Position numbers and translations under genes: made by a program | The notes under the pieces: generated by a model | Told to the model about the DNA's origin: nothing | What the model saw: only the letters and a program-made list of their open reading frames with translations | Database searches by the model: none | Sequence record: PP418985.1 | DNA: 64,000 bases | Origin: Escherichia phage UPWr_E1 | Reading direction: 5' to 3' (one strand) | Part shown: one piece after another, positions 1 through 64,000 of the stretch | Position numbering within the stretch: the stretch's first letter is position 1 | How the letters are laid out: every line of letters starts with the position of its first letter

Positions 1-798
1 CTTTCAGAAGAATCACGCGAATCAATGATGGAACGTATGGATAATTACATCGAAACATATGGCATTGAGGGGATTAATGGTTACATGATCACTGAGATGA
101 TCAGCGATCAGATTAACTTTGATGATTATGTGAAGATTATCCGCTTCCTTGAGCGCGAGACACAAGATTATGGATTTGTCAAGAAAATCATTAATGTGAT
201 GTATGAAGTACACTCCGAAGATTTTGGAGATAATGTATTCAAATATTACAAACATAACAACATAACCCCCGCAGAATATAATGCAATCTGTGATTATGTG
301 TCTGAACAATACGAATGGGTAAATGGTGCTCTCTTAGGCGAGGAAGACATGACCGACGAGATATCAGAGATTGTCGATTTGATGGATTGTGTCATGGATA
401 AAACCGAAAAGTTAAACGGTACTCTTTATCGTGGTCAACATCTTGACATTCAAACAATAGAGCGTATTATTGAAGATAAGGAATTTACCTTTAAAAACTT
501 TGTGTCGACCAGCATGACACCGATCATTTTTGGAGGATGGCTTTCAAACAGCACTAGCCTTTATTGTGAGAATCGATATGAATCGATGACCGGAAAGATG
601 CAACATTCTTGTAATGTATCATGGGTAATTGACGTAAAAGATCATAAAGGTTTTGTTGTTGGGTCGATTGCATGGAATCCTTGCGAATGTGAAGTAATTT
701 TACCGCGCGGGACTTGCATAAAGGTAAACGACGTAGTAGAATCCTTCGGCGATGAGAATCGTAGACAATTTACAATTTTCGGTGAGGTGACTAAATGA
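1..798 (+). CDS. alt: ADP-ribosyltransferase, Alt-like; ORF is open to the window start so the 5' end is missing
   Basis: Frame 1 is open from base 1. R-S-E triad of ADP-ribosyltransferases read in order: LYRGQ (Arg), FVSTSM (Ser-Thr-Ser), ECEVIL (Glu-x-Glu). Sits next to gene 54 as alt does in T4. Confidence 0.5.
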   Translation, partial: LSEESRESMMERMDNYIETYGIEGINGYMITEMISDQINFDDYVKIIRFLERETQDYGFVKKIINVMYEVHSEDFGDNVFKYYKHNNITPAEYNAICDYVSEQYEWVNGALLGEEDMTDEISEIVDLMDCVMDKTEKLNGTLYRGQHLDIQTIERIIEDKEFTFKNFVSTSMTPIIFGGWLSNSTSLYCENRYESMTGKMQHSCNVSWVIDVKDHKGFVVGSIAWNPCECEVILPRGTCIKVNDVVESFGDENRRQFTIFGEVTK

Positions 799-1280
799 AA
801 ATGATTAAACTGATTGGTCTTGCGGCTGCATTCATGCTTACTGGTTGTGCTAACATGGAAGCTATGATGAATGCTAAATCAGATCCGGTTTTCTTGCTTC
901 GTGAATGTAAAGCAGCATATGCAAGCGATGATCAGATCGAATCGTGCTTTATTTCTAAAATGGAACGTCGAGACGTGGATCGCGTTAAAGTTGGTTTAGC
1001 ACCACAGACGCAGATGTTCAAGGATGCAATCAAAGAAGCGCGGGAAAAGAAAGCACGAGAAGAAAAGAAGCGTCAAGAAGAATTGCGCAAGCAGAAAGAA
1101 GAGTCTATACAACTTGAGAAGATGAAAGCACGCGATCGTTGTATTATCATGTCTGACATGCAGATAGAGCAAGAAGCAAGAAAGGCAGCATTAAACGGTG
1201 ATTATGACCGTTATGAAGAACTTAACAGCGCAGAATTTCAAGCTAAGGCACTAAAATATTGCAATGATTTAGCAAAATAA
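795..1280 (+). CDS. Putative lipoprotein with Lys/Glu-rich coiled-coil region (161 aa)
   Basis: N-terminal signal peptide with lipobox LTGC (MKMIKLIGLAAAFMLTGC); ATGA overlap with the upstream ART gene; charged KE-rich middle. Confidence 0.55.
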   Translation: MKMIKLIGLAAAFMLTGCANMEAMMNAKSDPVFLLRECKAAYASDDQIESCFISKMERRDVDRVKVGLAPQTQMFKDAIKEAREKKAREEKKRQEELRKQKEESIQLEKMKARDRCIIMSDMQIEQEARKAALNGDYDRYEELNSAEFQAKALKYCNDLAK

Positions 1281-1306
1281 AAAGGCGGGGATAATCCCCG
1301 CCTTTC
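1281..1306. terminator. Hairpin between convergent genes, likely bidirectional rho-independent terminator
   Basis: aaaggcgggg-ataa-tccccgccttt perfect stem flanked by A/T runs, between the plus-strand lipoprotein gene and minus-strand gene 54. Confidence 0.6.
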
Positions 1307-1311
1307 GCTTA

Positions 1312-2244
1312 TCAGAACCAGTTAGTGACAGTATTCACCACACGCCCACCAACGCCATTTAGACGCGATAAAGCATTACCAGCAGCAGATAACCCACTAT
1401 CAAGTAAATTGTTCCCGAAAGTGTTTGTTATTGCGTTTATGGCCTTATCCTCAATCCATTCCCGCGCGGCTTGCTCGCCTACTGCACCAGTTTGCATAGA
1501 ACGATATGCAAAAGTAACATCGAATGTTGTGATTTCGTTGTTATTTTCATAGGTTAATTCCGGTGCACTCACACCAACAGGAACACAACCACTAAACATC
1601 ATGATCGTGTGAGGAACACCCATCCTATTATGCAAATTGACCTGAATATCTGCTTCAACGTCAACAGGAAGCGCACGAAGCCCTGTAACGGGGTCTTCTA
1701 CTGAGTTAACCCAATCCTGCATTGCTCTATAGTTTGATGCGCTAGAGTCCATTCTAAAGCTCAATACAAGAGGATCAAAATCACGTCCGGTAATTCGAAT
1801 GTTTGGCGCATTGTGGTTACGGTCCATTTCATAACTCAATCTGTTTTCTGGAACCTTAACTGCATACACCAGAAGACCGCTTGTCTTATATGCCATATTG
1901 AACCAATCAAGAGCATATGTACCAACATCAAATTGCCCCAGAAGAGATTGAACTACGCGGGATGACATTGCACCCAAAAGATATTTTTTGACACCGGATG
2001 AATCAACCGCACGCCTAACGCCCTGTACAGCAAGATTAGTCAATGCGTCAGTATAATCACCACGAGTAATCCCGAAATAGTCATTTAATGCATTTGGTAT
2101 AATATCATATACCGCACCACCCATACTTTCTAGGATCGCTTGTGTCTTATTACTTGGTGTGGTGGCAAATGCCACGCTGAATAAGTTAGATCGCTGAAAG
2201 TCAAGGTTAGCGGCTTGTTCGTTAAAATCATTTAAATCAAACAT
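1312..2244 (-). CDS. 54: Baseplate tail tube initiator gp54
   Basis: 310 aa (T4 gp54 about 320 aa); last gene of the 51-27-28-29-48-54 order; T4-like context. Confidence 0.75.
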   Translation of the reverse strand: MFDLNDFNEQAANLDFQRSNLFSVAFATTPSNKTQAILESMGGAVYDIIPNALNDYFGITRGDYTDALTNLAVQGVRRAVDSSGVKKYLLGAMSSRVVQSLLGQFDVGTYALDWFNMAYKTSGLLVYAVKVPENRLSYEMDRNHNAPNIRITGRDFDPLVLSFRMDSSASNYRAMQDWVNSVEDPVTGLRALPVDVEADIQVNLHNRMGVPHTIMMFSGCVPVGVSAPELTYENNNEITTFDVTFAYRSMQTGAVGEQAAREWIEDKAINAITNTFGNNLLDSGLSAAGNALSRLNGVGGRVVNTVTNWF

Positions 2245-3302
2245 TATGCCGCACTCCCAAATATAGTACCACGGGAAAGTGTCAAGATCTCCCTAAATGA
2301 TACTTCCAGAACAAAGGTACTAGGCAAGTTAGGAGAAATAGCAAGGCCATTAAACTTACCATCAGGCGACTTGTCCAGACGTACACTTGAGATCTGAGCG
2401 GGACCAAATGCATCGCTACGCCCTTCAAATGATGTACGCTTACCGAAGTTAGAGATCATCCATATTGTCGGGTTAGATACAGTAATCACGTTGGATAGGA
2501 AATCAGTGATCCCCTCAAAAAGAGTATCATTTTTCTTTGCTTCGGCTGGCGTCGATTTGCTCAACAGCGTATTTTTATACCATGCATCAACTTCCGCTTT
2601 TAATTCTTTTGCGGTGCTGGAAATACCGCTAGAACCATAAGACAATTCTAAAAACGTTTCGTATATGATCAGAATATTGCGAAGGTCTTCAATACTACGT
2701 GGGGTTAGATGCCATACATAGTTTTTAGTTCGTGCGTCAGCACCAGCATACATGCTTCGAGCAGTATTATAAATCTGTTCACCGTGATCGGCAAGGTATC
2801 CACCAGTAATACTTTCTATACCACCAAAAACGGCAGTAGATGCCATATTTGATAGAGCGCCACCTAAAGTACCGCCACCACGAGAAATAACAGATTCGCC
2901 AACATCATTAAACTTATGGCTTGCGGCGTCAACGTCAGATTGACTACGAGGAAGAAGAATATTAGCAATTGCCTCGCGGTCAAATGCAGTATTTCTTCCG
3001 CCCAGATTTAAATCAAAACCAGCAATATTAACGCTACCACCAAAACCACTAGCAACATTTTTCTTTTTTCTGAAATCACGCAATGATCCAGTTGTGCGAG
3101 ATGTATAATCATATGCAGTGAATAACAGACCATTATTATATAAGTCGTTGATATAATAACCGCTAGCATCATTACCGCTAGCACGTTCAGCGGGGAATTG
3201 AGCGGTTAATGTTTTCCCTTTATTTTTTGAGGTAAAACCAGCGGAGGTTTTAACCCCCGCTTTAAAGCTATCAACGGCATCATTGATAACACTAATTTTC
3301 AT
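2244..3302 (-). CDS. 48: Baseplate tail tube cap gp48
   Basis: 352 aa (T4 gp48 about 364 aa); synteny between 29 and 54; start/stop overlap with neighbours. Confidence 0.75.
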   Translation of the reverse strand: MKISVINDAVDSFKAGVKTSAGFTSKNKGKTLTAQFPAERASGNDASGYYINDLYNNGLLFTAYDYTSRTTGSLRDFRKKKNVASGFGGSVNIAGFDLNLGGRNTAFDREAIANILLPRSQSDVDAASHKFNDVGESVISRGGGTLGGALSNMASTAVFGGIESITGGYLADHGEQIYNTARSMYAGADARTKNYVWHLTPRSIEDLRNILIIYETFLELSYGSSGISSTAKELKAEVDAWYKNTLLSKSTPAEAKKNDTLFEGITDFLSNVITVSNPTIWMISNFGKRTSFEGRSDAFGPAQISSVRLDKSPDGKFNGLAISPNLPSTFVLEVSFREILTLSRGTIFGSAA

Positions 3303-5035
3303 TAAAAGATCCCCATATTAATTGTACCGGGTGCATCAATTCGAGTTGTAGGCGCGCCCTGTTTAATAGTTCTATTGTTTGTTACAATTTGTGTATTATT
3401 TACATTTGCCGTCTGGTTTGTCGTTTGTTGCTGGATTGCAGCTTGTTTCTGCATTTGTTCAGTACGGTCCGCTTGTCTTGCTGTTTCCGTTTCAGTTGCA
3501 GGAACAGGTTTAGTTTGAATCACACCCTTAGTTTTATCAGCATACATCTCATCAAATTTTTCAATAAGACGCTCTAACTGAGAACGATCACTTTCAACTA
3601 ATGTAGGATCTTGAACTTGCTCACGGTAAACATCAATATCCTTTTTCAACTCTCCCATTTTTTCTTTGTCATAATCACCGCTCAAGTTCTCCATAACTTC
3701 ATTAATATTATTGATCGCACCCTCGCTTTTAATTCTAAGTTTACGACTAGCAGATCGTTGTTCAGCAGAAACAGACTCATATTCCCCGCGCTTTAATTCT
3801 TCTTGTCGCTTCTCTGCGTCAACATCCTTTTGATCTCGCCAACCCAGACTAACAAGTCCTTCATTAACTTTATCTTTAATGGAGTCACCGATAGCCTCAC
3901 CAATATCACGGGCTTTTCCGGTCCAACCAGTACGCTCTCCGTATTTGTCCTCTTCATGCTCGGATTCAACTTTATCCATCAATTCAAGTTCTCTTTCGGT
4001 TGGCGTATATCCCTGTGAAACAGCAGACTTCAAAGCACCATATTCTAACTGATCAGCATAATCACCCATACCAGGGATCATGCGAAGAATTTTAGCAATA
4101 CCGGTAGTGATAATTCGATCAAGTTGGATAAAGGTTTTATAGAATGCATCACCAATACCCATAACAAGAGATTTAATTAATTCTCCATATTCACCCTTAG
4201 ACCAATAATCTCGAACTTGACGAATAGTTGTTAAAATATCGCTAATAGGACCAGCCCATTCTCCGGCCTTATCCATAAATTCATCGAATTTTGTTTCGAA
4301 TAAATCACTCCAATATCTGAAATGAATCATCAGGGTATCAATGGCAAAAACAACACCCATCAAAATAGCACCCCATTTTGCGGCTTCTGCCATAGCGGTC
4401 AAGGTGATCTTAAATAACATCCCTAAGACCTTATTAGAGATACCTATGGTTTCTTTAAATCCTCCACGAACAACTTTAAGAAGATTTTCCATAGAATCCG
4501 CATTGCGCTTATCTGCGGCGTTCTTTTTCTTCCGTTCCTCAACATCTGGTTTTTTCTTTGGAAGACCTTGATAGTTGTCATTATTAGGCTGTTCCGGTAC
4601 AGTAGGCAAAACTGGCTGAGGTGATGGCATTGTTTGCGGTTGTTCCGGTTTTTTCAGTGCTTCTTCAATCGCACCAATACCGCTAGCCATTTTACTGACA
4701 ACACCAAATCTACGTTCCATCATAACACCAAAACCACGTAATTTCTCATTCATCTGAGAAGAGAAATTATTGAGTTTTTGCAATTCTTCATAAGTTTTTT
4801 GGGTATTGCCAGCGGTAGATTGTGTATTTTCTGCCGTCAATTCATTGGCTGCGGTGTTATCCTCTACCGCACCAACAACTTCATTAGATTTTTGTTCTAC
4901 TGTCTCCGCCACCAATTCGGTAGCGGCTTGCAAATTATCAATAGAATCAAGTTTATCTAATTTGTTAAGTTTATCAATCGGATTTTCTTCCGCTTCCTTG
5001 CGCATCCCGCGAAATGATGTTAATGCGTCATTCAT
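3302..5035 (-). CDS. 29: Baseplate hub / tail length determinator gp29
   Basis: 577 aa (T4 gp29 about 590 aa); synteny; coupled to 28 and 48. Confidence 0.75.
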   Translation of the reverse strand: MNDALTSFRGMRKEAEENPIDKLNKLDKLDSIDNLQAATELVAETVEQKSNEVVGAVEDNTAANELTAENTQSTAGNTQKTYEELQKLNNFSSQMNEKLRGFGVMMERRFGVVSKMASGIGAIEEALKKPEQPQTMPSPQPVLPTVPEQPNNDNYQGLPKKKPDVEERKKKNAADKRNADSMENLLKVVRGGFKETIGISNKVLGMLFKITLTAMAEAAKWGAILMGVVFAIDTLMIHFRYWSDLFETKFDEFMDKAGEWAGPISDILTTIRQVRDYWSKGEYGELIKSLVMGIGDAFYKTFIQLDRIITTGIAKILRMIPGMGDYADQLEYGALKSAVSQGYTPTERELELMDKVESEHEEDKYGERTGWTGKARDIGEAIGDSIKDKVNEGLVSLGWRDQKDVDAEKRQEELKRGEYESVSAEQRSASRKLRIKSEGAINNINEVMENLSGDYDKEKMGELKKDIDVYREQVQDPTLVESDRSQLERLIEKFDEMYADKTKGVIQTKPVPATETETARQADRTEQMQKQAAIQQQTTNQTANVNNTQIVTNNRTIKQGAPTTRIDAPGTINMGIF

Positions 5036-5550
5036 GATAGGCGATCCAATATGTTAATTCCACCATAGATAGTGCCTTCCGGCGTATCCAGCGCAATAGT
5101 TTTTCTTAATCCGGTAGCCCAATCCATAATAAAAGCTGGAAAATCATGGAAGTCTACGCTAGGATCGTGATAATGATGACTCAAGAAATCAGCGTCATCG
5201 ATAATGGGGTCAGAAGTGTACATTGGATTTTTAAATTTAAAGACTTTACCATTTAAAGTAAATTCCGTCTCTGTACAAATATACACATCACACAACTTAA
5301 GACCATCCTTTTCTTCCAGACATTTACCATTAAACGCACAAAGGTTAAGCATAACCAATTCAGACTCGGCAGCGTTTAACCCAGGACAGATTGAATCAAG
5401 AAGAATCTTTAATGTTTCATCACAGCTACGAACATCTTTTAATAATCGATGTTGCTTAATCCCCATTTTTGGGATCTTGATATGTTTCCCGTTTATCTCT
5501 AATTTTTTTACAGGAACAACAAATTTTAACATAGGTTTAGTTTCTGTCAT
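5032..5550 (-). CDS. 28: Baseplate hub distal subunit gp28
   Basis: 172 aa (T4 gp28 about 177 aa); synteny 27-28-29. Confidence 0.7.
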   Translation of the reverse strand: MTETKPMLKFVVPVKKLEINGKHIKIPKMGIKQHRLLKDVRSCDETLKILLDSICPGLNAAESELVMLNLCAFNGKCLEEKDGLKLCDVYICTETEFTLNGKVFKFKNPMYTSDPIIDDADFLSHHYHDPSVDFHDFPAFIMDWATGLRKTIALDTPEGTIYGGINILDRLS

Positions 5551-6659
5551 TATATCTTACCTTCAAATTTGACTTCCTGCAATTCTTCGCTGTTACCGAT
5601 CATATACAGGTGAGTTAATGATTGCTCTCGGCTAATTTCATGCACAACTTCGTCAACAATAAAATCATTGCGTGCTTGTTGCTTCTCATCAAAGAATCGA
5701 ATAACCATACCGGGGCGCAACGAAAAATTACCGTGACACACGGCGGTAGCATACGAATCATATTGTTCTATTGTGGCAAGTTTAGAACCTTCCAAAAACG
5801 CATTCTTATAAGTTAAATCGCCGTAAGCGCCACCATGAGCAAAGTGTGCAATATTATCCCCATTACCAACAACAATTTTATTATACTGCTTAGTAACAAA
5901 ATCAATAGCTGTGTATGTCACATTGCTAAATGAATTTTTAACTTTAGCATTGCTCTTAGTCTGCCACTCGAAATTAAAAACCATCAGATTAGGCGACATA
6001 TCAATAAATTGCCCCATGAGTCTAGGCTCACAGATTATAGCTGGTATTGGCTCATTTTTTAATATTGTATCGTGTCCAGCGATCGTTATACCATCAAAAT
6101 CTTCCCAGCAATACACGAAAGACTCGGTTTCTACGCTTTGCCCGTATGCCCTCACAAAATCCATATAGTCATTTATGGTACTAACCCACGGACAACGAGG
6201 AATAACAACGTTATCACCCTTTATACTAGGTTTCCATAAAGGAACTTCCTTATAGATGGCATCAATCATGCTAGTTACGTTATTAACAGCGTTATTTGTT
6301 AATGAGCGAGAAAATTTAAGGTTTAGTGTTTCGTGATAGCTCTTTAACTGGAATGTTAAAATGTTGTCGGATTTTTGGTCAATTGTTACATTACTATGAG
6401 AGATCCCATAGATTCGGTTAAACACTTCATCTGTATTAGCAGTGGATAGCGAAATCTGAATGATCTCTCTCCCGTTTAATTTTGTATGCATCGCCTTATT
6501 ATCATAGAATTGCAACAATCCTTCGTTCACCCCACGAATCGAATCACGCAGAGTCATTGTAACAAAGGTAGCACCCAATTCTATAAAGCGATGATTTAGA
6601 AATGCCTCATAATCCTGATAAAGTTTTATTGAGACATTAGGAAACCCCGTTCTTTGCAT
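5550..6659 (-). CDS. 27: Baseplate hub subunit gp27
   Basis: 369 aa (T4 gp27 about 391 aa); synteny 51-27-28. Confidence 0.75.
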   Translation of the reverse strand: MQRTGFPNVSIKLYQDYEAFLNHRFIELGATFVTMTLRDSIRGVNEGLLQFYDNKAMHTKLNGREIIQISLSTANTDEVFNRIYGISHSNVTIDQKSDNILTFQLKSYHETLNLKFSRSLTNNAVNNVTSMIDAIYKEVPLWKPSIKGDNVVIPRCPWVSTINDYMDFVRAYGQSVETESFVYCWEDFDGITIAGHDTILKNEPIPAIICEPRLMGQFIDMSPNLMVFNFEWQTKSNAKVKNSFSNVTYTAIDFVTKQYNKIVVGNGDNIAHFAHGGAYGDLTYKNAFLEGSKLATIEQYDSYATAVCHGNFSLRPGMVIRFFDEKQQARNDFIVDEVVHEISREQSLTHLYMIGNSEELQEVKFEGKI

Positions 6660-7407
6660 TGTTTGCCTCTTTTACGTCTTTCTCGACCAGTGTCAGTGCA
6701 ATGTTTCTCTCGACGGGTAACATATCCATAAGATCACTGATAGAATAATTTGATTTTGCCAATAGATGGTTTATTCGATAAAAGATGAATAACTCATCTG
6801 GATTCAACAACAATTTGAATAATGGAAGAAGACCTATGTATTTCAGGTCATGACTTTCACAACAAGATATCTTTTGTTCGATCTTGATCGTGTGCATCTG
6901 CTTAACAACTTCTTCAAATTCAGCAAATGAGATTGAATCGATAACCTGTTCTCTAACTTCTTCCGGTAATTCAGTCCATAGATAATCATTAATACCATCA
7001 GATACACGCTCTATCGCATCCAGAAACGTTTTTGCATAGTCGGTTGATGGTTTAACATACCGGAAAGTTATTTTAAGCCCTGCGGCCTCCAGAACGATTG
7101 GTTTTAGTGCTTCGACCTGTAAGTTGAGCAACATTTTTCTTTCTTTGTTGCAAGTCGGGCAAGTAAAGCAAAGCGGTATCTTAGTTTTACCAATTGAGCT
7201 AGTAAAAACGTTCAGGAAAATGTATTCACGAAATGCAGGGTCTACATCTGGATATATTTCTTCTAGTAGCTCATCCAGAATCGTTTGTTCTTCTTCTGGA
7301 TTCATCTTAATTTCAGTTGACACCAGAAGGAAATCTCTATAATCTTTTACCGTGAATGGTTTAAATCTCTGCACACCTTCCGGCAGTTTTATTCGGATAA
7401 TATTCAT
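6637..7407 (-). CDS. 51: Baseplate hub assembly catalyst gp51
   Basis: 256 aa (T4 gp51 about 249 aa); first gene of the hub operon, divergent from 26/25; late promoter upstream. Confidence 0.7.
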   Translation of the reverse strand: MNIIRIKLPEGVQRFKPFTVKDYRDFLLVSTEIKMNPEEEQTILDELLEEIYPDVDPAFREYIFLNVFTSSIGKTKIPLCFTCPTCNKERKMLLNLQVEALKPIVLEAAGLKITFRYVKPSTDYAKTFLDAIERVSDGINDYLWTELPEEVREQVIDSISFAEFEEVVKQMHTIKIEQKISCCESHDLKYIGLLPLFKLLLNPDELFIFYRINHLLAKSNYSISDLMDMLPVERNIALTLVEKDVKEANNAKNGVS

Positions 7408-7427
7408 GGTATAATCCCCCTTTCGGG

Positions 7428-7435
7428 TATTTATA
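7428..7435 (-). promoter_or_regulatory. T4-type late promoter (TATAAATA) for gene 51
   Basis: Plus-strand tatttata = TATAAATA on minus strand, about 21 nt upstream of the gene 51 ATG. Confidence 0.55.
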
Positions 7436-7477
7436 AAATACTAAATAATTCTATGTGTTTATAAAGGGTGTTTTATT

Positions 7478-8107
7478 ATGCAATACTTTTTCAAGATCCA
7501 ATTAGGCGAAAAGTTAATACACGCCCGTGCTTTCACCTTCGGCGAATTTCAAAAACTGGTAGCAGCAAAAGAGACTGGCAAGCTGTCAGATGTTGTTATC
7601 GAGATCATATACGAATGTACGGGGATCAATGCATTAGAGCTAGAGAAATGCGAAGCAGAATATATTTTTCTTCTCTTATGGTGTCACAGCCTCAATAAGA
7701 TGAAAATTGATGCTACTTGGGTATGTGGAGTATGCAATAAAGAGAAAGTATATTCTCTTGATGTTTCACGCACACAGATACCAGAAGTAGAACCGTATAT
7801 TCTGGACTTAGGCCAAATAAAAATCAAATTTCGTCAACCTAAGTTTACAGAAGATGTTGATATTATGCAGATGGTAATTGCATGTATCGAATATATCGTG
7901 ATCGGCGATCAACAATTCAATATAGACGACCTGAACGTACAGGACTTTGACCGCGTGCTGGATATGCTTACCACGGATAAAGTGGAAGAAGTGATCGACG
8001 AGCTAACAAGAAATCAAATCACGCTGGCAGTACCGATCAAGTGCGAATGCGGGGAATCTGGTGTATATTCATTATCAGGTCTATCCAGTTTCCTTAAAAT
8101 TCTTTGA
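7478..8107 (+). CDS. 26: Baseplate hub subunit gp26
   Basis: 209 aa (T4 gp26 208 aa); immediately upstream of and overlapping gene 25. Confidence 0.75.
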   Translation: MQYFFKIQLGEKLIHARAFTFGEFQKLVAAKETGKLSDVVIEIIYECTGINALELEKCEAEYIFLLLWCHSLNKMKIDATWVCGVCNKEKVYSLDVSRTQIPEVEPYILDLGQIKIKFRQPKFTEDVDIMQMVIACIEYIVIGDQQFNIDDLNVQDFDRVLDMLTTDKVEEVIDELTRNQITLAVPIKCECGESGVYSLSGLSSFLKIL

Positions 8108-8502
8108 GGTATAACATGGCAACTATTAATCAGATGTATACTGATTTGGATCTCAATATATCCAGATCGTGGAATAACGACGTTAAAAAGAACATAGGGA
8201 TTAAAGCGGTTAAGGATTCTATTCTACTGATCGTTACTACTCGCAAGGGATCTCGTCCATTTGATCCACTGTTTGGATGTGATCTCAATAAATCACTGTT
8301 TGAGAACATGAACCCACTGACAGTGGATACCTTATCAAAAAACATCAATGAGGCGATCCGAAACTATGAACCACGGGTCCGAAACCTGACAGTAGAAGTA
8401 ACCCCGCAGTACGACGATAATTCAATCATAGTATCAATCTACTTTTCGGTAATAGATAACCCAGATGATCTTGAACAACTACGCATAAGACTTGCAAAGT
8501 GA
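8104..8502 (+). CDS. 25: Baseplate wedge protein gp25 (GPW/gp25 lysozyme-like family)
   Basis: 132 aa, same as T4 gp25; strong match to remembered T4 gp25 (TRKGSRPFDP-FGCDL, LFENM-PLT, RNYEPR, FSVIDNPDD-EQ). Confidence 0.9.
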   Translation: MRYNMATINQMYTDLDLNISRSWNNDVKKNIGIKAVKDSILLIVTTRKGSRPFDPLFGCDLNKSLFENMNPLTVDTLSKNINEAIRNYEPRVRNLTVEVTPQYDDNSIIVSIYFSVIDNPDDLEQLRIRLAK

Positions 8503-8549
8503 TTTTGTGTGTGATATGATATAGGTCTTAGTGTGAATAAGGGGATATT

Positions 8550-8957
8550 ATGGACCTAAACGATTTGAAAGAACAATTAGAAGCTGACATGAAGATCGAT
8601 GCGACTAAATTGCAATGGGAGGCGCTGAATAATCCGGTAGTATACTCAAAGTGGTTAAGGATTTACAGCGAGGCGAAGCGAGAGACGATTGCTCTTGAGG
8701 CTAAAAAGAAAAAGGCTATGAAAAATCGTCTTGACTTTTACACTAACCGTAGTGATGACTGGTGTCGCGCTGAATATGAGAAATCAGAATTGAAAGTTGT
8801 TATGGCAGCAGACGACGAGATATTACCACTTGATACGAAAATTGCATATTACCAGATGGTAATGGATTTCGCTGGTCGCGCACTTGATATCGTTAAATCT
8901 CGTGGATTTGCGATCAAGAATGCTATAGAATTGCGTATGCTGGAATCTGGTCGCTAA
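8550..8957 (+). CDS. uvsY: Recombination mediator UvsY
   Basis: 135 aa; clear similarity to T4 UvsY along its length (DLKEQLE, TKLQWEA, YSKWL, KSRGFAIKN). Confidence 0.9.
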   Translation: MDLNDLKEQLEADMKIDATKLQWEALNNPVVYSKWLRIYSEAKRETIALEAKKKKAMKNRLDFYTNRSDDWCRAEYEKSELKVVMAADDEILPLDTKIAYYQMVMDFAGRALDIVKSRGFAIKNAIELRMLESGR

Positions 8958-8977
8958 ATACATGCAGGAGGAATTTT

Positions 8978-9154
8978 ATGAAAATCTGTATTTGTTGTAA
9001 ACAACCTGTCGAGGATGCGTTAGCCGTCCAGACAGAAAACGGCGTTGTTCACACTGGCTACTGCTTACAGCTAGTAACAGAACGTTCGATTAGTGAAAAT
9101 GCGAACGGCGAAGAACAAGAACAACTCGTAGAGCAAACAATGCTGTTAATGTAA
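8978..9154 (+). CDS. Small Cys-rich protein (58 aa), uvsY.-2-like position
   Basis: ATG with GGAG Shine-Dalgarno; MKICICCKQP...GYCLQ Cys cluster; not in the ORF track because under 60 aa; position matches T4 uvsY.-2. Confidence 0.5.
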   Translation: MKICICCKQPVEDALAVQTENGVVHTGYCLQLVTERSISENANGEEQEQLVEQTMLLM

Positions 9155-9186
9155 TTTGTTGATAACCGATTTTAATTGGTTTATTT

Positions 9187-9212
9187 TGCCCCATCATTGA
9201 TGGGGCTTTTTT
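9187..9212. terminator. Rho-independent terminator between uvsY.-2 (+) and uvsW.1 (-)
   Basis: gccccatcattgatggggc hairpin followed by tttttt. Confidence 0.6.
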
Positions 9213-9217
9213 ATATC

Positions 9218-9454
9218 TTAAAAATCCTCTTCTGGCTCTTCTTCTGGCTCGTTGTCCGCTTCCAATTGCTTACGGCGTCCAGCGATGGCGTCACGGATCG
9301 AAATATCATCAGCAGGTTTCAATTCTGTTTCTTTCTTGCGCTTCTCATAATATGCCTCAAGTTCATTTAATCCCTCGATAGTATTACAAGAATAAATCTT
9401 ACTCATGAAACCATCAATAGCGGCCTCAACCAAAAAACGTTTAAAGCTAATCAT
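9218..9454 (-). CDS. uvsW.1: UvsW.1-like small protein
   Basis: 78 aa immediately downstream of uvsW (T4 UvsW.1 about 76 aa); acidic C-terminus. Confidence 0.6.
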   Translation of the reverse strand: MISFKRFLVEAAIDGFMSKIYSCNTIEGLNELEAYYEKRKKETELKPADDISIRDAIAGRRKQLEADNEPEEEPEEDF

Positions 9455-9498
9455 TTTTTAATCTCCGTAGAATAAAGGGGCATTAAAGCCCCTATTTA

Positions 9499-11001
9499 TT
9501 AAATCTCGATTGTTTTCGTGGCATATTCGAATCGATCGGTGTTGTAAATTTTTATTCTTTCAAGCGCGTGTTTAAGAGCATAATTAAGGTGGCTAAACTG
9601 TTTCTTAGCATTCTTGCTCTTTGTCTTAACCGCCAAATGATCGATAAGATCCCAAACGGTAGCAATATCCTTAGAACCATGTTTACGCAATGCACGACCG
9701 ATACTCTGACGAACGATAGTTGATTCCTTCACTGGATGACCGAAAATAACATGATGCAAGTTCTTGATGGAAACACCAGTAGAGAACACACCATAAGACG
9801 CAACACAAATGATCCCTGTTTCCCCTTCCGCTAATTTCTTAAATTCATCACGTTCTTCTGTCTTAACTCCACCGTCAATATAATAAACCTTGTCGTGTAC
9901 CTTCTGCAACGCATCATACATAAGTTTTCCGTGCTTAGTATTGCGGAACATCAGGAATACGTTTTCGCCCTTCTTAGCGAGTTTTAGCGCCAAATTGCAA
10001 GCAAACTTATTTCGTCGTGGGTTAGACGTAATATACTTGATCTCTTCCGCATATTCTCTCCCCTTAACCGCGCTACATTCCTCATCGGTATAACGAAGGA
10101 AAAGACAGTTAATTTTCAGTTTTGTCACTTGGCCTTCTTCCATCAGGCGGTCAATACTCACGATCTTAGAAATATCACCGAAAAGCCCGACATACTGCAT
10201 CATGTTAGCTTTCCCGTCACGAGGGGAACCAGTCATGCCGATCTTAAATTGGCAATGATCCATATCAGTAACGATGTTTAGCAGGTTTTTAGCAGTGGCC
10301 TTGTGACATTCATCAACAATCACCATCCCGAATTGTTTAAACCATTCACGAGGTTGTTTACATGCTGATTGCCACGTACTAACAACGATCAGGCGATCTC
10401 CTACATTCTTAGTAGTACCACTCATGATAGTATGAATTGCCTCATAAGGAAACTGGCGATAATCAACAAAATCATCACGCATTTGCAGCACTAGCGACGT
10501 GGTAGGAACGATGATCAGCACTTTCCCTTCGTAGTTCTCTAAGTACCAGCGAGACAACATACAAGCAATCGCAGATTTACCAGCGGACGTAGGCAAAACT
10601 AACATACGGCGTTTATGATGAATACCTTCAAAGACAGCCTTTGATTGATACCAATGCGGGGTGATCCTGTTAGCACCGGAATATAATTCTAAGTCGTTAC
10701 ACCATTTTGTAATTTCTTCTTCTGTAACCTGTTCTTTCTCGAATAAGCGAGGGTCTACCCATACGCTATAGCCCATATTTTTAGCGAATATTCCCACGGT
10801 TTTAGTTAGGCCGATTGGCAACTTTCCATTGTAATCTAAAAGACGAATACGCCCATCCCATCCGCCGTATTTTACTCGTTTTTGAAACCGTGCACCTTCA
10901 ACTTCAAAGCTAAAATAATCCCTCATTTCTAATAAAATTGAATCGCTACATTCAATTTGAACATGGGAGTAGTTCAGAAAGTGAATTTTAATATCTTGCA
11001 T
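9499..11001 (-). CDS. uvsW: UvsW RNA-DNA and DNA-DNA helicase (SF2)
   Basis: Strong match to T4 UvsW (M-DIKIHF start, PTSAGKS Walker A, DECH box, VWDLIDH). ATG at 11001 chosen over the track's GTG at 11016 by alignment to T4. Confidence 0.9.
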   Translation of the reverse strand: MQDIKIHFLNYSHVQIECSDSILLEMRDYFSFEVEGARFQKRVKYGGWDGRIRLLDYNGKLPIGLTKTVGIFAKNMGYSVWVDPRLFEKEQVTEEEITKWCNDLELYSGANRITPHWYQSKAVFEGIHHKRRMLVLPTSAGKSAIACMLSRWYLENYEGKVLIIVPTTSLVLQMRDDFVDYRQFPYEAIHTIMSGTTKNVGDRLIVVSTWQSACKQPREWFKQFGMVIVDECHKATAKNLLNIVTDMDHCQFKIGMTGSPRDGKANMMQYVGLFGDISKIVSIDRLMEEGQVTKLKINCLFLRYTDEECSAVKGREYAEEIKYITSNPRRNKFACNLALKLAKKGENVFLMFRNTKHGKLMYDALQKVHDKVYYIDGGVKTEERDEFKKLAEGETGIICVASYGVFSTGVSIKNLHHVIFGHPVKESTIVRQSIGRALRKHGSKDIATVWDLIDHLAVKTKSKNAKKQFSHLNYALKHALERIKIYNTDRFEYATKTIEI

Positions 11002-11037
11002 AGCGAATAGCCTCACTCAATAAATACAGTATACAAA

Positions 11038-11045
11038 TATTTATA
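11038..11045 (-). promoter_or_regulatory. T4-type late promoter (TATAAATA) for uvsW
   Basis: tatttata on plus strand, 37 nt upstream of the uvsW ATG. Confidence 0.55.
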
Positions 11046-11071
11046 CAAACACCCCCAATCAGGAGAATAAC

Positions 11072-11797
11072 ATGTTTGATAAAGAATATTTCGAAGAACT
11101 CCGCGCTATTGCGGCGTCCGACGACAAAGAAGCACAGAAAACAGCTAAAACAGAATTAGCTGACTACGCAAAACAATTTGATATCAAGGTCAAAAAGACG
11201 TTATCACTAGAGAACATGATCGAGTTCGTAGAAACCGAATTAACTAAACTGGCTTCCGAAATGGAAGAAGAAACTCCGGCAGAAGGAACCAGTATTAACG
11301 ATCTTATTCTGGCAGCAGATACCGCAGATGATAAAGTGGTATTCGACGAAGTTGATCCGTCTCTGGTTGAAGCAATGAAAGAACCCGAGATCGTCATTGA
11401 AGAAACAAAAGAAGAATCTCCAGCAGTTGAACCAGTGGTCGAAGAAGTTAAGTCAGTTGTTGAAGAAGCGCCGGAAGTTAAAGTGGAATCTCCGGTAGCC
11501 AACATTTTCTCCGACGAAGCAGAGCATCGTTCCCCAGCACATGACACTGATTCATTTTGTGATCTTACTGGTTTCCGTCCGACCATTTGCTTGATCGGTG
11601 GCGGTCGTGGTTACTACTCCTGCCCGTGGTGGATTTTCGACTGGATTGTTAATACTCCAGATTGGAAGAAGTACCCAGAGCGTTTCCCGCACGCGTATGT
11701 ACACGACACCCTCAAGTCACTGATCTATTATATCAAACGCGATGGGTCTGTCAAGGTGCGAGAGACTAAACACAGCCAATTCCACACTCTTAAATAA
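11072..11797 (+). CDS. inh: Putative Inh (prohead protease inhibitor)-like acidic protein
   Basis: 241 aa (T4 Inh 226 aa) between uvsW and hoc as in T4; acidic E/V/P-rich middle; sequence identity to T4 Inh not verified. Confidence 0.4.
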   Translation: MFDKEYFEELRAIAASDDKEAQKTAKTELADYAKQFDIKVKKTLSLENMIEFVETELTKLASEMEEETPAEGTSINDLILAADTADDKVVFDEVDPSLVEAMKEPEIVIEETKEESPAVEPVVEEVKSVVEEAPEVKVESPVANIFSDEAEHRSPAHDTDSFCDLTGFRPTICLIGGGRGYYSCPWWIFDWIVNTPDWKKYPERFPHAYVHDTLKSLIYYIKRDGSVKVRETKHSQFHTLK

Positions 11798-11875
11798 TAA
11801 GAGTGTAAAAGTTGTGAAATATTTGTTATGTTTTTAATTGTAGTTCCGTTATGCAATTAAAAAAGAGGATATTAC

Positions 11876-14419
11876 ATGTCTAACAAAATCAATGTATTAC
11901 ATCAAACAGAAGGTCCGGTTTATGGTTCCGTTGGTCGTCCACTTCTGTTAAAGATTGTTGTCAGTACAGCAGATTTTAAAGATTTTATAGCAGAATGGAA
12001 GCTGAACGGTGTAAATGTGCCAGCAGAACAAATTTCCGACGCGGATCAGTCTCTGTATATTGAGGAAATGCGAGAAAATCAATTTGGTACATATACATGT
12101 CACATTAAACTGAAAGACGAACCACAGGTCGGTGTAGATATTAAGCCTATTCTTGTACAGCGTAGATTTTTTATTGCACCGCAAGATCAGTCTCCGACGT
12201 ATATTAAAAAACGAATCGGCGAAGAATTAACCCTATTCGCAACACCAGCAATTGAACTAGGTCAACACCCAGAGTTTCAATGGTATCGAAATCATATTCC
12301 GGTAGAACCAGAAAAAATCGAGGACAACCGAACCGTTCATATTGCCCGTGTTGGTCTTATTGATTTTGGCAATTATACGTGTCGTGTTACTGTCCGTGGT
12401 GAACCAGCATCACAATATTGGATTAATCCAATTATTGTAGAAAAGAATGATACCCCTCCTGTAGTGCATCTTAGCGAAGAATATCCTAGCTCTATTACAG
12501 TAGCAGAGGATTCAGCGGTACATCTCAATGTACTTGTTACATCAGATGATAAAGTATCGCCTATTGAGTATACGTGGATTCATAACGGTAGGATTGTTAT
12601 CGAAGAAAACGGAAACTCTTTGGCAATTCCGCATATTCGAAAAGATCAGGAAGGTATCTGGCGTCTTGAGGTAAAACAAGGTGACACTACGGTGTATTCT
12701 AAAGATTGTCATATTGAGGTTGATAGTCAACCATTCTTTAGGATCACACGTCAACCGCAAACTCTTAACGTGTCTGGCGGTGCTTTGGGTTTATTCAGCG
12801 TTGATTATAGAACAAACTATTCACCTGTAAAGATCCAGTGGTATCGTAAAAAGAATACAGAACAGGAGTTTACACCAATTGTAGGTGAGACTAATAAAGA
12901 TCTTCATATTACACCAGCTACTACTGAATTAAACCGAGCACGCTACAAAGCTCGTATCACGTATGGCACAGACCAATACAGAGATTCAGAAGAAGCTGAA
13001 TTGCTAGTAGGTGAAGCATTAACTATTAGAATCACCAAACAACCACAAGCTCTACAAAACGTCCGAGTTTCTTCCTCACAGACGATCACTTGTGAAGCTG
13101 AAACAAACTATGAACATTATCGCTTAGATTATCAGTGGTATAAAGATAACGAATTAATGCCAGGCAAAACATCTAATGTATTGCACTTCTCATCAATCAA
13201 AAAGACAGATGAGGGGCAATATAAGTGTATTGCATCAATGGGTATTTCTGGTCATCGAATTACCGCAGAATCATCACCAGCACAGGTGACAGTAGACAAT
13301 TCAAAGGCATCACTGACTATCACTAAACAGCCAACTGGTGCAACAATTCGCACTGGTGGGTCGTGGTCTATTTCGGTCGAAGCAACATCAAACGATGCAC
13401 TACCGATTCGCTATCGCTGGTTTAAAGACGGCGAAGATCTATTCCCACAAGGCGTTGAACAAAAAAACGTTTACGGTGAAGACCATGCTCAACCTGATTC
13501 GACTGGTGTATATACTTGTCGCGTTTCGGTTGGTTTTGGTGATCACCGAGCGTCTCAAATGTCACATCCAGCAAGGGTGCTAATTAGCGATAATGTGGAA
13601 ATTGTGCCGAATGACTTACAGGTCACCGCACATCCTCATGATAATGACGTTAAGTATAATCAGCGTGTTATCTTAACAGCAAGATCTCAAAATAGCATCG
13701 GGTTAAAACCACATATTCAATGGAAAAAGGATGGTGTTGCTATTCCGGGTGCAAATTCAGAGACTTTAGTCATTGAGCACGCGAAACCATTGGATGCAGG
13801 GGTTTACACCGCAGATATTACCGCAGCAGAAAAAACGGTAACAACCAATCCGGCTACAGTTACTGTAGCAGAGCACAGCAATATTAATATCTTAAAACAT
13901 CCAGTGGATGTGGTTGCAAAAGAAGGACAAACCACCGACATTGTATTGGAAGCTCATGCGGAACATTCTGACGGTGAAACCGAAGTTAGTTATCAGTGGC
14001 ATAAAATTAAAGATGGCGTAGACACTGAAATAAGAGATGCAACAAATAAAACTTTAGTTATCCCTCATGCACAGATCAGCAAGCAAGCTCATCAAGCGAC
14101 CTATTACGCCGAGATAAAAGAAGAGAATGGACACGTTAAACATAGCGAAAAAGTTCGAGTGGTGTTTACTACCGCGAAATTAAAACGCTATGTTCACCCG
14201 ATCCCGTGGCGACGTACATCCTTCCAGTATCAAGGCTATTGGGTTATGGATGAGATTGATCGCTGTAATCGTGAAGGGCTTAACTGGCTTGAGGACTTTA
14301 CGCACACCAAATATCCAGAAGAGATCGAAACTATTGCTGCATCATTGCATCATTATTCAAATACTCATGTATTAGAATCTCGTAATGGTTATCTGGTTGA
14401 TGGTACTCAACTATTTTAA
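11876..14419 (+). CDS. hoc: Hoc-like outer capsid protein with expanded Ig-like array (847 aa)
   Basis: C-terminal YVHPIPWRRTSF...WVMDEI...ESRNGY matches the T4 Hoc capsid-binding domain (YVHPLPHR...GWWVMDEI...ESRNGY); upstream repeated Ig-like modules of about 90-100 aa with YTC-x-V motifs. Confidence 0.85.
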   Translation: MSNKINVLHQTEGPVYGSVGRPLLLKIVVSTADFKDFIAEWKLNGVNVPAEQISDADQSLYIEEMRENQFGTYTCHIKLKDEPQVGVDIKPILVQRRFFIAPQDQSPTYIKKRIGEELTLFATPAIELGQHPEFQWYRNHIPVEPEKIEDNRTVHIARVGLIDFGNYTCRVTVRGEPASQYWINPIIVEKNDTPPVVHLSEEYPSSITVAEDSAVHLNVLVTSDDKVSPIEYTWIHNGRIVIEENGNSLAIPHIRKDQEGIWRLEVKQGDTTVYSKDCHIEVDSQPFFRITRQPQTLNVSGGALGLFSVDYRTNYSPVKIQWYRKKNTEQEFTPIVGETNKDLHITPATTELNRARYKARITYGTDQYRDSEEAELLVGEALTIRITKQPQALQNVRVSSSQTITCEAETNYEHYRLDYQWYKDNELMPGKTSNVLHFSSIKKTDEGQYKCIASMGISGHRITAESSPAQVTVDNSKASLTITKQPTGATIRTGGSWSISVEATSNDALPIRYRWFKDGEDLFPQGVEQKNVYGEDHAQPDSTGVYTCRVSVGFGDHRASQMSHPARVLISDNVEIVPNDLQVTAHPHDNDVKYNQRVILTARSQNSIGLKPHIQWKKDGVAIPGANSETLVIEHAKPLDAGVYTADITAAEKTVTTNPATVTVAEHSNINILKHPVDVVAKEGQTTDIVLEAHAEHSDGETEVSYQWHKIKDGVDTEIRDATNKTLVIPHAQISKQAHQATYYAEIKEENGHVKHSEKVRVVFTTAKLKRYVHPIPWRRTSFQYQGYWVMDEIDRCNREGLNWLEDFTHTKYPEEIETIAASLHHYSNTHVLESRNGYLVDGTQLF

Positions 14420-14463
14420 TATTATTGGTCGCCCTTCGGGGCGACCTTAACGGAGTTATTTTT

Positions 14464-15696
14464 ATGGCATTTACAGTAGCACTAAAATCAAATAAAAAAT
14501 GTTTCCTTGCTGGCGATACATTTAAATTAACGGCTACATTAGCTGGGGTGGAAGATGGTCCGGTCCCATCAAATGTTACCTATGCATGGACTAAAAATGA
14601 TCAGCCAATTGAAAATGAATCAAATGTATTAACGGTCTCTAACGCAACAGCCGAGAGCGCCGGAAAATATAAAGTATCCGTTACTGACACAGACACACAA
14701 GAAGTGGTAGAATCTGCGGTTGTGTCAATGGCAGAAGCAGAATTAGTAGTTAAAATTAATCATCCATCTAGCTACGTCGCATTCGATGAGGCGGTAGAAT
14801 TAACAACTACGGTTTCATATTCAACCGGATTTGCACCGTCTAGCAATTACCAGTTGCATTATAAATGGGAACAAGATCAAACAAATTTAAACCATAGCGA
14901 AAGCACATTATCGATCAGCAACTTCGTCGATGACAACAATGGCGTTTATAAGGTTACTGTATGGGGCGAGTCAGAAACATCAGCGGACAGCGCCAGTGTT
15001 AAACTTGCAGCAATCTCTATATCTGTAGTTGAAGATGTACCACTGGCAAAAACCGTCGCAATGGGTAAACCGATCACACTACCTTATCGCACGATGGGTG
15101 TTTCTATCGGTGACACGTCAGGTCTTCCGGCATTATCAACTAAACAGTCATGGTATTTGCAGCGAGAAGGACAACCGCGCCCGACACTGATCGGGAGTGA
15201 GGTTGGGGAGGCATTGGAAGGGTTTTCTATCATGCCTAACGGCTATTTGCACAAAGAAGCTGCAACAATGGACGACACCGCTAACTTTTGGTGTATCGTA
15301 GAGTTGCTTCAAGAAATTGACGGGCAGCCAGTACCAATCGAAGAAAAAGGTAGCTCTCATTGCGCACTGGAAGTTGTAGAATCACTTCATAAGATGTTCC
15401 GGTATGTGCACCCGATCCCGTGGCGCAAAACTTCGTTTATCTATATTGGATGGTGGGTATTCGACGAGATCGTTAAATTCAATGAGGCAGGGTTAGAATG
15501 GAGAAACCGTGAAGTTTACGAGGATAGCAAATATGCAAGCGACATCGAGACGATCGCGGCAGCGGAAGAAAAATATAGTGATTGCACTTGCATGGAATCT
15601 CGCAATGGTTTCATGTATCAGTCCAAAGAGTTCCATAAACTGGACCGAGAGACATTAGAGCGTGTCCTGCGCATTCGTGAAACGCCTCCTGCTTAA
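14464..15696 (+). CDS. Second Hoc-like paralog (about 410 aa)
   Basis: C-terminus FRYVHPIPWRKTSF...GWWVFDEI...ESRNGF is homologous to the Hoc capsid-binding domain; Ig-like N-terminal modules. ATG 14464 preferred because the track start at 14425 lies inside a hairpin. Confidence 0.8.
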   Translation: MAFTVALKSNKKCFLAGDTFKLTATLAGVEDGPVPSNVTYAWTKNDQPIENESNVLTVSNATAESAGKYKVSVTDTDTQEVVESAVVSMAEAELVVKINHPSSYVAFDEAVELTTTVSYSTGFAPSSNYQLHYKWEQDQTNLNHSESTLSISNFVDDNNGVYKVTVWGESETSADSASVKLAAISISVVEDVPLAKTVAMGKPITLPYRTMGVSIGDTSGLPALSTKQSWYLQREGQPRPTLIGSEVGEALEGFSIMPNGYLHKEAATMDDTANFWCIVELLQEIDGQPVPIEEKGSSHCALEVVESLHKMFRYVHPIPWRKTSFIYIGWWVFDEIVKFNEAGLEWRNREVYEDSKYASDIETIAAAEEKYSDCTCMESRNGFMYQSKEFHKLDRETLERVLRIRETPPA

Positions 15697-15707
15697 TGAA
15701 ATCTATC

Positions 15708-15736
15708 AGCCATCCTTCGGGGTGGCTTTTTTGTTT
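15708..15736 (+). terminator. Rho-independent terminator after the hoc paralogs
   Basis: agccatcc-ttcg-gggtggct hairpin followed by a T-run. Confidence 0.65.
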
Positions 15737-15743
15737 TTAGTGC

Positions 15744-15771
15744 TTGACAGTGTGATTTAGTGGCTTATAAT
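15744..15771 (+). promoter_or_regulatory. Sigma70-like promoter
   Basis: TTGACA, 16-nt spacer, TATAAT. Confidence 0.6.
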
Positions 15772-15891
15772 GACACACATCAACAGGGCGTTACCCTATG
15801 AGGAAAATATTATGAATATGGGGTTGAAAATGGCTTTAATAACTGTTACTGTCCTATTCGTTGTTGTGTTTATGAATGTATGAGGTGAAGT

Positions 15892-16089
15892 ATGAATGAG
15901 ATTGTACGATTGATCAAAGAAACACCAATCGAGATGTATTTTCTGGCTTTGGTTGCAACAATGGTCTATCAGCTAGTCGCATGTCATGTATGGAAATCAG
16001 AAAATGCGTTTATCCGGTTTTTTGGTACTGTCATGATCCAGTTTCCGGTACTGATCACTATCCTGTTAATCGTCAATGAGGCGAAGTAA
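15892..16089 (+). CDS. Small hydrophobic protein (65 aa)
   Basis: ORF with hydrophobic segments; overlaps the next ORF at its stop/start. Confidence 0.45.
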   Translation: MNEIVRLIKETPIEMYFLALVATMVYQLVACHVWKSENAFIRFFGTVMIQFPVLITILLIVNEAK

Positions 16090-16364
16090 TGGACAAGAAA
16101 ACAGCGTTAATGGTTTACATGCTACGCGAAGACCACGGTCTTAATTTTGTTGATATTGCTAAAAAGATTGGCGGGTTCAGCGGACAAGATGCGGCTAAGG
16201 CATGGTTGATGGTAAAAGATGCACGAGAGGCTTACGCCAACCGTGAAAAGGTTGTTTATCGTAAACACCACATCAACAAAAAATTTAAAAATAAAGTTCA
16301 AAAACGTGTTGACAAGCCAAATAACACTGTTATAATGGACGCATTCAAACGGGCAATGTCCTGA
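16089..16364 (+). CDS. Hypothetical basic protein (91 aa), possible DNA-binding
   Basis: Translationally coupled ORF; basic C-terminus (KKFKNKVQKR); function not established. Confidence 0.45.
   Translation: MDKKTALMVYMLREDHGLNFVDIAKKIGGFSGQDAAKAWLMVKDAREAYANREKVVYRKHHINKKFKNKVQKRVDKPNNTVIMDAFKRAMS
16309..16336 (+). promoter_or_regulatory. Sigma70-like promoter inside the 3' end of the 91-aa ORF
   Basis: TTGACA, 16-nt spacer, TATAAT; upstream of the ORF at 16411. Confidence 0.55.
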
Positions 16365-16410
16365 TTTGTAATTAATATTCTGAATAACTAATCAATAGAG
16401 GTGACTAATT

Positions 16411-16848
16411 ATGAAATTCCGCAAAAACCACGTAGCAATGAAAAAAGCAATGTTTGAAGCATTCAAAGCAGTTGATCAGGGCGGTGTTACTCTGATTGAG
16501 CAAATTAATGTTGATGTTTGGCAGTCTCCGGCGATCACTTGCTCACGTCTGGCGACGGCTGGTCTTCTGAATGTTCACAGCTCTACAGCATACGACGAAG
16601 CATTGCAAGTTATTAAGGCTTTCGCTGGCGACGTTACCAGCAAGTGGGTCTATGAGAATAAAGGTGAAATTGCGGTTGCTCACGTAGGCAACAATATCCA
16701 GATGGAAATCAAGATTAAGGAAGGGTCTAAACGCAATCAGATGCTTGTTCGCTTCCAGCCATACAAAACTAACGTAGTGCCGGATGATCTGGTCATCTCT
16801 AAGAGTAATGTTACCATTCGCCGAAATCAGATCGTTATCAACAAATAA
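16411..16848 (+). CDS. Hypothetical protein (145 aa)
   Basis: ORF with GAGG Shine-Dalgarno; terminator immediately downstream. Confidence 0.55.
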   Translation: MKFRKNHVAMKKAMFEAFKAVDQGGVTLIEQINVDVWQSPAITCSRLATAGLLNVHSSTAYDEALQVIKAFAGDVTSKWVYENKGEIAVAHVGNNIQMEIKIKEGSKRNQMLVRFQPYKTNVVPDDLVISKSNVTIRRNQIVINK

Positions 16849-16857
16849 TTAACATTA

Positions 16858-16882
16858 GCCGTCCTTCGGGGCGGCTTTTTTG
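16858..16882 (+). terminator. Rho-independent terminator
   Basis: agccgtcc-ttcg-gggcggct hairpin followed by ttttttg. Confidence 0.65.
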
Positions 16883-16935
16883 TATATATCATTAACATAA
16901 TTTTAGTTTACATATGCACATTATTAATACAGTTT

Positions 16936-17007
16936 GATTAAATTATGATCAAAACGAAGAAAGATCTTTAGAACATAGAAAATGTATCTTTGATTAATTA
17001 TTAATCA
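16936..17007. repeat. Intergenic 72-bp repeat, copy A
   Basis: gattaaattatgatcaaaacgaagaaagatctttagaa...attaatca; first 25 nt identical to copy B; contains palindrome aaagatcttt. Confidence 0.7.
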
Positions 17008-17084
17008 CCACATATTGTAACGCAAATGTTATACTCCGTAGGAGTTCGCGAAGCGATATCCTTTTGTGTAGTTTTTACATATAT

Positions 17085-17156
17085 GATTAAATTATGATCA
17101 AAACGAAGACTTATCTTATAGAATAATAAAAATTTGTTTCGAACATTTATTAATCA
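17085..17156. repeat. Intergenic 72-bp repeat, copy B
   Basis: gattaaattatgatcaaaacgaagacttatcttatagaataataaaaatttgtttcg...attaatca; 149 bp downstream of copy A. Confidence 0.7.
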
Positions 17157-17265
17157 ATTACTAGAAGTGTTTTATTGCTCGCTGTGCTCGCTTCCGCTAC
17201 GCGGATACTTGTATTTGTTATTAACTTGTAGTATGATATTGCTTTCTATGGAGGAAAATATTATG

Positions 17266-17850
17266 TTTGACCAGTTACAAGATCTATTTGGAGTAAAACC
17301 ACTTCGTAGATGTGCTTTAATCGGCTCTAGAAAAGCGCCTAGCGACATTTTGATAATGGCTAGTACCATTGGGAGGGTATTGTCAGAAAATCGCGTTGTA
17401 GCGCATTCTGGAGGGGCTTACGGTATGGACAATGCTTTCATGAAGTATTACGATCCAGATTATAGAAAAATTTTCATTCCAAATTGGAAGTTTTATGACC
17501 ACAAGCATAACGGTCATGATGTGATTGCATGGCAAACCTTAGAACAAAAGAATCTGGCGATGGATGAATTAGAACACGTTTATGATAATCCTCGTTCTAT
17601 ACCGTTATACATGCAAAATTTATTTTCTAGAAATGTTGCTCAAGTCTTAGGTGAGACACTTGATGATCCTGTAGATTGTGTGTTATTCTGGGCGAAAGAA
17701 GTTAATGGAATCGTTTCGGGAGGAACTCGAATTGCTGTTTATGTTGCCCGTAGACATGGGATACCATGTTTTAACTTATATCATCAAGAAAATAGATCCG
17801 CCGTCGAAAAAATCTTGGGCGGATCTGATTTGTCTTGGTTAGATATTTAG
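17266..17850 (+). CDS. DprA/SLOG-like Rossmann-fold protein (about 195 aa)
   Basis: ATG at 17266 with GGAGG Shine-Dalgarno (the track's longer ORF from 17134 runs through the repeat). Motifs IGSRKAP and HSGGAYGMD resemble the DprA/Smf and LOG-like Rossmann core; assignment is by motif only. Confidence 0.4.
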   Translation, partial: FDQLQDLFGVKPLRRCALIGSRKAPSDILIMASTIGRVLSENRVVAHSGGAYGMDNAFMKYYDPDYRKIFIPNWKFYDHKHNGHDVIAWQTLEQKNLAMDELEHVYDNPRSIPLYMQNLFSRNVAQVLGETLDDPVDCVLFWAKEVNGIVSGGTRIAVYVARRHGIPCFNLYHQENRSAVEKILGGSDLSWLDI

Positions 17851-19092
17851 TTAAGCGTTGTCAATCTCAAGTGGTGGCAGTTCGATTCCTAAAATGTAGG
17901 ACATTTCAGAGCGTCCAGCCATTTTACCCCAATCGTCACCCTTGATGATCTGGTGTTCTTCCTGATCAACTTTTGATGTATATGGGTTGACAGAGAGTGA
18001 ATAACGATTCATAATAGCTACATGATGCTGGAAGCTATTAGGATCAATTACGCTCTTATACGCGCCAGCGCCATCGGCTTCTGTGTATGGGGAGTAGAAC
18101 AGCGAACCTACGCTCTCCATATCACCGATCATGTGCTTACAGCCAACTAGCATATAATCGAACGGCGTTACCGTGTCTGCGTACACTTCCAGACCGCAAC
18201 GTAGACGTCCTTCGCTTAGAGCGTTGTCGGTTTCTTCCATCCATCCGGTAGACTGCAACAGACCAACTACGCGAGAAGATGCTAAAACGTATGTGCCAGC
18301 AAAGGAGGAAGTACGCAACATTTGATTGCTCATTTCGCAAGCATAGCGGTAAAGTTCACGAGCTTGTTTTGGTGCATCCTGAACGCCAACGAGAGAAAGT
18401 ACACCATCAGTGGTGATTCCTTTAATTTTATAGCGAGTTGATACAGTGATCAACTTCTGCATAATATCTTTGTTGATCTCTTCGGAAGCGACAGTAGCCA
18501 GAAGGTCGATCACAGAATTTTCAGAATTGATTTGGCTTGCCTCAAGATCCTGCATTAATTCAGTGGTGAACGAGGTTTTCAGTTTACGAGAACCTACATT
18601 AACTTGCCACTTGTCAAACTGCATAGAGGTAGACGCAATTTCGGTGTTTTTATCTTCAAAGTATTCTACCGATGCACAATCGCTATAGAAACGAATTTTG
18701 TTTGTCATTACGCCTTTAAAGATCGCAGCTTCTGGAGTTGCGGAATCTTCGCTAACTCGACCAGCAACAACAGCTTGATAAACTACGTCGCCAGATTTAA
18801 ACAGATCACCGATCTTGTATTCTTTTTCCTGTGAAAATTCTTCGATCTCTGTACGATCACCAGCCGCGCCACCGTAGGTTGCAGCAGTTCGGAAAGTCAT
18901 CTGACCATCACGATTAAGATAACGTAGGCCGTACAATGCAGATACTGGTTGATCCGTTGGCTGGATTGCTACCAGATCAGAGAAAATCAGGTTGTTTACC
19001 GCGCGAGTTAATGATAATAGTTGCGGTCGCGCTGTCTGGTTAGCTACTGAGGAAGTAGATTCCCGCAACAGTTCAGTAAAAATATGAGTCAT
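17851..19092 (-). CDS. 24: Capsid vertex protein gp24
   Basis: Matches remembered T4 gp24 N-terminus (ELLRESTxx..RP.L..LTRA...LI.SD.VA.Q.T.QPV.A.YG..YLN); about 413 aa from ATG 19092 (T4 gp24 427 aa); late promoter upstream. Confidence 0.85.
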   Translation of the reverse strand: MTHIFTELLRESTSSVANQTARPQLLSLTRAVNNLIFSDLVAIQPTDQPVSALYGLRYLNRDGQMTFRTAATYGGAAGDRTEIEEFSQEKEYKIGDLFKSGDVVYQAVVAGRVSEDSATPEAAIFKGVMTNKIRFYSDCASVEYFEDKNTEIASTSMQFDKWQVNVGSRKLKTSFTTELMQDLEASQINSENSVIDLLATVASEEINKDIMQKLITVSTRYKIKGITTDGVLSLVGVQDAPKQARELYRYACEMSNQMLRTSSFAGTYVLASSRVVGLLQSTGWMEETDNALSEGRLRCGLEVYADTVTPFDYMLVGCKHMIGDMESVGSLFYSPYTEADGAGAYKSVIDPNSFQHHVAIMNRYSLSVNPYTSKVDQEEHQIIKGDDWGKMAGRSEMSYILGIELPPLEIDNA

Positions 19093-19129
19093 GTTTATGA
19101 ATCCTGTATTTGCCTTAATGGATATATCA

Positions 19130-19137
19130 TATTTATA
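19130..19137 (-). promoter_or_regulatory. T4-type late promoter (TATAAATA) for gene 24
   Basis: tatttata on plus strand, 38 nt upstream of the gene 24 ATG. Confidence 0.55.
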
Positions 19138-19145
19138 CAAAAAGA

Positions 19146-19169
19146 AAAGGGAATCCCGAAGGATTCCCA
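19146..19169 (-). terminator. Rho-independent terminator ending the inserted cassette
   Basis: Minus-strand gggaatcc-ttcg-ggattccc hairpin followed by a U-run. Confidence 0.6.
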
Positions 19170-19176
19170 AATAAAA

Positions 19177-19329
19177 TTACTTCTTCCTAGAAACATTATC
19201 AACGCTACGGTTAACTTTGTTTACAAGATTAATTGCATGATCAGAACGAATAATTGCATAAGCTAATGCTAACATCAATTCGTCGTATTCCTTACGAGTC
19301 ATAACATAGCTGTTTTCTTTCTTACTCAT
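19177..19329 (-). CDS. Small protein (50 aa), last gene of the 23/24 insert
   Basis: ATG preceded by GGAGG; MSKKENSYVMTRKEYDELMLALAYAIIRSDHAINLVNKVNRSVDNVSRKK; under 60 aa so absent from the ORF track. Confidence 0.5.
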   Translation of the reverse strand: MSKKENSYVMTRKEYDELMLALAYAIIRSDHAINLVNKVNRSVDNVSRKK

Positions 19330-19339
19330 GCATTCCTCC

Positions 19340-20272
19340 TTATGGAGAATTTGGGGTTAATTCAGGGAACAGCGTGCCAAAACCAAAATTACCGCTAGCG
19401 TCACGCTGGAATGTCATAACAAGGTCGACATAAACCGGATCTGTAAATCTATCAAATCTATCCGACCCAATATCAACCATGAACGCTAATTTAATCTCAT
19501 TAGAATTTGAGATCGCAGCGTCAGCACATGCACCAAAAATTACCTGAGTATCTTTTGCCGTATATGCATTGACCTGTATGTTGGTTGGTTTCATTACATC
19601 GTTAGACAAACCAGATAGTTCTACTCGTCCATTAAATGACGCCAGACTTTGACCACCGCCTAGATAATGAATATGACCACCTTGTGAAGATTGTGTCCAG
19701 TCCATTAGCATAACCTTAAATCTAGCCTCAAAACGCCCTTCCACGTAATATCGACCAGTTTCAAAGTTTTGTCTAATTGGTGTCCATGTGATGTGTGGTT
19801 TTCCGCTTACAGGATCGACAAGAGTCACACCTACGGCTGGCTTAATACTGACACTATCAAATGAACGTGATAGCCAATTCCATGTTTGATTGTCTAGGTT
19901 TGGCAATTGTGGAATATTCAATCCATCTAATCGGCTGTGTGCTCGTGCTGCTTCCGATTCTGCGGTAGTCGCTTTAGTCAGTGCATCAGTTGCTTTGCTC
20001 ATGGATTGCCCTGCCGTTCGATCGGCAACATCAGCAGTTGATTTTGCAATCTCTGCCGTTCGATGTGCTGAACTTGCTGTTTCTGTTATTACGTCATCGC
20101 ACGCAATAACAAAATCAATTACAGGATCGATCAATTGAGTGTTGATTGAGTTGGAAATTCGTTCAACATCACTTTCCATTAGAGCATTAGATTCATTTCC
20201 TGTGAAATGAGTAATTTCACCTTGAACAAAATCATTTTGCAACTTGCTGATCTTTGCTTTAATATCGGTCAT
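19340..20272 (-). CDS. Hypothetical late protein (310 aa), putative fibre-associated
   Basis: Ala/Thr/Ser-rich helical N-terminal half (KATDALTKATTAESEAARAHSRL), beta-rich C-terminal half; inside the late-promoter-driven cassette between 23 and 24. Confidence 0.6.
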   Translation of the reverse strand: MTDIKAKISKLQNDFVQGEITHFTGNESNALMESDVERISNSINTQLIDPVIDFVIACDDVITETASSAHRTAEIAKSTADVADRTAGQSMSKATDALTKATTAESEAARAHSRLDGLNIPQLPNLDNQTWNWLSRSFDSVSIKPAVGVTLVDPVSGKPHITWTPIRQNFETGRYYVEGRFEARFKVMLMDWTQSSQGGHIHYLGGGQSLASFNGRVELSGLSNDVMKPTNIQVNAYTAKDTQVIFGACADAAISNSNEIKLAFMVDIGSDRFDRFTDPVYVDLVMTFQRDASGNFGFGTLFPELTPNSP

Positions 20273-20287
20273 GAATCACCCCGCTAA

Positions 20288-22006
20288 TTATTGTGCTTGC
20301 TCTGGAAGTGCTTGTATATTTTCTATAGTAGCACCCCATTTAACGGCATTTAAACGAGCTTTGTGCATATCGTCTTCTCCGACTATTGCCGCAAAACCCT
20401 TTTTAGCGTGGAAATTCGCCCATGTGTTATATGCTAGTGCACCTACGCGTTTTGCTGTGTCGTGTTCAACTTCATCAACCATCAGCATTGTGCGGAAAGG
20501 TGCAAATGCTACATCTGGGTTATCGTCTTGTGTCCATGAACCACCATTAAACGACACCTGCCACCTGAACATCTCACCAGACGGAATTTGATTAATTCTC
20601 AACTTTAGAGATCTTGTTTTCTGGTTTTTCTGAGTTACGTCTAGTGGAACCTGATATCTAGCCGCTTGTCGTTCTCTACCATCATTCATCCTATGCCATG
20701 CGGTAACAACAAGCATAACCGGAATTGTGTTTGATGTTTTAATAAAACTAACATCAACTAAAAGTTCCATATCATAGCTACCAGATTTAGGCGCAACCCA
20801 CCAATGGTCGGCATCAGCTTGTCGATCTGGCTCTTTAATCTGTGGTGTGCATCCATAGTTATCATGAATGACATACTTCCACGGAATGTAAAAAGCACCA
20901 CCGCCAGTTCCTGGATTTGTAACTTCGAGTAGATTTTGTGCAGTGGTAAACACGCTTGACACGCGAGGGAAAGCATAAATGGTAGCACCACCAGTGTGAT
21001 CGCTGATCTGTAACCATTCGGTCCATCGATCAGTTCTCTTTGTATAGGAACGGTGATACATTACGCCATCAATGCTTGTTGCGATCTGCAATACATGATC
21101 TTTACATGCATGAACATCTACAGAACCATGTGTTTGTGTTCCATTTGGACGGTTTGCCGACCCCTCAAAGTAACAGAAACGGCCTTGTTTAGTCAAGGTG
21201 TTTAGGTCTAGCGTTTCTGGCGAAATTTCCGGTAGACGTTTACCCAGACTGGTTAACATCGCCTCCTGATCACCATTTAAACCACCGCCACCACTTCCTT
21301 CCCCGCTTTGAGAGTTCCACTCACGCCATGCACCATTGTGTCGGATGCGAGAGTAAACACCACCATCAATAGAACGGACCACTTGAAGAATGCTACCATC
21401 GACGACATATACATCTGCGGACCCCTTATTCGCCATCATTGGAGGTTTGCCATAGGTTGCATCACCTACCGGATAGCGTCCGGGTGATGTGGTTACATCC
21501 AGATTGTTAATTGGATTCGTCGTAGTCCATTTTACCTCAATTGCAGATAGACGCTGCGCAACGTTCGCTAATACTTCTGGTACTGGAAATACAAGAGATT
21601 CCTGTGTTCCGTCTGAGTACGTGACTTCTAGAGTCCAGTTGCGATCGTCCTCGGACAAATTCGCTTCGATTCTAGCAATGCCACGACCATTTTCGCCCTT
21701 CTCACCAGGAATACCCTGTTCACCCTGAATAACCCAGGTCATATCGACCCATTTTGATTTATCGTAGGGAGATTGTGCTGTTTTACCAGTCCATAATTGG
21801 AGTTTTTCGCCACAAACAATAATTGTTTTTAGTCTTTCCAATTCTGGAAAATGTTCGGTAAAATATTCATCCCTAGCTTCTTCATTTTCGAAACGGTGAG
21901 TATTTTTAATTCCGCTAGGTACGTTAGTTCCGATCTGAATACCACCACCAGAACAACCACCACTCACGGAACCAGCATTAATGATAGCTTGTGGATTTAG
22001 CTTCAT
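20288..22006 (-). CDS. Fibre-like late protein (about 572 aa) with Gly-rich and knob-like repeat modules
   Basis: ATG 22006 with GGGGG Shine-Dalgarno right after the upstream stop. Features: GSVSGGCSGGG, collagen-like GIPGEKGENG, GEGSGGGG linker, two repeated modules (VDGSILQVVRSIDGGVYSRIRHNGAWREW and KDHVLQIATSIDGVMYHRSYTKRTDRWTEW). Confidence 0.6.
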   Translation of the reverse strand: MKLNPQAIINAGSVSGGCSGGGIQIGTNVPSGIKNTHRFENEEARDEYFTEHFPELERLKTIIVCGEKLQLWTGKTAQSPYDKSKWVDMTWVIQGEQGIPGEKGENGRGIARIEANLSEDDRNWTLEVTYSDGTQESLVFPVPEVLANVAQRLSAIEVKWTTTNPINNLDVTTSPGRYPVGDATYGKPPMMANKGSADVYVVDGSILQVVRSIDGGVYSRIRHNGAWREWNSQSGEGSGGGGLNGDQEAMLTSLGKRLPEISPETLDLNTLTKQGRFCYFEGSANRPNGTQTHGSVDVHACKDHVLQIATSIDGVMYHRSYTKRTDRWTEWLQISDHTGGATIYAFPRVSSVFTTAQNLLEVTNPGTGGGAFYIPWKYVIHDNYGCTPQIKEPDRQADADHWWVAPKSGSYDMELLVDVSFIKTSNTIPVMLVVTAWHRMNDGRERQAARYQVPLDVTQKNQKTRSLKLRINQIPSGEMFRWQVSFNGGSWTQDDNPDVAFAPFRTMLMVDEVEHDTAKRVGALAYNTWANFHAKKGFAAIVGEDDMHKARLNAVKWGATIENIQALPEQAQ

Positions 22007-22013
22007 ATAATAA

Positions 22014-22322
22014 TTACCCCCGTTTAGCAAGATACACGGTTACAGTAGAATCATTGGAAACAGATTTTACTTTTGCCCTAATAAATGACCATAATGTTTC
22101 AAACGCTCCACCATCAGTTGCATATTCATTACCATCAGCTTTCAATTCTGAAATAGTGAACCAACCTTTGCCATCTAAGGAACCTTCTAACGAGGCTTCC
22201 GCAATGACTTTTTGCCCTTCCCGTGCACCCTCTACGGTCATCTGTACTGTCATGTGCGTACTATGAACGCAGTTTACCGACGCGGAAACGGCTGGAGTTT
22301 TGGTCTTTATAAGTGTGTGCAT
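22014..22322 (-). CDS. Hypothetical small late protein (102 aa)
   Basis: First gene of the insert; GGGGAG Shine-Dalgarno; late promoter 39 nt upstream. Confidence 0.55.
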   Translation of the reverse strand: MHTLIKTKTPAVSASVNCVHSTHMTVQMTVEGAREGQKVIAEASLEGSLDGKGWFTISELKADGNEYATDGGAFETLWSFIRAKVKSVSNDSTVTVYLAKRG

Positions 22323-22360
22323 CTAATTTTCGCTCCCCTTAGAATATAGGCTTGCAACCT

Positions 22361-22368
22361 TATTTATA
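22361..22368 (-). promoter_or_regulatory. T4-type late promoter (TATAAATA) driving the insert between 23 and 24
   Basis: tatttata on plus strand, 39 nt upstream of the 102-aa ORF ATG. Confidence 0.55.
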
Positions 22369-22385
22369 ACGGGATATAATACGCA

Positions 22386-22416
22386 AAAAGGGAAGACCCT
22401 TTCGAGTCTTCCCTTT
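22386..22416 (-). terminator. Rho-independent terminator downstream of gene 23
   Basis: Minus-strand gggaagac-tcgaaagg-gtcttccc hairpin followed by uuuuu. Confidence 0.65.
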
Positions 22417-22483
22417 GGAATTAACACTTTACACTGTCATAAGGTTTATGATAAGTCGGGCATTGCACCCGACCGGAGTTTAA

Positions 22484-24082
22484 TTAGCAACCTTTAACCC
22501 ATACACGGCGGAAGTATGCGTTTTTACCTACGCTGTCTTTGCTCAACATACCGGAGGTGATGCGAGCGGACGGTGCCTGGGTTTTGCTGTCTGCAAACGG
22601 GTTAATACCGATGCCGTAGCGAGTCTTGAAGCCCAGAACCGGGTGGAAAGACTGCGGATCGGTTGCACGCAGCGGAGTCAGAGCAACATACGGCGCATAG
22701 TAGATACCAGCATCCATTTCGTTGTCGCCTTTGTAGCCTACGGTGAAGTAGTCCTGACGAGCATACTGGTCGATGAATACTTTGTACTTACCAGCCAGAA
22801 CACCAGCGAAAACAGCTTTAGTGGTGTCGGTATTCAGACCTTTTGCAGCACCCTGCATAGCAACACTGATACCCTGATCAGCAGAAGCCAGAATGTTTAC
22901 AACGTTACGGGAAGCGATAACAAAGTTACCAGCACCGCGACCAGTCTGACGAGCGATTTCAGCAGCTTCTTTGTCGATCTGGTAGATCAGAGATTTGAAG
23001 GATTCACCAGCCCAACGAGCACCGCGAGTATCGATCGGGTCTTGCAGGTCAAATACACCAGCTTTAGAACCAACGGTCTGAGTCATACCAGTCTTACCAA
23101 CCTGTGCGGTAAAGTTGATAACGTCAACGATTTCACGGTTGATTTCCAGCAGAACTTCGTTAGCCAGGATAGCATTCAGTTCAGCGTCAGCATCCATACC
23201 GTGTACAGCACGCAGATCCTGCGCAACTTCGATAGAATAACGAGCTTTCAGTTGGCGAGATTTCGCTTCAACAACCTGTTTGTCAATACGCATCGACATT
23301 TCAGCCCACGGGTTATTGCTGGAACCGTTAAAGCCTTCCTGAATTTCGGCAATGGAAGTAGCCATACCGAAAGCGATTTCAGCCAGTTTACCTTCTTCCA
23401 TCAGCTTCATGACCACTTCATCTTCGGATTCATCACCTGATTTCTGCGGAGTTACTGCGCTAGAAGTTACGTTTTGCAGATATGCAATACCAGTGTCTGC
23501 AAACGTGTGATGTACAATGTCTCCCGGTTGGATCTGGGTAGATAATGCCAGTTTAGCGAATGCAGTACCAGTAGGAGAACCAGTCGTTGCATTTTTTGCT
23601 GCCAGAGAGCTATGGAACACATCTGGCGCATACATCGGGTGGAATGCTTCACGAACATTTTTAGGATTACCACCAGCCAGCGGGTCTGGACCGTATACAG
23701 AACGGATTGCAAAGATCTGGCTAGTCGGGGTGCTCATAGGCTGAACGCCACAAATATCAAATGCAATCAGGTTAGGAATAGCACGGCGAACCATACCGAT
23801 AACAGCCGGACCTACGTTAGTGATTGCACCGCTAGTCTGACCTGCCGCAATCTGGGATGCGTCGTAACCGTGGTCGCCAGCAACTTCGGCTTCGGCGATA
23901 AAACCACCGAATGCTTCAACAACTTTTTCATCCTTATAGATCGGATCTACAGCAAAATCCGCTTCCTGAGATTCCAGAATTTTAGCAACCAGTTTCTGCT
24001 TAGACGCAGTTGCGATTTCCGGCAGTTTTTCGTTCTCCAGCAGCGGGGACCATTTTTCCATCAGTTCTTTGGTAGTTTTCAT
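22484..24082 (-). CDS. 23: Major capsid protein gp23
   Basis: 532 aa; extensive identity to remembered T4 gp23 (LPEIA, GQTSGA, GPAV-GMVRRAIPNLIAFDICGVQPM, KSRQLKA-YSIE-AQDLRAVHGMDADAEL, YIDQYA-QDYFTVGYKG-NEMDAGIYYAPYVALTPLR). Confidence 0.97.
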   Translation of the reverse strand: MKTTKELMEKWSPLLENEKLPEIATASKQKLVAKILESQEADFAVDPIYKDEKVVEAFGGFIAEAEVAGDHGYDASQIAAGQTSGAITNVGPAVIGMVRRAIPNLIAFDICGVQPMSTPTSQIFAIRSVYGPDPLAGGNPKNVREAFHPMYAPDVFHSSLAAKNATTGSPTGTAFAKLALSTQIQPGDIVHHTFADTGIAYLQNVTSSAVTPQKSGDESEDEVVMKLMEEGKLAEIAFGMATSIAEIQEGFNGSSNNPWAEMSMRIDKQVVEAKSRQLKARYSIEVAQDLRAVHGMDADAELNAILANEVLLEINREIVDVINFTAQVGKTGMTQTVGSKAGVFDLQDPIDTRGARWAGESFKSLIYQIDKEAAEIARQTGRGAGNFVIASRNVVNILASADQGISVAMQGAAKGLNTDTTKAVFAGVLAGKYKVFIDQYARQDYFTVGYKGDNEMDAGIYYAPYVALTPLRATDPQSFHPVLGFKTRYGIGINPFADSKTQAPSARITSGMLSKDSVGKNAYFRRVWVKGC

Positions 24083-24115
24083 GTTCTTTAAACCTTGTTT
24101 GTTGTTAACCTAAAG

Positions 24116-24123
24116 TATTTATA
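24116..24123 (-). promoter_or_regulatory. T4-type late promoter (TATAAATA) for gene 23
   Basis: tatttata on plus strand, 34 nt upstream of the gene 23 ATG. Confidence 0.55.
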
Positions 24124-24141
24124 AAGTAGATTTGAATTACA

Positions 24142-24936
24142 TTAGATGAAATTCAGGTAGCGGGATACGCCGGAATCTACAGTTGCCTTTTTCTCTGATT
24201 CTTCGACAGCTTCTGCAATAACATTCAGCTTGTCGGCATCAGTATTTAGTGATTCTTCAATCTTCGCTGGTTTGTCTTCTTTCTTAGCAACCATTTCGAC
24301 AATTGCAGTTAATTTCTTATCGAAAGTTTCGCTATATTCCAGACCTTCAATCAGCGCGGTTACTTTTTCTTTCTGAGTATCGGAAAGATCACGAGTGCTT
24401 TCATTGATCGCTTGTTCGCGCTTCATACCACGAATTTCGCTTTCAAGTTGCAGTTTGGCATCAAAGAGTTCAGAGGTTTTTTCTTTTTCTTCTTTGAGTG
24501 CTTCGTCAAGTTCAGCAACAACGTCTACAGATTCTTCCGGTACTACAACATTGTGAGTAACGAAAACATCTTTCAGAGAACCAATCAGGGATTCGCACAG
24601 ATCCGCTTTAATATTACGGGTAACGGCTTCTTTATTTTCTGCCAGCCATTTAGCGCCTAAGTGATTCAGGAATTTATCCGCATCTTCGTACAGTTTGGTT
24701 TCAATCTCGGTGCGTGCTTCTTCGACCTTTGATTCTACCAGTTCATCGGCTTTAGCGGCGATTTTTTCAATGTGGCTTTCTGCCAGAGCAACAGCATTAG
24801 CTTTCACCGCTTGAGCGTAGATAGTACCAAAATTTTCTTTTACTTCCGGCGACAGTTCGACGGATTCAAACAGGTCATCGAGAGCAACGTCTACGGTGAT
24901 CTGTTTTGCTTCTTCGAGCAGCATTTCTTTAAGCAT
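24142..24936 (-). CDS. 22: Prohead core scaffold protein gp22
   Basis: 264 aa acidic helical protein (T4 gp22 269 aa) directly upstream of gene 23. Confidence 0.8.
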   Translation of the reverse strand: MLKEMLLEEAKQITVDVALDDLFESVELSPEVKENFGTIYAQAVKANAVALAESHIEKIAAKADELVESKVEEARTEIETKLYEDADKFLNHLGAKWLAENKEAVTRNIKADLCESLIGSLKDVFVTHNVVVPEESVDVVAELDEALKEEKEKTSELFDAKLQLESEIRGMKREQAINESTRDLSDTQKEKVTALIEGLEYSETFDKKLTAIVEMVAKKEDKPAKIEESLNTDADKLNVIAEAVEESEKKATVDSGVSRYLNFI

Positions 24937-24967
24937 GGTTATAACCTTCTTGTTGATAACGACGTTA

Positions 24968-25663
24968 TTATTTATAGCGTTTAGATAACGCTTCTGCGAG
25001 CGCCATAAACGCGCTATTATTCGATTCTACGATGTTTTGTTGTGAGGCTGTAGGGTTAGTCACTTTTTCGGTTTTATCGCTTTCTGGTGCGTCTGACGCG
25101 CTAGAATCGCTATCCGTTGACTCAACCACCGGAGTTACCCACGCATCTGGTGCGCTCGGACCCCATACAACATCAACACCAACCGTCAACACAAAACCTT
25201 CCTGTACAATATTGTATCCGCGACCTGAGTCTTTTAAACGACCCAACCCACGGGATGAAACGCCAGGAATCCAGCCAGCGCGAATCAGTGCAGCAAGTTT
25301 ATCACCTGCGCCTTTATCCCCTTCAATAACACGGGCTTTACCCATCACGTTATTACCTTCCCACCACAATTTTTCAATTATGATGCAAGCGTTAGATGGA
25401 TCTGGCATTGCTCTTGCTGGGTGATTAAGTTCGCCTAGAGCTTGATGTGTCTCAACTTGTTCATGTATGTATTTAGTAACCGCATTTTCTAGAACGCTGC
25501 GAGGATACCAGCGTTTATTACGGTTTACTGTTTCGGCTTGCAGGAAAATCCCTTGAATATAGAGATTTCCTGTAGCCTTATCATCAAATGATTCAAGCAA
25601 TGACGAACTACCGCGAGCACAAGGAACGCCCCATTGTTCGATCAGTAATTCGTTCTTTTCCAT
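24968..25663 (-). CDS. 21: Prohead core protease gp21
   Basis: 231 aa (T4 gp21 212 aa); synteny 68-21-22. Confidence 0.8.
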   Translation of the reverse strand: MEKNELLIEQWGVPCARGSSSLLESFDDKATGNLYIQGIFLQAETVNRNKRWYPRSVLENAVTKYIHEQVETHQALGELNHPARAMPDPSNACIIIEKLWWEGNNVMGKARVIEGDKGAGDKLAALIRAGWIPGVSSRGLGRLKDSGRGYNIVQEGFVLTVGVDVVWGPSAPDAWVTPVVESTDSDSSASDAPESDKTEKVTNPTASQQNIVESNNSAFMALAEALSKRYK

Positions 25664-25674
25664 GTTGTTTCCTG

Positions 25675-26082
25675 TTATAATCCTAACGCCTTACGTTTAC
25701 GCATTGCTTTTTTGCGCTTACGTTCCGCATGACGTTCGATAGATGGATTTGCACGTTTGGTTTTTGCAGCACGACGGGCAATTTGACGGCGTTTAGCTTT
25801 GCTTAGGCCAGTAGTCATGTAAGCATTACGCTCACGGGTTTTGCGATCTTTCTTACGTGCAACTTCCCCGCGTGCGTTTACATGTTTAACCATTGCTTCG
25901 TTTACAGTAATTCCGTCGATAATAGACAGCATTGCTACCGCCAATTCCGGCTCATCCTCGGAGATACCTTCAACGATTTTCAATAGTTCTTCTGACTCAA
26001 ACATAGCCAACATGTCCAATTTTTCCTGTGCTTCCGGCAGAAAAGTTTCCAAGTCAGCTTTAGGAGTAAAATCTTTAATCAT
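25675..26082 (-). CDS. 68: Prohead core protein gp68
   Basis: 135 aa (T4 gp68 141 aa), basic C-terminus; synteny. Confidence 0.7.
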   Translation of the reverse strand: MIKDFTPKADLETFLPEAQEKLDMLAMFESEELLKIVEGISEDEPELAVAMLSIIDGITVNEAMVKHVNARGEVARKKDRKTRERNAYMTTGLSKAKRRQIARRAAKTKRANPSIERHAERKRKKAMRKRKALGL

Positions 26083-26094
26083 GTTGGCTTCCTA

Positions 26095-26319
26095 TTATTC
26101 GTCGTCTTCTTTGTCTTTTTTATCGTCTTTGCGATCTTCGTCTTCGTCGTCCTCATCATCGCGGTCTTTTTCTTCTTCACCTTCGATCATGACACTGGAT
26201 GCGATTTCGACACGCTGGGATTCGATGATCTGGGCTTTTTTAGCCTCCATGATCTTATCAAATTCTTTTTCGATCAGCGTTAGATCGCGAGTTTTAATTG
26301 CTTCGATAAATTGTTTCAT
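26095..26319 (-). CDS. 67: Prohead core protein gp67
   Basis: 74 aa (T4 gp67 80 aa), highly acidic C-terminus (DDEDDEDED); synteny. Confidence 0.7.
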   Translation of the reverse strand: MKQFIEAIKTRDLTLIEKEFDKIMEAKKAQIIESQRVEIASSVMIEGEEEKDRDDEDDEDEDRKDDKKDKEDDE

Positions 26320-27885
26320 TTAAAAATCCTCTATTTCATCGGGAGTTTGTTTAAAGCGCGGATCGTTCGCTTCTTCTTCGATCTGTTTCTTCTCGGTGTC
26401 CATCTGGTCATCGGTATATTTCAGAATGTCACGCATCACTGTCTGGTTAGAGAAATACTTACCAATGTAAGGGGCGATACGTTCGATTAGACCGATTCGA
26501 CGTTCTAAAATTTCCGCGTCTTTAACTTCTGTATAATAAGAGTCCCGATGGAAAACCACCTTGATATTATTTATTTCACGATCCCAATCGTCTTCCGTAA
26601 TTACATTTTTGAGAATCAGATTATATTTAAGCGGATCGCGCAATACTTCCGAAAACTGTGATTGCAGAGTTCTAATGAATTTCGAAAATTCCAACTCATC
26701 GCGAGTAATTTCTGAACCGTCACCGCCAATAACCATATTAGCATCGGAGAGATTGCTACGTGACAATGGCACACGCAACGCTTCATACAATTTACGGTTA
26801 AAGTAGCGAATATCATCGATATCACTCATACCAGATGCACCAGGTAAAGTAGTAACATCGGTGATTGCTTTACCATCTCGACGCTGTAACCAGTAGTCCT
26901 CTGTCATTGATAGGTTTGCTTGCTGGTTTTTAAGTTTACCAGTCGATGCATCATAAACAACGCGGTTTTTAAAAGACTGTGCCACTGAGTTCATGTGCTG
27001 TGCAGCCTTGCGGTTGTTCATGTTTCCGGTATCAATAAAGAATACTCGACGTTCCGGTGCACGCGTGATACGATAAACGACCATTGCGTCTTCAAGCAAT
27101 TTAAGCTGGTTTGCTGGCTTAACCGCCCGATGCAAATAACCAATGATATATTTATCATCGCAATCCATCAAGCCGCTGTGAGCGTATGTAATAGCACTAC
27201 GCGGGATTTTAACGCGACTATTGGGAGAGAATACTTGACCACCCGCGCAATAAGAACTATTGCCTACGGTGTAAATGAAATATTCTTTCGTTGCTTTATA
27301 AATTTTACCTTCCGGTGTGTCTTCTGTAATGATCTCGCGAACATATTCAAGATTTCGTGGATCAAGCTGGCGTAATTCTACGATACCATCTTTTGGATTT
27401 TTACCGATGATTTTATGGAAGAAAATACGCGAATCGACATACCAGCGACGGAACATATCCTGACCGCGCTTATCAAACTGGATAGTGTTTAAAAGATCTT
27501 TAAATTCTTCATGAATGCGCTCTTTCACAGATTCACTAAAACCAGTCGCCTCAAGATTTAATGAAACAACGTCATGACCTTCTTCAAATACAATCGCATC
27601 GTTAACGATATTCTGTACAGCGTTTTCGACTTCATGGTTATTCATCAAACCGCGATATGTGTTAACCAATTGCTTAGTTGTACTGATTTTCTGGTCGGTG
27701 CTGTAAAATTGCTGGGTAAGAGAGTTCCACGCGCTAGCCGGAGAGTTATCATTAATTTCTACTTCCGTAGCACCATCATTGTTTTTAGGTGCGGCGATAG
27801 ACTCTGCTTTATCTTTAATTTGTTCTTCGTATTTGTCGTTGTCAAAATCAGCCCAACGCGCAAGCATTTTTAATCTACTAAACAT
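26320..27885 (-). CDS. 20: Portal vertex protein gp20
   Basis: 521 aa (T4 gp20 524 aa); between gene 19 and the core genes. Confidence 0.85.
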   Translation of the reverse strand: MFSRLKMLARWADFDNDKYEEQIKDKAESIAAPKNNDGATEVEINDNSPASAWNSLTQQFYSTDQKISTTKQLVNTYRGLMNNHEVENAVQNIVNDAIVFEEGHDVVSLNLEATGFSESVKERIHEEFKDLLNTIQFDKRGQDMFRRWYVDSRIFFHKIIGKNPKDGIVELRQLDPRNLEYVREIITEDTPEGKIYKATKEYFIYTVGNSSYCAGGQVFSPNSRVKIPRSAITYAHSGLMDCDDKYIIGYLHRAVKPANQLKLLEDAMVVYRITRAPERRVFFIDTGNMNNRKAAQHMNSVAQSFKNRVVYDASTGKLKNQQANLSMTEDYWLQRRDGKAITDVTTLPGASGMSDIDDIRYFNRKLYEALRVPLSRSNLSDANMVIGGDGSEITRDELEFSKFIRTLQSQFSEVLRDPLKYNLILKNVITEDDWDREINNIKVVFHRDSYYTEVKDAEILERRIGLIERIAPYIGKYFSNQTVMRDILKYTDDQMDTEKKQIEEEANDPRFKQTPDEIEDF

Positions 27886-27943
27886 TATTCACCTCGAATT
27901 GGGAGAAATTAAGCGGGGAACTTCTCCCCGCATGATAATATAT

Positions 27944-28438
27944 TTATTCTACCCAATCGATAGCAAAAGTAACTTCAAACGTTTCAACTTCGTTGTTTTG
28001 TTCCCAATCGAGGGTTACTTCACCAACGTTGGTCGGGAAAATACCGTACAATGTTTTTTCGCTAGTTGATTCGGTGTTACGGTTAAGTTGACGAACAATA
28101 GCTTGTTTCTTATATTGTGCAGGAGTTGCACCAGTGATCGCCGATCCAGTACCATGTGTTTGATCGCTCCACGCAACGATAGCATCACGGATCTTGTGTG
28201 CGTCATCGTTGAATACAGTGATGGTCCAGTCGTCATATACACGGTCGCCAGCGATGTTAATTTTACGGTTTTGATAACCTACAGAGATTTTTTCTACGGT
28301 TGCAGCCGGGACAGTTGCCGCTTTACACATCAGCTTAAAGTTTTGCCCCAGATAAGGGATCTCAACTTCAAACAGGTTAGGACGAGCAAAATCGCCAGAC
28401 TCGAAACCGCGTGTAATATCATTCAAATCGAGTGCCAT
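27944..28438 (-). CDS. 19: Tail tube protein gp19
   Basis: 164 aa (T4 gp19 163 aa); downstream of gene 18. Confidence 0.85.
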   Translation of the reverse strand: MALDLNDITRGFESGDFARPNLFEVEIPYLGQNFKLMCKAATVPAATVEKISVGYQNRKINIAGDRVYDDWTITVFNDDAHKIRDAIVAWSDQTHGTGSAITGATPAQYKKQAIVRQLNRNTESTSEKTLYGIFPTNVGEVTLDWEQNNEVETFEVTFAIDWVE

Positions 28439-28680
28439 AATTGATATTCCTTAATAGAGCGGGGATTTTATCCCCGCTTGATTTAACTTTTAATCTATGC
28501 TAATTTACTGATTATGCCTGGTTAGCTGGACCGATAATTTCGTCAAAATCAGCACCAGTTGCAACAGCAGTGAAATTGAGCATGATATAGTTGATCGATT
28601 TTGCTGGTTTGATGAACATACTAGCAACAAATTCGTTACGATCAATTACATCCGGCGTGTTGTTCGTGGTGTCGCATTGT
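28408..28680. repeat. Tandem duplication copy 1 (273 bp): true gene 19 start, intergenic hairpin, pseudo 3' end of gene 18
   Basis: Identical to 28681..28953 at every position compared by eye. Confidence 0.85.
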
Positions 28681-28953
28681 CGCGTGTAATATCATTCAAA
28701 TCGAGTGCCATAATTGATATTCCTTAATAGAGCGGGGATTTTATCCCCGCTTGATTTAACTTTTAATCTATGCTAATTTACTGATTATGCCTGGTTAGCT
28801 GGACCGATAATTTCGTCAAAATCAGCACCAGTTGCAACAGCAGTGAAATTGAGCATGATATAGTTGATCGATTTTGCTGGTTTGATGAACATACTAGCAA
28901 CAAATTCGTTACGATCAATTACATCCGGCGTGTTGTTCGTGGTGTCGCATTGT
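28681..28953. repeat. Tandem duplication copy 2 (273 bp): pseudo gene 19 start (first 10 codons), intergenic hairpin, true 3' end of gene 18
   Basis: Perfect direct repeat of 28408..28680; the copied gene 19 start reads MALDLNDITR then runs out of frame into the gene 18 fragment. Confidence 0.85.
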
Positions 28954-30791
28954 ACTCGGAAGTCATAAATGCCACCCAGAGAGCGAATCGTGCTGAGATA
29001 TTGCGAAACCTCCATACGGAAGGAAGCGCGAGTAAAGTTATCGTTGTTTTCAAACAGTTTGTATTTGCTTGAATCGCCGATATTCTTTTTCAGCATGTTA
29101 AACAGACGACGAACGTTAATGCGGTCAAACGGGCTAGGAACAGTAGTAGCGGTTTTATCACCCATCAGGATAAACCCTTCACCACCAGCACCAATTACCG
29201 GGTTAATTGCAGCCTGATACAGACGATCACGGTGTGCCTTGCGAGGCTCAATAGCCAGTTTAACTACGTTCATGATCTGACCACGGTTATAACCTGCCGG
29301 ACTCATCCACGGTTGAGATACCGCATCAGTGCGAGCACACAAACCAGCAATATCAGCAGCCAACGGAACCCAGCGGTTTACATCGTTGTATTTGTCATAC
29401 TGATATTTGTAGTTACCATCAATAACCGCGTAAGTGGTATTAATGTTCATGTTGTTGTCTGAATAATTGCTCTTTCCTTCTCGCCATGCGATCAGGTTAT
29501 CAATTGCGGTAGTGACCGGAATATTAACAACAGTGCTACGCGGCGGAGAAACCATCACTAAGCAATCCTGACGCTCATCACCGATGGAAACAGCATGTTT
29601 CTGTACGGTGGAGAATGCATCACCTTCACCCGCACACGCACCAGCAATCAGCAGGTTTACATGAATAGACTCACGTTCAGCAAACAGATCCCAGCCTTTC
29701 ATCATTGCGCCAATAAACGGATCAGCACCAACACCAACACCCGCAGTTGCGGATTCGTTAGCAGAAACACCACCAACCAAAGAGATGATACCACTGAAAC
29801 CATCTACCCAGCCCTGAGCGGTTGCATAGATGTACTGACTAGCACCACGAGCAAAGAAGTCGTCCATATAGATAGAATTGCCGTAAACGTCTTTATCCCC
29901 TTTCAGAGTAGACAGTACATAGGATTCTACCACAACACCATCTCGACGAACAATAAACGCATATTGATTATCATTCTGCGGTGCATATGGAATCAGGTTG
30001 CGTGCTGCGGCACGAGTTCCACCGAACGGATACAGTGTCAATTCAGGTGCTGCCGCTCCGCTAAACGCGCTACGTGCCAGAATCTCAACTTCCAGAGAGT
30101 TACCAATCTCACCAGCATAGATTGCACTTACCGCTGGCATATCATACTTTTTGAGCTTAGTCAAAAATTCTTGATTGGTGATATTGGCGCGGGAAGTCTC
30201 CAGATCCGTTAAGAGAAGACCGGAATCGGTAACAATTTTAGAAATGGTGATCGCCGCATTTGAGTTACCAGTGCCGGAAGTGATTTCTACGGTAAACCCA
30301 TCCAGATTAGGATACACGCCAACGGATTTAGCCAGAGCAATGATTTTCCCGGTTGGGATGAAAATACCTTTAATTTTACCTTCTGTATCTACTTTGGTTA
30401 CTTTACCAGCGGTTTCAACTTCCTGACGATTGTATTTTACTTTAATTGAATCGCCTACTTTGTAGTTAGAACCTTCGTTGGTAATATTAAATTCTACGTT
30501 ACCCGCGAGAGTGGTGGAGTTTTTCGCTTTTTCTGTATTCAGTACACGAACAACACGCAGGTCGTTACCATACTGGAGGAAGTTAGCCCCGCTCATGAAA
30601 TAGTCTGCGGTGTTATTATCCGGCTGACCAAATTTATTAACTAATTCAACTTCATTAGTTACTTGAATAATCTGGAAAGCTGGACCCCATTGAAATTTAC
30701 CTACCAGCGCCGCGCGACCAGTCGCAGATTGTACAATGGTAGTGGAGAGAGTAGTTTCTTTCGTTTCGAAACCCGGTGATAATAGAGTCAT
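28785..30791 (-). CDS. 18: Tail sheath protein gp18
   Basis: 668 aa (T4 gp18 659 aa); synteny 17-18-19. Confidence 0.9.
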   Translation of the reverse strand: MTLLSPGFETKETTLSTTIVQSATGRAALVGKFQWGPAFQIIQVTNEVELVNKFGQPDNNTADYFMSGANFLQYGNDLRVVRVLNTEKAKNSTTLAGNVEFNITNEGSNYKVGDSIKVKYNRQEVETAGKVTKVDTEGKIKGIFIPTGKIIALAKSVGVYPNLDGFTVEITSGTGNSNAAITISKIVTDSGLLLTDLETSRANITNQEFLTKLKKYDMPAVSAIYAGEIGNSLEVEILARSAFSGAAAPELTLYPFGGTRAAARNLIPYAPQNDNQYAFIVRRDGVVVESYVLSTLKGDKDVYGNSIYMDDFFARGASQYIYATAQGWVDGFSGIISLVGGVSANESATAGVGVGADPFIGAMMKGWDLFAERESIHVNLLIAGACAGEGDAFSTVQKHAVSIGDERQDCLVMVSPPRSTVVNIPVTTAIDNLIAWREGKSNYSDNNMNINTTYAVIDGNYKYQYDKYNDVNRWVPLAADIAGLCARTDAVSQPWMSPAGYNRGQIMNVVKLAIEPRKAHRDRLYQAAINPVIGAGGEGFILMGDKTATTVPSPFDRINVRRLFNMLKKNIGDSSKYKLFENNDNFTRASFRMEVSQYLSTIRSLGGIYDFRVQCDTTNNTPDVIDRNEFVASMFIKPAKSINYIMLNFTAVATGADFDEIIGPANQA

Positions 30792-30822
30792 TAGAATTTC
30801 CTCATCTTTTTATGCATTATCG

Positions 30823-33149
<2,327 letters not shown>

Positions 33150-33162
33150 AATAAATTACCTC

Positions 33163-34026
33163 TTAAAATTCTCTTACAATACGTGGACCCGGTGGAGTCG
33201 GCGCAACTGGTACAGGAATATCACTAGAATATGATTCTTTGATTGTTCCGTCCCATTCTTCTTGTTCAACGTCACGTTTAACGACTTCATGATCCACAGA
33301 TTCAAAATTGCCACTAGGATTTAATTCACGAGAATTAGCATGAAAATCAAGATAAATCGTCCTAATCTCTCCTTTAACGTCGGTAGCGGGAGGATAGATA
33401 AACCCGATGAACTCAAACATAATGGTCCACTCAAGACGGCGACGAGAAAACTTATCTTCGCCTACCTGTTCATCTGGGGTAATAGAACTAATTGTGACCT
33501 GAATATCTCGATCAATCCATACATCATTACCGTGTAGTTCTTTAATCTTACAGTTAAAATGAGGCTGGAAGTAAGGAAGAATCTGTTCAATTATCTGAAA
33601 CATATCATCTTCGTTACGCGTATAAATCCCCAACTCGAAAGTAAACTTATATGGTACAGGGTTATATTGTGTCACACTCCTGATTCCATCAGCCGTATAT
33701 TTTGGTACTGTCTTATTTGCGATATTGGTTTTAAAGTTCTGGGCGTATGTCATATCAATCAAAGAAAGACACATACGCGGTAAAATAGTTTCTACCTTTG
33801 CTACGTCTTCCTCACTTGAGATATTGTTATATTTGTCCAGACTCATCATGAATTTTTCTTTCTTTGCGTAGGTGATAGGAACTTTAATAAAACGCTCACC
33901 GTCACTACGCACCCTTTTAATTTGTACACCGGAAAATAAATTACCCAGCAATACAATATACCGTCTAATTGACGAATTATAGTGCCAACCGAACATTTGA
34001 CCCCCTTGTTTATGAGTATTTATCAA
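33163..34026 (-). CDS. 15: Tail sheath stabilizer / tail completion protein gp15
   Basis: 287 aa (T4 gp15 272 aa); synteny 13-14-15-16. Confidence 0.75.
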
Positions 34027-34763
34027 AAATCGGCGAAAGGTGAACCCTTGCCATTAATAGGATCAAATGGGTCAATAAAATCTTGTCCTTCGCTTCTGAA
34101 TTGCTTATCTTCTTTGTACTGGTCTAAGTTGATATCTGTTAACCCGTCCAGATTAGTGATCGGTGCAAGATCCAGATCTGCGAACTCATCAACATTAATT
34201 CCCTCATTACGCTGTAATTCTGGTCGCAATTCCTCGCCGCTATACACGAATTTCTCTGCAATAATTTTACGCATGGCATTTTTGCCAGCCTGAAAAAACG
34301 GCTGATATGGCTCGACGTAATTGATTTCAAAGAGATCATTACTCATTGGAATATAAATCAAGTCACCTGATTTTGGCTCTTGATCATCTACTTGATGCTT
34401 GAATAGGTTGGGGTTAACCGTAAAAGTTAGTTCATCATTGGCTTGATAACCGAAACTAGAGAAGAAATTACCAGCACCTTCATAACCATCAAACGAGTTA
34501 ATATAAGCCGCAAATTTCCATGCTTTAGTGAATTTGCTTTGAACATCTTCACCAAAGATCATATCTGGCTTGACAAATTCGCGAGGGATGTAATATAATT
34601 CTACACCTCGCATCTGAATAGCTTCTGCGACCATAACGTCGGCTAACGTCTGAGTATTTGTATATTTGTGAAAGTTCACATAAGGATTAAGAATCTCTGT
34701 TTGTCGTGTATTCTCATAATCCTTTTGCGATTCAAGGCGAGCAAAAAGAGTGTTGTTAAACAT
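34023..34763 (-). CDS. 14: Neck protein gp14
   Basis: 246 aa (T4 gp14 256 aa); synteny. Confidence 0.75.
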
Positions 34764-34799
34764 ATGTTACTCCAAATGGGGGAATACTCCCCCAATAAA

Positions 34800-35732
34800 T
34801 CAAATCATGAGGATGCCGAACGGAGGATCTAATAATTCTAGTTCTTGTCGTAATTTCTCAATGTCGGCGCGTGCTTCTTCAATTATTCGGATACCATCAA
34901 CCGTTACGCCGCCAGGCAATTGTAGACCTTGATGTTTAGCCATTATCGACCCCCAAACCTCCTTAGTGAAGGCTGTAGCCATATCTTTTACCCAACGGTT
35001 ATTATATGCACCTTGCTTGTTTTCTCTAATTGGTCCCATTCCTGCCGAAATCCCGCTCAATCCTGCGGTTGGGTTATCATAAACAGCACTAATTCCGCCA
35101 GCGGTAGAGCATCCTCCAGCATGAGCATAGCCAGCGACCGCTCCCATCATATCAGGAACGTCTACATAGCTTTTAACATACAATTCAACTACAATGAGAT
35201 CGCCTTCTCGAAAATTACCAGTGATCTTAAGTTGTCCGTTTGCGCTGTTATACCAGTAATCGGGAAGAGGATTAAGCATGTTTTGCATAGTTGCGCGATA
35301 GCTCATCAACTGAGCAAAGTAGCCTAAGTCACCGCCCATTGCATTTGGACCGTAGAACTTACTACAGCCGGAACCTAAACCACCATTTACACCAGCCAGA
35401 CCTAACAGAAAGTCAGTAAACCACGGATAAACGGCAGTACCATCCATTGTAGCCGCGCTACCTACGTTTGTTCGAATTATTTTAGTTACTGCGAATACTC
35501 CAGAGTCGCTTAAATCAAATACCCCGTGTTGCGCTTGATCTGCACTAACACGAAATACTTTATAACCTTTATTCACACCATCGAAATGATATTCCCCATA
35601 GAGTTCTAGTGCTCTCTGAATACAATCGTAAATCTGGTCTTCTGTGACTTCTACGTTAATTACCGGTGCGCCTAAGCGACGCAGAATAGCGTCTTTTAAT
35701 TCTCTTGGGTTATTGGTTACATATCCTGACAT
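34800..35732 (-). CDS. 13: Neck protein gp13
   Basis: 310 aa (T4 gp13 309 aa); synteny. Confidence 0.75.
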
Positions 35733-35778
35733 AATATCACCTATAAACGGAAAAGGGGCTTAACGCCCCTTTAATTTC

Positions 35779-37548
35779 TTATACCGGAGAAATTCCAAAG
35801 AGGAACTCTTTAATTTGTAGCGGTTGCGCTAATGCTTCTACAGATACACCCTTAATACGAATATCGATCCGGTCGCCCTTTTCAATATTTAGGAAAGCAC
35901 TGGTAGAATAACTGATTAATTCATCAGTTCCATAATGACCATTTCGTACCTCATGTACAATCTGACCATTTTTAGCAATACCAACTACTAAAGTAGCGTT
36001 ATGTGCCGCATGTACCGAACAACGGAAAACACAACGGAATAAGCCTTTGTCGTTAACCGTGACAAGAGATTCGCTCTTAACCATTCCACGCACAGGAACT
36101 TCTGCGGTCATATCGTTTAACGGGATTCCTTTGTATTGATCTTGCCCGTCGAGAGTAACATCAATCTGAGCGGTGTTTTTAAATGCACCAGCCGCCCATG
36201 CGACCTGAACCCATTCCCCGTGCTTACGTAGATAATGGAAACCATCATCAGGAACGTCTGTTACCTTGCTTGCATTTGATGTGCTCAATGCCTTAACAGT
36301 TTTCACGATCCCATCTTGTTCAAGCTGCGTGCTTCCTTCTGGATTGCCGTACATGTCGCTTGACAGCTTAATAACCCCAGCGGTTAGACCGGAATCGCGA
36401 TCGCCGATCATTTGCTCGATATCCTGCACGCTTGCTTCTAAACGCCCCTGCGTGTTTTCTACGATTTTCAGGCGACCAGCGATTGTGTGACGCTCGCTAT
36501 CCGTACCCACTGTATTTGTTATACGTGCAACTTCACCGCGTAGGCCATCTGCGCCGCTAACACCGACAATAGATTTGAGGTCCACAAATTCCCGTTCTTG
36601 ATTAGTCAATCGATAATCAATACTTCCAGCGGCTTGAGGATTGCCAATCTTATTTTCCAAAAGAGTTAACCGAGGACGAATACCAGCATCAACTCCATTG
36701 ACTTCATCATTAAGCTGAGTATAATCAGACTGCAATTTAGTTACTTTAGTACCGATATCAGGAATTGATTCAAACAGAATTGCTTTCTTTACTTCCTGAA
36801 CTTCGTTTGATATACTAGCAATATTTCGAGTGTTTGTGCGAAGACGAAGATAAACATTGTCTTGTGTTGCTAGTGATGTGTCGCCTAGCTCACTGCGCAT
36901 TTTGTTAACTTGTTTTGTTAGCTCTCCAACGTCAGAATCTTGCCAGTCGTTTTCCAATTGGCGGATTCTCTGACCGTGGTTGCTTAATGCTTCCGTATTC
37001 TGAATTACTCGATATTTGATCCCTGAACCGGAACTACCCGGTTCAGGAGAACCGTTGATATTGAAGTTAGGGAAAGCGCCTAATTCTTGTTTGATGAAAG
37101 AAATATCATCATAGATTGTTCGTGTGCTCGGATCTGCTGCCGGACGAACACCAATTTTCTTTCCGGTTTCTGCCAGTTCATCTACTGTGGTTTGTAATGT
37201 CCTTGAAGTTTCTCCTAAATTTTCTTCTACAGACTCAACCTTTGCAATAGTCTGATTGACAATATCAATAATACTACCATCAGCAACCGCGCCTAAAGTA
37301 GTTTTAATATCATTAACTGCTGTAACAACTTCGTTAACTTTTGTTACCGTTGTCTTAGAATTTTCATCCAGACGAACAATATTTTCTTGAATAGCATGAG
37401 GGGCGCGGTTAAGCGTCCCCTCATGTCCGGTTTCTGTAGTTGCTGCGCTTAGACATTCACCATTTTTAATCCAGCTAATAGAATGTTGTCCCTCTCCAGG
37501 GACACCATCGACGTTAGGGATCTTTCGAATGTTTAATTGTTCGATCAT
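35779..37548 (-). CDS. wac: Fibritin (whisker) with foldon plus an extra C-terminal domain of about 140 aa
   Basis: Coiled-coil body; foldon-like DDGFHYLRKHGEWVQV (T4: DGQAYVRKDGEWVLL); 589 aa versus 487 in T4. Confidence 0.8.
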   Translation of the reverse strand: MIEQLNIRKIPNVDGVPGEGQHSISWIKNGECLSAATTETGHEGTLNRAPHAIQENIVRLDENSKTTVTKVNEVVTAVNDIKTTLGAVADGSIIDIVNQTIAKVESVEENLGETSRTLQTTVDELAETGKKIGVRPAADPSTRTIYDDISFIKQELGAFPNFNINGSPEPGSSGSGIKYRVIQNTEALSNHGQRIRQLENDWQDSDVGELTKQVNKMRSELGDTSLATQDNVYLRLRTNTRNIASISNEVQEVKKAILFESIPDIGTKVTKLQSDYTQLNDEVNGVDAGIRPRLTLLENKIGNPQAAGSIDYRLTNQEREFVDLKSIVGVSGADGLRGEVARITNTVGTDSERHTIAGRLKIVENTQGRLEASVQDIEQMIGDRDSGLTAGVIKLSSDMYGNPEGSTQLEQDGIVKTVKALSTSNASKVTDVPDDGFHYLRKHGEWVQVAWAAGAFKNTAQIDVTLDGQDQYKGIPLNDMTAEVPVRGMVKSESLVTVNDKGLFRCVFRCSVHAAHNATLVVGIAKNGQIVHEVRNGHYGTDELISYSTSAFLNIEKGDRIDIRIKGVSVEALAQPLQIKEFLFGISPV

Positions 37549-38951
37549 TATTGTACCCTTATAACGTAGTTTAATGCAAGGCTTTTAACGCGAGTTTCGC
37601 CAGACGTTCTAACCTGTCTTGCGCTGTCAAAGTCTACTATAGCACCCCAATCATCGCCCTTACCGTTTTTATAGTTGGTGTTCCATTGACCACCAATGAG
37701 ACTAAATGCGCCATTAGCCCATCCACGATAGCGGTTAGCTACAGGGAATTGACCATTTATCCTTTGCATGGTATCATCTTGATACGTACCAAATCCGCGA
37801 CCTGGATCTAAGCCTCGACCCCAATCACATCCACGAGCAACAAGACCGCGCATATCTGGAACAGCGAAATGATCTCCACCATCACCGCCGTATGTAAATC
37901 CAATGCGAGAAAACAATACTGGATATTGGTGTTTATTCAACCATTGCCCGTTACAGATTTTGAATGCACCGTGATCATTGCTATTGAATGCAGTTAGAAT
38001 AATTGCACCAATTGGCATACACCATGCATCCATTTCGTTTTTAGTGGTAAACTGGTTTCCGTCGCCATGTCCATGACGATATACATCACCCGTAACTACA
38101 CCACCGCTTAGAGACAACACACGAGCATTTGCAGATAGCGCCGAGTTAGGCTCACCAGAACCGGGATTGTCTGTTAGTTTAACAACGCCAAATTGTCCAG
38201 TTGTTGCTTTAGTGTTTGCAAATTTTTGTGCTGATACTACTACAGTGTTATCATTACCATCAATCATTTGCTGGGATGATGCAATTTTTACAGTACCCGC
38301 CTGATTCTCATTTGCTCGTGCATTAGCAAATGCATAAGGGCTAACAGCAAATCCTTCTCGAATAGTCCCGGCAAGCGTTTGTTGGCTTGTCGCGAGTCGT
38401 ACTAAACCCTCGCGGGATTCTGACGCTGTGTTTTGCTCTGGAATCAATCCAGGAACAATCTGAGCAATAGCAGCGTGCATCTTTTTAGGCGTAACTGCCA
38501 TAGTGTCATCGCTACCGATTTTTGCCGCATCCATAGAACAGATTTTAATTGTACCCTGTACGGTTTCAGTTGCTTTCTTCTTCGCGAAGACATGAGTTAA
38601 TGTATCTGGACCAATTGCGATGTTTGGCGTATCTCCCATAGCTTCATCATTGTTAGCATAACGAGTGATACCCTTAACAAATTTTGTTGCGTCCGGTCTT
38701 GACAGTTTAACAGCTAATGTTTTTGGGGTAACAATTTTAGTTCCATCCAATCCGTCATCTACTTCTTTTTGCGTAGCAATTTCAGCAATACCCGCTGTTT
38801 CTTCGGTTGCCGTTGGAAGACCTGCAATAGCAAACCCCTGAATAGCGGCTAATGCCGCTTGTACGTTTTTTATATTGCTAGGCCAATTTCCGGTAGGGTC
38901 AAACTTAACATACTGTGCATCGTCTTTTACGTGATTAATAGTGTTATTCAT
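37548..38951 (-). CDS. 12: Short tail fibre gp12
   Basis: 467 aa; N-terminus similar to T4 gp12; C-terminal tail-collar motif (KICNGQWLNKHQYPVLFSRIGFTYGGDGG..FAVPDMRG). Confidence 0.85.
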   Translation of the reverse strand: MNNTINHVKDDAQYVKFDPTGNWPSNIKNVQAALAAIQGFAIAGLPTATEETAGIAEIATQKEVDDGLDGTKIVTPKTLAVKLSRPDATKFVKGITRYANNDEAMGDTPNIAIGPDTLTHVFAKKKATETVQGTIKICSMDAAKIGSDDTMAVTPKKMHAAIAQIVPGLIPEQNTASESREGLVRLATSQQTLAGTIREGFAVSPYAFANARANENQAGTVKIASSQQMIDGNDNTVVVSAQKFANTKATTGQFGVVKLTDNPGSGEPNSALSANARVLSLSGGVVTGDVYRHGHGDGNQFTTKNEMDAWCMPIGAIILTAFNSNDHGAFKICNGQWLNKHQYPVLFSRIGFTYGGDGGDHFAVPDMRGLVARGCDWGRGLDPGRGFGTYQDDTMQRINGQFPVANRYRGWANGAFSLIGGQWNTNYKNGKGDDWGAIVDFDSARQVRTSGETRVKSLALNYVIRVQ

Positions 38952-38961
38952 AATTTACACC

Positions 38962-39606
38962 TTACGCAATACGCTTGAAATAAAATAGTGTTGAACCAAA
39001 TTTTTCTTCCGTTCCCATTCTGGACCATGCACCATAACCATAACGAGCAGGGGAATTTATTTCCCCACGAACGCTAATACCATATTTTTCTACGACCGTT
39101 GCTTCGTGTGCGTTTGAATCAATATACTGAATCTCTATTTTATCATTACCAGTACCTTTCCGTTCAACTTTAGAAAATAAGATACTTTTGTCTTTCAATT
39201 CAGTAAATTTTGCTGCAACTGTCTCGCACAATGCAACATTCGACGTTCCAACATTAACAACAAATGGATAACCCAAAACTTCAATTACAACTTTTTTCGC
39301 GGCTGGATCGTGTTTATTTGTTACCGTTCCAGTGAAGGACAGAGTTTCTATTTGTCCTGCCGCTTCCGGCGGTGTTGAATTTGTAGTTACCAATACATCA
39401 CCAACATTAAGCATAGAAATGCTATACAAGTCATCAATTGCCGATTGTACGTTGTTAATAAAAGAACCTTTGCGAGATTGGTCTACGTTTAATCCACCGA
39501 TTGGGCGAATGTCGCCAATAATGGGGTCTTTCGACCCCGGATCGTATGAAATGAATGCTGCGTCGCTAGAAAATACACTTGCCTTAGAACGTGTTTTAGA
39601 AATCAT
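38962..39606 (-). CDS. 11: Baseplate wedge / short tail fibre attachment protein gp11
   Basis: 214 aa (T4 gp11 219 aa); synteny 10-11-12. Confidence 0.75.
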   Translation of the reverse strand: MISKTRSKASVFSSDAAFISYDPGSKDPIIGDIRPIGGLNVDQSRKGSFINNVQSAIDDLYSISMLNVGDVLVTTNSTPPEAAGQIETLSFTGTVTNKHDPAAKKVVIEVLGYPFVVNVGTSNVALCETVAAKFTELKDKSILFSKVERKGTGNDKIEIQYIDSNAHEATVVEKYGISVRGEINSPARYGYGAWSRMGTEEKFGSTLFYFKRIA

Positions 39607-39609
39607 ATA

Positions 39610-41412
39610 TTAACCTACCCTTAACCAACGATGAACGGTGCGATATGGAGGAAGAATACCCATCATTGATGGGTCGGCATTCCCAGCATTAACTTTTACG
39701 ATATCTTCACGGTATTTTGTGAATGCTGGACCCGCTGCGTCTGGGTCAACTTGACAACCACCGATGATGATTGATCCGCTATCATCCTTCACCAAAACAC
39801 GATCAGTTGATTGTAATTCAGGAATCATATCTTTCTTGATTTGATATGCAACTTCACCACCATTACCGCCAGCAGTATGTGTTGGTTGCCCGTGAATATC
39901 AAGATCGTTATTGTTTAATGCAAAATTCTGATCGCTTGCGTCAGAAGACCAACCAGCTAAAAACTCACCTTCTGCATACCGAACCCAGATGCCAAACCCC
40001 ATATAGGTCGCTGGATTAGCTGGGTTATGTGCGTTTTCATATATCGTGCCGATCGGATGGAAAATATCAAACAGTGAATATATATCCATAATTCGACCTG
40101 AATACTCTTCTGCCGGACGAGTGTTTTTCTGGCTAGGATTCTGGAAGTCTGTATATTCAATCTGTTTTGTTAAATTAACTTCGTCTTCGTTATTGAGATA
40201 AATCTTGTCTGCTTTTTCTTTAATTCCGCCGACACCATCCCATTCTAATAGAGTTCCGATATCGTTATTAAACCAACGAATTGTTATAGTATCTCTATTG
40301 TCCAACGCTTTAGCTAATTTAATCCCTGTTACAATGCTATTCTCATCAAATACCAGTGAATAATCTTCTCCAGACTGTACCCACTGACCGCCAGCAAGTG
40401 CGCAACTCTCTTCGGTTTCTCCGTCAGCACCTTCACAGACAAACGAAGGAAGATCAGCATCACCAGCTTTAATCATTTGAGTACCATTTATTAATAACTC
40501 AAATGAATTTGGGTTAATTATATCACGTTTACTAACGCCCAAATCAGCGTTGGTAAATTCTTTTTTCTTCGATAAATCACCTACCCACACTTCACCAGGA
40601 ATAGTTTCGAGTGCTGTCATTCCGGTATCATACACTCTAATTGTGTGTGTGATATAACTAGATCGGAATGATGCAATTCCGTCCATATATGTAATAATTT
40701 GAACGGTGTCCCCAGCCGAACAAGGAAAACGAAGTTTTATGCTTTTGCCATCAAGTTCAACAAGTGATCCATCCTCACCAATTGAACCGTAGTTAGAGTC
40801 ATTACTAAAAGACTTGCCATAATATAAAAGGTTTCCTCGATAATATACTTCGACATTTCGAGTGTTATATGTGTTGGAACCAAATACATTAGGGAAATCT
40901 GTTTGCCCTTCTGTGGCAATATAAACTTCCTTAGCTACTGTGCTTAGATCAGACGTAGTAATAGTGTCAACACGCTTGTTTTCGATATATTCCCAGCGTC
41001 CAGGCGCACAATAAACCAATTCAACATCCATGAAATCTTTATACAATTCTCGGTCGATTGGTGATCCTTTAATTGTATCGCCTTGTGCTGGCTTAAGTGT
41101 TACGTTATGAGACGCCCACGAGCGCCAAACATCACGAAGTTTAATTGTCTTGTTATAATCACCAACTCCACCTTTAGGAAGCTCTACCGACACCGAGTTG
41201 TTTGTTGTATTGATAGCCCACGCATCACCAAAATTAGGCTTTAATAATGGCGCTGTATGCGTTTTCCATGCACCGGACGCGTGGGGGGTATCACCATCCC
41301 CCAGCTTAGTATAAAGTTCAGAAAAGTTGGCGTTGATCTTTTGACCGCCCTTTCTTAGATAATCACCCGTACCGTCATCTACAACGTTACCGATATTAAT
41401 TAATTGTTTCAT
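39610..41412 (-). CDS. 10: Baseplate wedge protein gp10
   Basis: 600 aa (T4 gp10 602 aa); synteny. Confidence 0.8.
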   Translation of the reverse strand: MKQLINIGNVVDDGTGDYLRKGGQKINANFSELYTKLGDGDTPHASGAWKTHTAPLLKPNFGDAWAINTTNNSVSVELPKGGVGDYNKTIKLRDVWRSWASHNVTLKPAQGDTIKGSPIDRELYKDFMDVELVYCAPGRWEYIENKRVDTITTSDLSTVAKEVYIATEGQTDFPNVFGSNTYNTRNVEVYYRGNLLYYGKSFSNDSNYGSIGEDGSLVELDGKSIKLRFPCSAGDTVQIITYMDGIASFRSSYITHTIRVYDTGMTALETIPGEVWVGDLSKKKEFTNADLGVSKRDIINPNSFELLINGTQMIKAGDADLPSFVCEGADGETEESCALAGGQWVQSGEDYSLVFDENSIVTGIKLAKALDNRDTITIRWFNNDIGTLLEWDGVGGIKEKADKIYLNNEDEVNLTKQIEYTDFQNPSQKNTRPAEEYSGRIMDIYSLFDIFHPIGTIYENAHNPANPATYMGFGIWVRYAEGEFLAGWSSDASDQNFALNNNDLDIHGQPTHTAGGNGGEVAYQIKKDMIPELQSTDRVLVKDDSGSIIIGGCQVDPDAAGPAFTKYREDIVKVNAGNADPSMMGILPPYRTVHRWLRVG

Positions 41413-42263
41413 GTAGCAACCCCGATTTTAATAGTGTCTGTGGCTTTAACTGCTAAACGAATATTTTCGCCAGTAGCCTTATACTCTGCATATACTTTAT
41501 CGCCGGAACCAATGAAATAACGAACCGTGTATAATTCGTCTTCTGTTTTCTGTAAAACCGCATATTCTGTCGCGTAAACTTTTCCGGCTCTGGCATCAAT
41601 CATCAATAGAGTTTCGCTTGAGCGCATTTTTGACCCCGCCGTATTGCTAGCGGTTGTTAATAGTTTAATTGATACATATTCTGTTTTTGCTGCAATAGCA
41701 ACGTTGGTTGCAACTCCAGTTACATTAACTGTCCTATCTAATGGTGTGGTTGTGTCGGTAAACATACTTTCTATACCCAGCCGCCAGGTAACTCTATTAC
41801 CTTCAACGGCAGTGCACCAGACGGTGACTTTTGAGAAAGGTTGTGTTATTGCTGCGTCACCGGAATACCCGCTAATAGAATCTCCTGCTTGAGTTCTAAT
41901 GTTTAGTGGTGTTGTTGCCGAAAAGCTACCGTTACTATTTATGAACACAACACCCTCACCAACTTTAGCTTTAGGAAGGATTGCTATTAATGCGCCTTGA
42001 GTTGTGTCAATATCATGCAGACTACCAATCTCTACCGCCGTTCCTACATAATTTTGTCGTGGGTGTTTCTGATAGTATCCAGTGGCATGAATAACCATTC
42101 GACCAGCACCATGATCAATCTCTTTTAGACGTTGGTCCGCAAATGCGTCATAGATCGAATCAAAGTTATCATTAATTTTAACGCCACCGTCATATAAGAT
42201 ATCACCAGTCGATGGATTGCCGACTGTACCTGTGTCTATTCTTTTCTTTGGAACTTGTGCCAT
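41409..42263 (-). CDS. 9: Baseplate wedge / long tail fibre socket protein gp9
   Basis: 284 aa (T4 gp9 288 aa); synteny; late promoter upstream. Confidence 0.75.
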   Translation of the reverse strand: MAQVPKKRIDTGTVGNPSTGDILYDGGVKINDNFDSIYDAFADQRLKEIDHGAGRMVIHATGYYQKHPRQNYVGTAVEIGSLHDIDTTQGALIAILPKAKVGEGVVFINSNGSFSATTPLNIRTQAGDSISGYSGDAAITQPFSKVTVWCTAVEGNRVTWRLGIESMFTDTTTPLDRTVNVTGVATNVAIAAKTEYVSIKLLTTASNTAGSKMRSSETLLMIDARAGKVYATEYAVLQKTEDELYTVRYFIGSGDKVYAEYKATGENIRLAVKATDTIKIGVAT

Positions 42264-42290
42264 TGTTTAATTCCTCATGTTATGATGTAT

Positions 42291-42298
42291 TATTTATA
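42291..42298 (-). promoter_or_regulatory. T4-type late promoter (TATAAATA) for gene 9
   Basis: tatttata on plus strand, 28 nt upstream of the gene 9 ATG. Confidence 0.55.
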
Positions 42299-42307
42299 AA
42301 ATACATA

Positions 42308-42333
42308 CAAAAAAGCCGCCCACGAGGACGGCT
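42308..42333 (-). terminator. Rho-independent terminator closing the methyltransferase cassette
   Basis: Minus-strand GCCGUCC-UCGUG-GGGCGGC hairpin followed by UUUUUU, just after the methyltransferase stop codon. Confidence 0.6.
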
Positions 42334-42338
42334 TATAA

Positions 42339-43178
42339 TTAAATGTCAAACAAGTCTGAGAGCGTCCCAGACGCTGTTTCATGTTCCGGTAAGGTAATCT
42401 CCTTACTTTCTTCTATTTGTTCGTTAGGACGCGATTTAGGAGCTTCTGTGGCTTCTTTCTCGTAATACCGAACCTCAACCACTTCTGTTAAAACGTTGGT
42501 GCTGTGCCATTCATCGCGATAGATTGATGTATCGATACCACATCCGGCATAAGTCACTAAACCAGTTTGTTTGCTCCATTTTAGATATTTATTAGACTTC
42601 ACGGTCCCGTCATAATAAGGTCTGCCGGAATAGGCAAAACCAGCGGAACCCGAAGGAACAATAAAATAGCCAACATCGGCAAACTTCTGGCCTAATGTCA
42701 TAACCTTAAATTCAAACTCACCACCAGTATATTCAAATACATCCTTTGTGTCGGTAGTATTGATTTTCCCGAAAGGTGGATTGCTAATTACAACATCGAA
42801 TTTTTCGTTTGACTCAAATTCGAATACATCGCTTGTGATCCATTCTGCTTCCGGTAATAGTCGTTTACCGATCCGCGCAAATTCTGGATTGAGTTCGACG
42901 CATACGATCTTTTCTGGCTTACAACGATGTAACATACAAAAAGATAAACGACCGATCCCAGCACAAAGATCCAATACTTTTCCGGTACAGTGTGCATCAA
43001 TGGTAAAATCCCAGGCAAGACCTTCTGGTGTAAAGAATGCACCTGAACCGCCTAGACCATCGCCCTGATAGTTGTTATAGCAAAATTCTTTTTCTTCATA
43101 TGTCAATGGACGATCTGAATTAATCAACTCCATTGCTCGGTCGTGTAATTTTTGTTCTTGTTTAGAAAGTCGTGCCAT
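42339..43178 (-). CDS. SAM-dependent methyltransferase, probable N6-adenine (or N4-cytosine) DNA methyltransferase
   Basis: Motif I VLDLCAGIGRLSF and motif IV NPPFGK (the (D/N)PP(F/Y) amino-methyltransferase signature); 279 aa; no counterpart between genes 8 and 9 in T4. Confidence 0.7.
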   Translation of the reverse strand: MARLSKQEQKLHDRAMELINSDRPLTYEEKEFCYNNYQGDGLGGSGAFFTPEGLAWDFTIDAHCTGKVLDLCAGIGRLSFCMLHRCKPEKIVCVELNPEFARIGKRLLPEAEWITSDVFEFESNEKFDVVISNPPFGKINTTDTKDVFEYTGGEFEFKVMTLGQKFADVGYFIVPSGSAGFAYSGRPYYDGTVKSNKYLKWSKQTGLVTYAGCGIDTSIYRDEWHSTNVLTEVVEVRYYEKEATEAPKSRPNEQIEESKEITLPEHETASGTLSDLFDI

Positions 43179-43507
43179 TATTTAACCTTTGCAGTGACGG
43201 TAACGCTATGCCCCAAATAAACATGAGACATAAAGAACACAAAGTTTTTAAATTGCGGATTCTTTCGAATAAACCGTTTCAATTTTCGAATACAAGTAAT
43301 GTTATGGTCATAATTAGAGTAATTAAATTTGATACCCTGTTCCATCATCGCATTAACTTCATCTTGAGAATGCCACTTCTTATCATGGTCACAAAACCAA
43401 TAGTTATCATGCCATTTTTCTTGAAGATGCAAGCCCCAAAACACTTTATGCATTGGATGTTTTGGTTTACCCATTGTGTAATGCAGTTTAATATTTACGC
43501 GTGCCAT
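43178..43507 (-). CDS. Hypothetical His/Trp-rich protein (109 aa)
   Basis: Translationally coupled (overlapping start/stop) within the methyltransferase cassette. Confidence 0.5.
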   Translation of the reverse strand: MARVNIKLHYTMGKPKHPMHKVFWGLHLQEKWHDNYWFCDHDKKWHSQDEVNAMMEQGIKFNYSNYDHNITCIRKLKRFIRKNPQFKNFVFFMSHVYLGHSVTVTAKVK

Positions 43508-43752
43508 TTTCTATCACTCCACATACCGAAAGTTGGATTATACACAAAATGTATAGCTTCATCAATAGTCTTGAATCGTTTGGTTACGTTAGCGCAATTA
43601 ATACCCTCCCATAGTTCATCGGTGTAATCGGATAGTGATGAATGAGTATGATCGATGATCTCTCCGATCTTTTCACCGTTCGCGATCACATCCCAACCGC
43701 AAGGGGATACCTGAATTGCTTCACAATTATCTGTAAATTTACGACGTGCCAT
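43495..43752 (-). CDS. Hypothetical protein (85 aa), first gene of the methyltransferase cassette
   Basis: ATG with GGAGG Shine-Dalgarno, directly downstream of a consensus sigma70 promoter. Confidence 0.5.
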   Translation of the reverse strand: MARRKFTDNCEAIQVSPCGWDVIANGEKIGEIIDHTHSSLSDYTDELWEGINCANVTKRFKTIDEAIHFVYNPTFGMWSDRKWHA

Positions 43753-43781
43753 AATTTATCCTCCGTTGTTTAGATGTGAGC

Positions 43782-43809
43782 ATTATACCTTACCTGACAA
43801 GATTGTCAA
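43782..43809 (-). promoter_or_regulatory. Consensus sigma70-type promoter driving the methyltransferase cassette
   Basis: Minus-strand TTGACA, 16-nt spacer, TATAAT; about 30 nt upstream of the 85-aa ORF. Confidence 0.7.
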
Positions 43810-43821
43810 CACCCAAAATGT

Positions 43822-43848
43822 AAAAAGCCAACTCTCTCGAATTGGCTT
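43822..43848 (-). terminator. Rho-independent terminator downstream of gene 8
   Basis: Minus-strand AAGCCAA-loop-TTGGCTT hairpin followed by a U-run. Confidence 0.6.
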
Positions 43849-43862
43849 TTAAAATCATACAC

Positions 43863-44858
43863 TTAGAACTCAAACAATACAGAAACAAGTTCTGTTTGAT
43901 CTAATGACCGAACGATAGGTTGTCGGTTTTCCATATAGATCATTTCGCCTGAGTGCGGCTCTAAGTCTTGCGGACGGTACTTATCTTTAACCGCTTTAAC
44001 GTCTGGATCGCTAGGGCGTGCTTTCTTTTCCAATGGGTTAAGGATAATGCTTAACTGACGGAAACCAGTATTACCCACTAACGCGGAAGTTGGGAATTGC
44101 GCAGAGTCCATATAAGCCTGAAAACGCAAAGTTACTACTTTCAGCCGATAAAGCAGATTATAGTCATTATACCAGGTGATCACATTGTCATAGCCCCAAC
44201 GCGCCGGATCTTGTCTCAATTCATCCGGGAATGGAACAACAATATGTTCATTGGTGCAACGGTTGATCGCCGCATCAGGCGGAATTGTGTACAGGTATTC
44301 CCAACGATATCCATCACCCATATCAATAGAATCGCCCTTTCCTACAGGTGGCGCAATTGATTCATGGGTAGGTGTCCACTTTCCTCCCAACTTCAAACAC
44401 TCTACTTTAGCGTCAATGCTTGAAATAGAGCAGTAACCGCGATCAGGAACATCTGTTACACGGTAAACCATCCAGCCGCTACCAACATCTGTACGGTTAT
44501 ATGGTGCTGAGTTTACGACAACAATGTCATTGATAAAGAACGTGCGCGGGTTATCCTGTCCGGTATCACCCCAATCTTTACGAGGGATAACCGCATCAAG
44601 AAGTGATTTGTTAATCTTAACCGCCCCCATCATATGGGTCCACATGTCAACAACACCAGCCGTTGAATCGGTCGGATAAGGTGGGGCAAAGCCCACCTCT
44701 TTTTCGTTTTCTGACCACGGCTCCGAACGTCCAAACGTTCCATAAATTGTAATTTGATTTGCTCCATCGCCTACAGAATTATAGAAGTTCAGAAGTTTTT
44801 CTGTTCTGAATTTGCTAGTAATGATTGAGCGATAGATCACACTATTTTCATTAGCCAT
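43863..44858 (-). CDS. 8: Baseplate wedge protein gp8
   Basis: 331 aa (T4 gp8 334 aa); synteny 7-8. Confidence 0.75.
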   Translation of the reverse strand: MANENSVIYRSIITSKFRTEKLLNFYNSVGDGANQITIYGTFGRSEPWSENEKEVGFAPPYPTDSTAGVVDMWTHMMGAVKINKSLLDAVIPRKDWGDTGQDNPRTFFINDIVVVNSAPYNRTDVGSGWMVYRVTDVPDRGYCSISSIDAKVECLKLGGKWTPTHESIAPPVGKGDSIDMGDGYRWEYLYTIPPDAAINRCTNEHIVVPFPDELRQDPARWGYDNVITWYNDYNLLYRLKVVTLRFQAYMDSAQFPTSALVGNTGFRQLSIILNPLEKKARPSDPDVKAVKDKYRPQDLEPHSGEMIYMENRQPIVRSLDQTELVSVLFEF

Positions 44859-47800
44859 TAATTTTCCTCTGTGTCGGATTCTTCGGATCTCGTGGATTTC
44901 CTATATTATCCTTCAACCGTTTATCCACGAGTTCACGGAACATAGAGAACGTTACCGCTGATTGGTCAAACAATGGACTCATATCAAACCGACGTTCGCT
45001 TGCTTTCAGACCGTGGAATAGTTCGCTATTTTCCTGATCGTAATCAGGCGGTACAGGGAACTCTTCGCCAATTGTCGGTGACGTTAAGTATAATGGTTTC
45101 CCTGTTAGCGGGTCAATCTTAATATTTCCATCAACATCAAGGTCAGCAACACGATCAGGATACACTCTAGGTAATCCGCTGTCAAACTTATAGTTTTTAA
45201 GAGTTCTGATTATAGTTTCTACGTGTCTCATACTTAACCCGCTATTAATAAACATTGTAAGAAGAGTAACACCTATGAAACCAAAACCCACAGGATGAAC
45301 AAATCTCATAACGTCATTTGCATATCTGGAAGTAGGTAAAGCACTCTTAATCTTCATGGTGTATTGGCTGCGTGAGCGGTTGATATAGTCGATTGAACTA
45401 CTTAACAACTCTTTACCACGTACACCAACAAGGATCATCCCCTCGAATGCAGTTTTCTCTGACTTGATCAATTGACCTTCTTCGAACCTTCCGATCAGGT
45501 TATGAATGGTTATTCGCCAGCGTAGGCGACCTCCTTCATATTCCCTTTCAAGATACGTCACGTTAGCCCGTCCGGTTGGAGTATAGATCGTGCGTCCTAC
45601 GATATCCTCATCAATATTCGTTGAACTAACAACAATATCATACTCTAGTCCGGCTTGTGATTCAACCTCAATTTCTACATCTTCGTTATAAAGCAACTTA
45701 AACAGGAACTTATAAGAAGCCTCCACACCCTTAGTGGAATAAAAATCTGATTTACGGGATTCAAAGAATCTTACTACCGCATCTCGCTTGTTTTTGTCTG
45801 CATAGATATTTCGTTTGTTCATCTCTGACCAAAGATACTCATATGCATCTTGTTCTCGTGGATATTTGTTTTTAATCAGATTTTTTAGTTTGTTATAGTA
45901 TGTTCCTGAACCATCACTTAAGAATTGCAGATAATATTCAGAAAATTTTCTGAAATTTTCATTCTCCAGCAAGAAACTGTCTGGTGTCATCTTATTCAAT
46001 AAAGGCCGTAAATCTGGATCTTGTTCTCTGTCATAGTGAACTGGAACCCAGGGCACTTCACGAACCTGATTCTGTAATTCTGCAACAAGTGCTACATTTG
46101 TAGGTTTCCAATATACACCGACCTGATCGCGAACACGATAATTAAATTGATAAAATCCTATGATCTCCCCTGTGTTTTTATGGAACATCACACCAGATGC
46201 ATATTGTTTGAATCCTTCAAATTTAACGTTGTTCAGATAACAGGTTACGGTCCCTTTATCATATACTTCACGGTTAATTCTGTTTTTATCAAGAATGCCG
46301 GAAGTATCAACTTCCTGAGTATAGACAACTTCTGGATAAACAACCAACGGGCGATTATCATTTGTGATCCATACACGAACACCGTTTCGACGCATCCATG
46401 TATAATCAGCCTCATTATAATACGCTTGCGGTCCTAATTCCCAAATACGCAAATCATCATAACTTGCTCTGAAAGTAGTTTGATGTATTTTCTTATCAGT
46501 TAGATAAGTTGGCTCCTGAGAATATTTTACTGCCTCGCTTAATTCATATTTCGCGGCAGTTTCTGGATCAGGTAAAATGCTTTCGAAATGATGATTATAA
46601 TGGCTTATGAATGCCTCATCACCATTGGTTGACATATTACTGAACCCATGCTGAATATATTCCCTTTCTTGCGGAGTGTTGCCAAATACTCGCTGAAAAG
46701 ATAATCCATCGCTCCCAATCAAGTATACCCCCGCATCGTCTGACGGGACAACGTTTCCAGGTTTAGTCGGATCTTGATAACGCTGTTTAACTTCACCTGT
46801 AACAAATACCAGTAATTTTCCGTCAACAACATCCATTTTCTGAATAACAGCTTTGTCATTTCCTGTTACCCGGATAATATCAGGGTCAAATATCTTTTCC
46901 CCAAATGTAGGCGAACCCTGAACGGTATCAACCGGAGTATTCTTAAGGCGAATCCGGCGAATAACATCCTTAGCACCAACCCACAAATAGTCATCACTAC
47001 ACGCCATAGCTTCGGCGTATTTTGTAGTGTCTCCTGTCAGTCTAGCAAGTACACCAAATACTTCAACATCAAACCCTAAATCGTTTTCGTCACCAACTTT
47101 TGCGAATGTGATAGTATCATCACTAAAGCGAACATCGTCGGCACTCCATCGGGTATCGCTGGCTTGTCGTCCGTAAAAGATACGGTCATATCCTAAAACG
47201 TAAGTAGTAATCTTAGACTGATAAACGCATGTACGGGAAACCGGATTGCCTACACGGTCGTTAAACGCTTTATATGCTTTCCATGATTGGCCTTTATCGT
47301 TCGACACCTTCACAATTGGCTGGAATCGCTCAAAAAGATATAGCACACCGTTCATTTCCGCTAACATGGTGCGGTTTATGTCAGTACAGACTTTTTCTAT
47401 ATGATCTTGGATCTCGTGAAAGTTTTCATCAACAATAATTTTGTTAGAAATATTTGTGATGTTTGCATATTCAGGACTGAAAACAAAATCTTCCTGCATC
47501 AATGATGCTTGAATTAAATCAGTATTGAATTTAATATAATCACGATTATCATATGTAAACTTTTGCTTAACAAATTCATTCGCCAGATTAAATTCTCGCA
47601 TCGTTGAAAAGTTGTAAGCATTGGTCTTGAATGTCTGAAACTCTTCGGTTTCAATCCATTTACTTTGTTCAAATCCTTCTGCGGCTACTGCTACACGAAA
47701 CTTGTAATAATATTCTGGAAAAAGGTTTTTATCTTCAAACCAGTTTTGATCGGCAGTATATCCCAGGTTTACCCAGCTTAACTCATCGACGGGGATGATC

Positions 47801-47937
47801 TCCCCGTCTCGCGTTCTGGTTTCGGCTAACTCCACAAAATAAAAGAAGTTTTCGCCTACGTCATCCCATGTGATATACGCCTGATTAGCAGACAATTTTT
47901 CTATTGTCAAGCTAGTTACACTAGGCGCTTTAATCAT
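44851..47937 (-). CDS. 7: Baseplate wedge protein gp7
   Basis: 1028 aa (T4 gp7 1032 aa); synteny 6-7-8. Confidence 0.85.
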   Translation of the reverse strand: MIKAPSVTSLTIEKLSANQAYITWDDVGENFFYFVELAETRTRDGEIIPVDELSWVNLGYTADQNWFEDKNLFPEYYYKFRVAVAAEGFEQSKWIETEEFQTFKTNAYNFSTMREFNLANEFVKQKFTYDNRDYIKFNTDLIQASLMQEDFVFSPEYANITNISNKIIVDENFHEIQDHIEKVCTDINRTMLAEMNGVLYLFERFQPIVKVSNDKGQSWKAYKAFNDRVGNPVSRTCVYQSKITTYVLGYDRIFYGRQASDTRWSADDVRFSDDTITFAKVGDENDLGFDVEVFGVLARLTGDTTKYAEAMACSDDYLWVGAKDVIRRIRLKNTPVDTVQGSPTFGEKIFDPDIIRVTGNDKAVIQKMDVVDGKLLVFVTGEVKQRYQDPTKPGNVVPSDDAGVYLIGSDGLSFQRVFGNTPQEREYIQHGFSNMSTNGDEAFISHYNHHFESILPDPETAAKYELSEAVKYSQEPTYLTDKKIHQTTFRASYDDLRIWELGPQAYYNEADYTWMRRNGVRVWITNDNRPLVVYPEVVYTQEVDTSGILDKNRINREVYDKGTVTCYLNNVKFEGFKQYASGVMFHKNTGEIIGFYQFNYRVRDQVGVYWKPTNVALVAELQNQVREVPWVPVHYDREQDPDLRPLLNKMTPDSFLLENENFRKFSEYYLQFLSDGSGTYYNKLKNLIKNKYPREQDAYEYLWSEMNKRNIYADKNKRDAVVRFFESRKSDFYSTKGVEASYKFLFKLLYNEDVEIEVESQAGLEYDIVVSSTNIDEDIVGRTIYTPTGRANVTYLEREYEGGRLRWRITIHNLIGRFEEGQLIKSEKTAFEGMILVGVRGKELLSSSIDYINRSRSQYTMKIKSALPTSRYANDVMRFVHPVGFGFIGVTLLTMFINSGLSMRHVETIIRTLKNYKFDSGLPRVYPDRVADLDVDGNIKIDPLTGKPLYLTSPTIGEEFPVPPDYDQENSELFHGLKASERRFDMSPLFDQSAVTFSMFRELVDKRLKDNIGNPRDPKNPTQRKING

Positions 47938-49838
47938 TGAGCAATTGCCTCCAGACTAATAGTTGTATACTGAGGACGGAGATCGTTTTCAAACACGATC
48001 AAAGAACCGTCTTTAGTAAAGATGTTATCAGCAATCGGTTTAGCTGTCAACTCAATATATGAACCAGTAAAGCGATCGCTATTGATATTCAGTTTACCCA
48101 GATCCCATGAAATAAGGTCTTCATAATGCTGAACCTCTCCAACCTCAAAGTATAGGTCCGCACCGTCGATAATCTCTTTATCAAAATCAGTGCCGGAATA
48201 GTGCGGTAAAGCGATTGTAGAACCAACAGGGAAAGGTCCAACCAGCAATTTAGCTAAACCGGATTCTTTGTTCATTTCTGTACTTACATAATGGATCGGA
48301 TATTGCTTGTCGTCCTTTTCGAAGTTGAATGAACTAGACTTAATTCCGCTCTTATACTGGTTTAAAAACTTGATTCCAGCCATAGGTGCTTTATAGAAGT
48401 TGTCGATCTCTCGCACCATCTCGATTTCTGCACTAGAACCTATCACAGACACGTCAGCTTTGTCAATACGAGCAAGCATTTTAGACTTACTAAATGTCTG
48501 GTTAAAAATTTCCACTTCGTCGGTATAATATGCATCAATCTGATCAATAACCGCACCGCGCAACCACTGCTCTGATTCTGACAAGTCGTTGATTGAATAG
48601 GAAACTTTAATATTCTGTTTAATATACAGATAGTTAGGGTCAATTATGCTCGGCGTGATAGGGGCAAGATTATATTTTGCCAGATAATCCCGCATATCTT
48701 CTTTTTGAACAGTTGTCAAACGCAAGCCAGATTTAGGCTTAACAGCAACAAAAGCATAACCCGGTTTTTCTCGGTCGGTGAAACATTGTACAGCCTGAAC
48801 AATACTACCAAAACGGCTAGACACAAAAGCCTCATAGTCGGAAGCAGTTACACAACGACGCTGAGATTCACGCATTACCGGAGCAAGTTCACGAATACGT
48901 TCGATTGATTCAGGATCACCACCACCATCTGCACCGACATAATCACGATCATTTGTCGGATTCTCAATAATTTTAACAATAGAAATTGATGCCAATGTAT
49001 CCGCATATGTAAAATTAACTGAACCGTTTGCTTCCGCGCCCTTAGTGCTGATATATTCAATAACAATATTAGCACCAGTTGACGGCTTAAGTCCACCAAT
49101 ATAATTTGCTTCCAGTGCACCGCCAGCAGCAGATAAAGTTGATTCACCTTCACCAAAGAAGATTTCTGTATGTCCGTCTACGGTTTCACGCATATAGAAA
49201 ATATTACTAGCGCCAGTTGCATTAACAATACTTTCTCGCGTCCAGTCTTTCCATTCAGCACCGTCTACCCACAACTTAACCTGAGCGCGGTCAATATCAG
49301 GGTCACGGATCAGAATTTGTTTCTTCGGATCAAATAACATTTCTGTACGAACAATACGACCTTGTGCGACTTTAAGCATAGGCGTATATAAACCATTTGA
49401 ACCTAAAACGCTCACAACGTCTTCTGTAGTCACAAACGGATAAGACGTCTGGCGATCCACACTTGCAATAAATTTAGTTCCTCGTGGGATTCGAATACTT
49501 GCCGGATTTCGCGGATGTGATACATGCAACATAATTGTAGTTGATGCACTAGTTTTACTTGCTGGCAAATATCCTAAATCTTGCGCGGCTTGAACCACTG
49601 AACTACGTTTAATTGCAGTTCTGATAAAAGATTCATATAGAGCGGCGTTAGCGAATTGCTGAATATACAGAGTGTTATATGCGAGCAAGTCCATCAATAC
49701 GTTAATACCAGCACCATTAAAATCAAAATCTTTAAATTCTTCCTGGTTTCTCATCCAGTCTGTTAATGCGCTTTTAATTTCATCGAATGTAGCAGCATTA
49801 AAAATATCAGGAATTTGTGTAATCTTTTGCTTTGTCAT
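47934..49838 (-). CDS. 6: Baseplate wedge protein gp6
   Basis: 634 aa (T4 gp6 660 aa); synteny. Confidence 0.8.
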
Positions 49839-50128
49839 TTTATGAATACCTTCGGTGATGCCATAGCGACGGTATCGCCACAGCTAATACGATCTGCCAT
49901 TTGAATTGCTTTCTTTCCGGTAACAAATACTTTCGGGGTACTGGCGACCGTAGTTCCCCCGTGTGTATCATAAGGCTTTGTTGTTTTTGTGTGTGGTGTA
50001 ATTGGGTCTCCTTCGACTAATACAGGGATACCCTCAACAAATACCTTAGATTGAGTTGCATTAATTACCGTAGGTGGGTAGTTTCCGTGCCCTGTAGTTT
50101 TAGCTTTATCGTAGGATAATCCAGCCAT
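49835..50128 (-). CDS. 5.4: PAAR-repeat spike-tip protein gp5.4
   Basis: 97 aa, same length as T4 gp5.4; small Gly/Pro/Val-rich PAAR-like beta protein; downstream of gene 5. Confidence 0.75.
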
Positions 50129-50694
50129 TAAACACCCCTATGTACATAATCTCTTAGTTGCTGCGCCCACACATCCCAATTTCCAAAAACGGTTTGAGTA
50201 TAAACTTTCTCTATTGTGTGCTCGGTTACTACCGGAGGCGGATTAGTTTCACCAGCACCCTCTCGGCTATTGGAACCACCACTATTTCCTTCACCGGAAC
50301 CACCAGAAGACTCTGAAACAGATTGGATATAGGTTAGGGTTACTTTATAAGTATAAACCTCCTGTAGACGTGTAGGAGCGTTAAAATAATATAGATCTGC
50401 GGTAGTTGGATCTGGTAAATCATCAAAACTTCCGGCAGATTTTTTAATTCGATCTTTCGTTATATATTTAAGAGAATCCGCGCCAAGCGAAAAACTATCC
50501 CGATACTCACCAGATATTTTAGTTTCTTCAACGGTAACGCCCTTATTAGGGCGATACTCGCTGATCTTAAACTCTTTAATCGTGTATGTGGTATTTGCAT
50601 CCGGTGGCGTTGCTTTATAAGAGAACACCACCTCAAAGATTTCTCGCTCGCTGATATCCTCCAATTTTGAACTCATCGGAAGAATTTCAACCAT
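50128..50694 (-). CDS. 5.1: gp5.1-like protein
   Basis: 188 aa between genes 5 and 5.4; position only. Confidence 0.5.
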
Positions 50695-50702
50695 TAGTTA
50701 CC

Positions 50703-52502
50703 TCACCCAAGATCAATACGGCTACCATCAATTTTAACTGTACCAGATGCAATATCTTTAACGCTTGCACCACAATTACGGGACCAGTCACCATTAACCT
50801 GATCGGATTTAGTGCCGTTGACGGTCATATTAAAATTACCCTCAACGGTTAAATCATAGTTACCTTTAATTGTCTCGGTAGTGTTACCCTCGATCATTAA
50901 TTCAGCATTACCCTTGACATTAGCCGTCAAATTAGCGTCAAGCTGTGCGATAACATCACCGACAACATGCATATTAGCTGTACCTTCAACGGTCTGATTA
51001 ACATTACCACGAATAAATTCAGTGACGTTACCATCAACGGTTTGCATCACATTACCCATATAATAAACTTGCGCGTCACCTTCAACAACAACTTGCAAAT
51101 TACCCTTAACGTTTACTTTCCGGCCTTGTTTAACGATCAGATAATCATCGCCTTCAATCTTTTCTACCCTCGTTCCGTCCGGTCTGGTTTCTTCAAATGT
51201 ACCAGAAGGATGTTTGCGATGATATCGCTCATGAGAAGGAGTATCATCAATCTCGATAATATGACCGCTCTCCGACTCGTACACATGGTTATAAGGATAC
51301 CTTGCAGAATACGAACTCTTAGGCTCTTTAAACATGATTCGTGTGTCTTGTGGGGTAAACGGTGCTTCTGGGTCTTCTTCTGCTCTCTGCGTCTTATAGG
51401 CAGCAATACGGGCATTTCTCAAACGTGCTCGCGGATCATCAGAAATTGATTCCTCTTTCTTTGGAGCAATTACGCCATATGATTCTAAGTTACCAGTAAG
51501 AATAATTTTAGAAACACGGCTTGACCGTCCTGGAGTTTGGTTAGCCCATACCGATTGACGTAATCCATCATAGGCTTGTTTCCATTCTTCCGCCAGCATT
51601 GCAGCAAGACTATTCTTAAATTTACCCAATCCACCAACACCCATTTGAAACGCCATATTTTCTAATGCCATACGACGAGAAGCATTACACTTATTATAGA
51701 CAGGTGCAATTCGTGGATGTTTGCGCATATCACGACGAGTCTTTTCTATATCGTCAGCAAATACTTTACTAACTTCTTCGGCGGTAAGTCTTCCGTTTGT
51801 AACTTCACGCCCTACCAGCTTAGAAAGTTCATTATTGATAATACCAAGATCACTGGTTTTCTTATAAATGATCAAATGCCCGATGCCTATTGTCGGATAT
51901 CCTTCTGAATCAAGATACCATTTCTCGCGATATCCCTCATCGCCCCGCAGCATTTTTTCTATTGTATATTCTGGGTTATCATCAACCGGAATTTGGTCTA
52001 ATGGCTCGTCGTCTGGATTTACTGCAACTCCAGTGTTTTCATCTCGAATATAGACACTATCAGGTTTTGTTGTTTGTCCGGTTTCTGGGTTAATACCGCC
52101 ACGAGCAAGAATATTAACATCATTACCAATATAACGAGGATATGCACCAGAAGGGTCGCAAAACCCTTCTGTAGTGAGTGGTTTCTCTGTATATTGTCCG
52201 GCAATAGTGCCAAGAATAACGCAGTTTAAATAACGTTCATCTAAAGCCAAACCAAACACCATTGAACCTTCAACAATACCAGTAGGGCTTTGACCTATAC
52301 CGGAGATCGCCGCGCTTGTAATATCTTGCACTGGCGTAATCCATAATAGATCTTCGGTTGGAAGACCTTGAATGTCACCGTGTGCGGATAGCGAAGGATG
52401 TATACCATGAATCCTAACCTGAACTCGGCCTAACATTAATGGGTCTTCCCTGTTTTCTACAATTCCGGTAAACCATTTAACGGAGTTATTAAACATTAGC
52501 AT
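50703..52502 (-). CDS. 5: Baseplate hub + tail lysozyme (cell-puncturing device) gp5
   Basis: 599 aa (T4 gp5 575 aa); T4-lysozyme-like segment (YLDSEGYPTIGIGHLI), C-terminal VxGxxxxx repeats typical of the gp5 beta-helix. Confidence 0.9.
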   Translation of the reverse strand: MLMFNNSVKWFTGIVENREDPLMLGRVQVRIHGIHPSLSAHGDIQGLPTEDLLWITPVQDITSAAISGIGQSPTGIVEGSMVFGLALDERYLNCVILGTIAGQYTEKPLTTEGFCDPSGAYPRYIGNDVNILARGGINPETGQTTKPDSVYIRDENTGVAVNPDDEPLDQIPVDDNPEYTIEKMLRGDEGYREKWYLDSEGYPTIGIGHLIIYKKTSDLGIINNELSKLVGREVTNGRLTAEEVSKVFADDIEKTRRDMRKHPRIAPVYNKCNASRRMALENMAFQMGVGGLGKFKNSLAAMLAEEWKQAYDGLRQSVWANQTPGRSSRVSKIILTGNLESYGVIAPKKEESISDDPRARLRNARIAAYKTQRAEEDPEAPFTPQDTRIMFKEPKSSYSARYPYNHVYESESGHIIEIDDTPSHERYHRKHPSGTFEETRPDGTRVEKIEGDDYLIVKQGRKVNVKGNLQVVVEGDAQVYYMGNVMQTVDGNVTEFIRGNVNQTVEGTANMHVVGDVIAQLDANLTANVKGNAELMIEGNTTETIKGNYDLTVEGNFNMTVNGTKSDQVNGDWSRNCGASVKDIASGTVKIDGSRIDLG

Positions 52503-52513
52503 AATTAATCACC

Positions 52514-53068
52514 TTACACATCAGCCTTTTCCATTTCTCGAATGAATGCGTTAATAAATTGTTTAATTTGTGTAGGATCTATGATCTTGATCTTGCGTCG
52601 TTCCTCATTGCGGAGAATCGCATCTTCCAGTGTGTCTACTGCCGATAATGCACCATGAAACTGCAAATGACGATGATGAATATCTCCTTTATCATACCAA
52701 TTGCTTGATCCTTTCGGATATTCTGTAAGATTCCAATACTTGTTTCCGTCAATATCAACGTGGTATAATACTTGATTTCCTCCTACATTTGCATATCGCT
52801 GTTCGGCTGACTCATATGCTGTCTCTTGATCGGTGATCCAGTCATGGAACGGATCGTATACGTCATTAAGCATCAGCAAGATCCAGTAAAGTTGTTGGTT
52901 TCCGTATACTTCATATGCAACTTGTTCCGGTCGTGGACTACCTTGAATGTAATATGTTTGTATGTTATAATCAGAAATTATTGCGTTGAAATATGCGCGG
53001 TAATTGCGCACAATGTCAGTAATCATCTTGCCGTTGTATTCAATGGCAGGGAAGAAAGAAAAGAGCAT
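52514..53068 (-). CDS. 53: Baseplate wedge protein gp53
   Basis: 184 aa (T4 gp53 196 aa); upstream of gene 5; late promoter upstream. Confidence 0.7.
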   Translation of the reverse strand: MLFSFFPAIEYNGKMITDIVRNYRAYFNAIISDYNIQTYYIQGSPRPEQVAYEVYGNQQLYWILLMLNDVYDPFHDWITDQETAYESAEQRYANVGGNQVLYHVDIDGNKYWNLTEYPKGSSNWYDKGDIHHRHLQFHGALSAVDTLEDAILRNEERRKIKIIDPTQIKQFINAFIREMEKADV

Positions 53069-53100
53069 TTTAGCACCCTCAATTGATAAATAGTATTATG

Positions 53101-53108
53101 TATTTATA
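53101..53108 (-). promoter_or_regulatory. T4-type late promoter (TATAAATA) for gene 53
   Basis: tatttata on plus strand, 33 nt upstream of the gene 53 ATG. Confidence 0.55.
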
Positions 53109-53123
53109 ATAAAGGGTGCTAAA

Positions 53124-53597
53124 ATGGGAGGATCTAACACTTATAAGGGCAAGTATGTTCCTGAGAATAAGGAAAAGTATAAAGGGGATATACGTAAAAT
53201 CACATACCGTTCAAGCTGGGAAAGATGGATCATGCAGTGGCTAGACCGCAATCCTAGAGTTGCAAAATGGGGATCTGAGACCGTAGTAATTCCTTATGAG
53301 TCATCAACAGACGGAAAAAGACACAGATACTTTATGGACTTTTACGTTAAGTTTGATGATGGCAAGGAGCATTTATGGGAAGTTAAACCAGCTAAAGAGA
53401 CAAGGCCACCTGAAAAGCCAAAAAGAATGACCGCGAAGACAAAGCAACGGTATATGCATGAAGTATGGACGTACACAAAAAATACTGAAAAATGGTTAGC
53501 TGCCGTGAAATTATGCCAAAAGCATAACATGGAGTTTAAGATCATCACCGAACATGCATTAAAGAAAGTATTTGGCTTTAAAGGGCTTAACAAATAG
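53124..53597 (+). CDS. 4: Head completion protein gp4
   Basis: 157 aa (T4 gp4 150 aa); position next to gene 53 as in T4 (57-1-3-2-4-53). Confidence 0.55.
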   Translation: MGGSNTYKGKYVPENKEKYKGDIRKITYRSSWERWIMQWLDRNPRVAKWGSETVVIPYESSTDGKRHRYFMDFYVKFDDGKEHLWEVKPAKETRPPEKPKRMTAKTKQRYMHEVWTYTKNTEKWLAAVKLCQKHNMEFKIITEHALKKVFGFKGLNK

Positions 53598-53608
53598 AGG
53601 ATAATATT

Positions 53609-54430
53609 ATGAGCGTATTTGAAATAATCACAGAAGACGAAAAGCCGTCTCCCCAAAAACGAAAGTCTAAACAGTGGGTCGAATTGGGTGTAGAATTTGC
53701 GAAAGCAAAAGCCAAAGGCATGACAGCTAAAGCATTTGCAGATTCTAAGGGAATAGCCTATGCGACTTTCACTAAAAGTATGTCTCGTTATGCCAGCGAA
53801 ATTAAAACAGCTATAGAAGTTGAAAAACTAAAAGGGAAAGGTGCAAAGGGTCTCAATAAGCAGCAACGCGCAATGATGATGATTAATGATTTTCGTGCGT
53901 CTATGCGTGCTGTATCAAAGAGTCGTCCTAAAGAAAAATCACAGGAGTGGTTTACTAAAACAATAAAAGCGGGAATAAAGGGACACCAGATTGTAAAACC
54001 GCAAGTAGGGCGAATCTATACCTTTATGTATGATGCGAAGTATAAAGACACTTTGCCATATTGGGATGTTTTCCCGCTGATCATTTGTCTGGGTGATTCT
54101 AAGACAAAGGCGGGTAATACTGTAATGCTAGGTCTTAACTTACACTATGTAACGCCTAAAGCCCGTCAGCAGTTTCTGGAAGCACTTTTAAAGCAATATG
54201 CATCTACTCCTACCTTGAGCAATAAAACACGCTTAAAAATCAAATGGAGCGATGTAAAAGGTATGCGTGGAAGTGATCACATGATCAAAGCATATCTACC
54301 AGGACACATTAAAACAAAACTTGTTGAGATTAGCCCGAAAGACTGGAGCAATATTATCTATATGCCTACATATCAGTTTATGTCAAAAGGCAAGAAATAC
54401 GACGCAAGGAAAGTTTGGAAGGATGCATAA
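53609..54430 (+). CDS. 2: DNA end protector protein gp2
   Basis: 273 aa (T4 gp2 274 aa); position between genes 4 and 3. Confidence 0.55.
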   Translation: MSVFEIITEDEKPSPQKRKSKQWVELGVEFAKAKAKGMTAKAFADSKGIAYATFTKSMSRYASEIKTAIEVEKLKGKGAKGLNKQQRAMMMINDFRASMRAVSKSRPKEKSQEWFTKTIKAGIKGHQIVKPQVGRIYTFMYDAKYKDTLPYWDVFPLIICLGDSKTKAGNTVMLGLNLHYVTPKARQQFLEALLKQYASTPTLSNKTRLKIKWSDVKGMRGSDHMIKAYLPGHIKTKLVEISPKDWSNIIYMPTYQFMSKGKKYDARKVWKDA

Positions 54431-54434
54431 GATT

Positions 54435-54458
54435 AAGCCCGTCAATGACGGGCTTTTT
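54435..54458 (+). terminator. Rho-independent terminator after gene 2
   Basis: aagcccgtc-aatg-acgggctt hairpin followed by ttttt. Confidence 0.65.
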
Positions 54459-54460
54459 TA

Positions 54461-54715
54461 TTATAGATCGATAGCATGAGCATAACCATGTAAGAAGTCT
54501 TTTAATTCTTCCTTATTGGTAACACGCTGTAAAATCTCTAATGCCTTGTCGCGATCACGTAATGCACCTGAAAGGGATTTTATTTGGTCATCCCTTTCTG
54601 CAATCTGCTTAAGCAGATCTGTATTGCATTTAGACAAATAGAGAACTTCACCCCGCAATGTTGCCAATTCGTTGTCCAAACGATCATAGAGTTTTAACAA
54701 AATGTCTTCTGTCAT
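54461..54715 (-). CDS. Hypothetical coiled-coil protein (84 aa)
   Basis: ORF antisense to the gene 2/3 cluster; heptad-like pattern; no T4 counterpart recalled at this position. Confidence 0.4.
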   Translation of the reverse strand: MTEDILLKLYDRLDNELATLRGEVLYLSKCNTDLLKQIAERDDQIKSLSGALRDRDKALEILQRVTNKEELKDFLHGYAHAIDL

Positions 54716-54784
54716 AAGAAGTCCTCGTATAGTACCCGTTTTATTTATTACTGTATAAAAATATAGTTATTGGTTAAAACATAA

Positions 54785-54827
54785 CCAAAACGAAGAAAGA
54801 TCTTTAGAATAATAAAAATTTGTTTCG
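54785..54827. repeat. Third copy of the intergenic repeat (core 43 bp)
   Basis: ccaaaacgaagaaagatctttagaataataaaaatttgtttcg, near-identical to the core of copies A and B at 16936..17156. Confidence 0.7.
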
Positions 54828-54904
54828 GTTAAAAAGTAGTCAGTGCCTACGGCACGTCGCAAAGCGACAATTGTTAATAAATATTTTCATTTGAGGAATC
54901 AGTA

Positions 54905-55495
54905 ATGTCTAATCTCTTTAACTATGCTAACCCTAGCAACTGGCAGATCAATATTCCAGATGGACAACTAACAAAAGGCTTTACTTTAAATGCTCAAGGT
55001 GTTACACTTCCTGCTATAACCATTCCACCGACTAAGCAAGTTGCTGGTCAATATGGTTTGGCGGTCGCTGATTATCCGTCTAGTCATGTAGAGTTTGACC
55101 CGTTGGTAGTCCGGTTTATTGTCGATGAGCATTTGGAAAGCTATCTAAACCTTTACACATGGATGCTTTCTATAGTAGACTACAATAACGGTAACTCCAC
55201 TGCGTGGAAGGATTCAATGCCGGAAGCCGTTCAAGTTCACATGATGGACAATGAACGCCGTAACATTGTATGCACCTTTAACTTTTATGGTTGTTGGTGT
55301 TCACAATTGGGGGAACTTGAGTTAACATACACCGATGATATGCATGAATCTCTGGTATGTACTGCAATTCTTCCATTTAAAACAATGAGCATTGAACGTG
55401 ATGGTCAACTGATCGTTCCTCGCCCTGCAATTCAGGCGGCGGATCGTCAGCGAGTGGAAGGTATTAAAGCTATGCACCCTGCTTTTAGAAAGTAA
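54905..55495 (+). CDS. 3: Tail completion / sheath stabilizer protein gp3
   Basis: 196 aa (T4 gp3 176 aa); position between genes 2 and 1. Confidence 0.55.
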   Translation: MSNLFNYANPSNWQINIPDGQLTKGFTLNAQGVTLPAITIPPTKQVAGQYGLAVADYPSSHVEFDPLVVRFIVDEHLESYLNLYTWMLSIVDYNNGNSTAWKDSMPEAVQVHMMDNERRNIVCTFNFYGCWCSQLGELELTYTDDMHESLVCTAILPFKTMSIERDGQLIVPRPAIQAADRQRVEGIKAMHPAFRK

Positions 55496-55510
55496 TAAGA
55501 GGCTTATATA

Positions 55511-56167
55511 ATGAAATTGATTGCACTTTGTGGTAAAAAGCGAGTAGGAAAAGACACTGCCGCGTTAATCATTGATGGACATAGTTATCAACTGGCAGCA
55601 CCGATCAAAGAAATCTTATGCGAATGTCAACCGGAATTAGGACTGACTTATCTTGACTTTGACGGGTTGGGGCGTGACAGAGAAGCCGATCTAGGTATTG
55701 ATACATATACCGCGCATAAGTGGTTTATTCAGTGTCTGCTTATGCTAGATTCTAAGTATGGCGGTAGTTCCTTTACTTGTGATCGTCTGGCTGAGATTTA
55801 CAAGGTCGTTAATGAGATCGGCGAAAAACATAATAACGTCTGGTCTATTCGTCTCATGTTAACCACTCTCGGTACTGATATAATGGTTAACTTGATCAAT
55901 CCGCTTTATTGGTGTAATCTCTTCGTGAATGAGTTTATGAAGCGCAAAAATGAAGAAGGGTATTTTGTAGTGGTTGATGTGCGTCAGCCTATTGAAATTG
56001 CTCTCATGCGTTCTATGGGTGCTAAGGTGTTGCATATTCAGCGTGATACTGGTATTGTATCGACTCACTCAACCGAAAAAGGAATTGTGCCTATTGACGG
56101 TGAAACCATTATCATAAATAATGGTACATTAGAAGAATTTGAAAGCGCGGTTCTAGCGAACATTTAA
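55511..56167 (+). CDS. 1: Deoxynucleoside monophosphate kinase gp1
   Basis: Matches T4 gp1 (MKLI-L-G-KR-GKDT P-loop, QLA-PIK, SIR-LM--LGTD); 218 aa. Confidence 0.85.
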   Translation: MKLIALCGKKRVGKDTAALIIDGHSYQLAAPIKEILCECQPELGLTYLDFDGLGRDREADLGIDTYTAHKWFIQCLLMLDSKYGGSSFTCDRLAEIYKVVNEIGEKHNNVWSIRLMLTTLGTDIMVNLINPLYWCNLFVNEFMKRKNEEGYFVVVDVRQPIEIALMRSMGAKVLHIQRDTGIVSTHSTEKGIVPIDGETIIINNGTLEEFESAVLANI

Positions 56168-56199
56168 TAAAAAGTTATCAACAAGTAGGAGATGTGAAT

Positions 56200-56451
56200 A
56201 TGTCCAATCAGCATGAGCAAATGATTAATGTCCTGAAAGTACGTCTGTTTGACACTCAAGAAAAGGCCGCATTCTTAGAAGGCCAACTGAAAGATCGTGA
56301 GCGTGTATTGATGGAACTGGTACGCATTCTTGGTATTCAGCCAGATGAAAATGGCACTGTTTCCCTTGATGCTATCGTCGAAGAAGTAAAAGCACTTCTC
56401 CCTAAAGACGAAGACGCAGAAGAGGAAGTAGAACTGATCACGGAGGCTTGA
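56200..56451 (+). CDS. 57A: Tail fibre assembly chaperone gp57A-like
   Basis: 83 aa coiled-coil protein (T4 gp57A 79 aa) downstream of gene 1; AGGAG Shine-Dalgarno. Confidence 0.55.
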   Translation: MSNQHEQMINVLKVRLFDTQEKAAFLEGQLKDRERVLMELVRILGIQPDENGTVSLDAIVEEVKALLPKDEDAEEEVELITEA

Positions 56452-56918
56452 TTATGACCCCGTTTCGAGAATCCGTTAAAGGTACATATGCGGCGGTTAA
56501 ATTCACTGAGGATACACTAGACCGCATTGAAAAATTGCAGGAGTTCTACGACCTGCCTAATGCCGTTCCTCGTGATAAACTGCATAGTACTATCTTATAT
56601 TCTCGTGTTTATGTTCCGTTTATCCCAGAAGAAGGGGAGAAGTTCTTAGGCTCTCTATGCCATCTGAAAGTGTTTGAAACTCAATCCGGTACTAATGCGC
56701 TTGTGCTGGCATTTGAAAGCGACTACATGCAATTCAGACACGATATCGGCACTGCTTTAGGTGCGACGTGGGATTATCCTGAATATGTACCGCATATCAC
56801 GCTTTCTTATGATGTTGGTGCGCGTAAATTTGGCACTGACCTAGAGTTCGATTTAGAGATTGTCCGATCTCATGAGTATGTCGAAGATCTAGATCTGGAG
56901 TGGACGACCAAACTGTAA
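56448..56918 (+). CDS. 57B: 57B-like 2H phosphoesterase (LigT-like) protein
   Basis: 156 aa (T4 57B 152 aa); two H-x-T/S-x motifs (HSTILY and HITLSY) typical of the 2H phosphoesterase fold. Confidence 0.6.
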   Translation: MIMTPFRESVKGTYAAVKFTEDTLDRIEKLQEFYDLPNAVPRDKLHSTILYSRVYVPFIPEEGEKFLGSLCHLKVFETQSGTNALVLAFESDYMQFRHDIGTALGATWDYPEYVPHITLSYDVGARKFGTDLEFDLEIVRSHEYVEDLDLEWTTKL

Positions 56919-56925
56919 TTCTATA

Positions 56926-56956
56926 CCCCGAAAATTTTTCGGGGTTTTTTGTTTTT
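56926..56956 (+). terminator. Rho-independent terminator after 57B
   Basis: ccccgaaaatttttcgggg hairpin followed by a T-run. Confidence 0.7.
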
Positions 56957-56961
56957 ATGTG

Positions 56962-56990
56962 TTGACAACCATAAACGACTATAGCATAAT
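56962..56990 (+). promoter_or_regulatory. Early sigma70-like promoter P1 with conserved leader
   Basis: TTGACA, 17 nt, CATAAT, then leader catcgaaacgaaacacac...GGAGAATCAAAATG. Confidence 0.65.
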
Positions 56991-57027
56991 GCACATATCG
57001 AAACGAAACACACTTAGGAGAATCAAA

Positions 57028-57405
57028 ATGATGATGATGTTTAAAGATAAATTCGAATGTCACTACACCCGTAACTTTGACTTAGTATCCCGCTACTACA
57101 TTCATAAAGAAACTGGAACGCAAGTAGTTCTTGAATCTCACAGCGAAGTAGGATTCGATTCAACAAAAGTAGCAATTAGTGCTCGCTTCTGGGATAACGG
57201 CAAATTTGCTTATATCGCTTGGAACGACGACGAAAATGTAATTACAGTAGCTTTCGGTGATGACTACTACACTAAAAAGACTTTCGATAGTAAGCCATCA
57301 AATGAATACCTGAAAGCGTATGTGCAGCACATGTTCCAACGTGTTCTGACCGGAATGGAAATCAATGTCATGAAAGACATTGTAGACGAAGTAAAATATT
57401 CTTAA
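57028..57405 (+). CDS. Hypothetical early protein (125 aa)
   Basis: ATG run (MMMMFKDKF) preceded by AGGAG; the track ORF starts earlier at 56959 inside the promoter. Confidence 0.55.
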   Translation: MMMMFKDKFECHYTRNFDLVSRYYIHKETGTQVVLESHSEVGFDSTKVAISARFWDNGKFAYIAWNDDENVITVAFGDDYYTKKTFDSKPSNEYLKAYVQHMFQRVLTGMEINVMKDIVDEVKYS

Positions 57406-57411
57406 AAATAG

Positions 57412-57440
57412 TTGACAACATGAAACGGGGGTAGTAAGAT
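57412..57440 (+). promoter_or_regulatory. Early sigma70-like promoter P2
   Basis: TTGACA, 17 nt, TAAGAT; leader ...aacgaaaGGAGAATCAAAATG. Confidence 0.55.
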
Positions 57441-57471
57441 ACCCCCACAAACAAACGAAAGGAGAATCAAA

Positions 57472-57630
57472 ATGAAATTTATCGGTAAAACTTTTATGTT
57501 CGTAGCTGGTACTCTGTTTACTGCAACTCTGTTAGCTGGTGGCTTAGATATCTTTACTGCCTTTGAAACTTTCGGGTATACTGTAGCATCGGGTGCTCTC
57601 TTCGGATTGGGTTTAGCGATTAGCAAATAA
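57472..57630 (+). CDS. Small membrane peptide (52 aa)
   Basis: GGAGAAT Shine-Dalgarno; hydrophobic Gly/Ala/Thr/Leu-rich sequence. Confidence 0.5.
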   Translation: MKFIGKTFMFVAGTLFTATLLAGGLDIFTAFETFGYTVASGALFGLGLAISK

Positions 57631-57639
57631 GGTGATAAT

Positions 57640-57843
57640 ATGGAATTGGATATGGTTAAAGCAAAATTTATGGGTAAGGATAAGAGCGGTAAAACATTTG
57701 TTATTAATAGAACATTGTTTCGCTCTGACCTTAAGTGGGTAACACAACAATTTGCGGAAGTCAACGAGGCAGTTGTGACATGCTTTGTTGATGATAAAAA
57801 AGTTTTTGAAATTGATCGTCGTGGGGTGTCTAATGATCACTAA
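57640..57843 (+). CDS. Hypothetical small protein (67 aa)
   Basis: ORF in the early operon; soluble. Confidence 0.45.
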   Translation: MELDMVKAKFMGKDKSGKTFVINRTLFRSDLKWVTQQFAEVNEAVVTCFVDDKKVFEIDRRGVSNDH

Positions 57844-58030
57844 ACTGTTTAGCAATACTTTGTTTATGATTGCATTTGTTTTCTTTCTGTGTCTGATGAT
57901 CGGTGTTGTTACAGTAGGTAGCTATTCCGGTGTTACCTTAGATGATTTTTGCAAACTTGTTTTGATCTCGTTTATACCTAGTATTCTGCTCGCTTTATGT
58001 GGTGCTTTTAAATGGCTTTGTACGCTATGA
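57833..58030 (+). CDS. Small membrane protein (65 aa)
   Basis: ATG at 57833 overlapping the upstream stop; two hydrophobic segments. Confidence 0.45.
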   Translation: MITKLFSNTLFMIAFVFFLCLMIGVVTVGSYSGVTLDDFCKLVLISFIPSILLALCGAFKWLCTL

Positions 58031-58133
58031 ACGAAATAGAACGAATGATGTTGATAGGTGGACCTGAGTTCACTAAATTTGATGCAATTCTTATTGCGTT
58101 TGGTTTTCTTATGATCTTTTGTATGGTGGCGCT

Positions 58134-58358
58134 ATGAGTAGTATAAAATATTTCGCTTTCTTGTGCTTTATGATGTTCTTTACATTCTTAGCATGTGTTT
58201 TCTTTACCTGGCTTGCTCATGTTGATAATGCAACCGGACCGTTTTACTTCTTCTGTGTATTGTCTGTGTTGACTGGTGCTTTTGTTACGTGGATGATTCG
58301 AGATTGTTACGGAATGTATAAGTTTGAAAAGACTCGACCGAAATGGGGCAAACGATGA
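58134..58358 (+). CDS. Small membrane protein (74 aa)
   Basis: ATG 58134; two predicted transmembrane segments. Confidence 0.45.
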   Translation: MSSIKYFAFLCFMMFFTFLACVFFTWLAHVDNATGPFYFFCVLSVLTGAFVTWMIRDCYGMYKFEKTRPKWGKR

Positions 58359-58537
58359 AATTATTTGCGTGGCTAATTATTTTAAATGTAATTGTTAAGA
58401 CCTTTCTCGCTGGTCTGATGATGGCGCATAGCACCGAACCAGAAGAAGCATTAACGTATTTTGTTGCTTATGTGTTGGGATTCTTGCTTACTGCGTGGAT
58501 GTGTGATGAATATCGAAGAATTGAGGTAAAACCATGA
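58355..58537 (+). CDS. Small membrane protein (60 aa)
   Basis: ATGA-coupled to the upstream ORF; hydrophobic. Confidence 0.45.
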   Translation: MKLFAWLIILNVIVKTFLAGLMMAHSTEPEEALTYFVAYVLGFLLTAWMCDEYRRIEVKP

Positions 58538-58752
58538 AAATGACTTTTTATATCTTAGCAAGTATCATGCTTGTGATCTCTTCTGCACTATTTGCATTTC
58601 TTACCGTCTGGGGGATCTGTACTGATGCGAAGCCGTGGGATATCGTAGAAAATGCGGTTATGTTCCTGATTAGTATCATGTGTCTTTTTGATGCCTTTGA
58701 CTCTATAAAAGAAGAAGATCAAAAACGTCGCGAGAGAAAGCGATATAAATAA
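58534..58752 (+). CDS. Small membrane protein (72 aa)
   Basis: ATGA-coupled; hydrophobic N-terminal half, basic tail. Confidence 0.45.
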   Translation: MKMTFYILASIMLVISSALFAFLTVWGICTDAKPWDIVENAVMFLISIMCLFDAFDSIKEEDQKRRERKRYK

Positions 58753-58902
58753 TAGTGAACTAAAGACAGCGCGGTTAGAATGATTTGGACGTCACCTAGC
58801 CGCATTTATTACAGCGTATGGGATTGATCCGGTATGCTAAAGCATTCACTTGCTAGGCCGCTAGCAGGTTGGAGACAAGGAAGATTCGCTACCTTCCCTA
58901 TA

Positions 58903-58928
58903 AGCCACTCTTCGGAGTGGCTTTTTTA
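58903..58928 (+). terminator. Rho-independent terminator
   Basis: agccactc-ttcg-gagtggct hairpin followed by ttttt. Confidence 0.65.
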
Positions 58929-58954
58929 TTGCCTAAAATTTTTTAAAAAAGTTG

Positions 58955-58983
58955 TTGACTCCAGGTCCAGCCTATAGCATAAT
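58955..58983 (+). promoter_or_regulatory. Early sigma70-like promoter P3 with conserved leader
   Basis: TTGACT, 17 nt, CATAAT; leader catcgaaacgaaacacac...GGAGAATCAAAttATG. Confidence 0.6.
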
Positions 58984-59029
58984 ACACACATCGAAACGAA
59001 ACACACTTTCTTAAACGGAGAATCAAATT

Positions 59030-59215
59030 ATGGCACGTCGCATCACTAAAGCACTGAAAGCAGTAAGCAAAGAAAACGTAGTAGCTATTCTGGTAATCTG
59101 GGGTTATAACGAAGAATCCGCTAAACAGAAAGTTGAAGCAGGGTTTGAGATGGCAGTAAAAGCAATGCCGAATGATGACTCTGTAGGGCTGGCAAATTAT
59201 ATCGCATATTTCTGA
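59030..59215 (+). CDS. Hypothetical small protein (61 aa)
   Basis: ORF behind P3 and its leader. Confidence 0.5.
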   Translation: MARRITKALKAVSKENVVAILVIWGYNEESAKQKVEAGFEMAVKAMPNDDSVGLANYIAYF

Positions 59216-59224
59216 TAAAAAGTG

Positions 59225-59254
59225 TTGACAGGGGAGGATAAACTCCCCTACAAT
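59225..59254 (+). promoter_or_regulatory. Early sigma70-like promoter P4
   Basis: TTGACA, 18 nt, TACAAT; leader ...caacgaaacGGGAGAATCAAAATG. Confidence 0.55.
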
Positions 59255-59283
59255 ACAACCATCAACGAAACGGGAGAATCAAA

Positions 59284-59505
59284 ATGATTAACTTTAAAGA
59301 CGCAGCAAAAGAAATTATCGACTTTGAGCGCGAACTGTTTGAAATGGAACCTAATATGAGTAAACTGGAACTGGCTAACCAGATCTGGTGCTCTAAAATG
59401 AATCCAGCAGACCGCTTAGAAGTTGTGAACATCGTAGGTGAAGTGAAAGGTAGTGCATTAATGAAACTCCGCGCTTGTCACGCTTACATTGCTGATCAAC
59501 TGTGA
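59284..59505 (+). CDS. Hypothetical small protein (73 aa)
   Basis: ORF behind P4. Confidence 0.5.
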   Translation: MINFKDAAKEIIDFERELFEMEPNMSKLELANQIWCSKMNPADRLEVVNIVGEVKGSALMKLRACHAYIADQL

Positions 59506-59515
59506 GGGATATATC

Positions 59516-59710
59516 ATGGGAGATAAACCATTAGTACAACTAAGAGTACGCTATAACCAGATTTTAGCATTACTTAAAGCTGAGGGTGTAGATCCATCGG
59601 ACCGCGAGGCTGTAAAAGCGTGTCTATCTGATACGGTACAACCAAAGCATAATTTTGCTTGTTATATGTACTTTTACAGTAGGTTGAATAGACCGTTTGA
59701 GTTTGAATAA
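59516..59710 (+). CDS. Hypothetical small protein (64 aa)
   Basis: ATG at 59516 with GAGGGA Shine-Dalgarno. Confidence 0.45.
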   Translation: MGDKPLVQLRVRYNQILALLKAEGVDPSDREAVKACLSDTVQPKHNFACYMYFYSRLNRPFEFE

Positions 59711-59732
59711 CGTTAAGTGTTGAGGTGATACT

Positions 59733-59933
59733 ATGGATATTAAAGAGCAACTTGTATTAGTTCGAGAATCGGCTAAAGACCACGGCATGAGCGAAGAATT
59801 TGTTGAATGGTTTATTGATAACAAATTCAATCCAAGCCCAAATTCGACTTTTAACTATTTGGCTATGTCCATTATGTGGGAAGGTTGGAAAGGCGCGGTA
59901 GAAACTGCCTTAAAAATTATGAAAAAAGACTAA
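59733..59933 (+). CDS. Hypothetical small protein (66 aa)
   Basis: ORF with GAGGTGA Shine-Dalgarno. Confidence 0.45.
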   Translation: MDIKEQLVLVRESAKDHGMSEEFVEWFIDNKFNPSPNSTFNYLAMSIMWEGWKGAVETALKIMKKD

Positions 59934-59940
59934 AAAGTTG

Positions 59941-59969
59941 TTGACACGCGAGAGGGTGTATAGCATAAT
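59941..59969 (+). promoter_or_regulatory. Early sigma70-like promoter P5 with conserved leader
   Basis: TTGACA, 17 nt, CATAAT; leader catcgaaacgaaacacac..AGGAGtATCAAAAATG. Confidence 0.6.
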
Positions 59970-60007
59970 ACACCCATCGAAACGAAACACACTAAGGAGT
60001 ATCAAAA

Positions 60008-60334
60008 ATGAAACCAGTATCTGTTAAAGTTATCTTCTCTGAATCTTCTGTATTCGCTAACGCAAACGAAGTATTCCACTTCGAAGACTTCGAGCGTAAA
60101 GCACAGGACGCGGCAGCAAAAGCCTATGAAAGCGAATATGACAAAACTCAAATCGAGGTTACTTTCGAAAACGGCACTACTTACGCTTGCCGCCTTGACC
60201 TGGGTGATCGTCTGTCTGGCTTCCGTCACCATGTAGAGAAGACAATCGCTTTCTCTAAAACCGAAAAAGGAAAACACTACTTTTCTGTATTCGGTACTGA
60301 AAATCTGGATTTCTTGAAAACTGTTTCTTTCTAA
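60008..60334 (+). CDS. Hypothetical protein (108 aa)
   Basis: ORF behind P5. Confidence 0.5.
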   Translation: MKPVSVKVIFSESSVFANANEVFHFEDFERKAQDAAAKAYESEYDKTQIEVTFENGTTYACRLDLGDRLSGFRHHVEKTIAFSKTEKGKHYFSVFGTENLDFLKTVSF

Positions 60335-60342
60335 GGTACAAT

Positions 60343-60525
60343 ATGAAAAAGATTAATTGGTTAGCGAACATAGGCGCGGTATGCGCCTTTAACATCCTCG
60401 GATGGATAATGTTACATTTTGATGAGCGAGTTTCAAAATGTGACGGTGCATTAATTCTCGGATCGGCTAGCATATTCATTATGCTGTATGCAATTGCTGT
60501 TGACTTAAGCCGCGAGGATTGTTAA
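60343..60525 (+). CDS. Small membrane protein (60 aa)
   Basis: Hydrophobic ORF. Confidence 0.4.
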   Translation: MKKINWLANIGAVCAFNILGWIMLHFDERVSKCDGALILGSASIFIMLYAIAVDLSREDC

Positions 60526-60526
60526 T

Positions 60527-60724
60527 ATGACGATCAAGAATATGTTTTTCAACTTCGTAGGTGCTTCCATTCTTTCAATGCTATATCTTGTGATTGTATG
60601 GATGGGCGACTATGAATTAACTAACGATGAAAATCTGACAGTGTTTACTGTCTTGACGATGATCATTTACACTGTCTTTCTTGTCTTGGATTTTATTGTG
60701 TTTCTTTACAAAACGGTGACTTGA
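60527..60724 (+). CDS. Small membrane protein (65 aa)
   Basis: Hydrophobic ORF; two predicted transmembrane segments. Confidence 0.4.
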   Translation: MTIKNMFFNFVGASILSMLYLVIVWMGDYELTNDENLTVFTVLTMIIYTVFLVLDFIVFLYKTVT

Positions 60725-60921
60725 TGACGATTAGGAAAAATGATATTGGTTTTGTTGCGGGTATCGCTAGCGTCTTTACTGTTGTTATTTTGCTAATGCT
60801 TTTACCCGGTGTATTCTCTGACCAGATTGAATTGTATATAGCTTTTATCTGTTGCATTTATACTTGGTTTGCAATGTTTGTGATTAGTCTAATTATGCAA
60901 TTCGTAGTTAACAAATTTTAA
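60721..60921 (+). CDS. Small membrane protein (66 aa)
   Basis: Hydrophobic ORF; ATGA coupling to the upstream ORF. Confidence 0.4.
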   Translation: MMTIRKNDIGFVAGIASVFTVVILLMLLPGVFSDQIELYIAFICCIYTWFAMFVISLIMQFVVNKF

Positions 60922-60942
60922 ATTTAATGTGAGGATTATATT

Positions 60943-61263
60943 ATGAGCAAACTGTTTGAAACTCCGCGTGAAATTCTGATTGACAAGCTGAAAGAACGTG
61001 GTTTTAAAATTAAAGATGCAACAAAATACAGCCGAATTGATGAAATTAAGTTGCATTCTCTTGATGAACTGGTAGAATATGTTGCGGCAGTTGCTGATCC
61101 GCAGTTTGATGTGATTGTAGGTGACGTTGAATATCTCGATAATGTATATTCATTCTTCACTTATGGTAAAATTGTGTCTGTGAAAATTTCATTCTGTGAA
61201 AATGTGGAGGTGCTTGCTAGTGAACCAGAAGAACCAACTGACAACGGTCCTACGGCAGCGTAA
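60943..61263 (+). CDS. Hypothetical protein (106 aa)
   Basis: ORF with GAGGA Shine-Dalgarno. Confidence 0.5.
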   Translation: MSKLFETPREILIDKLKERGFKIKDATKYSRIDEIKLHSLDELVEYVAAVADPQFDVIVGDVEYLDNVYSFFTYGKIVSVKISFCENVEVLASEPEEPTDNGPTAA

Positions 61264-61534
61264 CAAGGAAGACCGCCTGATTTATTCGCTGGCGGTTATC
61301 CTTGAAAAAGAATTGCCGGATCTTGAGGTAGTTTTTACTGACCGACCAGTCGGCCAACGTTACGGAGGATATGACAGCCTAGTTTATCCTTCATATAGCC
61401 TTGAAATGTGGTTAGAAGATTTTAAAAATCTGGCTGATACATCTAAACCGCTTTATTTGTGGGATGTTGAGTATAATTGCGATCCTAACTGGCCTGGTAT
61501 TAATGTTTATGCGTCTATGACTTTAAAGGTGTGA
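61202..61534 (+). CDS. Hypothetical protein; start ambiguous (ATG 61202 or GTG near 61220)
   Basis: ORF overlapping the 3' end of the previous gene in another frame. Confidence 0.35.
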   Translation: MWRCLLVNQKNQLTTVLRQRNKEDRLIYSLAVILEKELPDLEVVFTDRPVGQRYGGYDSLVYPSYSLEMWLEDFKNLADTSKPLYLWDVEYNCDPNWPGINVYASMTLKV

Positions 61535-61536
61535 TA

Positions 61537-61695
61537 ATGGTTGAACAAATGTTAACTTCAATGGTAATGGCTTTCTGTATGGTTGTTGTTATGATTGCAA
61601 TGATCCCTAAAGAGAGAATGAATCTGCTTGTCGCTGTCTGTATGGGCGTTGTTTGTGGATGGTTTGGGATCGCGCTAGAACAAGCTCTGCGTTGA
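61537..61695 (+). CDS. Small membrane peptide (52 aa)
   Basis: ATG with upstream GGTG; hydrophobic; under 60 aa so absent from the ORF track. Confidence 0.4.
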   Translation: MVEQMLTSMVMAFCMVVVMIAMIPKERMNLLVAVCMGVVCGWFGIALEQALR

Positions 61696-61756
61696 TTAAC
61701 AATGCGGGTAGTACATTCCACTACCCGCACTAATTTATCTCACTGGAGGATTTTCT

Positions 61757-61945
61757 ATGGCGTTTTATCTATGGTTGCTTATAGTATGCTTTGTAATGGG
61801 TTTATGCTTCTATACTGGCGTATTCTGTTTTGTCGCCTGGATAGACGGCGGATTCTCTAATATCATTTTGCTTGCCGGATCAATTGCCTCGTTTCTGTTG
61901 ATATGGCTTTTTTCTTATTTGTTTGGTGAATGGGGTTTATTATGA
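61757..61945 (+). CDS. Small membrane protein (62 aa)
   Basis: Two hydrophobic segments. Confidence 0.45.
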   Translation: MAFYLWLLIVCFVMGLCFYTGVFCFVAWIDGGFSNIILLAGSIASFLLIWLFSYLFGEWGLL

Positions 61946-62121
61946 ACAAATATATGTTTTGGGCGACCCTTGCCTATGTTGTGATTGCGGTAGTCTGGGG
62001 ATTCTGTGTTATTGTCGCTTCTCTGATCTGGTGGGAATCACTTGGCGCGGGTTGTCTTATTAGCGGCGCATCATGTCTTATCACTGGCGTGATTGTTGGT
62101 TTTCTTATTTGGGAGGATTGA
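61942..62121 (+). CDS. Small membrane protein (about 60 aa)
   Basis: ATG 61942; ATGA coupling; hydrophobic. Confidence 0.45.
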   Translation: MNKYMFWATLAYVVIAVVWGFCVIVASLIWWESLGAGCLISGASCLITGVIVGFLIWED

Positions 62122-62123
62122 CA

Positions 62124-62339
62124 ATGGTTTTCTTCGGTCTTATTATAATGGTGCTTAATGTCATTTGTGGCGTTGCTATGTTAGCTATGGCCTTTACTGT
62201 TCCTATGTCTGTTGACAGCGCCGCATCCGTAGGTGTGTTGGGAATTGTAAACCTGTTTACTGCCCTAGCATGTTGGATCACCGGACGCGATGAGGTAATG
62301 TATTACTTTTATAAACGTAAACAGAGAAAAGGAAAATAA
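62124..62339 (+). CDS. Small membrane protein (about 71 aa)
   Basis: ATG 62124 with GGGAGGA Shine-Dalgarno; hydrophobic, basic C-terminus. Confidence 0.45.
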   Translation: MVFFGLIIMVLNVICGVAMLAMAFTVPMSVDSAASVGVLGIVNLFTALACWITGRDEVMYYFYKRKQRKGK

Positions 62340-62340
62340 T

Positions 62341-62532
62341 ATGAGATTTGCATTTGGTTTTACCGTGATGTTGATTATTGCTCTGAGTATGTGTACCGGA
62401 ATGCTTGTATTTGGTCTTGCAAACGGGTTTAGCATTTATAATAATCAGTGGGTTGATTGGGGAATGGTTGTCGTTAATGCGATCCTGATTGGTGCTAATA
62501 CAAGAACTCTATGCAGGATCGCCGGAATCTAA
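62341..62532 (+). CDS. Small membrane protein (63 aa)
   Basis: Hydrophobic ORF directly upstream of the peptidase gene. Confidence 0.45.
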   Translation: MRFAFGFTVMLIIALSMCTGMLVFGLANGFSIYNNQWVDWGMVVVNAILIGANTRTLCRIAGI

Positions 62533-62560
62533 ATATTATCACTCACAAAGGGGGTGAATA

Positions 62561-62950
62561 ATGTTTAAATTATCTCAAAGAAGCAAAGATCGGCTTGTTG
62601 GTGTGCATCCTGATCTGGTAAAAGTCGTTCATCGTGCATTAGAACTGACTCCGGTCGATTTTGGTATTACAGAAGGTGTACGTAGTCTCGCAACGCAAAA
62701 GAAATATGTTGCGGAAGGTAAATCTAAGACTATGAAATCTCGTCATCTTCACGGTTTCGCGGTTGATGTTGTAGCGTATCCGAAAGATAAAGATACATGG
62801 AACATGAAATATTACCGCATGATCGCTGATGCATTTAAACAAGCTGGTCGAGAATTGGGTGTTCCTGTTGAGTGGGGCGGGGATTGGACTAGTTTTAAAG
62901 ATGGTCCTCATCTACAATTGCCACACAGCAAATACCCAGATCCAAAATAA
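62561..62950 (+). CDS. Peptidase M15-family (VanY / L-alanyl-D-glutamate peptidase-like) cell-wall hydrolase, putative endolysin
   Basis: Zn-ligand-type motifs SRHLHGFAVDV and GGDW...DGPHLQ typical of M15 peptidoglycan peptidases; 129 aa; GGGGG Shine-Dalgarno. Confidence 0.7.
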   Translation: MFKLSQRSKDRLVGVHPDLVKVVHRALELTPVDFGITEGVRSLATQKKYVAEGKSKTMKSRHLHGFAVDVVAYPKDKDTWNMKYYRMIADAFKQAGRELGVPVEWGGDWTSFKDGPHLQLPHSKYPDPK

Positions 62951-63006
62951 AATATTAACCATCAACGGGGAGACAATCTAAGGATCTCTCCCCGTTCACT
63001 GGAGAC

Positions 63007-63498
63007 TTGACAATGAATATTGATGTAAAATTAGAAAGTAAAGATTTGATTTATGCTGCATGTGTTTCTGCCGTAGATGGCATCATAGAACGCCGTAAGC
63101 GACGCAATTTTGCTGATGACCTAGATTCCATCGTCTCAATCAATTTAGGGCGTCAAACAGGGCATACAGACGCTACAATCAAGTTATATGACCATTATAC
63201 GCGAAAAGGATACAGTGTCTTTATCGTTTCGACAACGCGGGAACATGTCAAAACGATCCGAGATCGCGGTCGCGGTGAAAATGTAAATATTTCAAATGTA
63301 GATTGTACGTCGATCCGAACTTTCCTGAATCCTATTACATGGCGAGGTCGTCGGCTTGACAAAACAATCTTTATCCTAGATACTACCATGCGCGGATTTA
63401 CTGACAGCGTATTGCAGTTTTTAGAATTAAATCGACTTAGTGTTGGAAGGGGTAGTGTAGAAGACCAACCTATTTTCATTGGCTTAGGCATCAACTAA
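63007..63498 (+). CDS. Hypothetical protein (163 aa)
   Basis: ORF after a hairpin; basic, Arg-rich. Confidence 0.45.
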   Translation: MTMNIDVKLESKDLIYAACVSAVDGIIERRKRRNFADDLDSIVSINLGRQTGHTDATIKLYDHYTRKGYSVFIVSTTREHVKTIRDRGRGENVNISNVDCTSIRTFLNPITWRGRRLDKTIFILDTTMRGFTDSVLQFLELNRLSVGRGSVEDQPIFIGLGIN

Positions 63499-63633
63499 TG
63501 AAAAATAAAGATAGCGTAGCTCGTCGATTCCGTGCTACAATCAATAAGAATCGTAAAGTCCAACCTGATAAACTCTATGGGGTTTTGGTTGGAAAAGTTA
63601 ATGACGAACGTCCTGATCTATAAGAGGTGAATT

Positions 63634-64000
63634 ATGGAATTTAAAGCAATTCAAATCATGAAAGGTGAGCATAAAGGTACTATTATTGGTGGACATTTCG
63701 CGCCTATGATTCTGGTATCAGAACCGAAAGCACTGATCGGCGCTAAAGTAATTGTTAGTAAAACTTTCGCAGAAGACCATGTGATCACCGCAGAAGACGT
63801 AGATTCGCTGGCACTGCACACAACTAGCTTCCGTCCGGTGATTGTAGATAATGGTGCTCCTGTTGTCGAAGGTGGTCAGCACCTAAATGTTAACGTATTG
63901 TTACGAGAAATGTTACTTGACGCGGTTGAACATCCTGAGAAGTACCCGCAGCTTACAATTCGCGTTTCTGGTTACGCAGTGCGCTTCAATAGTCTGACTC
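63634..64000 (+). CDS. grcA: Autonomous glycyl-radical cofactor GrcA/YfiD-like protein (3' end beyond window)
   Basis: [12 protein letters not shown]...[23 protein letters not shown] is near-identical to the remembered C-terminus of E. coli GrcA, including the RVSGY glycyl-radical motif. Confidence 0.85.

What the first reader, a model, noticed from the sequence alone, without database searches (positions are those of the whole stretch)
54785..54827. Third copy of the same repeat in the divergent region between the 84-aa ORF and gene 3
ccaaaacgaagaaagatctttagaataataaaaatttgtttcg matches the core of the 16936..17156 repeats about 37 kb away. Both loci are non-coding regions near points where transcription direction changes, consistent with a shared regulatory site or a site used in modular recombination.
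Basis: seen in the sequence. Interest (0 to 1): 0.4.

Follow-up and report, generated by a model that had tools for sequence, protein, structure and literature searches.

The report
Structured intergenic repeat shared between coliphages
The flagged 43 bases are the centre of one of four copies of a roughly 100-base hairpin-forming non-coding module that RB49-like coliphages share with an unrelated E. coli prophage; the repeat is real and conserved, and it is not the known promoter cassette of these phages, but its function is only inferred.

Summary
Confirmed: the repeat is real. The window is a Krischvirus (RB49/phi1-like) genome. The 43-mer at 54785-54827 lies inside copy C (54770-54868) of a composite element. 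That element is a 77-bp AT-rich imperfect palindrome followed by two adjacent GC mini-hairpins with 3-nt loops. Copies A and B sit at 16934-17056 and 17083-17205. A fourth copy, D, lies outside the window between genes 35 and 36. All four point towards the downstream gene.

The same 77-bp core plus twin hairpins occurs once in a family of E. coli prophages. There it sits in a non-coding control region that also holds an iteron cluster. It was found nowhere else.

It is not a PeSL: it has no sigma-70 consensus, no G/C-tract stem and no family-level sequence similarity. It matches no Rfam family.

Stem positions keep pairing through changes across five lineages. Twin mini-hairpins occur in phi1 only at these loci.

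One deposited genome (LF73P4) carries reciprocal C/D hybrid junctions, equivalent to an 87-kb inversion. A homing-endonuclease cassette abuts the hairpins in two others.

Best guess (about 0.35): a DNA-structure unwinding/hairpin signal of replication or transcription control regions, which is also a substrate for homologous recombination. The function is inferred, not shown.

The parts
54770..54842 (+). Copy C, 77-column core: an AT-rich (about 75% A+T) imperfect palindrome, TTGGTTAAAAC...GTAGTCA.
   Evidence: Covariance-model hit at 54770-54845, 91.4 bits, E=2.7e-16. Ungapped alignment with copies A, B, D and the prophage copy. Sequence read.
54771..54776 (+). 5' arm of outer helix H0 (TGGTTA). 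It pairs with 54837-54842 (TAGTCA).
   Evidence: Alignment columns 2-7 with 69-74: 97.8% of cells paired across 15 sequences. A-U changes to G-U and U-A to U-G between lineages.
54837..54842 (+). 3' arm of outer helix H0.
54783..54794 (+). 5' arm of inner helix H2 (AACCAAAACGAA). It includes the invariant box CAAAACGAAGA.
   Evidence: Columns 14-25 with 51-62: 83.9% paired. Column pair 14-62 shows AU, CG, GU and GC with no mismatch. Slid controls give at most 54% paired.
54819..54830 (+). 3' arm of inner helix H2 (TTTGTTTCGGTT).
54797..54806 (.). Perfect 10-bp palindrome AAAGATCTTT, with a GATC at its centre, at the apex of the core. It is palindromic only in the Krischvirus copies A, C and D.
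   Evidence: Read directly. Not conserved in copy B or the prophage.
54843..54855 (+). Mini-hairpin HP1: GTGCC-TAC-GGCAC.
   Evidence: Mini-hairpin scan and folds. The stem sequence differs in A (CTCC-GTA-GGAG), B (TCCGC-TAC-GCGGA) and the prophage (GCAACC-GAA-GGTTGC; GACGCTC-CCT-GAGCGTC), yet a hairpin is kept.
54856..54868 (+). Mini-hairpin HP2: GTCGC-AAA-GCGAC. The loop is GAA in copy D, in copy A and in some copy C variants.
   Evidence: Twin mini-hairpins occur in the whole phi1 genome only at the A, C and D loci (3 observed, 0.17 expected).
54876..54883 (+). AATAAATA, a late-promoter-like motif 21 nt upstream of the gene 3 start codon. Context, not part of the repeat.
   Evidence: Motif search. 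Literature states that the first T of TATAAATA is variable (A or T) in RB49 late promoters (PMC1524935). Copy D is followed by a perfect TATAAATA.
54742..54749 (-). AATAAATA on the minus strand, 26 nt upstream of the 84-aa ORF. Context: a divergent late-promoter-like motif.
16934..17010 (+). Copy A core.
   Evidence: Covariance-model hit, 79.3 bits, E=1.2e-13. Blastn.
17033..17056 (+). Copy A twin mini-hairpins: ACTCC-GTA-GGAGT and TCGC-GAA-GCGA. The second contains the GCGAAGC motif.
17083..17159 (+). Copy B core, in tandem with A (period 149 bp).
   Evidence: Covariance-model hit, 68.5 bits, E=2.7e-11.
17193..17205 (+). Copy B single mini-hairpin: TCCGC-TAC-GCGGA.

Best explanation
The flagged sequence is copy C of a four-copy, genus-wide composite cis-element that works through nucleic-acid structure rather than as a promoter.

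Each unit has two parts. The first is a 77-bp AT-rich imperfect palindrome that can fold as one long hairpin or cruciform (outer helix H0, inner helix H2). The second is two adjacent GC-rich mini-hairpins with 3-nt loops, mostly of the G-N-A type (GAA, GTA) on one strand or the other. That loop type makes exceptionally stable DNA mini-hairpins.

Proposed mechanism (inferred):
- When the region is unwound by supercoiling, transcription or replication proteins, the AT-rich palindrome melts easily.
- The mini-hairpins snap out and hold the DNA in an open, SSB-resistant structured state.
- That state marks an entry or initiation site for replication or priming machinery (origin-like or ssi-like), and possibly for the clamp-dependent late-transcription apparatus next to it.

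Because the copies are 80-93% identical over 75-110 bp in a highly recombinogenic T4-type phage, they also act as sites of homologous exchange.

Shown here: the repeat, its conserved architecture and length, pairing maintained through changes, its exclusive link with twin mini-hairpins, its presence beside iterons in a prophage, and recombinant junctions in one genome. Inferred: extrusion, and any role in replication or transcription.
For: 1. Family and conservation. There are three copies in the window and a fourth between genes 35 and 36. All point towards the downstream gene, and all are present in the 58 Krischvirus records.

2. Cross-family conservation. The same 77-bp core is 74.7-81.6% identical over 75-76 nt to all four Krischvirus copies and aligns without gaps. 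Together with twin mini-hairpins it occurs once in a family of about 35-kb E. coli prophages, where the flanks are unrelated.

3. Origin-like context in the prophage. The core lies in a 1.25-kb gene-free divergent region with two more twin-hairpin sets. Seven same-orientation iterons (GTGTAGGTT, up to 1 mismatch) lie 390-510 bp away. The iteron pattern gives 14 hits in the whole locus against 2.1 expected.

4. Structure. H0 plus H2 are 88.5% paired, against at most 50% for slid controls. One column pair shows four pair types with no mismatch. Folds have z about -3.5 with both RNA and DNA parameters. The hairpin stems differ completely between lineages, yet the hairpins persist.

5. Specificity. 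Twin mini-hairpins occur in phi1 only at these loci (3 observed vs 0.17 expected).

6. Literature. GCGNAGC and CCGAAGG DNA mini-hairpins are reported at phage G4 priming origins, at RSF1010 ssiA next to iterons, and in N4 hairpin promoters (PMC13037366). Copies A and D contain GCGAAGC. Both prophage hairpins contain CCGAAGG.

7. Recombination. LF73P4 has reciprocal C/D hybrids. A homing-endonuclease cassette is inserted exactly after HP2 in AV108 and phiS.

8. From my own knowledge of T4: the three Krischvirus loci lie within 3-6 kb of the map positions of T4 oriE (gene 5), oriF (uvsY) and oriG (gene 34). By my rough estimate this is weak, about p=0.05.
Against: - No replication data exist for RB49-type phages.
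- T4-type origins need a promoter reading into the unwinding element. No convincing sigma-70 promoter faces any copy, and a published RB49 promoter prediction lists none at loci A/B or C.
- The Krischvirus loci have no iterons.
- In the prophage the core is several hundred bp from the iterons, not adjacent to them.
- HP1 in copies B, C and D has its G-N-A loop on the opposite strand from HP2.
- The palindrome is imperfect (14 of 18 Watson-Crick pairs in copy C), which disfavours spontaneous cruciform extrusion.
- The strand bias from G-T/G-U pairs is small: 17 vs 15 standard pairs.
- Only about five independent lineages exist, so the covariation statistics are weak.
Confidence: 0.35

Rival explanations
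1. A double-stranded DNA regulatory site. The core is a composite binding site for a host or phage protein (for example Fis-type bending protein sites plus phased A-tracts). It acts as an upstream element of the adjacent late or divergent promoters.
For: - Copy C lies between two divergent AATAAATA late-like motifs, and copy D is 18 nt upstream of a perfect TATAAATA.
- In the prophage a TATAAATA 65 nt from the core is invariant in all variants while its flanks vary.
- The exact 77-bp length and a 30-nt block of near-invariant sequence (CAAAACGAAGA..ATCTT..TAGAA) are conserved.
- The 5' 15-mer of copy A (GATTAAATTATGATC) fits the Fis consensus G-N2-Y-A-W5-T-R-N2-C as I recall it.
- The orientation relative to the downstream gene is constant.
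Against: - Copies A and B have no late-promoter motif nearby.
- Only 2-3 of the late promoters in the genome carry the element.
- T4-type late promoters are not known to use upstream sites.
- No DNA-binding protein is shared between Krischvirus and the prophage at blastp E<=1e-3.
- Complementarity is kept at variable positions, which a protein site would not require.
- The Fis fit is imperfect in copies C, D and the prophage, and it was not scored with a tool.
Confidence: 0.2
2. A structured RNA. The plus strand is transcribed into a small RNA or leader of about 100-130 nt: a long AU-rich hairpin followed by two terminal hairpins. This RNA acts in trans or in cis.
For: - The orientation is constant relative to downstream genes.
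- G-U pairs are tolerated on the plus strand: column pair 23-53 is G-U in 13 of 15 sequences, and there are A-U to G-U changes in H0.
- The plus strand folds slightly better than the minus strand in the prophage copy (z -3.46 vs -2.18).
- U-rich tracts follow HP2 in copies A, B and D.
- The invariant box ATCAAAACGAA also starts the transcribed leader of two PeSL early promoters.
Against: - There is no promoter upstream of the core on the plus strand and no canonical terminator.
- There is no Rfam match.
- The 3-nt G-N-A loops are the DNA-type hyperstable motif. The genuine RNA terminator next door uses a UUCG tetraloop.
- The strand asymmetry is small.
- In copies C and D the late promoter lies downstream of the hairpins, so the element is not in the late mRNA leader.
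Confidence: 0.15
3. A variant PeSL-type cassette, or simply a recombination module. It would be a promoter/stem-loop cassette of the kind known in RB49/phi1, whose main significance is to provide homology for modular shuffling.
For: - It lies in intergenic regions of the same phages in which PeSLs were described.
- It carries stem-loops.
- In AV108 a TTGACA-17-TAGATT promoter plus a homing endonuclease sits directly after the hairpins, giving a PeSL-like layout.
- The LF73P4 junctions fall at the C/D pair and, for a second inversion, at a pair of true PeSLs.
- It shares the 11-mer ATCAAAACGAA with two PeSL leaders.
Against: - There is no sigma-70 consensus in any copy.
- The stems are not G-tract/C-tract stems placed within the promoter.
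- There is no blast similarity to PeSL copies beyond an 11-mer.
- Copies C and D lie in conserved virion modules and precede late genes, not ORFans.
- Conservation in an unrelated prophage, with compensatory changes, argues for a function of its own.
Confidence: 0.1
4. A selfish or relict mobile element: a MITE-like insertion with short flanking direct repeats and no function for the phage.
For: - The inner roughly 46 bp are flanked by short direct repeats (GGTTAAAA in copies C and D, TTGATTAA in copy A).
- The element is dispersed and has a patchy distribution in two unrelated phage groups.
Against: - The flanking 'direct repeats' are themselves parts of helices H0/H1 and covary with the inner arm.
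- There are no terminal inverted repeats typical of transposons, and no associated transposase.
- The copy number is fixed at four in 58 genomes, with no empty sites.
- Only two families were found in the viral, metagenome and genome collections.
Confidence: 0.08

Closest known systems
PeSLs (promoter-early stem-loops) of phi1/RB49 (Arbiol et al. 2010, PMC2839356)
   Same: They occur in the same phages, are dispersed intergenic repeats of about 100 bp containing stem-loops, and have been proposed (and here circumstantially seen) as sites of homologous exchange.
   Different: PeSLs carry TTGACA/TATAAT with a GGGG...CCCC stem and occur about 50 times, mostly in hyperplastic regions before ORFans. 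This element has no sigma-70 consensus, has twin triloop mini-hairpins, has four copies, precedes late genes at two loci, and has no sequence similarity beyond an 11-mer.
Single-strand initiation signals and mini-hairpin DNA at origins: RSF1010 ssiA/ssiB, and the phage G4/St-1/alpha3 complementary-strand origins (review PMC13037366)
   Same: Short GC stems capped by G-N-A loops (CCGAAGG, GCGAAGC). In the prophage they lie near an iteron cluster and on both strands.
   Different: No cognate primase (RepB' type) or ssDNA life cycle is known for these phages. Here the hairpins come as adjacent pairs attached to a 77-bp AT-rich palindrome. No priming has been demonstrated.
T4 replication origins oriF (uvsY) and oriG (gene 34): a promoter plus a downstream DNA unwinding element that forms an R-loop (my own knowledge of the Kreuzer and Mosig literature)
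   Same: AT-rich, easily unwound segments at a few dispersed loci in a T4-type genome. The approximate map positions are similar.
   Different: No MotA-type or sigma-70 promoter reads into the element. RB49-type phages lack MotA (PMC1524935). No homology to T4 sequences was looked for or found.
Phage N4 virion-RNA-polymerase hairpin promoters
   Same: 5-7 bp stems with 3-nt GAA or GGA loops extruded from duplex DNA.
   Different: No N4-type RNA polymerase is annotated in phi1, and a 35-kb prophage has little room for a 3,500-aa vRNAP (the gene content of the prophage's left part was not examined). Here the hairpins are paired and attached to a conserved palindrome.

Membership tests
PeSL (promoter-early stem-loop cassette) | Sequences identical or near-identical to the sigma-70 consensus (-35 TTGACA, -10 TATAAT) | tested here: not met
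   The promoter scan finds no plus-strand site at either locus, and the number of sites is at or below shuffle expectation. True PeSLs in phi1 show TTGACA-17-TATAAT/TATACT.
PeSL (promoter-early stem-loop cassette) | A stable stem-loop, typically polyG...polyC, placed within or next to the promoter boxes | tested here: not met
   The stems here are 4-6 bp mixed GC with 3-nt loops, in adjacent pairs, and are not associated with promoter boxes.
PeSL (promoter-early stem-loop cassette) | Sequence similarity to the multi-copy PeSL repeat family | tested here: not met
   The element's copies hit only each other in phi1. Against three PeSL copies the best match is an 11-mer.
PeSL (promoter-early stem-loop cassette) | Location mostly in hyperplastic regions, immediately upstream of ORFans | tested here: not met
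   Copy C lies before gene 3 and copy D before gene 36, both in virion modules. Copies A and B lie before the DprA-like ORF164 next to gene 24.
Iteron-type replication origin / ssi-type priming signal | A cluster of directly repeated initiator-binding iterons | tested here: inconclusive
   Present near the prophage copy: seven GTGTAGGTT within 120 bp. No iteron cluster was seen in the sequence around the Krischvirus copies, which was read by eye and not formally scanned for iterons.
Iteron-type replication origin / ssi-type priming signal | A hairpin with a G-N-A-capped mini-hairpin recognised in single-stranded form by a primase | tested here: inconclusive
   GCGAAGC and CCGAAGG motifs are present. 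Recognition and priming cannot be tested in silico.
Iteron-type replication origin / ssi-type priming signal | Demonstrated initiation of DNA synthesis at the site | not testable with these tools
   Needs replication mapping or a plasmid-origin assay.
T4-type origin (promoter + DNA unwinding element) | A promoter directing transcription into an AT-rich unwinding element | tested here: not met
   An AT-rich element is present, but no convincing promoter faces it. No promoter is predicted there for RB49 in PMC1524935.
Known RNA family (Rfam 15) | A match at or above a family's gathering score | tested here: not met
   There are no gathering-score hits in the whole window. Only chance-level hits (E>=0.05) appear at both loci.
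Intrinsic terminator | A GC-rich stem followed directly by a T-run | tested here: inconclusive
   HP2 of copy C and the hairpin of copy B pass a lenient scan. However, the stems are only 5 bp and the tails are T-poor. Genuine terminators lie upstream, at 54435-54455 and 16857-16876.

The most novel reading that the evidence does not exclude
The element is a previously unrecognised class of phage replication or entry signal: an AT-rich hairpin-forming unwinding segment locked open by twin hyperstable DNA mini-hairpins. On this reading it supplies the long-missing origins of MotA-less T4-type phages (Krischvirus) at three loci that parallel T4 oriE, oriF and oriG. It has also been exchanged with a temperate E. 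coli phage, where it works alongside an iteron origin. A more speculative variant is that the prophage keeps the element next to an invariant T4-type late-promoter motif (TATAAATA) so that a prophage gene is switched on by a superinfecting T4-like phage.
Probability: 0.2. Interest if true: 0.75.

Novelty: new variant of a known kind. Interest (0 to 1): 0.55.

Why it matters
- **Origins.** Pseudo-T-even phages such as RB49 lack MotA and middle promoters, so how and where they start replication is unknown. A conserved, structured, low-copy element at three loci is a concrete and testable candidate.
- **Gene flow.** Non-coding functional modules, not only genes, move between lytic T4-type phages and temperate coliphages. 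The two groups also share a gp37-like tail fibre and an LprI-like gene.
- **Genome stability and assembly.** 110-bp inverted copies can underlie large genome inversions, or assembly errors, in therapeutic-phage genomes.
- **Annotation.** The element should be kept apart from the PeSLs with which it could easily be confused.

Tried and rejected
- **Chance AT-rich similarity.** Rejected.
- **PeSL membership.** Rejected on four features.
- **Known RNA family.** None found.
- **Sigma-70 promoter within or facing the core.** I inspected both strands of all copies by eye and with the scan. Only weak matches were found.
- **DNA-invertase (hix/gix) site, IHF site, DnaA box, H-NS site.** Compared from memory with the consensus sequences. 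The half-site ATCAAAA resembles hix, but there is no 26-bp dyad, and the others match poorly. These were not tool-tested and I dropped them.
- **nut/boxA-boxB analogy.** ATCTTTA resembles boxA, but the spacing and loop type do not fit. Dropped.
- **Small ORF on the minus strand of the prophage copy (ATGAAGGAG...).** It is not conserved among variants. Rejected.
- **A first, loose collection pattern.** It returned only chance hits and cost one scan.
- **Representative bacterial genomes.** Only two chance hits. **Plasmids.** None.
- **A protein partner shared by Krischvirus and the prophage.** Only tail-fibre and LprI-like genes are shared. The prophage's neighbouring proteins have no PHROG family. 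A Pfam scan failed because of a coordinate error and I did not repeat it.
- **Extra diverged copies.** None found with the covariance model.
- **A transcriptome literature search.** Uninformative. The RB49 genome paper (PMC135041) is not held.
- **Three GenBank records ending at window 54751/2.** I first considered a physical terminus. An assembly break at the repeat is the simpler explanation.

Full report
**What the window is**

The region around the finding is 98-99% identical to Krischvirus genomes (RB49, phi1, GEC-3S and 55 others). In the window, the 84-aa ORF on the minus strand (54461..54715) is the homologue of RB49 ORF130. The downstream gene (54905..55495) is gene 3, tail completion and sheath stabilizer. 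The window runs antiparallel to the phi1 reference.

**Checking the observation**

The 43-mer is at 54785-54827 as quoted. It is a mosaic match: its left 24 nt are identical to copy A (16950-16973) and its right 23 nt to copy B. Within the window, blastn gives C vs B E=3e-12 and C vs A E=2e-9, with nothing else below E=0.8. A covariance model built later finds only these three sites in the window, at E=1e-11 to 3e-16. Chance AT-rich similarity is excluded.

**True extent and anatomy**

Aligning all copies shows a unit much larger than 43 nt.

- **Core.** A core of exactly 77 columns aligns without gaps. In copy C it is 54770-54842, TTGGTTAAAAC...GTAGTCA.
- **Hairpins.** The core is followed by two directly adjacent GC-rich mini-hairpins with 3-nt loops. 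In copy C these are GTGCC-TAC-GGCAC (54843-54855) and GTCGC-AAA-GCGAC (54856-54868).
- **Copy A** has its core at 16934-17010 and twin hairpins CTCC-GTA-GGAG / TCGC-GAA-GCGA at 17033-17056.
- **Copy B** has its core at 17083-17159 and one hairpin at 17193-17205.

The core is an imperfect palindrome. Outer helix H0 (columns 2-7 with 69-74) is paired in 97.8% of cells. Inner helix H2 (columns 14-25 with 51-62) is paired in 83.9%. Together they are 88.5% paired, against at most 50% when the partner is slid by 1-3 columns. Column pair 14-62 is A-U, C-G, G-U or G-C in different lineages and is never mismatched. Column pair 16-60 is C-G, U-G or U-A.

An alternative 5' hairpin (H1, columns 1-7 with 13-19) uses the same middle arm. 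Single-strand folds of copy C and of the prophage copy have z about -3.5 (copy C with both RNA and DNA parameters); copy A gives z -2.4 and copy B z -1.0. The plus strand pairs only slightly better than the minus strand. I therefore cannot decide between RNA, single-stranded DNA and cruciform forms from the sequence alone.

**A fourth copy and the orientation rule**

Fetching the whole phi1 genome showed a fourth copy, D, at 149926-150035. It is 92.7% identical to C over 110 nt, hairpins included. It lies after the gene 35 terminator and 18 nt before a perfect late promoter TATAAATA of gene 36. All four copies point towards the downstream gene: ORF164 (DprA-like), gene 3 and gene 36.

Copy C sits between two AATAAATA motifs that face outwards, towards ORF130 and gene 3. 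The literature says the first T of the late-promoter motif is often A in RB49 (PMC1524935). Copies A and B have no such motif.

**Not a PeSL**

RB49/phi1 are the phages in which PeSLs (promoter-early stem-loops) were defined. A PeSL is a sigma-70 consensus promoter plus a stem-loop, often G-tract/C-tract. There are about 50 per genome, mostly before ORFans, and they are proposed to mediate modular shuffling (PMC2839356). True PeSLs in phi1 read ...TTGACAggggatc..gatccccTATAATacacacATCAAAACGAAAcac...GGAG..ATG.

The present element has no sigma-70 consensus on the relevant strand. Its stems are of a different kind, and it shares no similarity with PeSL copies beyond the 11-mer ATCAAAACGAA. Published promoter predictions for RB49 list nothing at loci A/B or C. 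Rfam has no match. Twin triloop mini-hairpins occur in the 164-kb phi1 genome only at loci A, C and D (3 observed, 0.17 expected), so they are a specific part of this element.

**Relatives elsewhere**

A degenerate pattern for the core found matches in IMG/VR in two groups only. One was Krischvirus contigs. The other was a family of about 35-kb proviruses from isolate genomes.

The second group are E. coli prophages present in about 1% of complete E. coli genomes: 58 of 5426 with a 2.1-kb query and 53 with the core alone. One example is inserted at ycdX in strain UTME-9. The prophage core is 74.7-81.6% identical over 75-76 nt to all four Krischvirus copies and has the same length. It too is followed by twin mini-hairpins, GCAACC-GAA-GGTTGC and ATCCC-GAA-GGGAT. 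One variant has entirely different stems, GACGCTC-CCT-GAGCGTC and TGC-GAA-GCA.

Nothing else turned up. There were no other phages and no plasmids. Only chance hits appeared in 185,579 representative genomes. Metagenomes returned only the same two families.

The prophage and phi1 also share a gp37-like tail fibre (42% amino-acid identity) and an LprI-like gene (ORF262, 67%), so gene flow between the two groups is documented. Otherwise the prophage is unrelated: its capsid resembles those of diverse temperate phages.

**Context in the prophage**

The single prophage copy lies in a 1.25-kb gene-free region from which genes diverge. That region also holds:

- two more twin mini-hairpin sets, one of them inverted;
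- seven same-orientation iterons GTGTAGGTT within 120 bp, 390-510 bp from the core;
- a canonical TTGACA-17-TATACT promoter.

This is the layout of a replication/early-control region. That reading is an inference; no initiator gene was identified. A TATAAATA motif 65 nt to the left of the core, facing the leftward 152-aa gene, is invariant in every prophage variant although its flanks vary.

**Meaning of the hairpins**

The loops are GAA, GTA or their complements. Copies A and D contain GCGAAGC, and both prophage hairpins contain CCGAAGG. A recent review describes GCGNAGC and CCGAAGG as extraordinarily stable DNA mini-hairpins that bind SSB poorly. It reports them at the primase start site of phage G4, in ssiA of the RSF1010 origin, and in the hairpin promoters of phage N4 (PMC13037366). 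By contrast, the true RNA terminator 60 nt upstream of copy A uses a UUCG tetraloop. This tilts me towards a DNA-level role for the hairpins.

**Recombination**

In LF73P4 (OZ035795) the left flank of C (ORF130) is joined through one element to the right flank of D (TATAAATA and gene 36). The reciprocal junction, gene 35 terminator-element-gene 3, is also present. Whole-genome comparison shows this equals an inversion of the 87 kb between the inverted copies C and D. A second inversion in the same genome has junctions at a pair of true PeSLs. Only this one of 58 records has the hybrid, so a misassembly at repeats cannot be excluded.

In AV108 and phiS a homing-endonuclease gene with its own TTGACA-17-TAGATT promoter is inserted exactly after HP2. 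Some variants of copy C carry D-type bases and vice versa, which is consistent with gene conversion. The copies never bracket an insertion.

**Interpretation**

Shown here:

- a conserved, oriented, low-copy composite element;
- pairing maintained through sequence changes;
- horizontal sharing with a prophage;
- association with an iteron region in the prophage and with late-promoter motifs at three loci;
- recombinant junctions in one genome.

Inferred: what the element does.

I favour, at about 0.35, a structure-based DNA signal. In this model the AT-rich palindrome is an easily unwound segment and the mini-hairpins stabilise the open state. This would mark a replication or priming entry site, and possibly help the clamp-dependent late-transcription machinery that sits next to it. 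Homologous recombination between copies would be a side effect. From my own knowledge of T4, the three loci lie within 3-6 kb of the positions of oriE, oriF and oriG. That is suggestive but weak.

The main rivals are a duplex protein-binding upstream element (0.2), a structured plus-strand RNA (0.15), a PeSL-like recombination cassette (0.1) and a functionless mobile relic (0.08). The main weaknesses of my favoured view are the absence of any promoter facing the core, the absence of iterons in Krischvirus, the mixed strand placement of the G-N-A loops, and the small number (about five) of independent lineages behind the covariation.

**Verdict**

The element is distinct from every described family I could test. 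I rate it a new variant of a known kind (dispersed structured intergenic repeats of T4-type phages), of moderate interest (0.55).

Noticed in passing
outside the window; phi1 NC_009821 149926-150035 (L005 49926-50000 and L006 1-35): A fourth copy (D) of the element lies between genes 35 and 36. It is 92.7% identical to copy C, including both hairpins, and is followed 18 nt later by a perfect TATAAATA late promoter.
   Followed up: yes
L175-L178 (Krischvirus LF73P4, OZ035795): 56740-56851 and 141390-141509; also about 37.6 kb and 83.2 kb: The deposited genome differs from phi1 by two nested inversions. One has reciprocal junctions inside copies C and D (an 87-kb segment). The other has junctions at a pair of 92-bp PeSL repeats (phi1 about 42.6 and 123.6 kb). 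It is unique among 58 records, so it may be a real isomer or a misassembly.
   Followed up: partly
L173 (AV108, OR352938) 745-1345, corresponding to window 54874/54875; also phiS PP449093: A 534-bp homing-endonuclease gene with its own TTGACA-17-TAGATT promoter is inserted exactly after hairpin HP2, between the element and the gene 3 late-promoter motif.
   Followed up: partly
window 54751/54752: Three independently deposited records (kvi MN850615, Skers MW748999, pEJ01 OP114734) start or end at this same nucleotide, 18 nt left of copy C. The kvi record also lacks gene 3 and copy C. The likeliest cause is assembly breaks at the repeat, but a physical end or a coverage anomaly is not excluded.
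   Followed up: partly
L134 9330-9337 (minus strand); L151 13747, 14541, 15483, 15683: In the E. coli prophage, T4-type late-promoter motifs (TATAAATA) cluster in the control region and face the adjacent genes. The one upstream of the 152-aa leftward gene is invariant in all variants although its flanks vary.
   Followed up: partly
L134 9864-9984: There are seven same-orientation iterons GTGTAGGTT (plus degenerate ones) in the prophage non-coding region, with two further twin mini-hairpin sets at 9627-9656 and 9709-9732. This is probably the prophage origin.
   Followed up: partly
window 16991-17007; L151 15595-15611: The 17-bp palindrome TGATTAATTATTAATCA forms the 3' end of core A. It also occurs, identical, about 1 kb from the core in the prophage control region.
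   Followed up: no
phi1 42615 and 123613 (minus strand): The invariant box of the core (ATCAAAACGAA) is also the first transcribed sequence after the -10 box of two PeSL early promoters, the same two that form the second LF73P4 junction pair. CAAAACGAA occurs 8 times in phi1 against 2.3 expected.
   Followed up: partly
L151 145-3849 and 18874-19653 vs phi1 gene 37 and ORF262: The prophage tail-fibre protein is 42% identical over 572 aa to Krischvirus gp37. A prophage-edge LprI-family gene is 67% identical to phi1 ORF262. This is evidence of gene flow between the two phage groups.
   Followed up: partly
window 54431-54460 vs phi1 62925-63956: phi1, JSE, ECD7 and others carry an endonuclease gene (ORF130.1) between ORF130 and gene 2. 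It is absent from the window, where the gene 2 terminator (54435-54455) directly abuts the end of ORF130.
   Followed up: no
window 54751-54763 vs phi1 149911-149923: The 13-mer CTGTATAAAAATA just left of copy C is the reverse complement of TATTTTTATACAG just left of copy D. This is a small inverted flank of unknown meaning.
   Followed up: no

What the first reader, a model, noticed from the sequence alone, without database searches (positions are those of the whole stretch)
56926..60008. Reiterated early promoter-leader cassette (TTGACA-17-CATAAT plus conserved 5' UTR) in front of small-ORF groups
At least five units (starting 56962, 57412, 58955, 59225, 59941) share the same layout: terminator, TTGACA, 17-18 nt, (C/T)A(T/C)AAT, a conserved leader (catcgaaacgaaacacac in three of them), and GGAGAATCAAAATG. 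This looks like repeated capture or duplication of one expression cassette. The conserved GGAG in the Shine-Dalgarno region is the kind of site targeted by T4 RegB endoribonuclease, suggesting coordinated post-transcriptional shut-off of these early genes.
Basis: partly seen in the sequence, partly recalled or inferred. Interest (0 to 1): 0.45.

Follow-up and report, generated by a model that had tools for sequence, protein, structure and literature searches.

The report
Known phage promoter–stem-loop cassettes (PeSLs)
The five repeated promoter-leader units are real, but they are the already published "PeSL" early promoter/stem-loop cassettes of RB49-type T4-like coliphages, which drive small early genes and act as recombination points for gene shuffling; cutting by the RegB ribonuclease is plausible but untested.

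Summary
The window comes from an RB49-like T4-type coliphage (Krischvirus, 94-97% identical to RB49, phi1, JSE and G2494). Each has a near-consensus sigma-70 promoter, a stable G/C-rich hairpin, a short unstructured A/C-rich leader, a GGAG Shine-Dalgarno and an ATG. Five such promoters in 3.15 kb compare with 0.8 expected.

This is the PeSL ("promoter-early stem-loop") cassette of Arbiol et al. 2010 and Comeau et al. 2014, about 51 copies per RB49 genome. The same five promoters are already annotated in the GEC-3S record.

Phage Skers supports the published shuffling role at this locus. It carries an extra ORFan plus a second cassette at unit 5, with both junctions inside the conserved leader.

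The RegB idea is only partly supported:
- regB is absent from the window but lies about 1.7 kb past its end in RB49, and all 58 related records have it.
- GGAGAAUCAAA matches the T4 RegB/S1 consensus GGAGRAYARAA at 10 of 11 positions and is predicted single-stranded.
- The mismatch is a C at a key A position, and no cleavage data exist.
- Similar GGAG cassettes recur in sampled T1-like phages; none of the 60 sampled RegB matches was a phage of that size.

Verdict: real, ordinary, already known.

The parts
56925..57030 (+). Unit 1, between the 57B gene and the RB49p125 orthologue. Terminator hairpin 56925-56945 plus T-run; -35 TTGACA 56962-56967; 17-nt spacer; -10 CATAAT 56985-56990; leader ATCGAAACGAAACACAC 56997-57013; GGAG 57017-57020; ATG 57028 (RB49 annotates the next ATG, 57031).
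   Evidence: Hairpin -12.8 kcal/mol, z -3.25. Leader unstructured. Conserved in 5 relatives. Annotated as promoter plus terminator in GEC-3S.
57412..57474 (+). Unit 2, upstream of the 52-aa ORF / dmd / small membrane-ORF operon (57472-58752). -35 TTGACA 57412-57417; -10 TAAGAT 57435-57440; hairpin GGGGGTA...TACCCCC 57427-57446 overlapping the -10; GGAG 57461-57464; ATG 57472.
   Evidence: Hairpin -14.0 kcal/mol, z -3.84. dmd identified by Pfam and PHROG. Annotated promoter in GEC-3S.
58902..59032 (+). Unit 3, upstream of the 61-aa DUF7421 ORF (59030-59215). Terminator hairpin 58902-58923 plus T-run; -35 TTGACT 58955-58960 (TTGACA in all 5 relatives compared); -10 CATAAT 58978-58983; leader 58990-59006; GGAG 59017-59020; ATG 59030.
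   Evidence: Hairpin -14.8 kcal/mol, z -4.79..
59225..59286 (+). Unit 4, upstream of a three-ORF group (59284-59933). -35 TTGACA 59225-59230; hairpin GGGGAG...CTCCCC 59230-59249 filling the 18-nt spacer; -10 TACAAT 59249-59254; leader ATCAACGAAAC; GGAG 59273-59276; ATG 59284.
   Evidence: Hairpin -13.9 kcal/mol, z -4.35..
59941..60010 (+). Unit 5, upstream of the 108-aa LPD25-domain ORF (60008-60334) and the following small ORFs. -35 TTGACA 59941-59946; hairpin 59949-59979 (core GGGTGTA...TACACCC) enclosing the -10 CATAAT 59964-59969; leader 59976-59992; GGAG 59997-60000; ATG 60008.
   Evidence: Hairpin -14.8 kcal/mol, z -4.93.. Site of the ORFan-plus-cassette insertion in phage Skers.
15710..15813 (+). 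Probable further unit of the same family, outside the finding and inside the virion-gene block. Terminator-like hairpin, TTGACA-16-TATAAT (15744-15771), leader ACACACATCAAC, a second hairpin, then GAGG Shine-Dalgarno and ATG.
   Evidence: Not examined further.
16309..16413 (+). Probable further unit. TTGACA-16-TATAAT (16309-16336), with a hairpin just downstream of the -10 (GGACGCATT...AATGTCC), then GAGGTG Shine-Dalgarno and ATG.
   Evidence: Not examined further.
43749..43850 (-). Probable further unit on the opposite strand. Terminator-like hairpin plus T-run, TTGACA-16-TATAAT (43809 down to 43782), leader CTCACATCTAAACAAC, GGAGGATAAATTATG.
   Evidence: Not examined further.

Best explanation
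The five units are PeSLs (promoter-early stem-loop cassettes), the repeated regulatory modules of RB49-type T4-like phages. Each combines four elements: an A-rich upstream tract, a near-consensus host sigma-70 promoter, a G-run/C-run hairpin, and a short unstructured A/C-rich 5' leader ending in a strong ribosome-binding site (UAAGGAG, A-rich spacer, AUG).

Inferred from sequence and from published work on sister cassettes:
- Immediately after infection, unmodified host RNA polymerase fires from each cassette and expresses the small ORFan group behind it.
- The hairpin attenuates or terminates read-through from the cassette upstream, so each group is an insulated transcription unit.
- Because about 60-100 bp of sequence is shared between copies, the phage recombination system can cross over between cassettes. 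The preferred site is between the -10 and the Shine-Dalgarno. This deletes, inserts or swaps the ORF modules in between.

Shown here: the anatomy, the excess over chance, orthology to RB49, and one cassette-bounded indel at unit 5.

An additional inferred and unproven layer: the GGAGAAUCAAA element may be cut by the phage RegB endoribonuclease with ribosomal protein S1, shutting these early mRNAs off.
For: Identity of the phage: 94-97% identity to 58 Krischvirus genomes, including RB49, phi1 and JSE.

Fit to the published definition (PMC2839356):
- Sigma-70 consensus promoter, AT-rich region upstream of -35, a stable stem-loop with polyG/polyC tracts, and Shine-Dalgarno plus start codon at the 3' end.
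- The hairpin sits upstream of -35, between the boxes, or over the -10. All are seen here.
- Location in a hyperplastic region in front of ORFans.

Excess over chance.

RB49 survey (219 early-strand annotated genes): 63 are promoter-proximal, and the exact 11-mer GGAGAATCAAA occurs in 22 of them against 1 of the other 156. The 83-nt unit 5 hits 11-15 places per Krischvirus genome.

Independent annotation: GEC-3S carries exactly five promoters and two terminators at the orthologous sites.

Recombination role:
- Skers has an extra 47-aa ORFan flanked by two cassettes at unit 5, with junctions at CATCGAAACGA| and |CATCGAAAC.
- In the window, the unit 5 leader lacks 5 nt that are present in all 5 relatives, which makes it identical to the leaders of units 1 and 3. 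That is compatible with conversion between copies.

Published function of sister PeSLs: strong promoter activity (about 13,000 Miller units) and termination comparable to rrnB T1.
Against: - None of these five copies has been tested for promoter or terminator activity. I could not confirm from the paper's main text that they are among its 51 listed RB49 PeSLs; the supplement is not held.
- Three of the five hairpins lack a U-tract, so they would be atypical intrinsic terminators.
- Across the 58 relatives, four of the five units show no gene-content change: one search returned single full-length pieces for all but Skers. Shuffling at this locus is therefore rare, and functional constraint alone could explain much of the similarity.
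Confidence: 0.9

Rival explanations
1. The cassettes are, beyond promoters, a dedicated RegB regulon. The conserved GGAGAAUCAAA is selected as a target of the phage RegB endoribonuclease with host S1. The cut removes the Shine-Dalgarno of the promoter-proximal cistron. It leaves a 5'-OH end that phage polynucleotide kinase would convert into an entry site for host RNases, switching off all cassette-driven early mRNAs together. The kinase and host-RNase step is from my own recollection of T4 work, not from a paper read here.
For: - regB is annotated in RB49 1.7 kb beyond the window end, on the same strand. It matches Pfam REGB_T4 at 1e-48 and the T4 RegB structure 2HX6 at 3e-26.
- 58 Krischvirus records hold a RegB at least 95% identical.
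- RB49 RegB is reported active on its own GGAU Shine-Dalgarno, and I confirmed the sequence aaGGATAATAAAATG.
- The site fits 10 of 11 positions of GGAGRAYARAA and is predicted single-stranded.
- In RB49, GGAG Shine-Dalgarnos occur in 40 of 63 promoter-proximal genes against 29 of 156 others, Fisher p = 5e-10.
- The regB operon itself starts with such a cassette (RB49 52375).
- pseT (polynucleotide kinase) is present in RB49.
Against: - The one mismatch is C at position 8. A6, A8 and A11 are the most conserved positions, and C is almost excluded from cleaved T4 sites.
- Only 24 of 68 intergenic T4 GGAG/U motifs tested are cut efficiently.
- The enrichment statistic counts copies of one repeated cassette, so the observations are not independent.
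- UAAGGAG plus an A-rich spacer is also just an optimal ribosome-binding site.
- T1-like Drexlerviridae cassettes have the same leader and GGAG, and no phage of that size appeared among the 60 evenly sampled RegB matches.
- RB49 RegB has N at the position of T4 His68. That histidine is, from my recollection of the Saida 2003 work whose title appears, one of two needed for full activity. Its specificity is reported to differ from T4 (from my memory of the Piesiniene 2004 abstract; the paper is not held).
- regB is not in the window itself.
Confidence: 0.4
2. There is no mobility or common descent. The similarity is convergent: each intergenic region was independently optimised toward the same host sigma-70 consensus, an unstructured leader and a consensus ribosome-binding site.
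For: - The best-conserved blocks are exactly the functional ones: TTGACA, the -10 and GGAG.
- The leaders are less structured than shuffled controls in 4 of 5 units.
- An analogous grammar occurs in unrelated T1-like phages.
Against: - Identity extends over positions with no consensus requirement. Examples are 17 of 17 nt of leader in three units, TATAGCATAATACAC around the -10, and AAAAAGTTG upstream.
- The exact 11-mer GGAGAATCAAA recurs 22 times in RB49 promoter-proximal sites.
- The Skers junctions lie in the shared leader.
- Mini-circles formed by cassette-to-cassette crossover have been demonstrated.
Confidence: 0.08
3. Ordinary tandem gene duplication: the promoters are repeated because the genes behind them are paralogues that were duplicated together with their upstream regions.
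For: Small ORFs of similar size follow each unit.
Against: - The first ORFs behind the five units fall into five different PHROG families and unrelated Pfam hits.
- The alignment similarity ends at the ATG.
Confidence: 0.02

Closest known systems
PeSL (promoter-early stem-loop) cassettes of coliphages RB49 and phi1 (Arbiol et al. 2010, PMC2839356; Comeau et al. 2014, PMC4122927)
   Same: Same phage lineage (95-96% identity to RB49 and phi1). The architecture is the same element by element, the hairpin positions fall in the published classes, and the location is a hyperplastic region in front of ORFans. The same kind of cassette-bounded indel is seen, with the crossover between the -10 and the Shine-Dalgarno.
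   Different: Nothing substantive. These five copies are not individually discussed in the paper's main text. The papers mention neither RegB nor GGAG, nor the two stereotyped ribosome-binding-site classes seen.
T4 RegB/S1 cleavage sites in early mRNAs (consensus GGAGRAYARAA; Durand et al. 2006, PMC1702504)
   Same: GGAG lies in the Shine-Dalgarno of early, promoter-proximal cistrons, is followed by an A-rich stretch, and is single-stranded. A RegB homologue is encoded by the lineage.
   Different: C instead of A at position 8. The RB49 enzyme is only about 42-44% identical to RegB of T4-type relatives and lacks His68. Cleavage at these sites has never been shown.
T4 RegA translational operators (AU-rich sequence between the Shine-Dalgarno and AUG)
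   Same: RB49 encodes regA. A second stereotyped ribosome-binding site, GAGGATTATATTATG, is AU-rich up to the AUG. It recurs in RB49 behind about 12 early promoters and at window 60943.
   Different: This resemblance is from my own memory of RegA targets and was not tested. The five units of the finding carry the GGAG class, not this one.
Integron gene cassettes and phage 'morons'
   Same: Small ORF modules move together with expression signals and can exist as circles. The PeSL authors themselves draw this analogy.
   Different: No integrase and no attC-type site. Exchange relies on short homology and the general phage recombination system. The promoter itself is the linker.

Membership tests
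PeSL cassette (RB49/phi1 type) | Near-consensus sigma-70 promoter (TTGACA, about 17 nt, TATAAT) | tested here: met
   All five score 10-11 of 12 with 17-18 nt spacers. Five observed against 0.8 expected.
PeSL cassette (RB49/phi1 type) | AT-rich tract immediately upstream of -35, usually containing the stop codon of the upstream gene | tested here: met
   TAAAAA(G/T)(T/A)G precedes TTGAC in units 2-5, and a T-run precedes it in unit 1.
PeSL cassette (RB49/phi1 type) | Stable stem-loop, typically G-run/C-run, placed upstream of -35, between the boxes, over a box, or just downstream of the -10 | tested here: met
   Hairpins of -12.8 to -14.8 kcal/mol, z -3.3 to -4.9. Positions: upstream of -35 (units 1, 3), in the spacer (unit 4), over the -10 (units 2, 5).
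PeSL cassette (RB49/phi1 type) | Shine-Dalgarno and start codon of the downstream gene form the 3' end of the element | tested here: met
   GGAG lies 7-9 nt before the ATG in all five units.
PeSL cassette (RB49/phi1 type) | Intergenic, in a hyperplastic region, mostly in front of ORFans | tested here: met
   The region between 57B and regB consists of about 30 small, mostly hypothetical ORFs.
PeSL cassette (RB49/phi1 type) | Association with insertion, deletion or replacement of flanking ORFs between close relatives | tested here: met
   Met for unit 5: the Skers ORFan insertion has junctions in the leader. No indel at the other four units in 58 records.
PeSL cassette (RB49/phi1 type) | Demonstrated promoter and terminator/attenuator activity, and mini-circle formation | not testable with these tools
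   Shown experimentally only for other copies: PeSL206/205, 211/210 and 193/192.
RegB/S1 target site (T4 definition) | Invariant GGA followed by G (or U) at position 4 | tested here: met
   GGAG is present in all five units.
RegB/S1 target site (T4 definition) | A-rich 7 nt immediately 3' (GGAGRAYARAA; A6, A8 and A11 most conserved; C nearly excluded) | tested here: inconclusive
   GGAGAATCAAA fits 10 of 11 and GGAGTATCAAA fits 9 of 11. The mismatch common to both is C at position 8.
RegB/S1 target site (T4 definition) | The site lies in single-stranded RNA | tested here: met
   The predicted leaders fold at only -0.2 to -2.6 kcal/mol, no better than shuffled controls.
RegB/S1 target site (T4 definition) | The genome encodes RegB | tested here: inconclusive
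   There is no regB in the 64-kb window. In RB49 it lies 1.7 kb past the window end. It is present in 58 Krischvirus records and belongs to Pfam REGB_T4.
RegB/S1 target site (T4 definition) | RegB-dependent cleavage in the middle of GGAG in vivo or in vitro | not testable with these tools
   No data were found for these transcripts. For RB49, only its own regB GGAU site is reported as cut.

The most novel reading that the evidence does not exclude
The 3' half of the PeSL (unstructured AUCGAAAC leader plus GGAGAAUCAAA) may be more than a strong ribosome-binding site. It may be a portable post-transcriptional address tag. PeSL-driven genes in RB49-type phages fall into two stereotyped classes of translation-initiation region:
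- GGAGAAUCAAA-AUG, which is RegB/S1-like.
- GAGGAUUAUAUUAUG, which has no GGAG and is AU-rich like RegA operators.
Any ORF captured behind a cassette would then be enrolled automatically in one shut-off programme.

In addition, the same leader is shared with a distinct promoter-hairpin cassette of T1-like Drexlerviridae. One such cassette, with the motif TAGCACTTTTTGTTAAAAC, sits in the Skers insertion at unit 5. The leader could therefore serve as the homology patch for gene exchange between unrelated virulent phage families.
Probability: 0.25. Interest if true: 0.55.

Novelty: already known. Interest (0 to 1): 0.18.

Why it matters
As it stands, the finding re-discovers from raw sequence a published element, the PeSLs of RB49 and phi1, so it adds no new biology. 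It is still a clean positive control for the scan.

Two side results could make modest follow-up studies:
- The link between the PeSL ribosome-binding site and the RegB/S1 target consensus, and the existence of a second, GGAG-free class. The two PeSL papers read here do not discuss either point.
- Evidence that T1-like siphophages carry an analogous cassette with the same leader, and that one has entered a Krischvirus exactly at unit 5.

If confirmed, these would extend the idea of regulatory cassettes as recombination linkers beyond T4-like phages.

Tried and rejected
- Rfam scan of 56000-61000 at a permissive threshold: only sub-threshold hits (RNAI 22.8 bits against a gathering score of 47, and similar), all over the terminator region 58833-58953. 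No known RNA family explains the leaders.
- tRNA/tmRNA scan of the whole window: none found.
- regB in the window by tblastn: absent.
- Tandem paralogue duplication: rejected, because the downstream ORFs are unrelated.
- The Skers 47-aa ORF searched in 50,697 phage records, to see whether the module had moved between genomes: found only in Skers.
- Literature:
  - The RB49 RegB paper (PMC524301) and the RB49 snapshot paper (PMC135041) are not held.
  - The supplement of the PeSL paper is not held, so the list of 51 RB49 PeSLs could not be cross-checked.
  - No Krischvirus transcriptome paper was found.
- I did not use the large protein-database, structure-prediction or metagenome tools, because the identification was unambiguous without them.

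Full report
**What the window is.** A megablast of 56900-60050 finds 58 phage records, all RB49-like T4-type coliphages (genus Krischvirus), at 93-96% identity over the full length. They include RB49, phi1, JSE, GEC-3S and G2494. The window runs antiparallel to the RB49 record. Position 56900 corresponds to about RB49 60743, and the window end (64000) to RB49 53669. The finding lies at the start of a hyperplastic region of about 30 small, mostly hypothetical genes. That region runs from gene 57B to regB, all on one strand.

**Checking the observation.**
- The five TTGAC(A/T) boxes are exactly at 56962, 57412, 58955, 59225 and 59941.
- They are the only + strand sites scoring at least 10/12 in the 3.15-kb region. 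Markov simulations give 0.80 +/- 0.91, P about 0.0005.
- GGAGAATCAAAATG is exact three times and has two mismatches once; no shuffle reaches that count.
- ATCGAAACGAAACACAC is exact three times.
- The multiple alignment adds an A-rich tract plus GTTGAC upstream and an invariant GGAG.ATCAAA block.
- Every unit has a stable hairpin of -12.8 to -14.8 kcal/mol, z -3.3 to -4.9.
- Only units 1 and 3 have a classical upstream terminator with a T-run. In unit 4 the hairpin fills the spacer. In units 2 and 5 it covers the -10.
- From the expected start site to +20 of the ORF, the transcribed leaders are essentially unstructured (-0.2 to -2.6 kcal/mol). Four of five are less structured than shuffled controls.

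**What it is.** This anatomy matches element for element the "promoter-early stem-loop" (PeSL) cassette described for RB49 and phi1 (PMC2839356). That definition comprises an AT-rich region, a sigma-70 consensus promoter, a polyG/polyC stem-loop in one of five positions, and the Shine-Dalgarno and ATG of the downstream gene. RB49 has about 51 copies, mostly in hyperplastic regions in front of ORFans.
- Sister copies were shown experimentally to be very strong promoters. One hairpin terminated as well as rrnB T1.
- The RB49 locus tags appear to follow the paper's ORF numbers, for example p192, p205/206 and p210/211. On that numbering the five units would be PeSL126/125, 125/124, 118/117, 117/116 and 114/113.
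- I could not check them against the authors' list because the supplement is not held.
- The GEC-3S GenBank record already annotates exactly five promoters and two terminators at the orthologous positions.
- The units are nearly invariant in RB49, G2494, Skers, JSE and phiS.

**Genome-wide picture in RB49.** I rebuilt 116.7 kb of RB49 and looked upstream of its 219 annotated early-strand genes.
- 63 genes are promoter-proximal.
- GGAG Shine-Dalgarnos occur in 40 of these 63 against 29 of the other 156 (Fisher p = 5e-10).
- The exact 11-mer GGAGAATCAAA occurs in 22 promoter-proximal genes against 1 other gene.
- These copies share ancestry, so the p-value overstates independence.
- A second stereotyped ribosome-binding site, GAGGATTATATTATG, follows about a dozen other early promoters.
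- The 83-nt unit 5 hits 11-15 places per Krischvirus genome.
- The ORFs behind the five units are unrelated to one another. They comprise five PHROG families, dmd in the second operon, DUF7421 and an LPD25 domain. The cassette is repeated, not the genes.

**How it works.** The published model says the cassettes are insulated early transcription units and also serve as homology "linkers" for modular shuffling, including excised mini-circles. Crossovers were mapped between the -10 and the Shine-Dalgarno. I found direct support at this locus.
- Phage Skers has an extra 47-aa ORFan at the position of unit 5, followed by a second cassette.
- The left junction is ...CATCGAAACGA| and the right junction is |CATCGAAACACACTAAGGAG. 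Both lie inside the conserved leader.
- In the window itself, the unit 5 leader lacks 5 nt (GAACT) that are present in all five relatives compared. This makes it identical to the leaders of units 1 and 3 and is compatible with conversion between copies.
- Four of the five units show no gene-content variation in 58 genomes, so exchange here is infrequent.

**The RegB idea.** regB is not in the window. In RB49 it lies 1.7 kb past the window end on the same strand.
- It is a clear member of Pfam REGB_T4 and matches the T4 RegB structure 2HX6.
- It is present at 95% identity or more in 58 records, the same number of records as carry this region.
- The review PMC3014915 states that the RB49 regB Shine-Dalgarno is GGAU and that such sites, when tested, were cut in vivo. 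The sequence aaGGATAATAAAATG is indeed there.
- The T4 RegB/S1 target is the 11-nt single-stranded GGAGRAYARAA (PMC1702504). GGAGAAUCAAA fits 10 of 11 positions.
- The misfit is a C at position 8. That is one of the three best-conserved A positions, in a stretch from which C is nearly excluded.
- Only 24 of 68 intergenic T4 GGAG/U motifs tested were cut efficiently.
- UAAGGAG plus an A-rich spacer is also what an optimal ribosome-binding site looks like.
- Analogous cassettes in T1-like phages also use GGAG. None of the 60 evenly sampled RegB matches was a phage of that size.

I therefore rate RegB targeting as plausible, at about 0.4, and not shown.

**Side observation on other phage families.** The right-hand cassette of the Skers insertion reads aaaaTAGCACTTTTTGTTAAAAC, then a hairpin over TATAGT, then CATCGAAAC, then GGAG. 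It is about 80% identical over 80 nt to a sequence present in many of the 307 matching records, which are mostly about 50-kb Klebsiella and Escherichia phages. The two records I opened, KP36 (Webervirus) and Henu7, are Drexlerviridae.
- The cassette is repeated within those genomes: 4 copies in 4.4 kb of KP36 and 2 in Henu7.
- The TAGCAC...TTAAAAC motif is absent from the window and from 116 kb of RB49.
- This suggests that T1-like phages have their own PeSL-like cassettes sharing the leader, and that one crossed into a Krischvirus at unit 5.
- The two PeSL papers treat only T4-like phages.

**Verdict.** The RegB reading is a reasonable, untested extension. Novelty: already known. Interest is low (0.18). 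The two side leads above carry most of the residual value.

Noticed in passing
window 58753-58930 (+): A 178-nt non-coding stretch lies between the last ORF of the dmd operon and unit 3, and ends in the strong terminator 58902-58923. It folds to -64.3 kcal/mol (z -4.66), matches no Rfam family above threshold and contains no tRNA. It is unannotated in RB49. The 58 full-length matching records are 95-99% identical here (95.5-98.3% in the rows listed), compared with 90-99% (93.8-96.1% in the rows listed) for the surrounding 3.15 kb. It is a candidate structured 3' UTR or small stable RNA.
   Followed up: partly
L004 (phage Skers, MW748999.1) 5030-5330; L009 (KP36) 1495-3522; L010 (Henu7) 1503-2523: At the position of window unit 5, Skers has a unique 47-aa ORFan plus a second cassette. 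That cassette's promoter-hairpin-leader is about 80% identical over 80 nt to a cassette in many of 307 matching records, mostly about 50-kb Klebsiella and Escherichia phages. The two records opened are T1-like Drexlerviridae, and the cassette (motif TAGCACNWWTKGYTAAAAC) is repeated in both. The motif is absent from the window and from 116 kb of RB49. This suggests PeSL-like cassettes outside the T4-like phages and a transfer between phage families through the shared CATCGAAAC leader.
   Followed up: partly
RB49 loci L007, L008 and L001; window 60929-60945: A second stereotyped translation-initiation region, GAGGATTATATTATG (no GGAG, AU-rich up to the AUG), follows about a dozen RB49 early promoters. 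In the window it precedes the ORF at 60943. Together with GGAGAATCAAA-ATG it gives two sharply defined classes of ribosome-binding site. RB49 also encodes regA. A link to RegA is speculation.
   Followed up: partly
window 58955-58960 and 59976-59996: There are two window-specific changes relative to the five relatives compared. The -35 of unit 3 is TTGACT instead of TTGACA. The unit 5 leader lacks GAACT, which makes it identical to the leaders of units 1 and 3 and is possibly a conversion between cassette copies.
   Followed up: no
window 15710-15813 (+), 16309-16413 (+), 43749-43850 (-): Three more consensus-promoter-plus-hairpin units sit in front of small ORFs, embedded in the conserved virion-gene block. 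One is on the opposite strand. Its ORF, like the one behind unit 3, begins ATGGCACGTCG (MARR...).
   Followed up: no
L003 2557-2979 (RB49 regB, outside the window): RB49 RegB aligns with T4 RegB (PDB 2HX6). Glu19, His48 and Arg52 are conserved, but Asn replaces T4 His68. The regB operon in RB49 is itself headed by a cassette with the CATCGAAAC leader and GGAGTATTAAAATG (RB49 52375).
   Followed up: partly
window 60527-60921: Two adjacent ORFs of about 65 aa in the window, RB49 and G2494 are replaced by a single 195-nt ORF in phiS and JSE. That indel does not appear to be bounded by a promoter cassette.
   Followed up: no

What the first reader, a model, noticed from the sequence alone, without database searches (positions are those of the whole stretch)
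61537..62950. Candidate lysis cassette: five small membrane proteins directly upstream of a peptidase-M15-type cell-wall hydrolase
The putative endolysin is an M15-family peptidase (SRHLHGFAVDV ... DGPHLQ) rather than a T4-lysozyme-type muramidase. It is preceded by five small hydrophobic ORFs (61537..62532), which could include holin-like or antiholin-like components. Endolysin class replacement in a T4-like backbone is notable.
Basis: partly seen in the sequence, partly recalled or inferred. Interest (0 to 1): 0.45.

Follow-up and report, generated by a model that had tools for sequence, protein, structure and literature searches.

The report
RB49-type endolysin beside orphan membrane genes
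This is the already characterised cell-wall peptidase of RB49-like (Krischvirus) T4-type coliphages; the five tiny membrane-protein genes in front of it are real but lineage-specific genes that are probably expressed early, and they are probably not its holin, because these phages keep the normal T4 holin, antiholin and spanins elsewhere.

Summary
Five tightly packed ORFs of 52-71 aa, each with two predicted membrane helices (61537-62532), precede a 129-aa Peptidase_M15 protein (62561-62950).

The window is a Krischvirus (RB49-like). The peptidase differs by one residue from EndoRB49, a biochemically characterised L-alanoyl-D-glutamate endolysin with solved structures, so the enzyme and the replacement of the T4 e lysozyme are already known.

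The "lysis cassette" reading is not supported:
- All 58 sequenced relatives also carry the T4 holin gene t.
- RB49 also has rI and the pseT.3/pseT.2 spanins. Its only T4-lysozyme-like sequence is the gp5 domain.
- The five ORFs are under purifying selection, but they are orphans. They match no holin family, and their homologues occur only in Krischvirus-like genomes.
- They did not travel with the endolysin, and one of them (O2) is deleted in phage ELT4.
- They are 5 of 14 small membrane ORFs in a 5-kb hyperplastic region.
- They lie upstream of a late-promoter octamer (TCTAAATA, 62528-62535) that is identical to RB49's annotated late promoter.

That octamer sits inside an invariant hairpin that buries the endolysin's ribosome-binding site and start codon. 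This repeats the control logic known for T4 gene e, and appears not to have been reported for these phages. It is inferred from sequence, not tested.

The parts
59941..59969 (+). PeSL-type early (sigma-70) promoter, TTGACA-17-CATAAT, with an upstream AAAAAGTTG and a downstream ACACCCATCGAAACGAAAC leader. It is the nearest convincing promoter upstream of the small ORFs, so it is the inferred start of their early transcription unit.
   Evidence: repeat families D1-D4 shared with the promoters at 58955 and about 57000. The PeSL element is described in PMC2839356.
60343..60921 (+). Three further small two-helix membrane ORFs: A 60343-60525, B 60527-60724 and C 60724-60921. They belong to the same unit and show that the membrane ORFs are not confined to the endolysin's neighbourhood.
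   Evidence: dN/dS 0.2-0.6. B is frameshifted in W115 and ELT4.
61537..61695 (+). O1, 52 aa, two predicted transmembrane helices. Orphan (PHROG 16035, unknown function).
   Evidence: dN/dS 0.15-0.37.
61703..61729 (+). GC-rich hairpin (10-bp stem) followed by TCACTGGAG. It is the first of two related stem-loop elements that bracket O2-O5 plus the endolysin. Its U-tract is weak, so it is probably a leaky terminator or an RNA-stability hairpin.
   Evidence: dG -19, z -3.1; stem conserved, loop variable.
61757..61945 (+). O2, 62 aa, two predicted transmembrane helices and almost no charged residues. It is dispensable: largely deleted in phage ELT4 and shortened in ECD7.
   Evidence: dN/dS 0.18-0.44.
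61942..62121 (+). O3, 59 aa, two predicted transmembrane helices. Its start overlaps the O2 stop (ATGA).
62124..62339 (+). O4, 71 aa, two predicted transmembrane helices and a strongly basic C-terminal tail (YKRKQRKGK). It is the most conserved of the five and the only one with a holin-like overall shape. It has no homologue outside Krischvirus-like genomes.
62341..62532 (+). O5, 63 aa, membrane protein. Its stop codon lies inside the late-promoter octamer.
62528..62535 (+). TCTAAATA, the predicted gp55-type late promoter of the endolysin gene. The predicted late transcript start is near 62541.
   Evidence: It is identical to the 'late RB49 promoter' annotated in NC_005066. It is one of only three T[ACG]TAAATA sites on this strand in 64 kb. 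It is invariant in 10 lineages. Promoter position -13..-6 follows PMC1524935.
62526..62571 (+). RNA hairpin in read-through transcripts. The 5' arm (62530-62544) overlaps the late promoter. The 3' arm (62552-62567) contains part of the SD (GGGGGTGA, 62550-62557) and the AUG (62561-62563).
   Evidence: dG -12.5 kcal/mol, z -4.75; an RNA starting at 62541 has dG -3.8, z +0.33; most stable of 44 gene starts; invariant.
62561..62950 (+). Endolysin: a Zn-dependent L-alanoyl-D-glutamate peptidase (M15C), orthologue of EndoRB49. It has no signal peptide or transmembrane segment.
62964..62996 (+). GC-rich hairpin after the endolysin gene, again followed by TCACTGGAG (the SD of vs.8). It is the second copy of the bracketing stem-loop element.
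   Evidence: (dG -21, z -3.7).

Best explanation
The window comes from an RB49-like (Krischvirus) T4-type coliphage. The gene at 62561-62950 is the phage's soluble, cytoplasmic endolysin. It is a zinc L-alanoyl-D-glutamate peptidase of subfamily M15C that cuts the peptide stem of peptidoglycan. It sits in the genomic slot that T4 uses for lysozyme e, upstream of vs.8, vs.6, regB, vs.1, vs, tk and rI. Lysis most likely works as in T4, with genes dispersed around the genome: holin T opens the inner membrane at a time set by antiholin RI, the peptidase passes through and degrades the wall, and the pseT.3/pseT.2 spanins disrupt the outer membrane.

Inferred step on expression control. The endolysin gene appears to be controlled like T4 gene e. 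Early transcripts reading through from upstream fold a hairpin that buries its ribosome-binding site and AUG. A late promoter (TCTAAATA) embedded in the 5' arm of that hairpin yields late transcripts that lack the arm and can be translated.

The five small ORFs. They are genuine genes for two-helix inner-membrane proteins, restricted to this lineage. They are 5 of 14 such genes scattered over a 5-kb hyperplastic region. They are inferred to be transcribed early from a PeSL-type promoter at 59941-59969 and to be translationally coupled. My committed reading is that they are accessory early membrane proteins acting on the host envelope, for example in superinfection exclusion or host take-over. 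They are not the holin or antiholin of this endolysin. Their exact function is not shown.
For: Identity of the enzyme (shown):
- It differs at one residue (A44/E44) from PDB 23ri_A (E 6e-87) and is 96% identical to 8q2g_A. It matches ChiX at 1.7e-37 and T5 endolysin at 9e-22.
- It hits Pfam M15_4 and PHROG 465.
- The SxHxxGxAxD and DxxH motifs and W109 are present, and there is no hydrophobic segment.

Dispersed T4-type lysis set (shown in relatives):
- RB49 t matches Pfam Phage_holin_T at 4.5e-61 and rI matches Antiholin at 3.3e-23.
- The spanins match PHROG 812 and 739.
- t is present in 58 of the 58 genomes that carry the O1-O5 cluster.
- The only T4-lysozyme-like sequence is the gp5 domain.
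- Published Krischvirus annotations list the same dispersed genes (PMC12533011).
- Synteny with the T4 e locus is shown.

Small ORFs:
- They are coding, with dN/dS 0.13-0.37.
- They have no Pfam, NCBIfam or PHROG holin match.
- An O4 sequence search of a 5.8-billion-protein database and an O4 profile search of 1.84 billion representative proteins found only relatives at 80% identity or more.
- There is no paralogy among the 14 ORFs (hhalign probability below 17%).
- None occurs in the 79 loci holding the closest non-Krischvirus endolysins, where 0-1 small membrane ORF upstream is the norm.
- RB43 and phiP4-3 carry the M15 endolysin at the same locus without them.
- O2 is deleted in ELT4.

Regulation (inferred):
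- The octamer equals RB49's annotated late promoter, with the flanks also similar, and the holin t has CCTAAATA upstream.
- The hairpin has z -4.75 and is lost in an RNA starting at 62541. It is the most stable of 44 gene starts.
- The 46-nt intergenic region is invariant although the flanking genes have dS 0.3-0.7.
- A divergent lineage refolds in another register that still buries the AUG (dG -18.2, z -5.4).
- Analogous designs are seen in T4 e (review PMC3014915), in RB49 rI, in RB43-type phages and in Bragavirus.
- The only convincing early promoters on this strand are PeSL-type, and none lies between 59969 and the endolysin.
Against: - No transcript or protein data for this region were available. 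The late promoter, the hairpin's inhibitory effect and the early timing of O1-O5 are all inferences.
- An earlier HMM scan of RB49 predicted 17 late promoters and did not call this site (PMC1524935, supplement 5).
- The hairpin region is invariant, so it offers no covariation within Krischvirus.
- The O5 stop codon lies in the 5' arm, so terminating ribosomes could open the hairpin and couple endolysin translation to O5. The same geometry exists at T4 nudE-e, where inhibition was nevertheless demonstrated.
- O4 has the overall features of a class II holin (71 aa, two transmembrane helices, basic C-tail).
- O2-O5 plus the endolysin are bracketed by two copies of a stem-loop element found nowhere else in the window or in the fetched RB49 sequence. 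This could mean they move or are regulated as a unit.
- The t, rI and spanin genes lie outside the 64-kb window, so their presence in this particular genome is inferred from 58 of 58 relatives.
Confidence: 0.8

Rival explanations
1. One reading: the five ORFs and the peptidase form a local lysis cassette, and one or more of the small membrane proteins act as holin, pinholin or antiholin for the M15 endolysin.
For: They lie directly next to the endolysin on the same strand, tightly packed. All have two transmembrane helices. O4 has a basic C-terminal tail and the size of a class II holin. The five-ORF-plus-endolysin order is kept in divergent lineages. The stem-loop repeats bracket O2-O5 plus the endolysin.
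Against: - The T holin is present in all 58 relatives, and RB49 also carries the RI antiholin and the spanins.
- The endolysin is soluble with no SAR domain, so a pinholin would not release it.
- There is no holin-family match. The best hit was O1 against Phage_holin_5_2 at 14 bits, against a cutoff of 29; PHROGs and NCBIfam gave none either.
- The ORFs lie upstream of the late promoter.
- O2 is deleted in ELT4.
- They are not associated with the endolysin in RB43, Bragavirus or the 79 other loci.
- Nine more small membrane ORFs of the same kind lie 1-5 kb away, not adjacent to the endolysin.
Confidence: 0.1
2. TCTAAATA and the hairpin are not an e-type switch. The octamer is a by-product of the O5 stop codon and AT-rich spacer. 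The stem-loop serves only translational coupling between O5 and the endolysin, or transcript stability. The endolysin is made from read-through transcripts.
For: The site was not called in the 2006 late-promoter prediction. The O5 stop overlaps the 5' arm. There is no covariation within Krischvirus. The hairpin is of moderate stability (-12.5 kcal/mol).
Against: - The octamer and its flanks match RB49's annotated late promoter, and t has CTAAATA as well.
- Such octamers are rare on this strand: 3 in 64 kb against roughly 10 expected from composition (for the counts; the expectation is my own estimate).
- The region is invariant amid diverged flanks.
- The same promoter-inside-hairpin layout recurs, with different sequences, in T4 e, RB49 rI, RB43-type phages and Bragavirus.
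- Early synthesis of a cytoplasmic endolysin would be harmless without the holin, but T4 nevertheless uses this control.
Confidence: 0.25
3. O2-O5 plus the endolysin form one mobile or co-regulated module bounded by two copies of a stem-loop element (ATTAAC..CGGGNAG-loop-CTNCCCG..TCACTGGAG). The module would have been inserted as a unit into the e slot by recombination of the PeSL type.
For: The element occurs exactly twice in the window, and in the fetched parts of the RB49 genome only at the corresponding two sites. It flanks 61741-62996, and the two stems differ by a compensatory pair. Shuffling of cassettes mediated by PeSL elements is documented in RB49 and phi1 (PMC2839356).
Against: - The search pattern was derived from these two copies, so its rarity is not an independent test.
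- The elements lack the promoter half of a PeSL.
- Divergence (dS) is not uniform across the segment.
- The O2-O5 genes are absent next to every other relative of the endolysin.
- No genome lacking the whole segment was seen.
Confidence: 0.12

Closest known systems
EndoRB49 (RB49 gp102, NP_891673) and its relatives EndoT5, EndoRB43 and Serratia ChiX: M15C L-alanoyl-D-glutamate peptidases
   Same: The window protein differs from EndoRB49 at one residue (A44 in place of E44) and is 100% identical to the ELT4 protein. It has the same length, the same Zn-binding and catalytic motifs, the conserved W109, and no export signal.
   Different: Nothing of substance differs. The A44 variant is shared with ELT4, and ChiX also has Ala at that position.
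Translational control of T4 lysozyme gene e (McPheeters et al. 1986, reviewed in PMC3014915)
   Same: The upstream ORF's stop codon, the late promoter(s), the SD and the AUG are packed into about 35 nt. The late promoter forms part of the 5' arm of a hairpin that pairs with the SD and AUG. Stability is similar (T4 -15.1 kcal/mol, z -3.8; here -12.5, z -4.75).
   Different: The controlled gene is a non-homologous enzyme. There is one promoter instead of two, with C at -12 (TCTAAATA). The leader sequence is not alignable to T4's. The review lists RB49, phi-1 and RB43 only as having 'no apparent gene e' and did not examine them. Nothing has been tested experimentally here.
The dispersed T4 lysis system: holin T, antiholin RI, spanins PseT.3/PseT.2 and endolysin E
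   Same: Krischvirus keeps t next to the tail-fibre genes, rI next to tk, and pseT.3/pseT.2 next to pseT. Its endolysin sits in the e slot.
   Different: The endolysin is a peptidase and not a muramidase. No rIII gene was noticed in the annotation tables read (not specifically searched).
ORFans of the hyperplastic regions in T4-type phages, and their PeSL early promoter/stem-loop cassettes (Arbiol et al. 2010, PMC2839356)
   Same: The five ORFs are small genes of unknown function, restricted to one lineage and variably present. They sit in a region punctuated by PeSL promoters at 57412, 58955, 59225 and 59941. T4 also has membrane ORFs (e.2, e.3, e.4) upstream of nudE-e.
   Different: The density of two-helix membrane proteins is unusually high here: 14 within 5.1 kb, with no detectable paralogy.
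Class II holins and pinholins (for example phage 21 S21-68, 71 aa, two transmembrane helices; from my own knowledge of the family)
   Same: O4 has the same size, two transmembrane helices, a predicted N-in/C-in topology and a basic C-terminal tail.
   Different: There is no sequence or profile similarity. The partner endolysin has no SAR signal. The gene lies upstream of the late promoter. A T-type holin is present in the genome.

Membership tests
M15C L-alanoyl-D-glutamate peptidase endolysins (EndoT5/EndoRB49 type) | Significant match to the Peptidase_M15 (VanY-like) profile | tested here: met
   Pfam PF13539, E 4.4e-12, 46.8 bits against a cutoff of 25. PHROG 465 'endolysin', 1.7e-68.
M15C L-alanoyl-D-glutamate peptidase endolysins (EndoT5/EndoRB49 type) | Zn-ligand and catalytic motifs (SxHxxGxAxD ... 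DxxH) and the conserved active-site Trp | tested here: met
   S60-R-H62-L-H-G65-F-A67-V-D69, D114-G-P-H117 and W109 are read directly from the translation. W109 is discussed in PMC10487532.
M15C L-alanoyl-D-glutamate peptidase endolysins (EndoT5/EndoRB49 type) | [quoted passage not shown] | not testable with these tools
   Shown for the RB49 orthologue, which differs by one residue (PMC8140593, PMC10487532). Not assayed for this exact variant.
Holins (any class) | At least one transmembrane helix, small size and a charged C-terminus | tested here: met
   All five ORFs have two hydrophobic segments, but only O4 has a strongly basic tail. These features are not specific to holins.
Holins (any class) | Homology to a described holin family | tested here: not met
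   There is no Pfam, NCBIfam or PHROG holin hit above threshold. The O4 profile found nothing beyond its own cluster among 1.84 billion representative proteins.
Holins (any class) | Co-expression with the endolysin late in infection, and conserved linkage to it | tested here: not met
   The ORFs lie upstream of the predicted late promoter, in a unit fed by an early PeSL promoter. They are absent beside the endolysin in RB43, Bragavirus and the 79 other loci. The timing is inferred, not measured.
Holins (any class) | Forms lethal membrane lesions that release the endolysin | not testable with these tools
   Requires inducible expression in E. coli.
T4 gene e-type translational switch (late promoter nested in a hairpin that sequesters the translation initiation region) | Stable stem-loop pairing the SD and/or AUG in the long (read-through) leader | tested here: met
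   dG -12.5 kcal/mol, z -4.75, and 0 of 200 shuffles fold as well. It ranks first of 44 gene starts.
T4 gene e-type translational switch (late promoter nested in a hairpin that sequesters the translation initiation region) | A late promoter placed so that late transcripts lack the 5' arm | tested here: met
   TCTAAATA at 62528-62535 equals RB49's annotated late promoter. The predicted +1 near 62541 leaves 4 nt of the 15-nt arm, and that RNA is unstructured. The promoter's activity itself was not tested.
T4 gene e-type translational switch (late promoter nested in a hairpin that sequesters the translation initiation region) | Early read-through transcripts exist and are poorly translated, while late transcripts are well translated | not testable with these tools
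   Needs RNA 5'-end mapping and reporter or immunoblot time courses.
Krischvirus (RB49-like Straboviridae) | Nucleotide identity and gene order with RB49, Phi1 and JSE | tested here: met
   96-97% identity over 3.3 kb to 58 records, with the same gene order.

The most novel reading that the evidence does not exclude
The O2-O5 operon, bracketed together with the endolysin by a two-copy stem-loop element, might encode a Krischvirus-specific hetero-oligomeric inner-membrane complex. Such a complex would tune lysis by the M15 peptidase, acting as an auxiliary holin, antiholin or lysis-timing device layered on T/RI, or it would couple superinfection exclusion to lysis. That would be a new family of small lysis regulators in a T4-type phage. 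Separately, the e-type promoter-in-hairpin switch may have been rebuilt independently on non-homologous endolysin genes in at least three T4-like genera.
Probability: 0.1. Interest if true: 0.55.

Novelty: already known. Interest (0 to 1): 0.2.

Why it matters
The RB49-type M15 endolysin has been purified, mutated and solved structurally, and Krischvirus genome papers already list a dispersed holin, endolysin and spanins. The useful outcomes are as follows.

1. A correction. Small membrane ORFs next to an endolysin in a T4-type hyperplastic region should not be annotated as holins by position alone.
2. A modest new observation. When T4-type phages swapped the e muramidase for an unrelated peptidase, the e-style safety device was kept or rebuilt: a late promoter nested in a hairpin that hides the ribosome-binding site. 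I saw this in Krischvirus, RB43-type phages and Bragavirus. This is directly testable and relevant to how lysis-gene expression is insulated from early read-through.
3. A pointer to a dense set of 14 unrelated, selected, orphan two-helix membrane proteins whose functions are unknown.

Tried and rejected
- Holin homology. Pfam, PHROGs and NCBIfam scans of O1-O5 and A-C gave only sub-threshold noise.
- Distant homologues of O4. The word-indexed search of 5.8 billion proteins and the full HMMER profile search of 1.84 billion representatives found only relatives at 80% identity or more. IMG/VR gave one locus, which is ECD7.
- Paralogy or tandem duplication among the 14 small membrane ORFs. All-against-all hhalign gave a maximum probability of 16%, so this is rejected.
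- Co-transfer with the endolysin. tblastn of O1-O5 against the 79 loci with the closest non-Krischvirus endolysins, plus RB43, phiP4-3, 9NA, a Klebsiella phage and a Cronobacter phage, gave no hits.
- An internal sigma-70 promoter at 62118-62146 (11/12 match). It lacks the PeSL context, would start inside O4, and is not conserved in divergent lineages. I treat it as chance.
- A canonical TATAAATA upstream of the endolysin. There is none; only the C-variant is present.
- A second e-type lysozyme.
- Rfam on 57000-64000. Nothing was significant.
- The Mikoulinskaia 2018 and Desplats 2002 papers are not held in the library. I therefore could not check whether they mention the promoter or hairpin.
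Full report
**What the window is**

A 3.3-kb stretch around the finding is 96-97% identical to 58 phage genomes, all Krischvirus (RB49, Phi1, JSE, ECD7, GEC-3S and others). The window runs antiparallel to the RB49 reference and corresponds to roughly 53.7-117.7 kb of NC_005066. Annotation of RB49, W115, ECD7 and ELT4 shows the same gene order as here. That order is dmd, a run of small ORFs, a 129-aa 'endolysin', vs.8, vs.6, nrdC.11, regB, vs.1, vs, tk.4, tk, rI.

**Checking the observation**

The five ORFs exist exactly as described. They are O1 61537-61695, O2 61757-61945, O3 61942-62121, O4 62124-62339 and O5 62341-62532.
- Each has a plausible Shine-Dalgarno sequence.
- Each has two hydrophobic segments on a Kyte-Doolittle scan.
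- O2 to O5 are packed with overlaps or gaps of 1-2 nt.
- They are real genes. Metagenomic relatives in which O4 is only 80-87% identical keep the same five ORFs, the same sizes and the same order ahead of a Peptidase_M15_4 gene.
- Pairwise dN/dS against those relatives is 0.13-0.37, similar to the endolysin's own 0.14-0.18.

The 129-aa protein carries the quoted motifs. It matches Pfam Peptidase_M15_4 (E 4.4e-12) and PHROG 465 'endolysin' (E 1.7e-68).

**The endolysin is a known enzyme**

- Against the PDB it differs at one residue (A44 for E44) from chain 23ri_A. It is near-identical to 8q2g_A ('peptidoglycan L-alanyl-D-glutamate endopeptidase'). More distant matches are Serratia ChiX (1.7e-37) and the T5 endolysin (9e-22).
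- RB49 NP_891673, the orthologue, is EndoRB49. [quoted passage not shown]
- The protein has no hydrophobic segment, so it must accumulate in the cytoplasm and depend on a hole-forming holin.
- Relatives occur in 1,260 phage records. A rough neighbour-joining tree puts the Krischvirus enzyme nearer to the enzymes of siphoviruses and prophage-like contigs (62-66% identity) than to those of RB43-type phages (46%) or Bragavirus (54%). That is suggestive only; no support values were computed.

**Is there a separate e/t pair?**

The results are as follows.
- RB49 has t next to the tail-fibre genes (Pfam Phage_holin_T, 4.5e-61) and rI next to tk (Pfam Antiholin, 3.3e-23).
- RB49 has pseT.3 and pseT.2 next to pseT (PHROG 739 and 812, 'Rz-like spanin').
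- The t gene is found in 58 phage records, and the small-ORF cluster is found in 58 with the same organism breakdown. I take these to be the same genomes.
That place is the lysozyme domain of the 599-aa gp5 baseplate protein at 50703-52502 on the minus strand.

So e is indeed replaced, while the rest of the T4 lysis machinery is intact and dispersed as in T4. The replacement is positional. In T4 the order is e.x ORFs, nudE, e, ipIII, ipII, denV, vs.8, vs.6, regB, vs.1, vs, tk, rI. In Bragavirus phiP4-3 the M15 gene sits between nudE and the vs.8/vs.6/denV/regB block. A 2010 review already lists RB49, phi-1 and RB43 as having 'no apparent gene e' (PMC3014915). A recent Krischvirus paper lists holin, endolysin and spanins at separate ORF numbers (PMC12533011).

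**What the five small ORFs are**

- Each falls in its own small PHROG of unknown function.
- None reaches threshold against any Pfam or NCBIfam family, holin and Imm families included.
- For O4, the most conserved of the five, neither the 5.8-billion-protein search nor a profile search of 1.84 billion representatives found anything outside its own cluster at 80% identity or more.
- blastn down to about 65-70% identity finds the cluster only in the 58 Krischvirus genomes.
- They are not special to the endolysin's neighbourhood. Between 57472 and 62532 there are 14 small ORFs with membrane helices: RB49p124, p122-p118, p112-p110 and p107-p103. Profile-profile comparison detects no paralogy among them (maximum probability 16%).
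- They are not linked to the endolysin elsewhere. RB43, a Klebsiella phage and a Cronobacter relative have no membrane ORF directly upstream. phiP4-3 has none within 1.9 kb. None of the 79 IMG/VR loci with the closest endolysin relatives encodes a homologue of O1-O5. Those loci typically have zero or one small membrane ORF upstream, presumably their holin, and never five.
- They are variably retained. O2 is almost entirely deleted in ELT4 and shortened in ECD7, and ORF B is frameshifted in W115 and ELT4.
- T4 itself has membrane ORFs of unknown function (e.2, e.3, e.4) upstream of nudE-e, unrelated in sequence.

**Transcription context**

On the + strand, four promoters share the PeSL signature described for RB49 and phi1: AAAAAGTTG, TTGACA, 17 nt, (C/T)A(T/C)AAT, then an ACACCCATCGAAACGAAAC leader, with the -10 element inside a G/C stem-loop. 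They lie at 57412, 58955, 59225 and 59941 (PMC2839356). None lies between 59969 and the endolysin.

The 11/12 sigma-70 match at 62118-62146 lacks that context, would initiate inside O4, and decays in divergent lineages. I treat it as chance.

The five ORFs therefore most likely belong to an early unit starting at 59941. It contains the LPD25 ORF, then A, B and C, then two soluble ORFs, then O1, a hairpin, and O2-O5. This step is inferred.

**The endolysin's own control region**

This part is the new observation.
- The octamer TCTAAATA lies 26 nt upstream of the AUG, at 62528-62535.
- It is identical to the feature annotated 'late RB49 promoter' upstream of gene 32 in NC_005066. The flanks also agree (TCTAAATAT[A/T]ATC).
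- The RB49 holin t has CCTAAATA 42 nt upstream of its start.
- Structural late genes on the opposite strand use TATAAATA (9 sites). On the + strand only three T[ACG]TAAATA sites occur in 64 kb.
- T4-type late promoters span positions -13 to -6 (PMC1524935). The late transcript should therefore start near 62541.
- The RNA around it folds into a hairpin. The 5' arm (62530-62544) overlaps the promoter. The 3' arm (62552-62567) contains part of the SD and the AUG. For this hairpin dG is -12.5 kcal/mol, z is -4.75, and none of 200 shuffles folds as well.
- An RNA beginning at 62541 is unstructured (dG -3.8, z +0.33).
- Among 44 same-strand gene starts in the 15-kb RB49 locus, this one has the most stable local fold.
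- The 46-nt spacer is invariant in ten sequences whose flanking genes have dS 0.3-0.7.
- The divergent lineage carries a 1-nt deletion and an AAA-to-AGA change in codon 3. It folds into a longer hairpin in another register that still pairs the AUG (dG -18.2, z -5.4).

This is the design established for T4 gene e. There, early read-through transcripts hide the ribosome-binding site, and late promoters inside the structure give translatable RNA (PMC3014915). T4's own leader gives dG -15.1 and z -3.8, and the nudE stop codon lies 2 nt before the 5' arm, the same geometry as O5 and the endolysin here.

Comparable layouts, with different sequences, occur in four other places.
- RB49 rI: CCCCAGAT, TATAAATA, then ATCTGGGGG.
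- RB43, a Cronobacter phage and a Klebsiella phage: an anti-SD CCUCUU, then C(A/G)TAAATA, an inner terminator hairpin, and the AAGAGG SD, with z from -4.4 to -5.5.
- Bragavirus: AATAAATA followed by a 14-bp stem over the AUG, z -4.6.

A 2006 HMM scan of RB49 late promoters found the gene 32 and rI sites but not this one. The promoter call is therefore an inference that needs 5'-end mapping.

**Consequence for the finding**

The endolysin has its own late control element. The five membrane ORFs sit upstream of it on what reads as an early transcript. Together with the intact T/RI/spanin set, the lack of any holin homology, their absence beside related endolysins and the loss of O2 in a viable phage, this makes a holin or antiholin role unlikely (about 10%).

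I commit to the reading that they are early, lineage-specific accessory inner-membrane proteins of the hyperplastic region. They plausibly act on the host envelope, for example in superinfection exclusion: no imm or sp homologue is annotated in the parts of RB49 I read. Their function is not shown.

**Residual oddities**

- O4 has a class II holin-like shape.
- Two related GC-rich stem-loops, each followed by TCACTGGAG, occur only at 61705-61727 and 62966-62994 in the window. In the fetched RB49 sequence the pattern occurs only at the corresponding sites; the upstream copy is mutated there. They bracket O2-O5 plus the endolysin. This could reflect a shared terminator or processing element, or an old cassette boundary. 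It slightly favours linkage but does not indicate function.

**Verdict**

The enzyme and the class replacement are already known. The 'lysis cassette' interpretation is not supported. The e-like promoter-in-hairpin switch on the replaced endolysin is a small, testable addition.

Noticed in passing
window 58744-58931 (+): This is the only canonical late promoter (TATAAATA, 58744-58751) on the early-gene strand. It is followed by about 170 nt with no credible ORF and then a strong intrinsic terminator (58902-58923 plus a T-run). The stretch is highly structured (dG -62.6 kcal/mol, z -4.6). It is 94-97% conserved even in lineages whose neighbouring ORFs differ by 20-30%. It is a candidate late small RNA, with no Rfam match (best E-values 0.1-0.7).
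   Followed up: partly
window 57412-57440, 58955-58983, 59225-59254, 59941-59969 (+), and leader repeats at about 57000: PeSL-type early promoter and stem-loop cassettes, as described for RB49 and phi1, recur through the region and delimit small gene cassettes.
   Followed up: partly
window 57472-62532 (+): There are fourteen small ORFs (41-74 aa) with one or two predicted transmembrane helices in 5.1 kb. All are conserved in Krischvirus-like genomes. No paralogy is detectable among them, and none has a known function.
   Followed up: partly
window 61705-61727 and 62966-62994 (+): A two-copy stem-loop element (ATTAAC..CGGGNAG-loop-CTNCCCG..TCACTGGAG) brackets O2-O5 plus the endolysin. The two stems differ by a compensatory pair. 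In about 115 kb of fetched RB49 sequence the pattern occurs only at the corresponding sites.
   Followed up: partly
L008 (phage ELT4) 2781-2885; L007 (ECD7) 2711-2884; L002 (W115) and L008, ORF B: There are natural knock-outs. O2 is reduced to an 8-codon remnant in ELT4 and shortened in ECD7. ORF B carries a 1-nt indel in W115 and ELT4. These genes are therefore dispensable for plaque-forming phages.
   Followed up: yes
L001 (RB49) 14614-14690: The antiholin gene rI of RB49 has the same layout as the endolysin. A late promoter (TATAAATA) is nested in a hairpin (CCCCAGAU/AUCUGGGG, dG about -25 kcal/mol) that pairs the SD.
   Followed up: partly
window 62098-62136 (+): The O4 start region is also sequestered in a hairpin (dG -11.4 kcal/mol, second most stable of 44 gene starts) that spans the O3 stop codon. 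This suggests O4 translation is coupled to O3.
   Followed up: no
window 62690-62692 (codon 44 of the endolysin): There is Ala at position 44 where RB49 and both near-identical PDB chains (23ri, 8q2g) have Glu. The variant is shared with phage ELT4, and ChiX also has Ala at the aligned position.
   Followed up: no
window 60943-61263 and 61220-61534 (+): Two soluble ORFs (106 aa and 104 aa; the second starts with GTG) overlap by 44 nt. They are much more conserved (dN/dS 0.00-0.20; one near-identical pair gave 0.85 on 3 differing codons) than the surrounding membrane ORFs. Each is in its own PHROG of unknown function.
   Followed up: no
L019 (T4) 8653-9694: T4 e.2, e.3 and e.4, just upstream of nudE-e, are also predicted membrane proteins (1, 3 and 2 helices). 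They are unrelated in sequence to O1-O5. Membrane ORFs ahead of the endolysin slot may be a general feature of this hyperplastic region.
   Followed up: no
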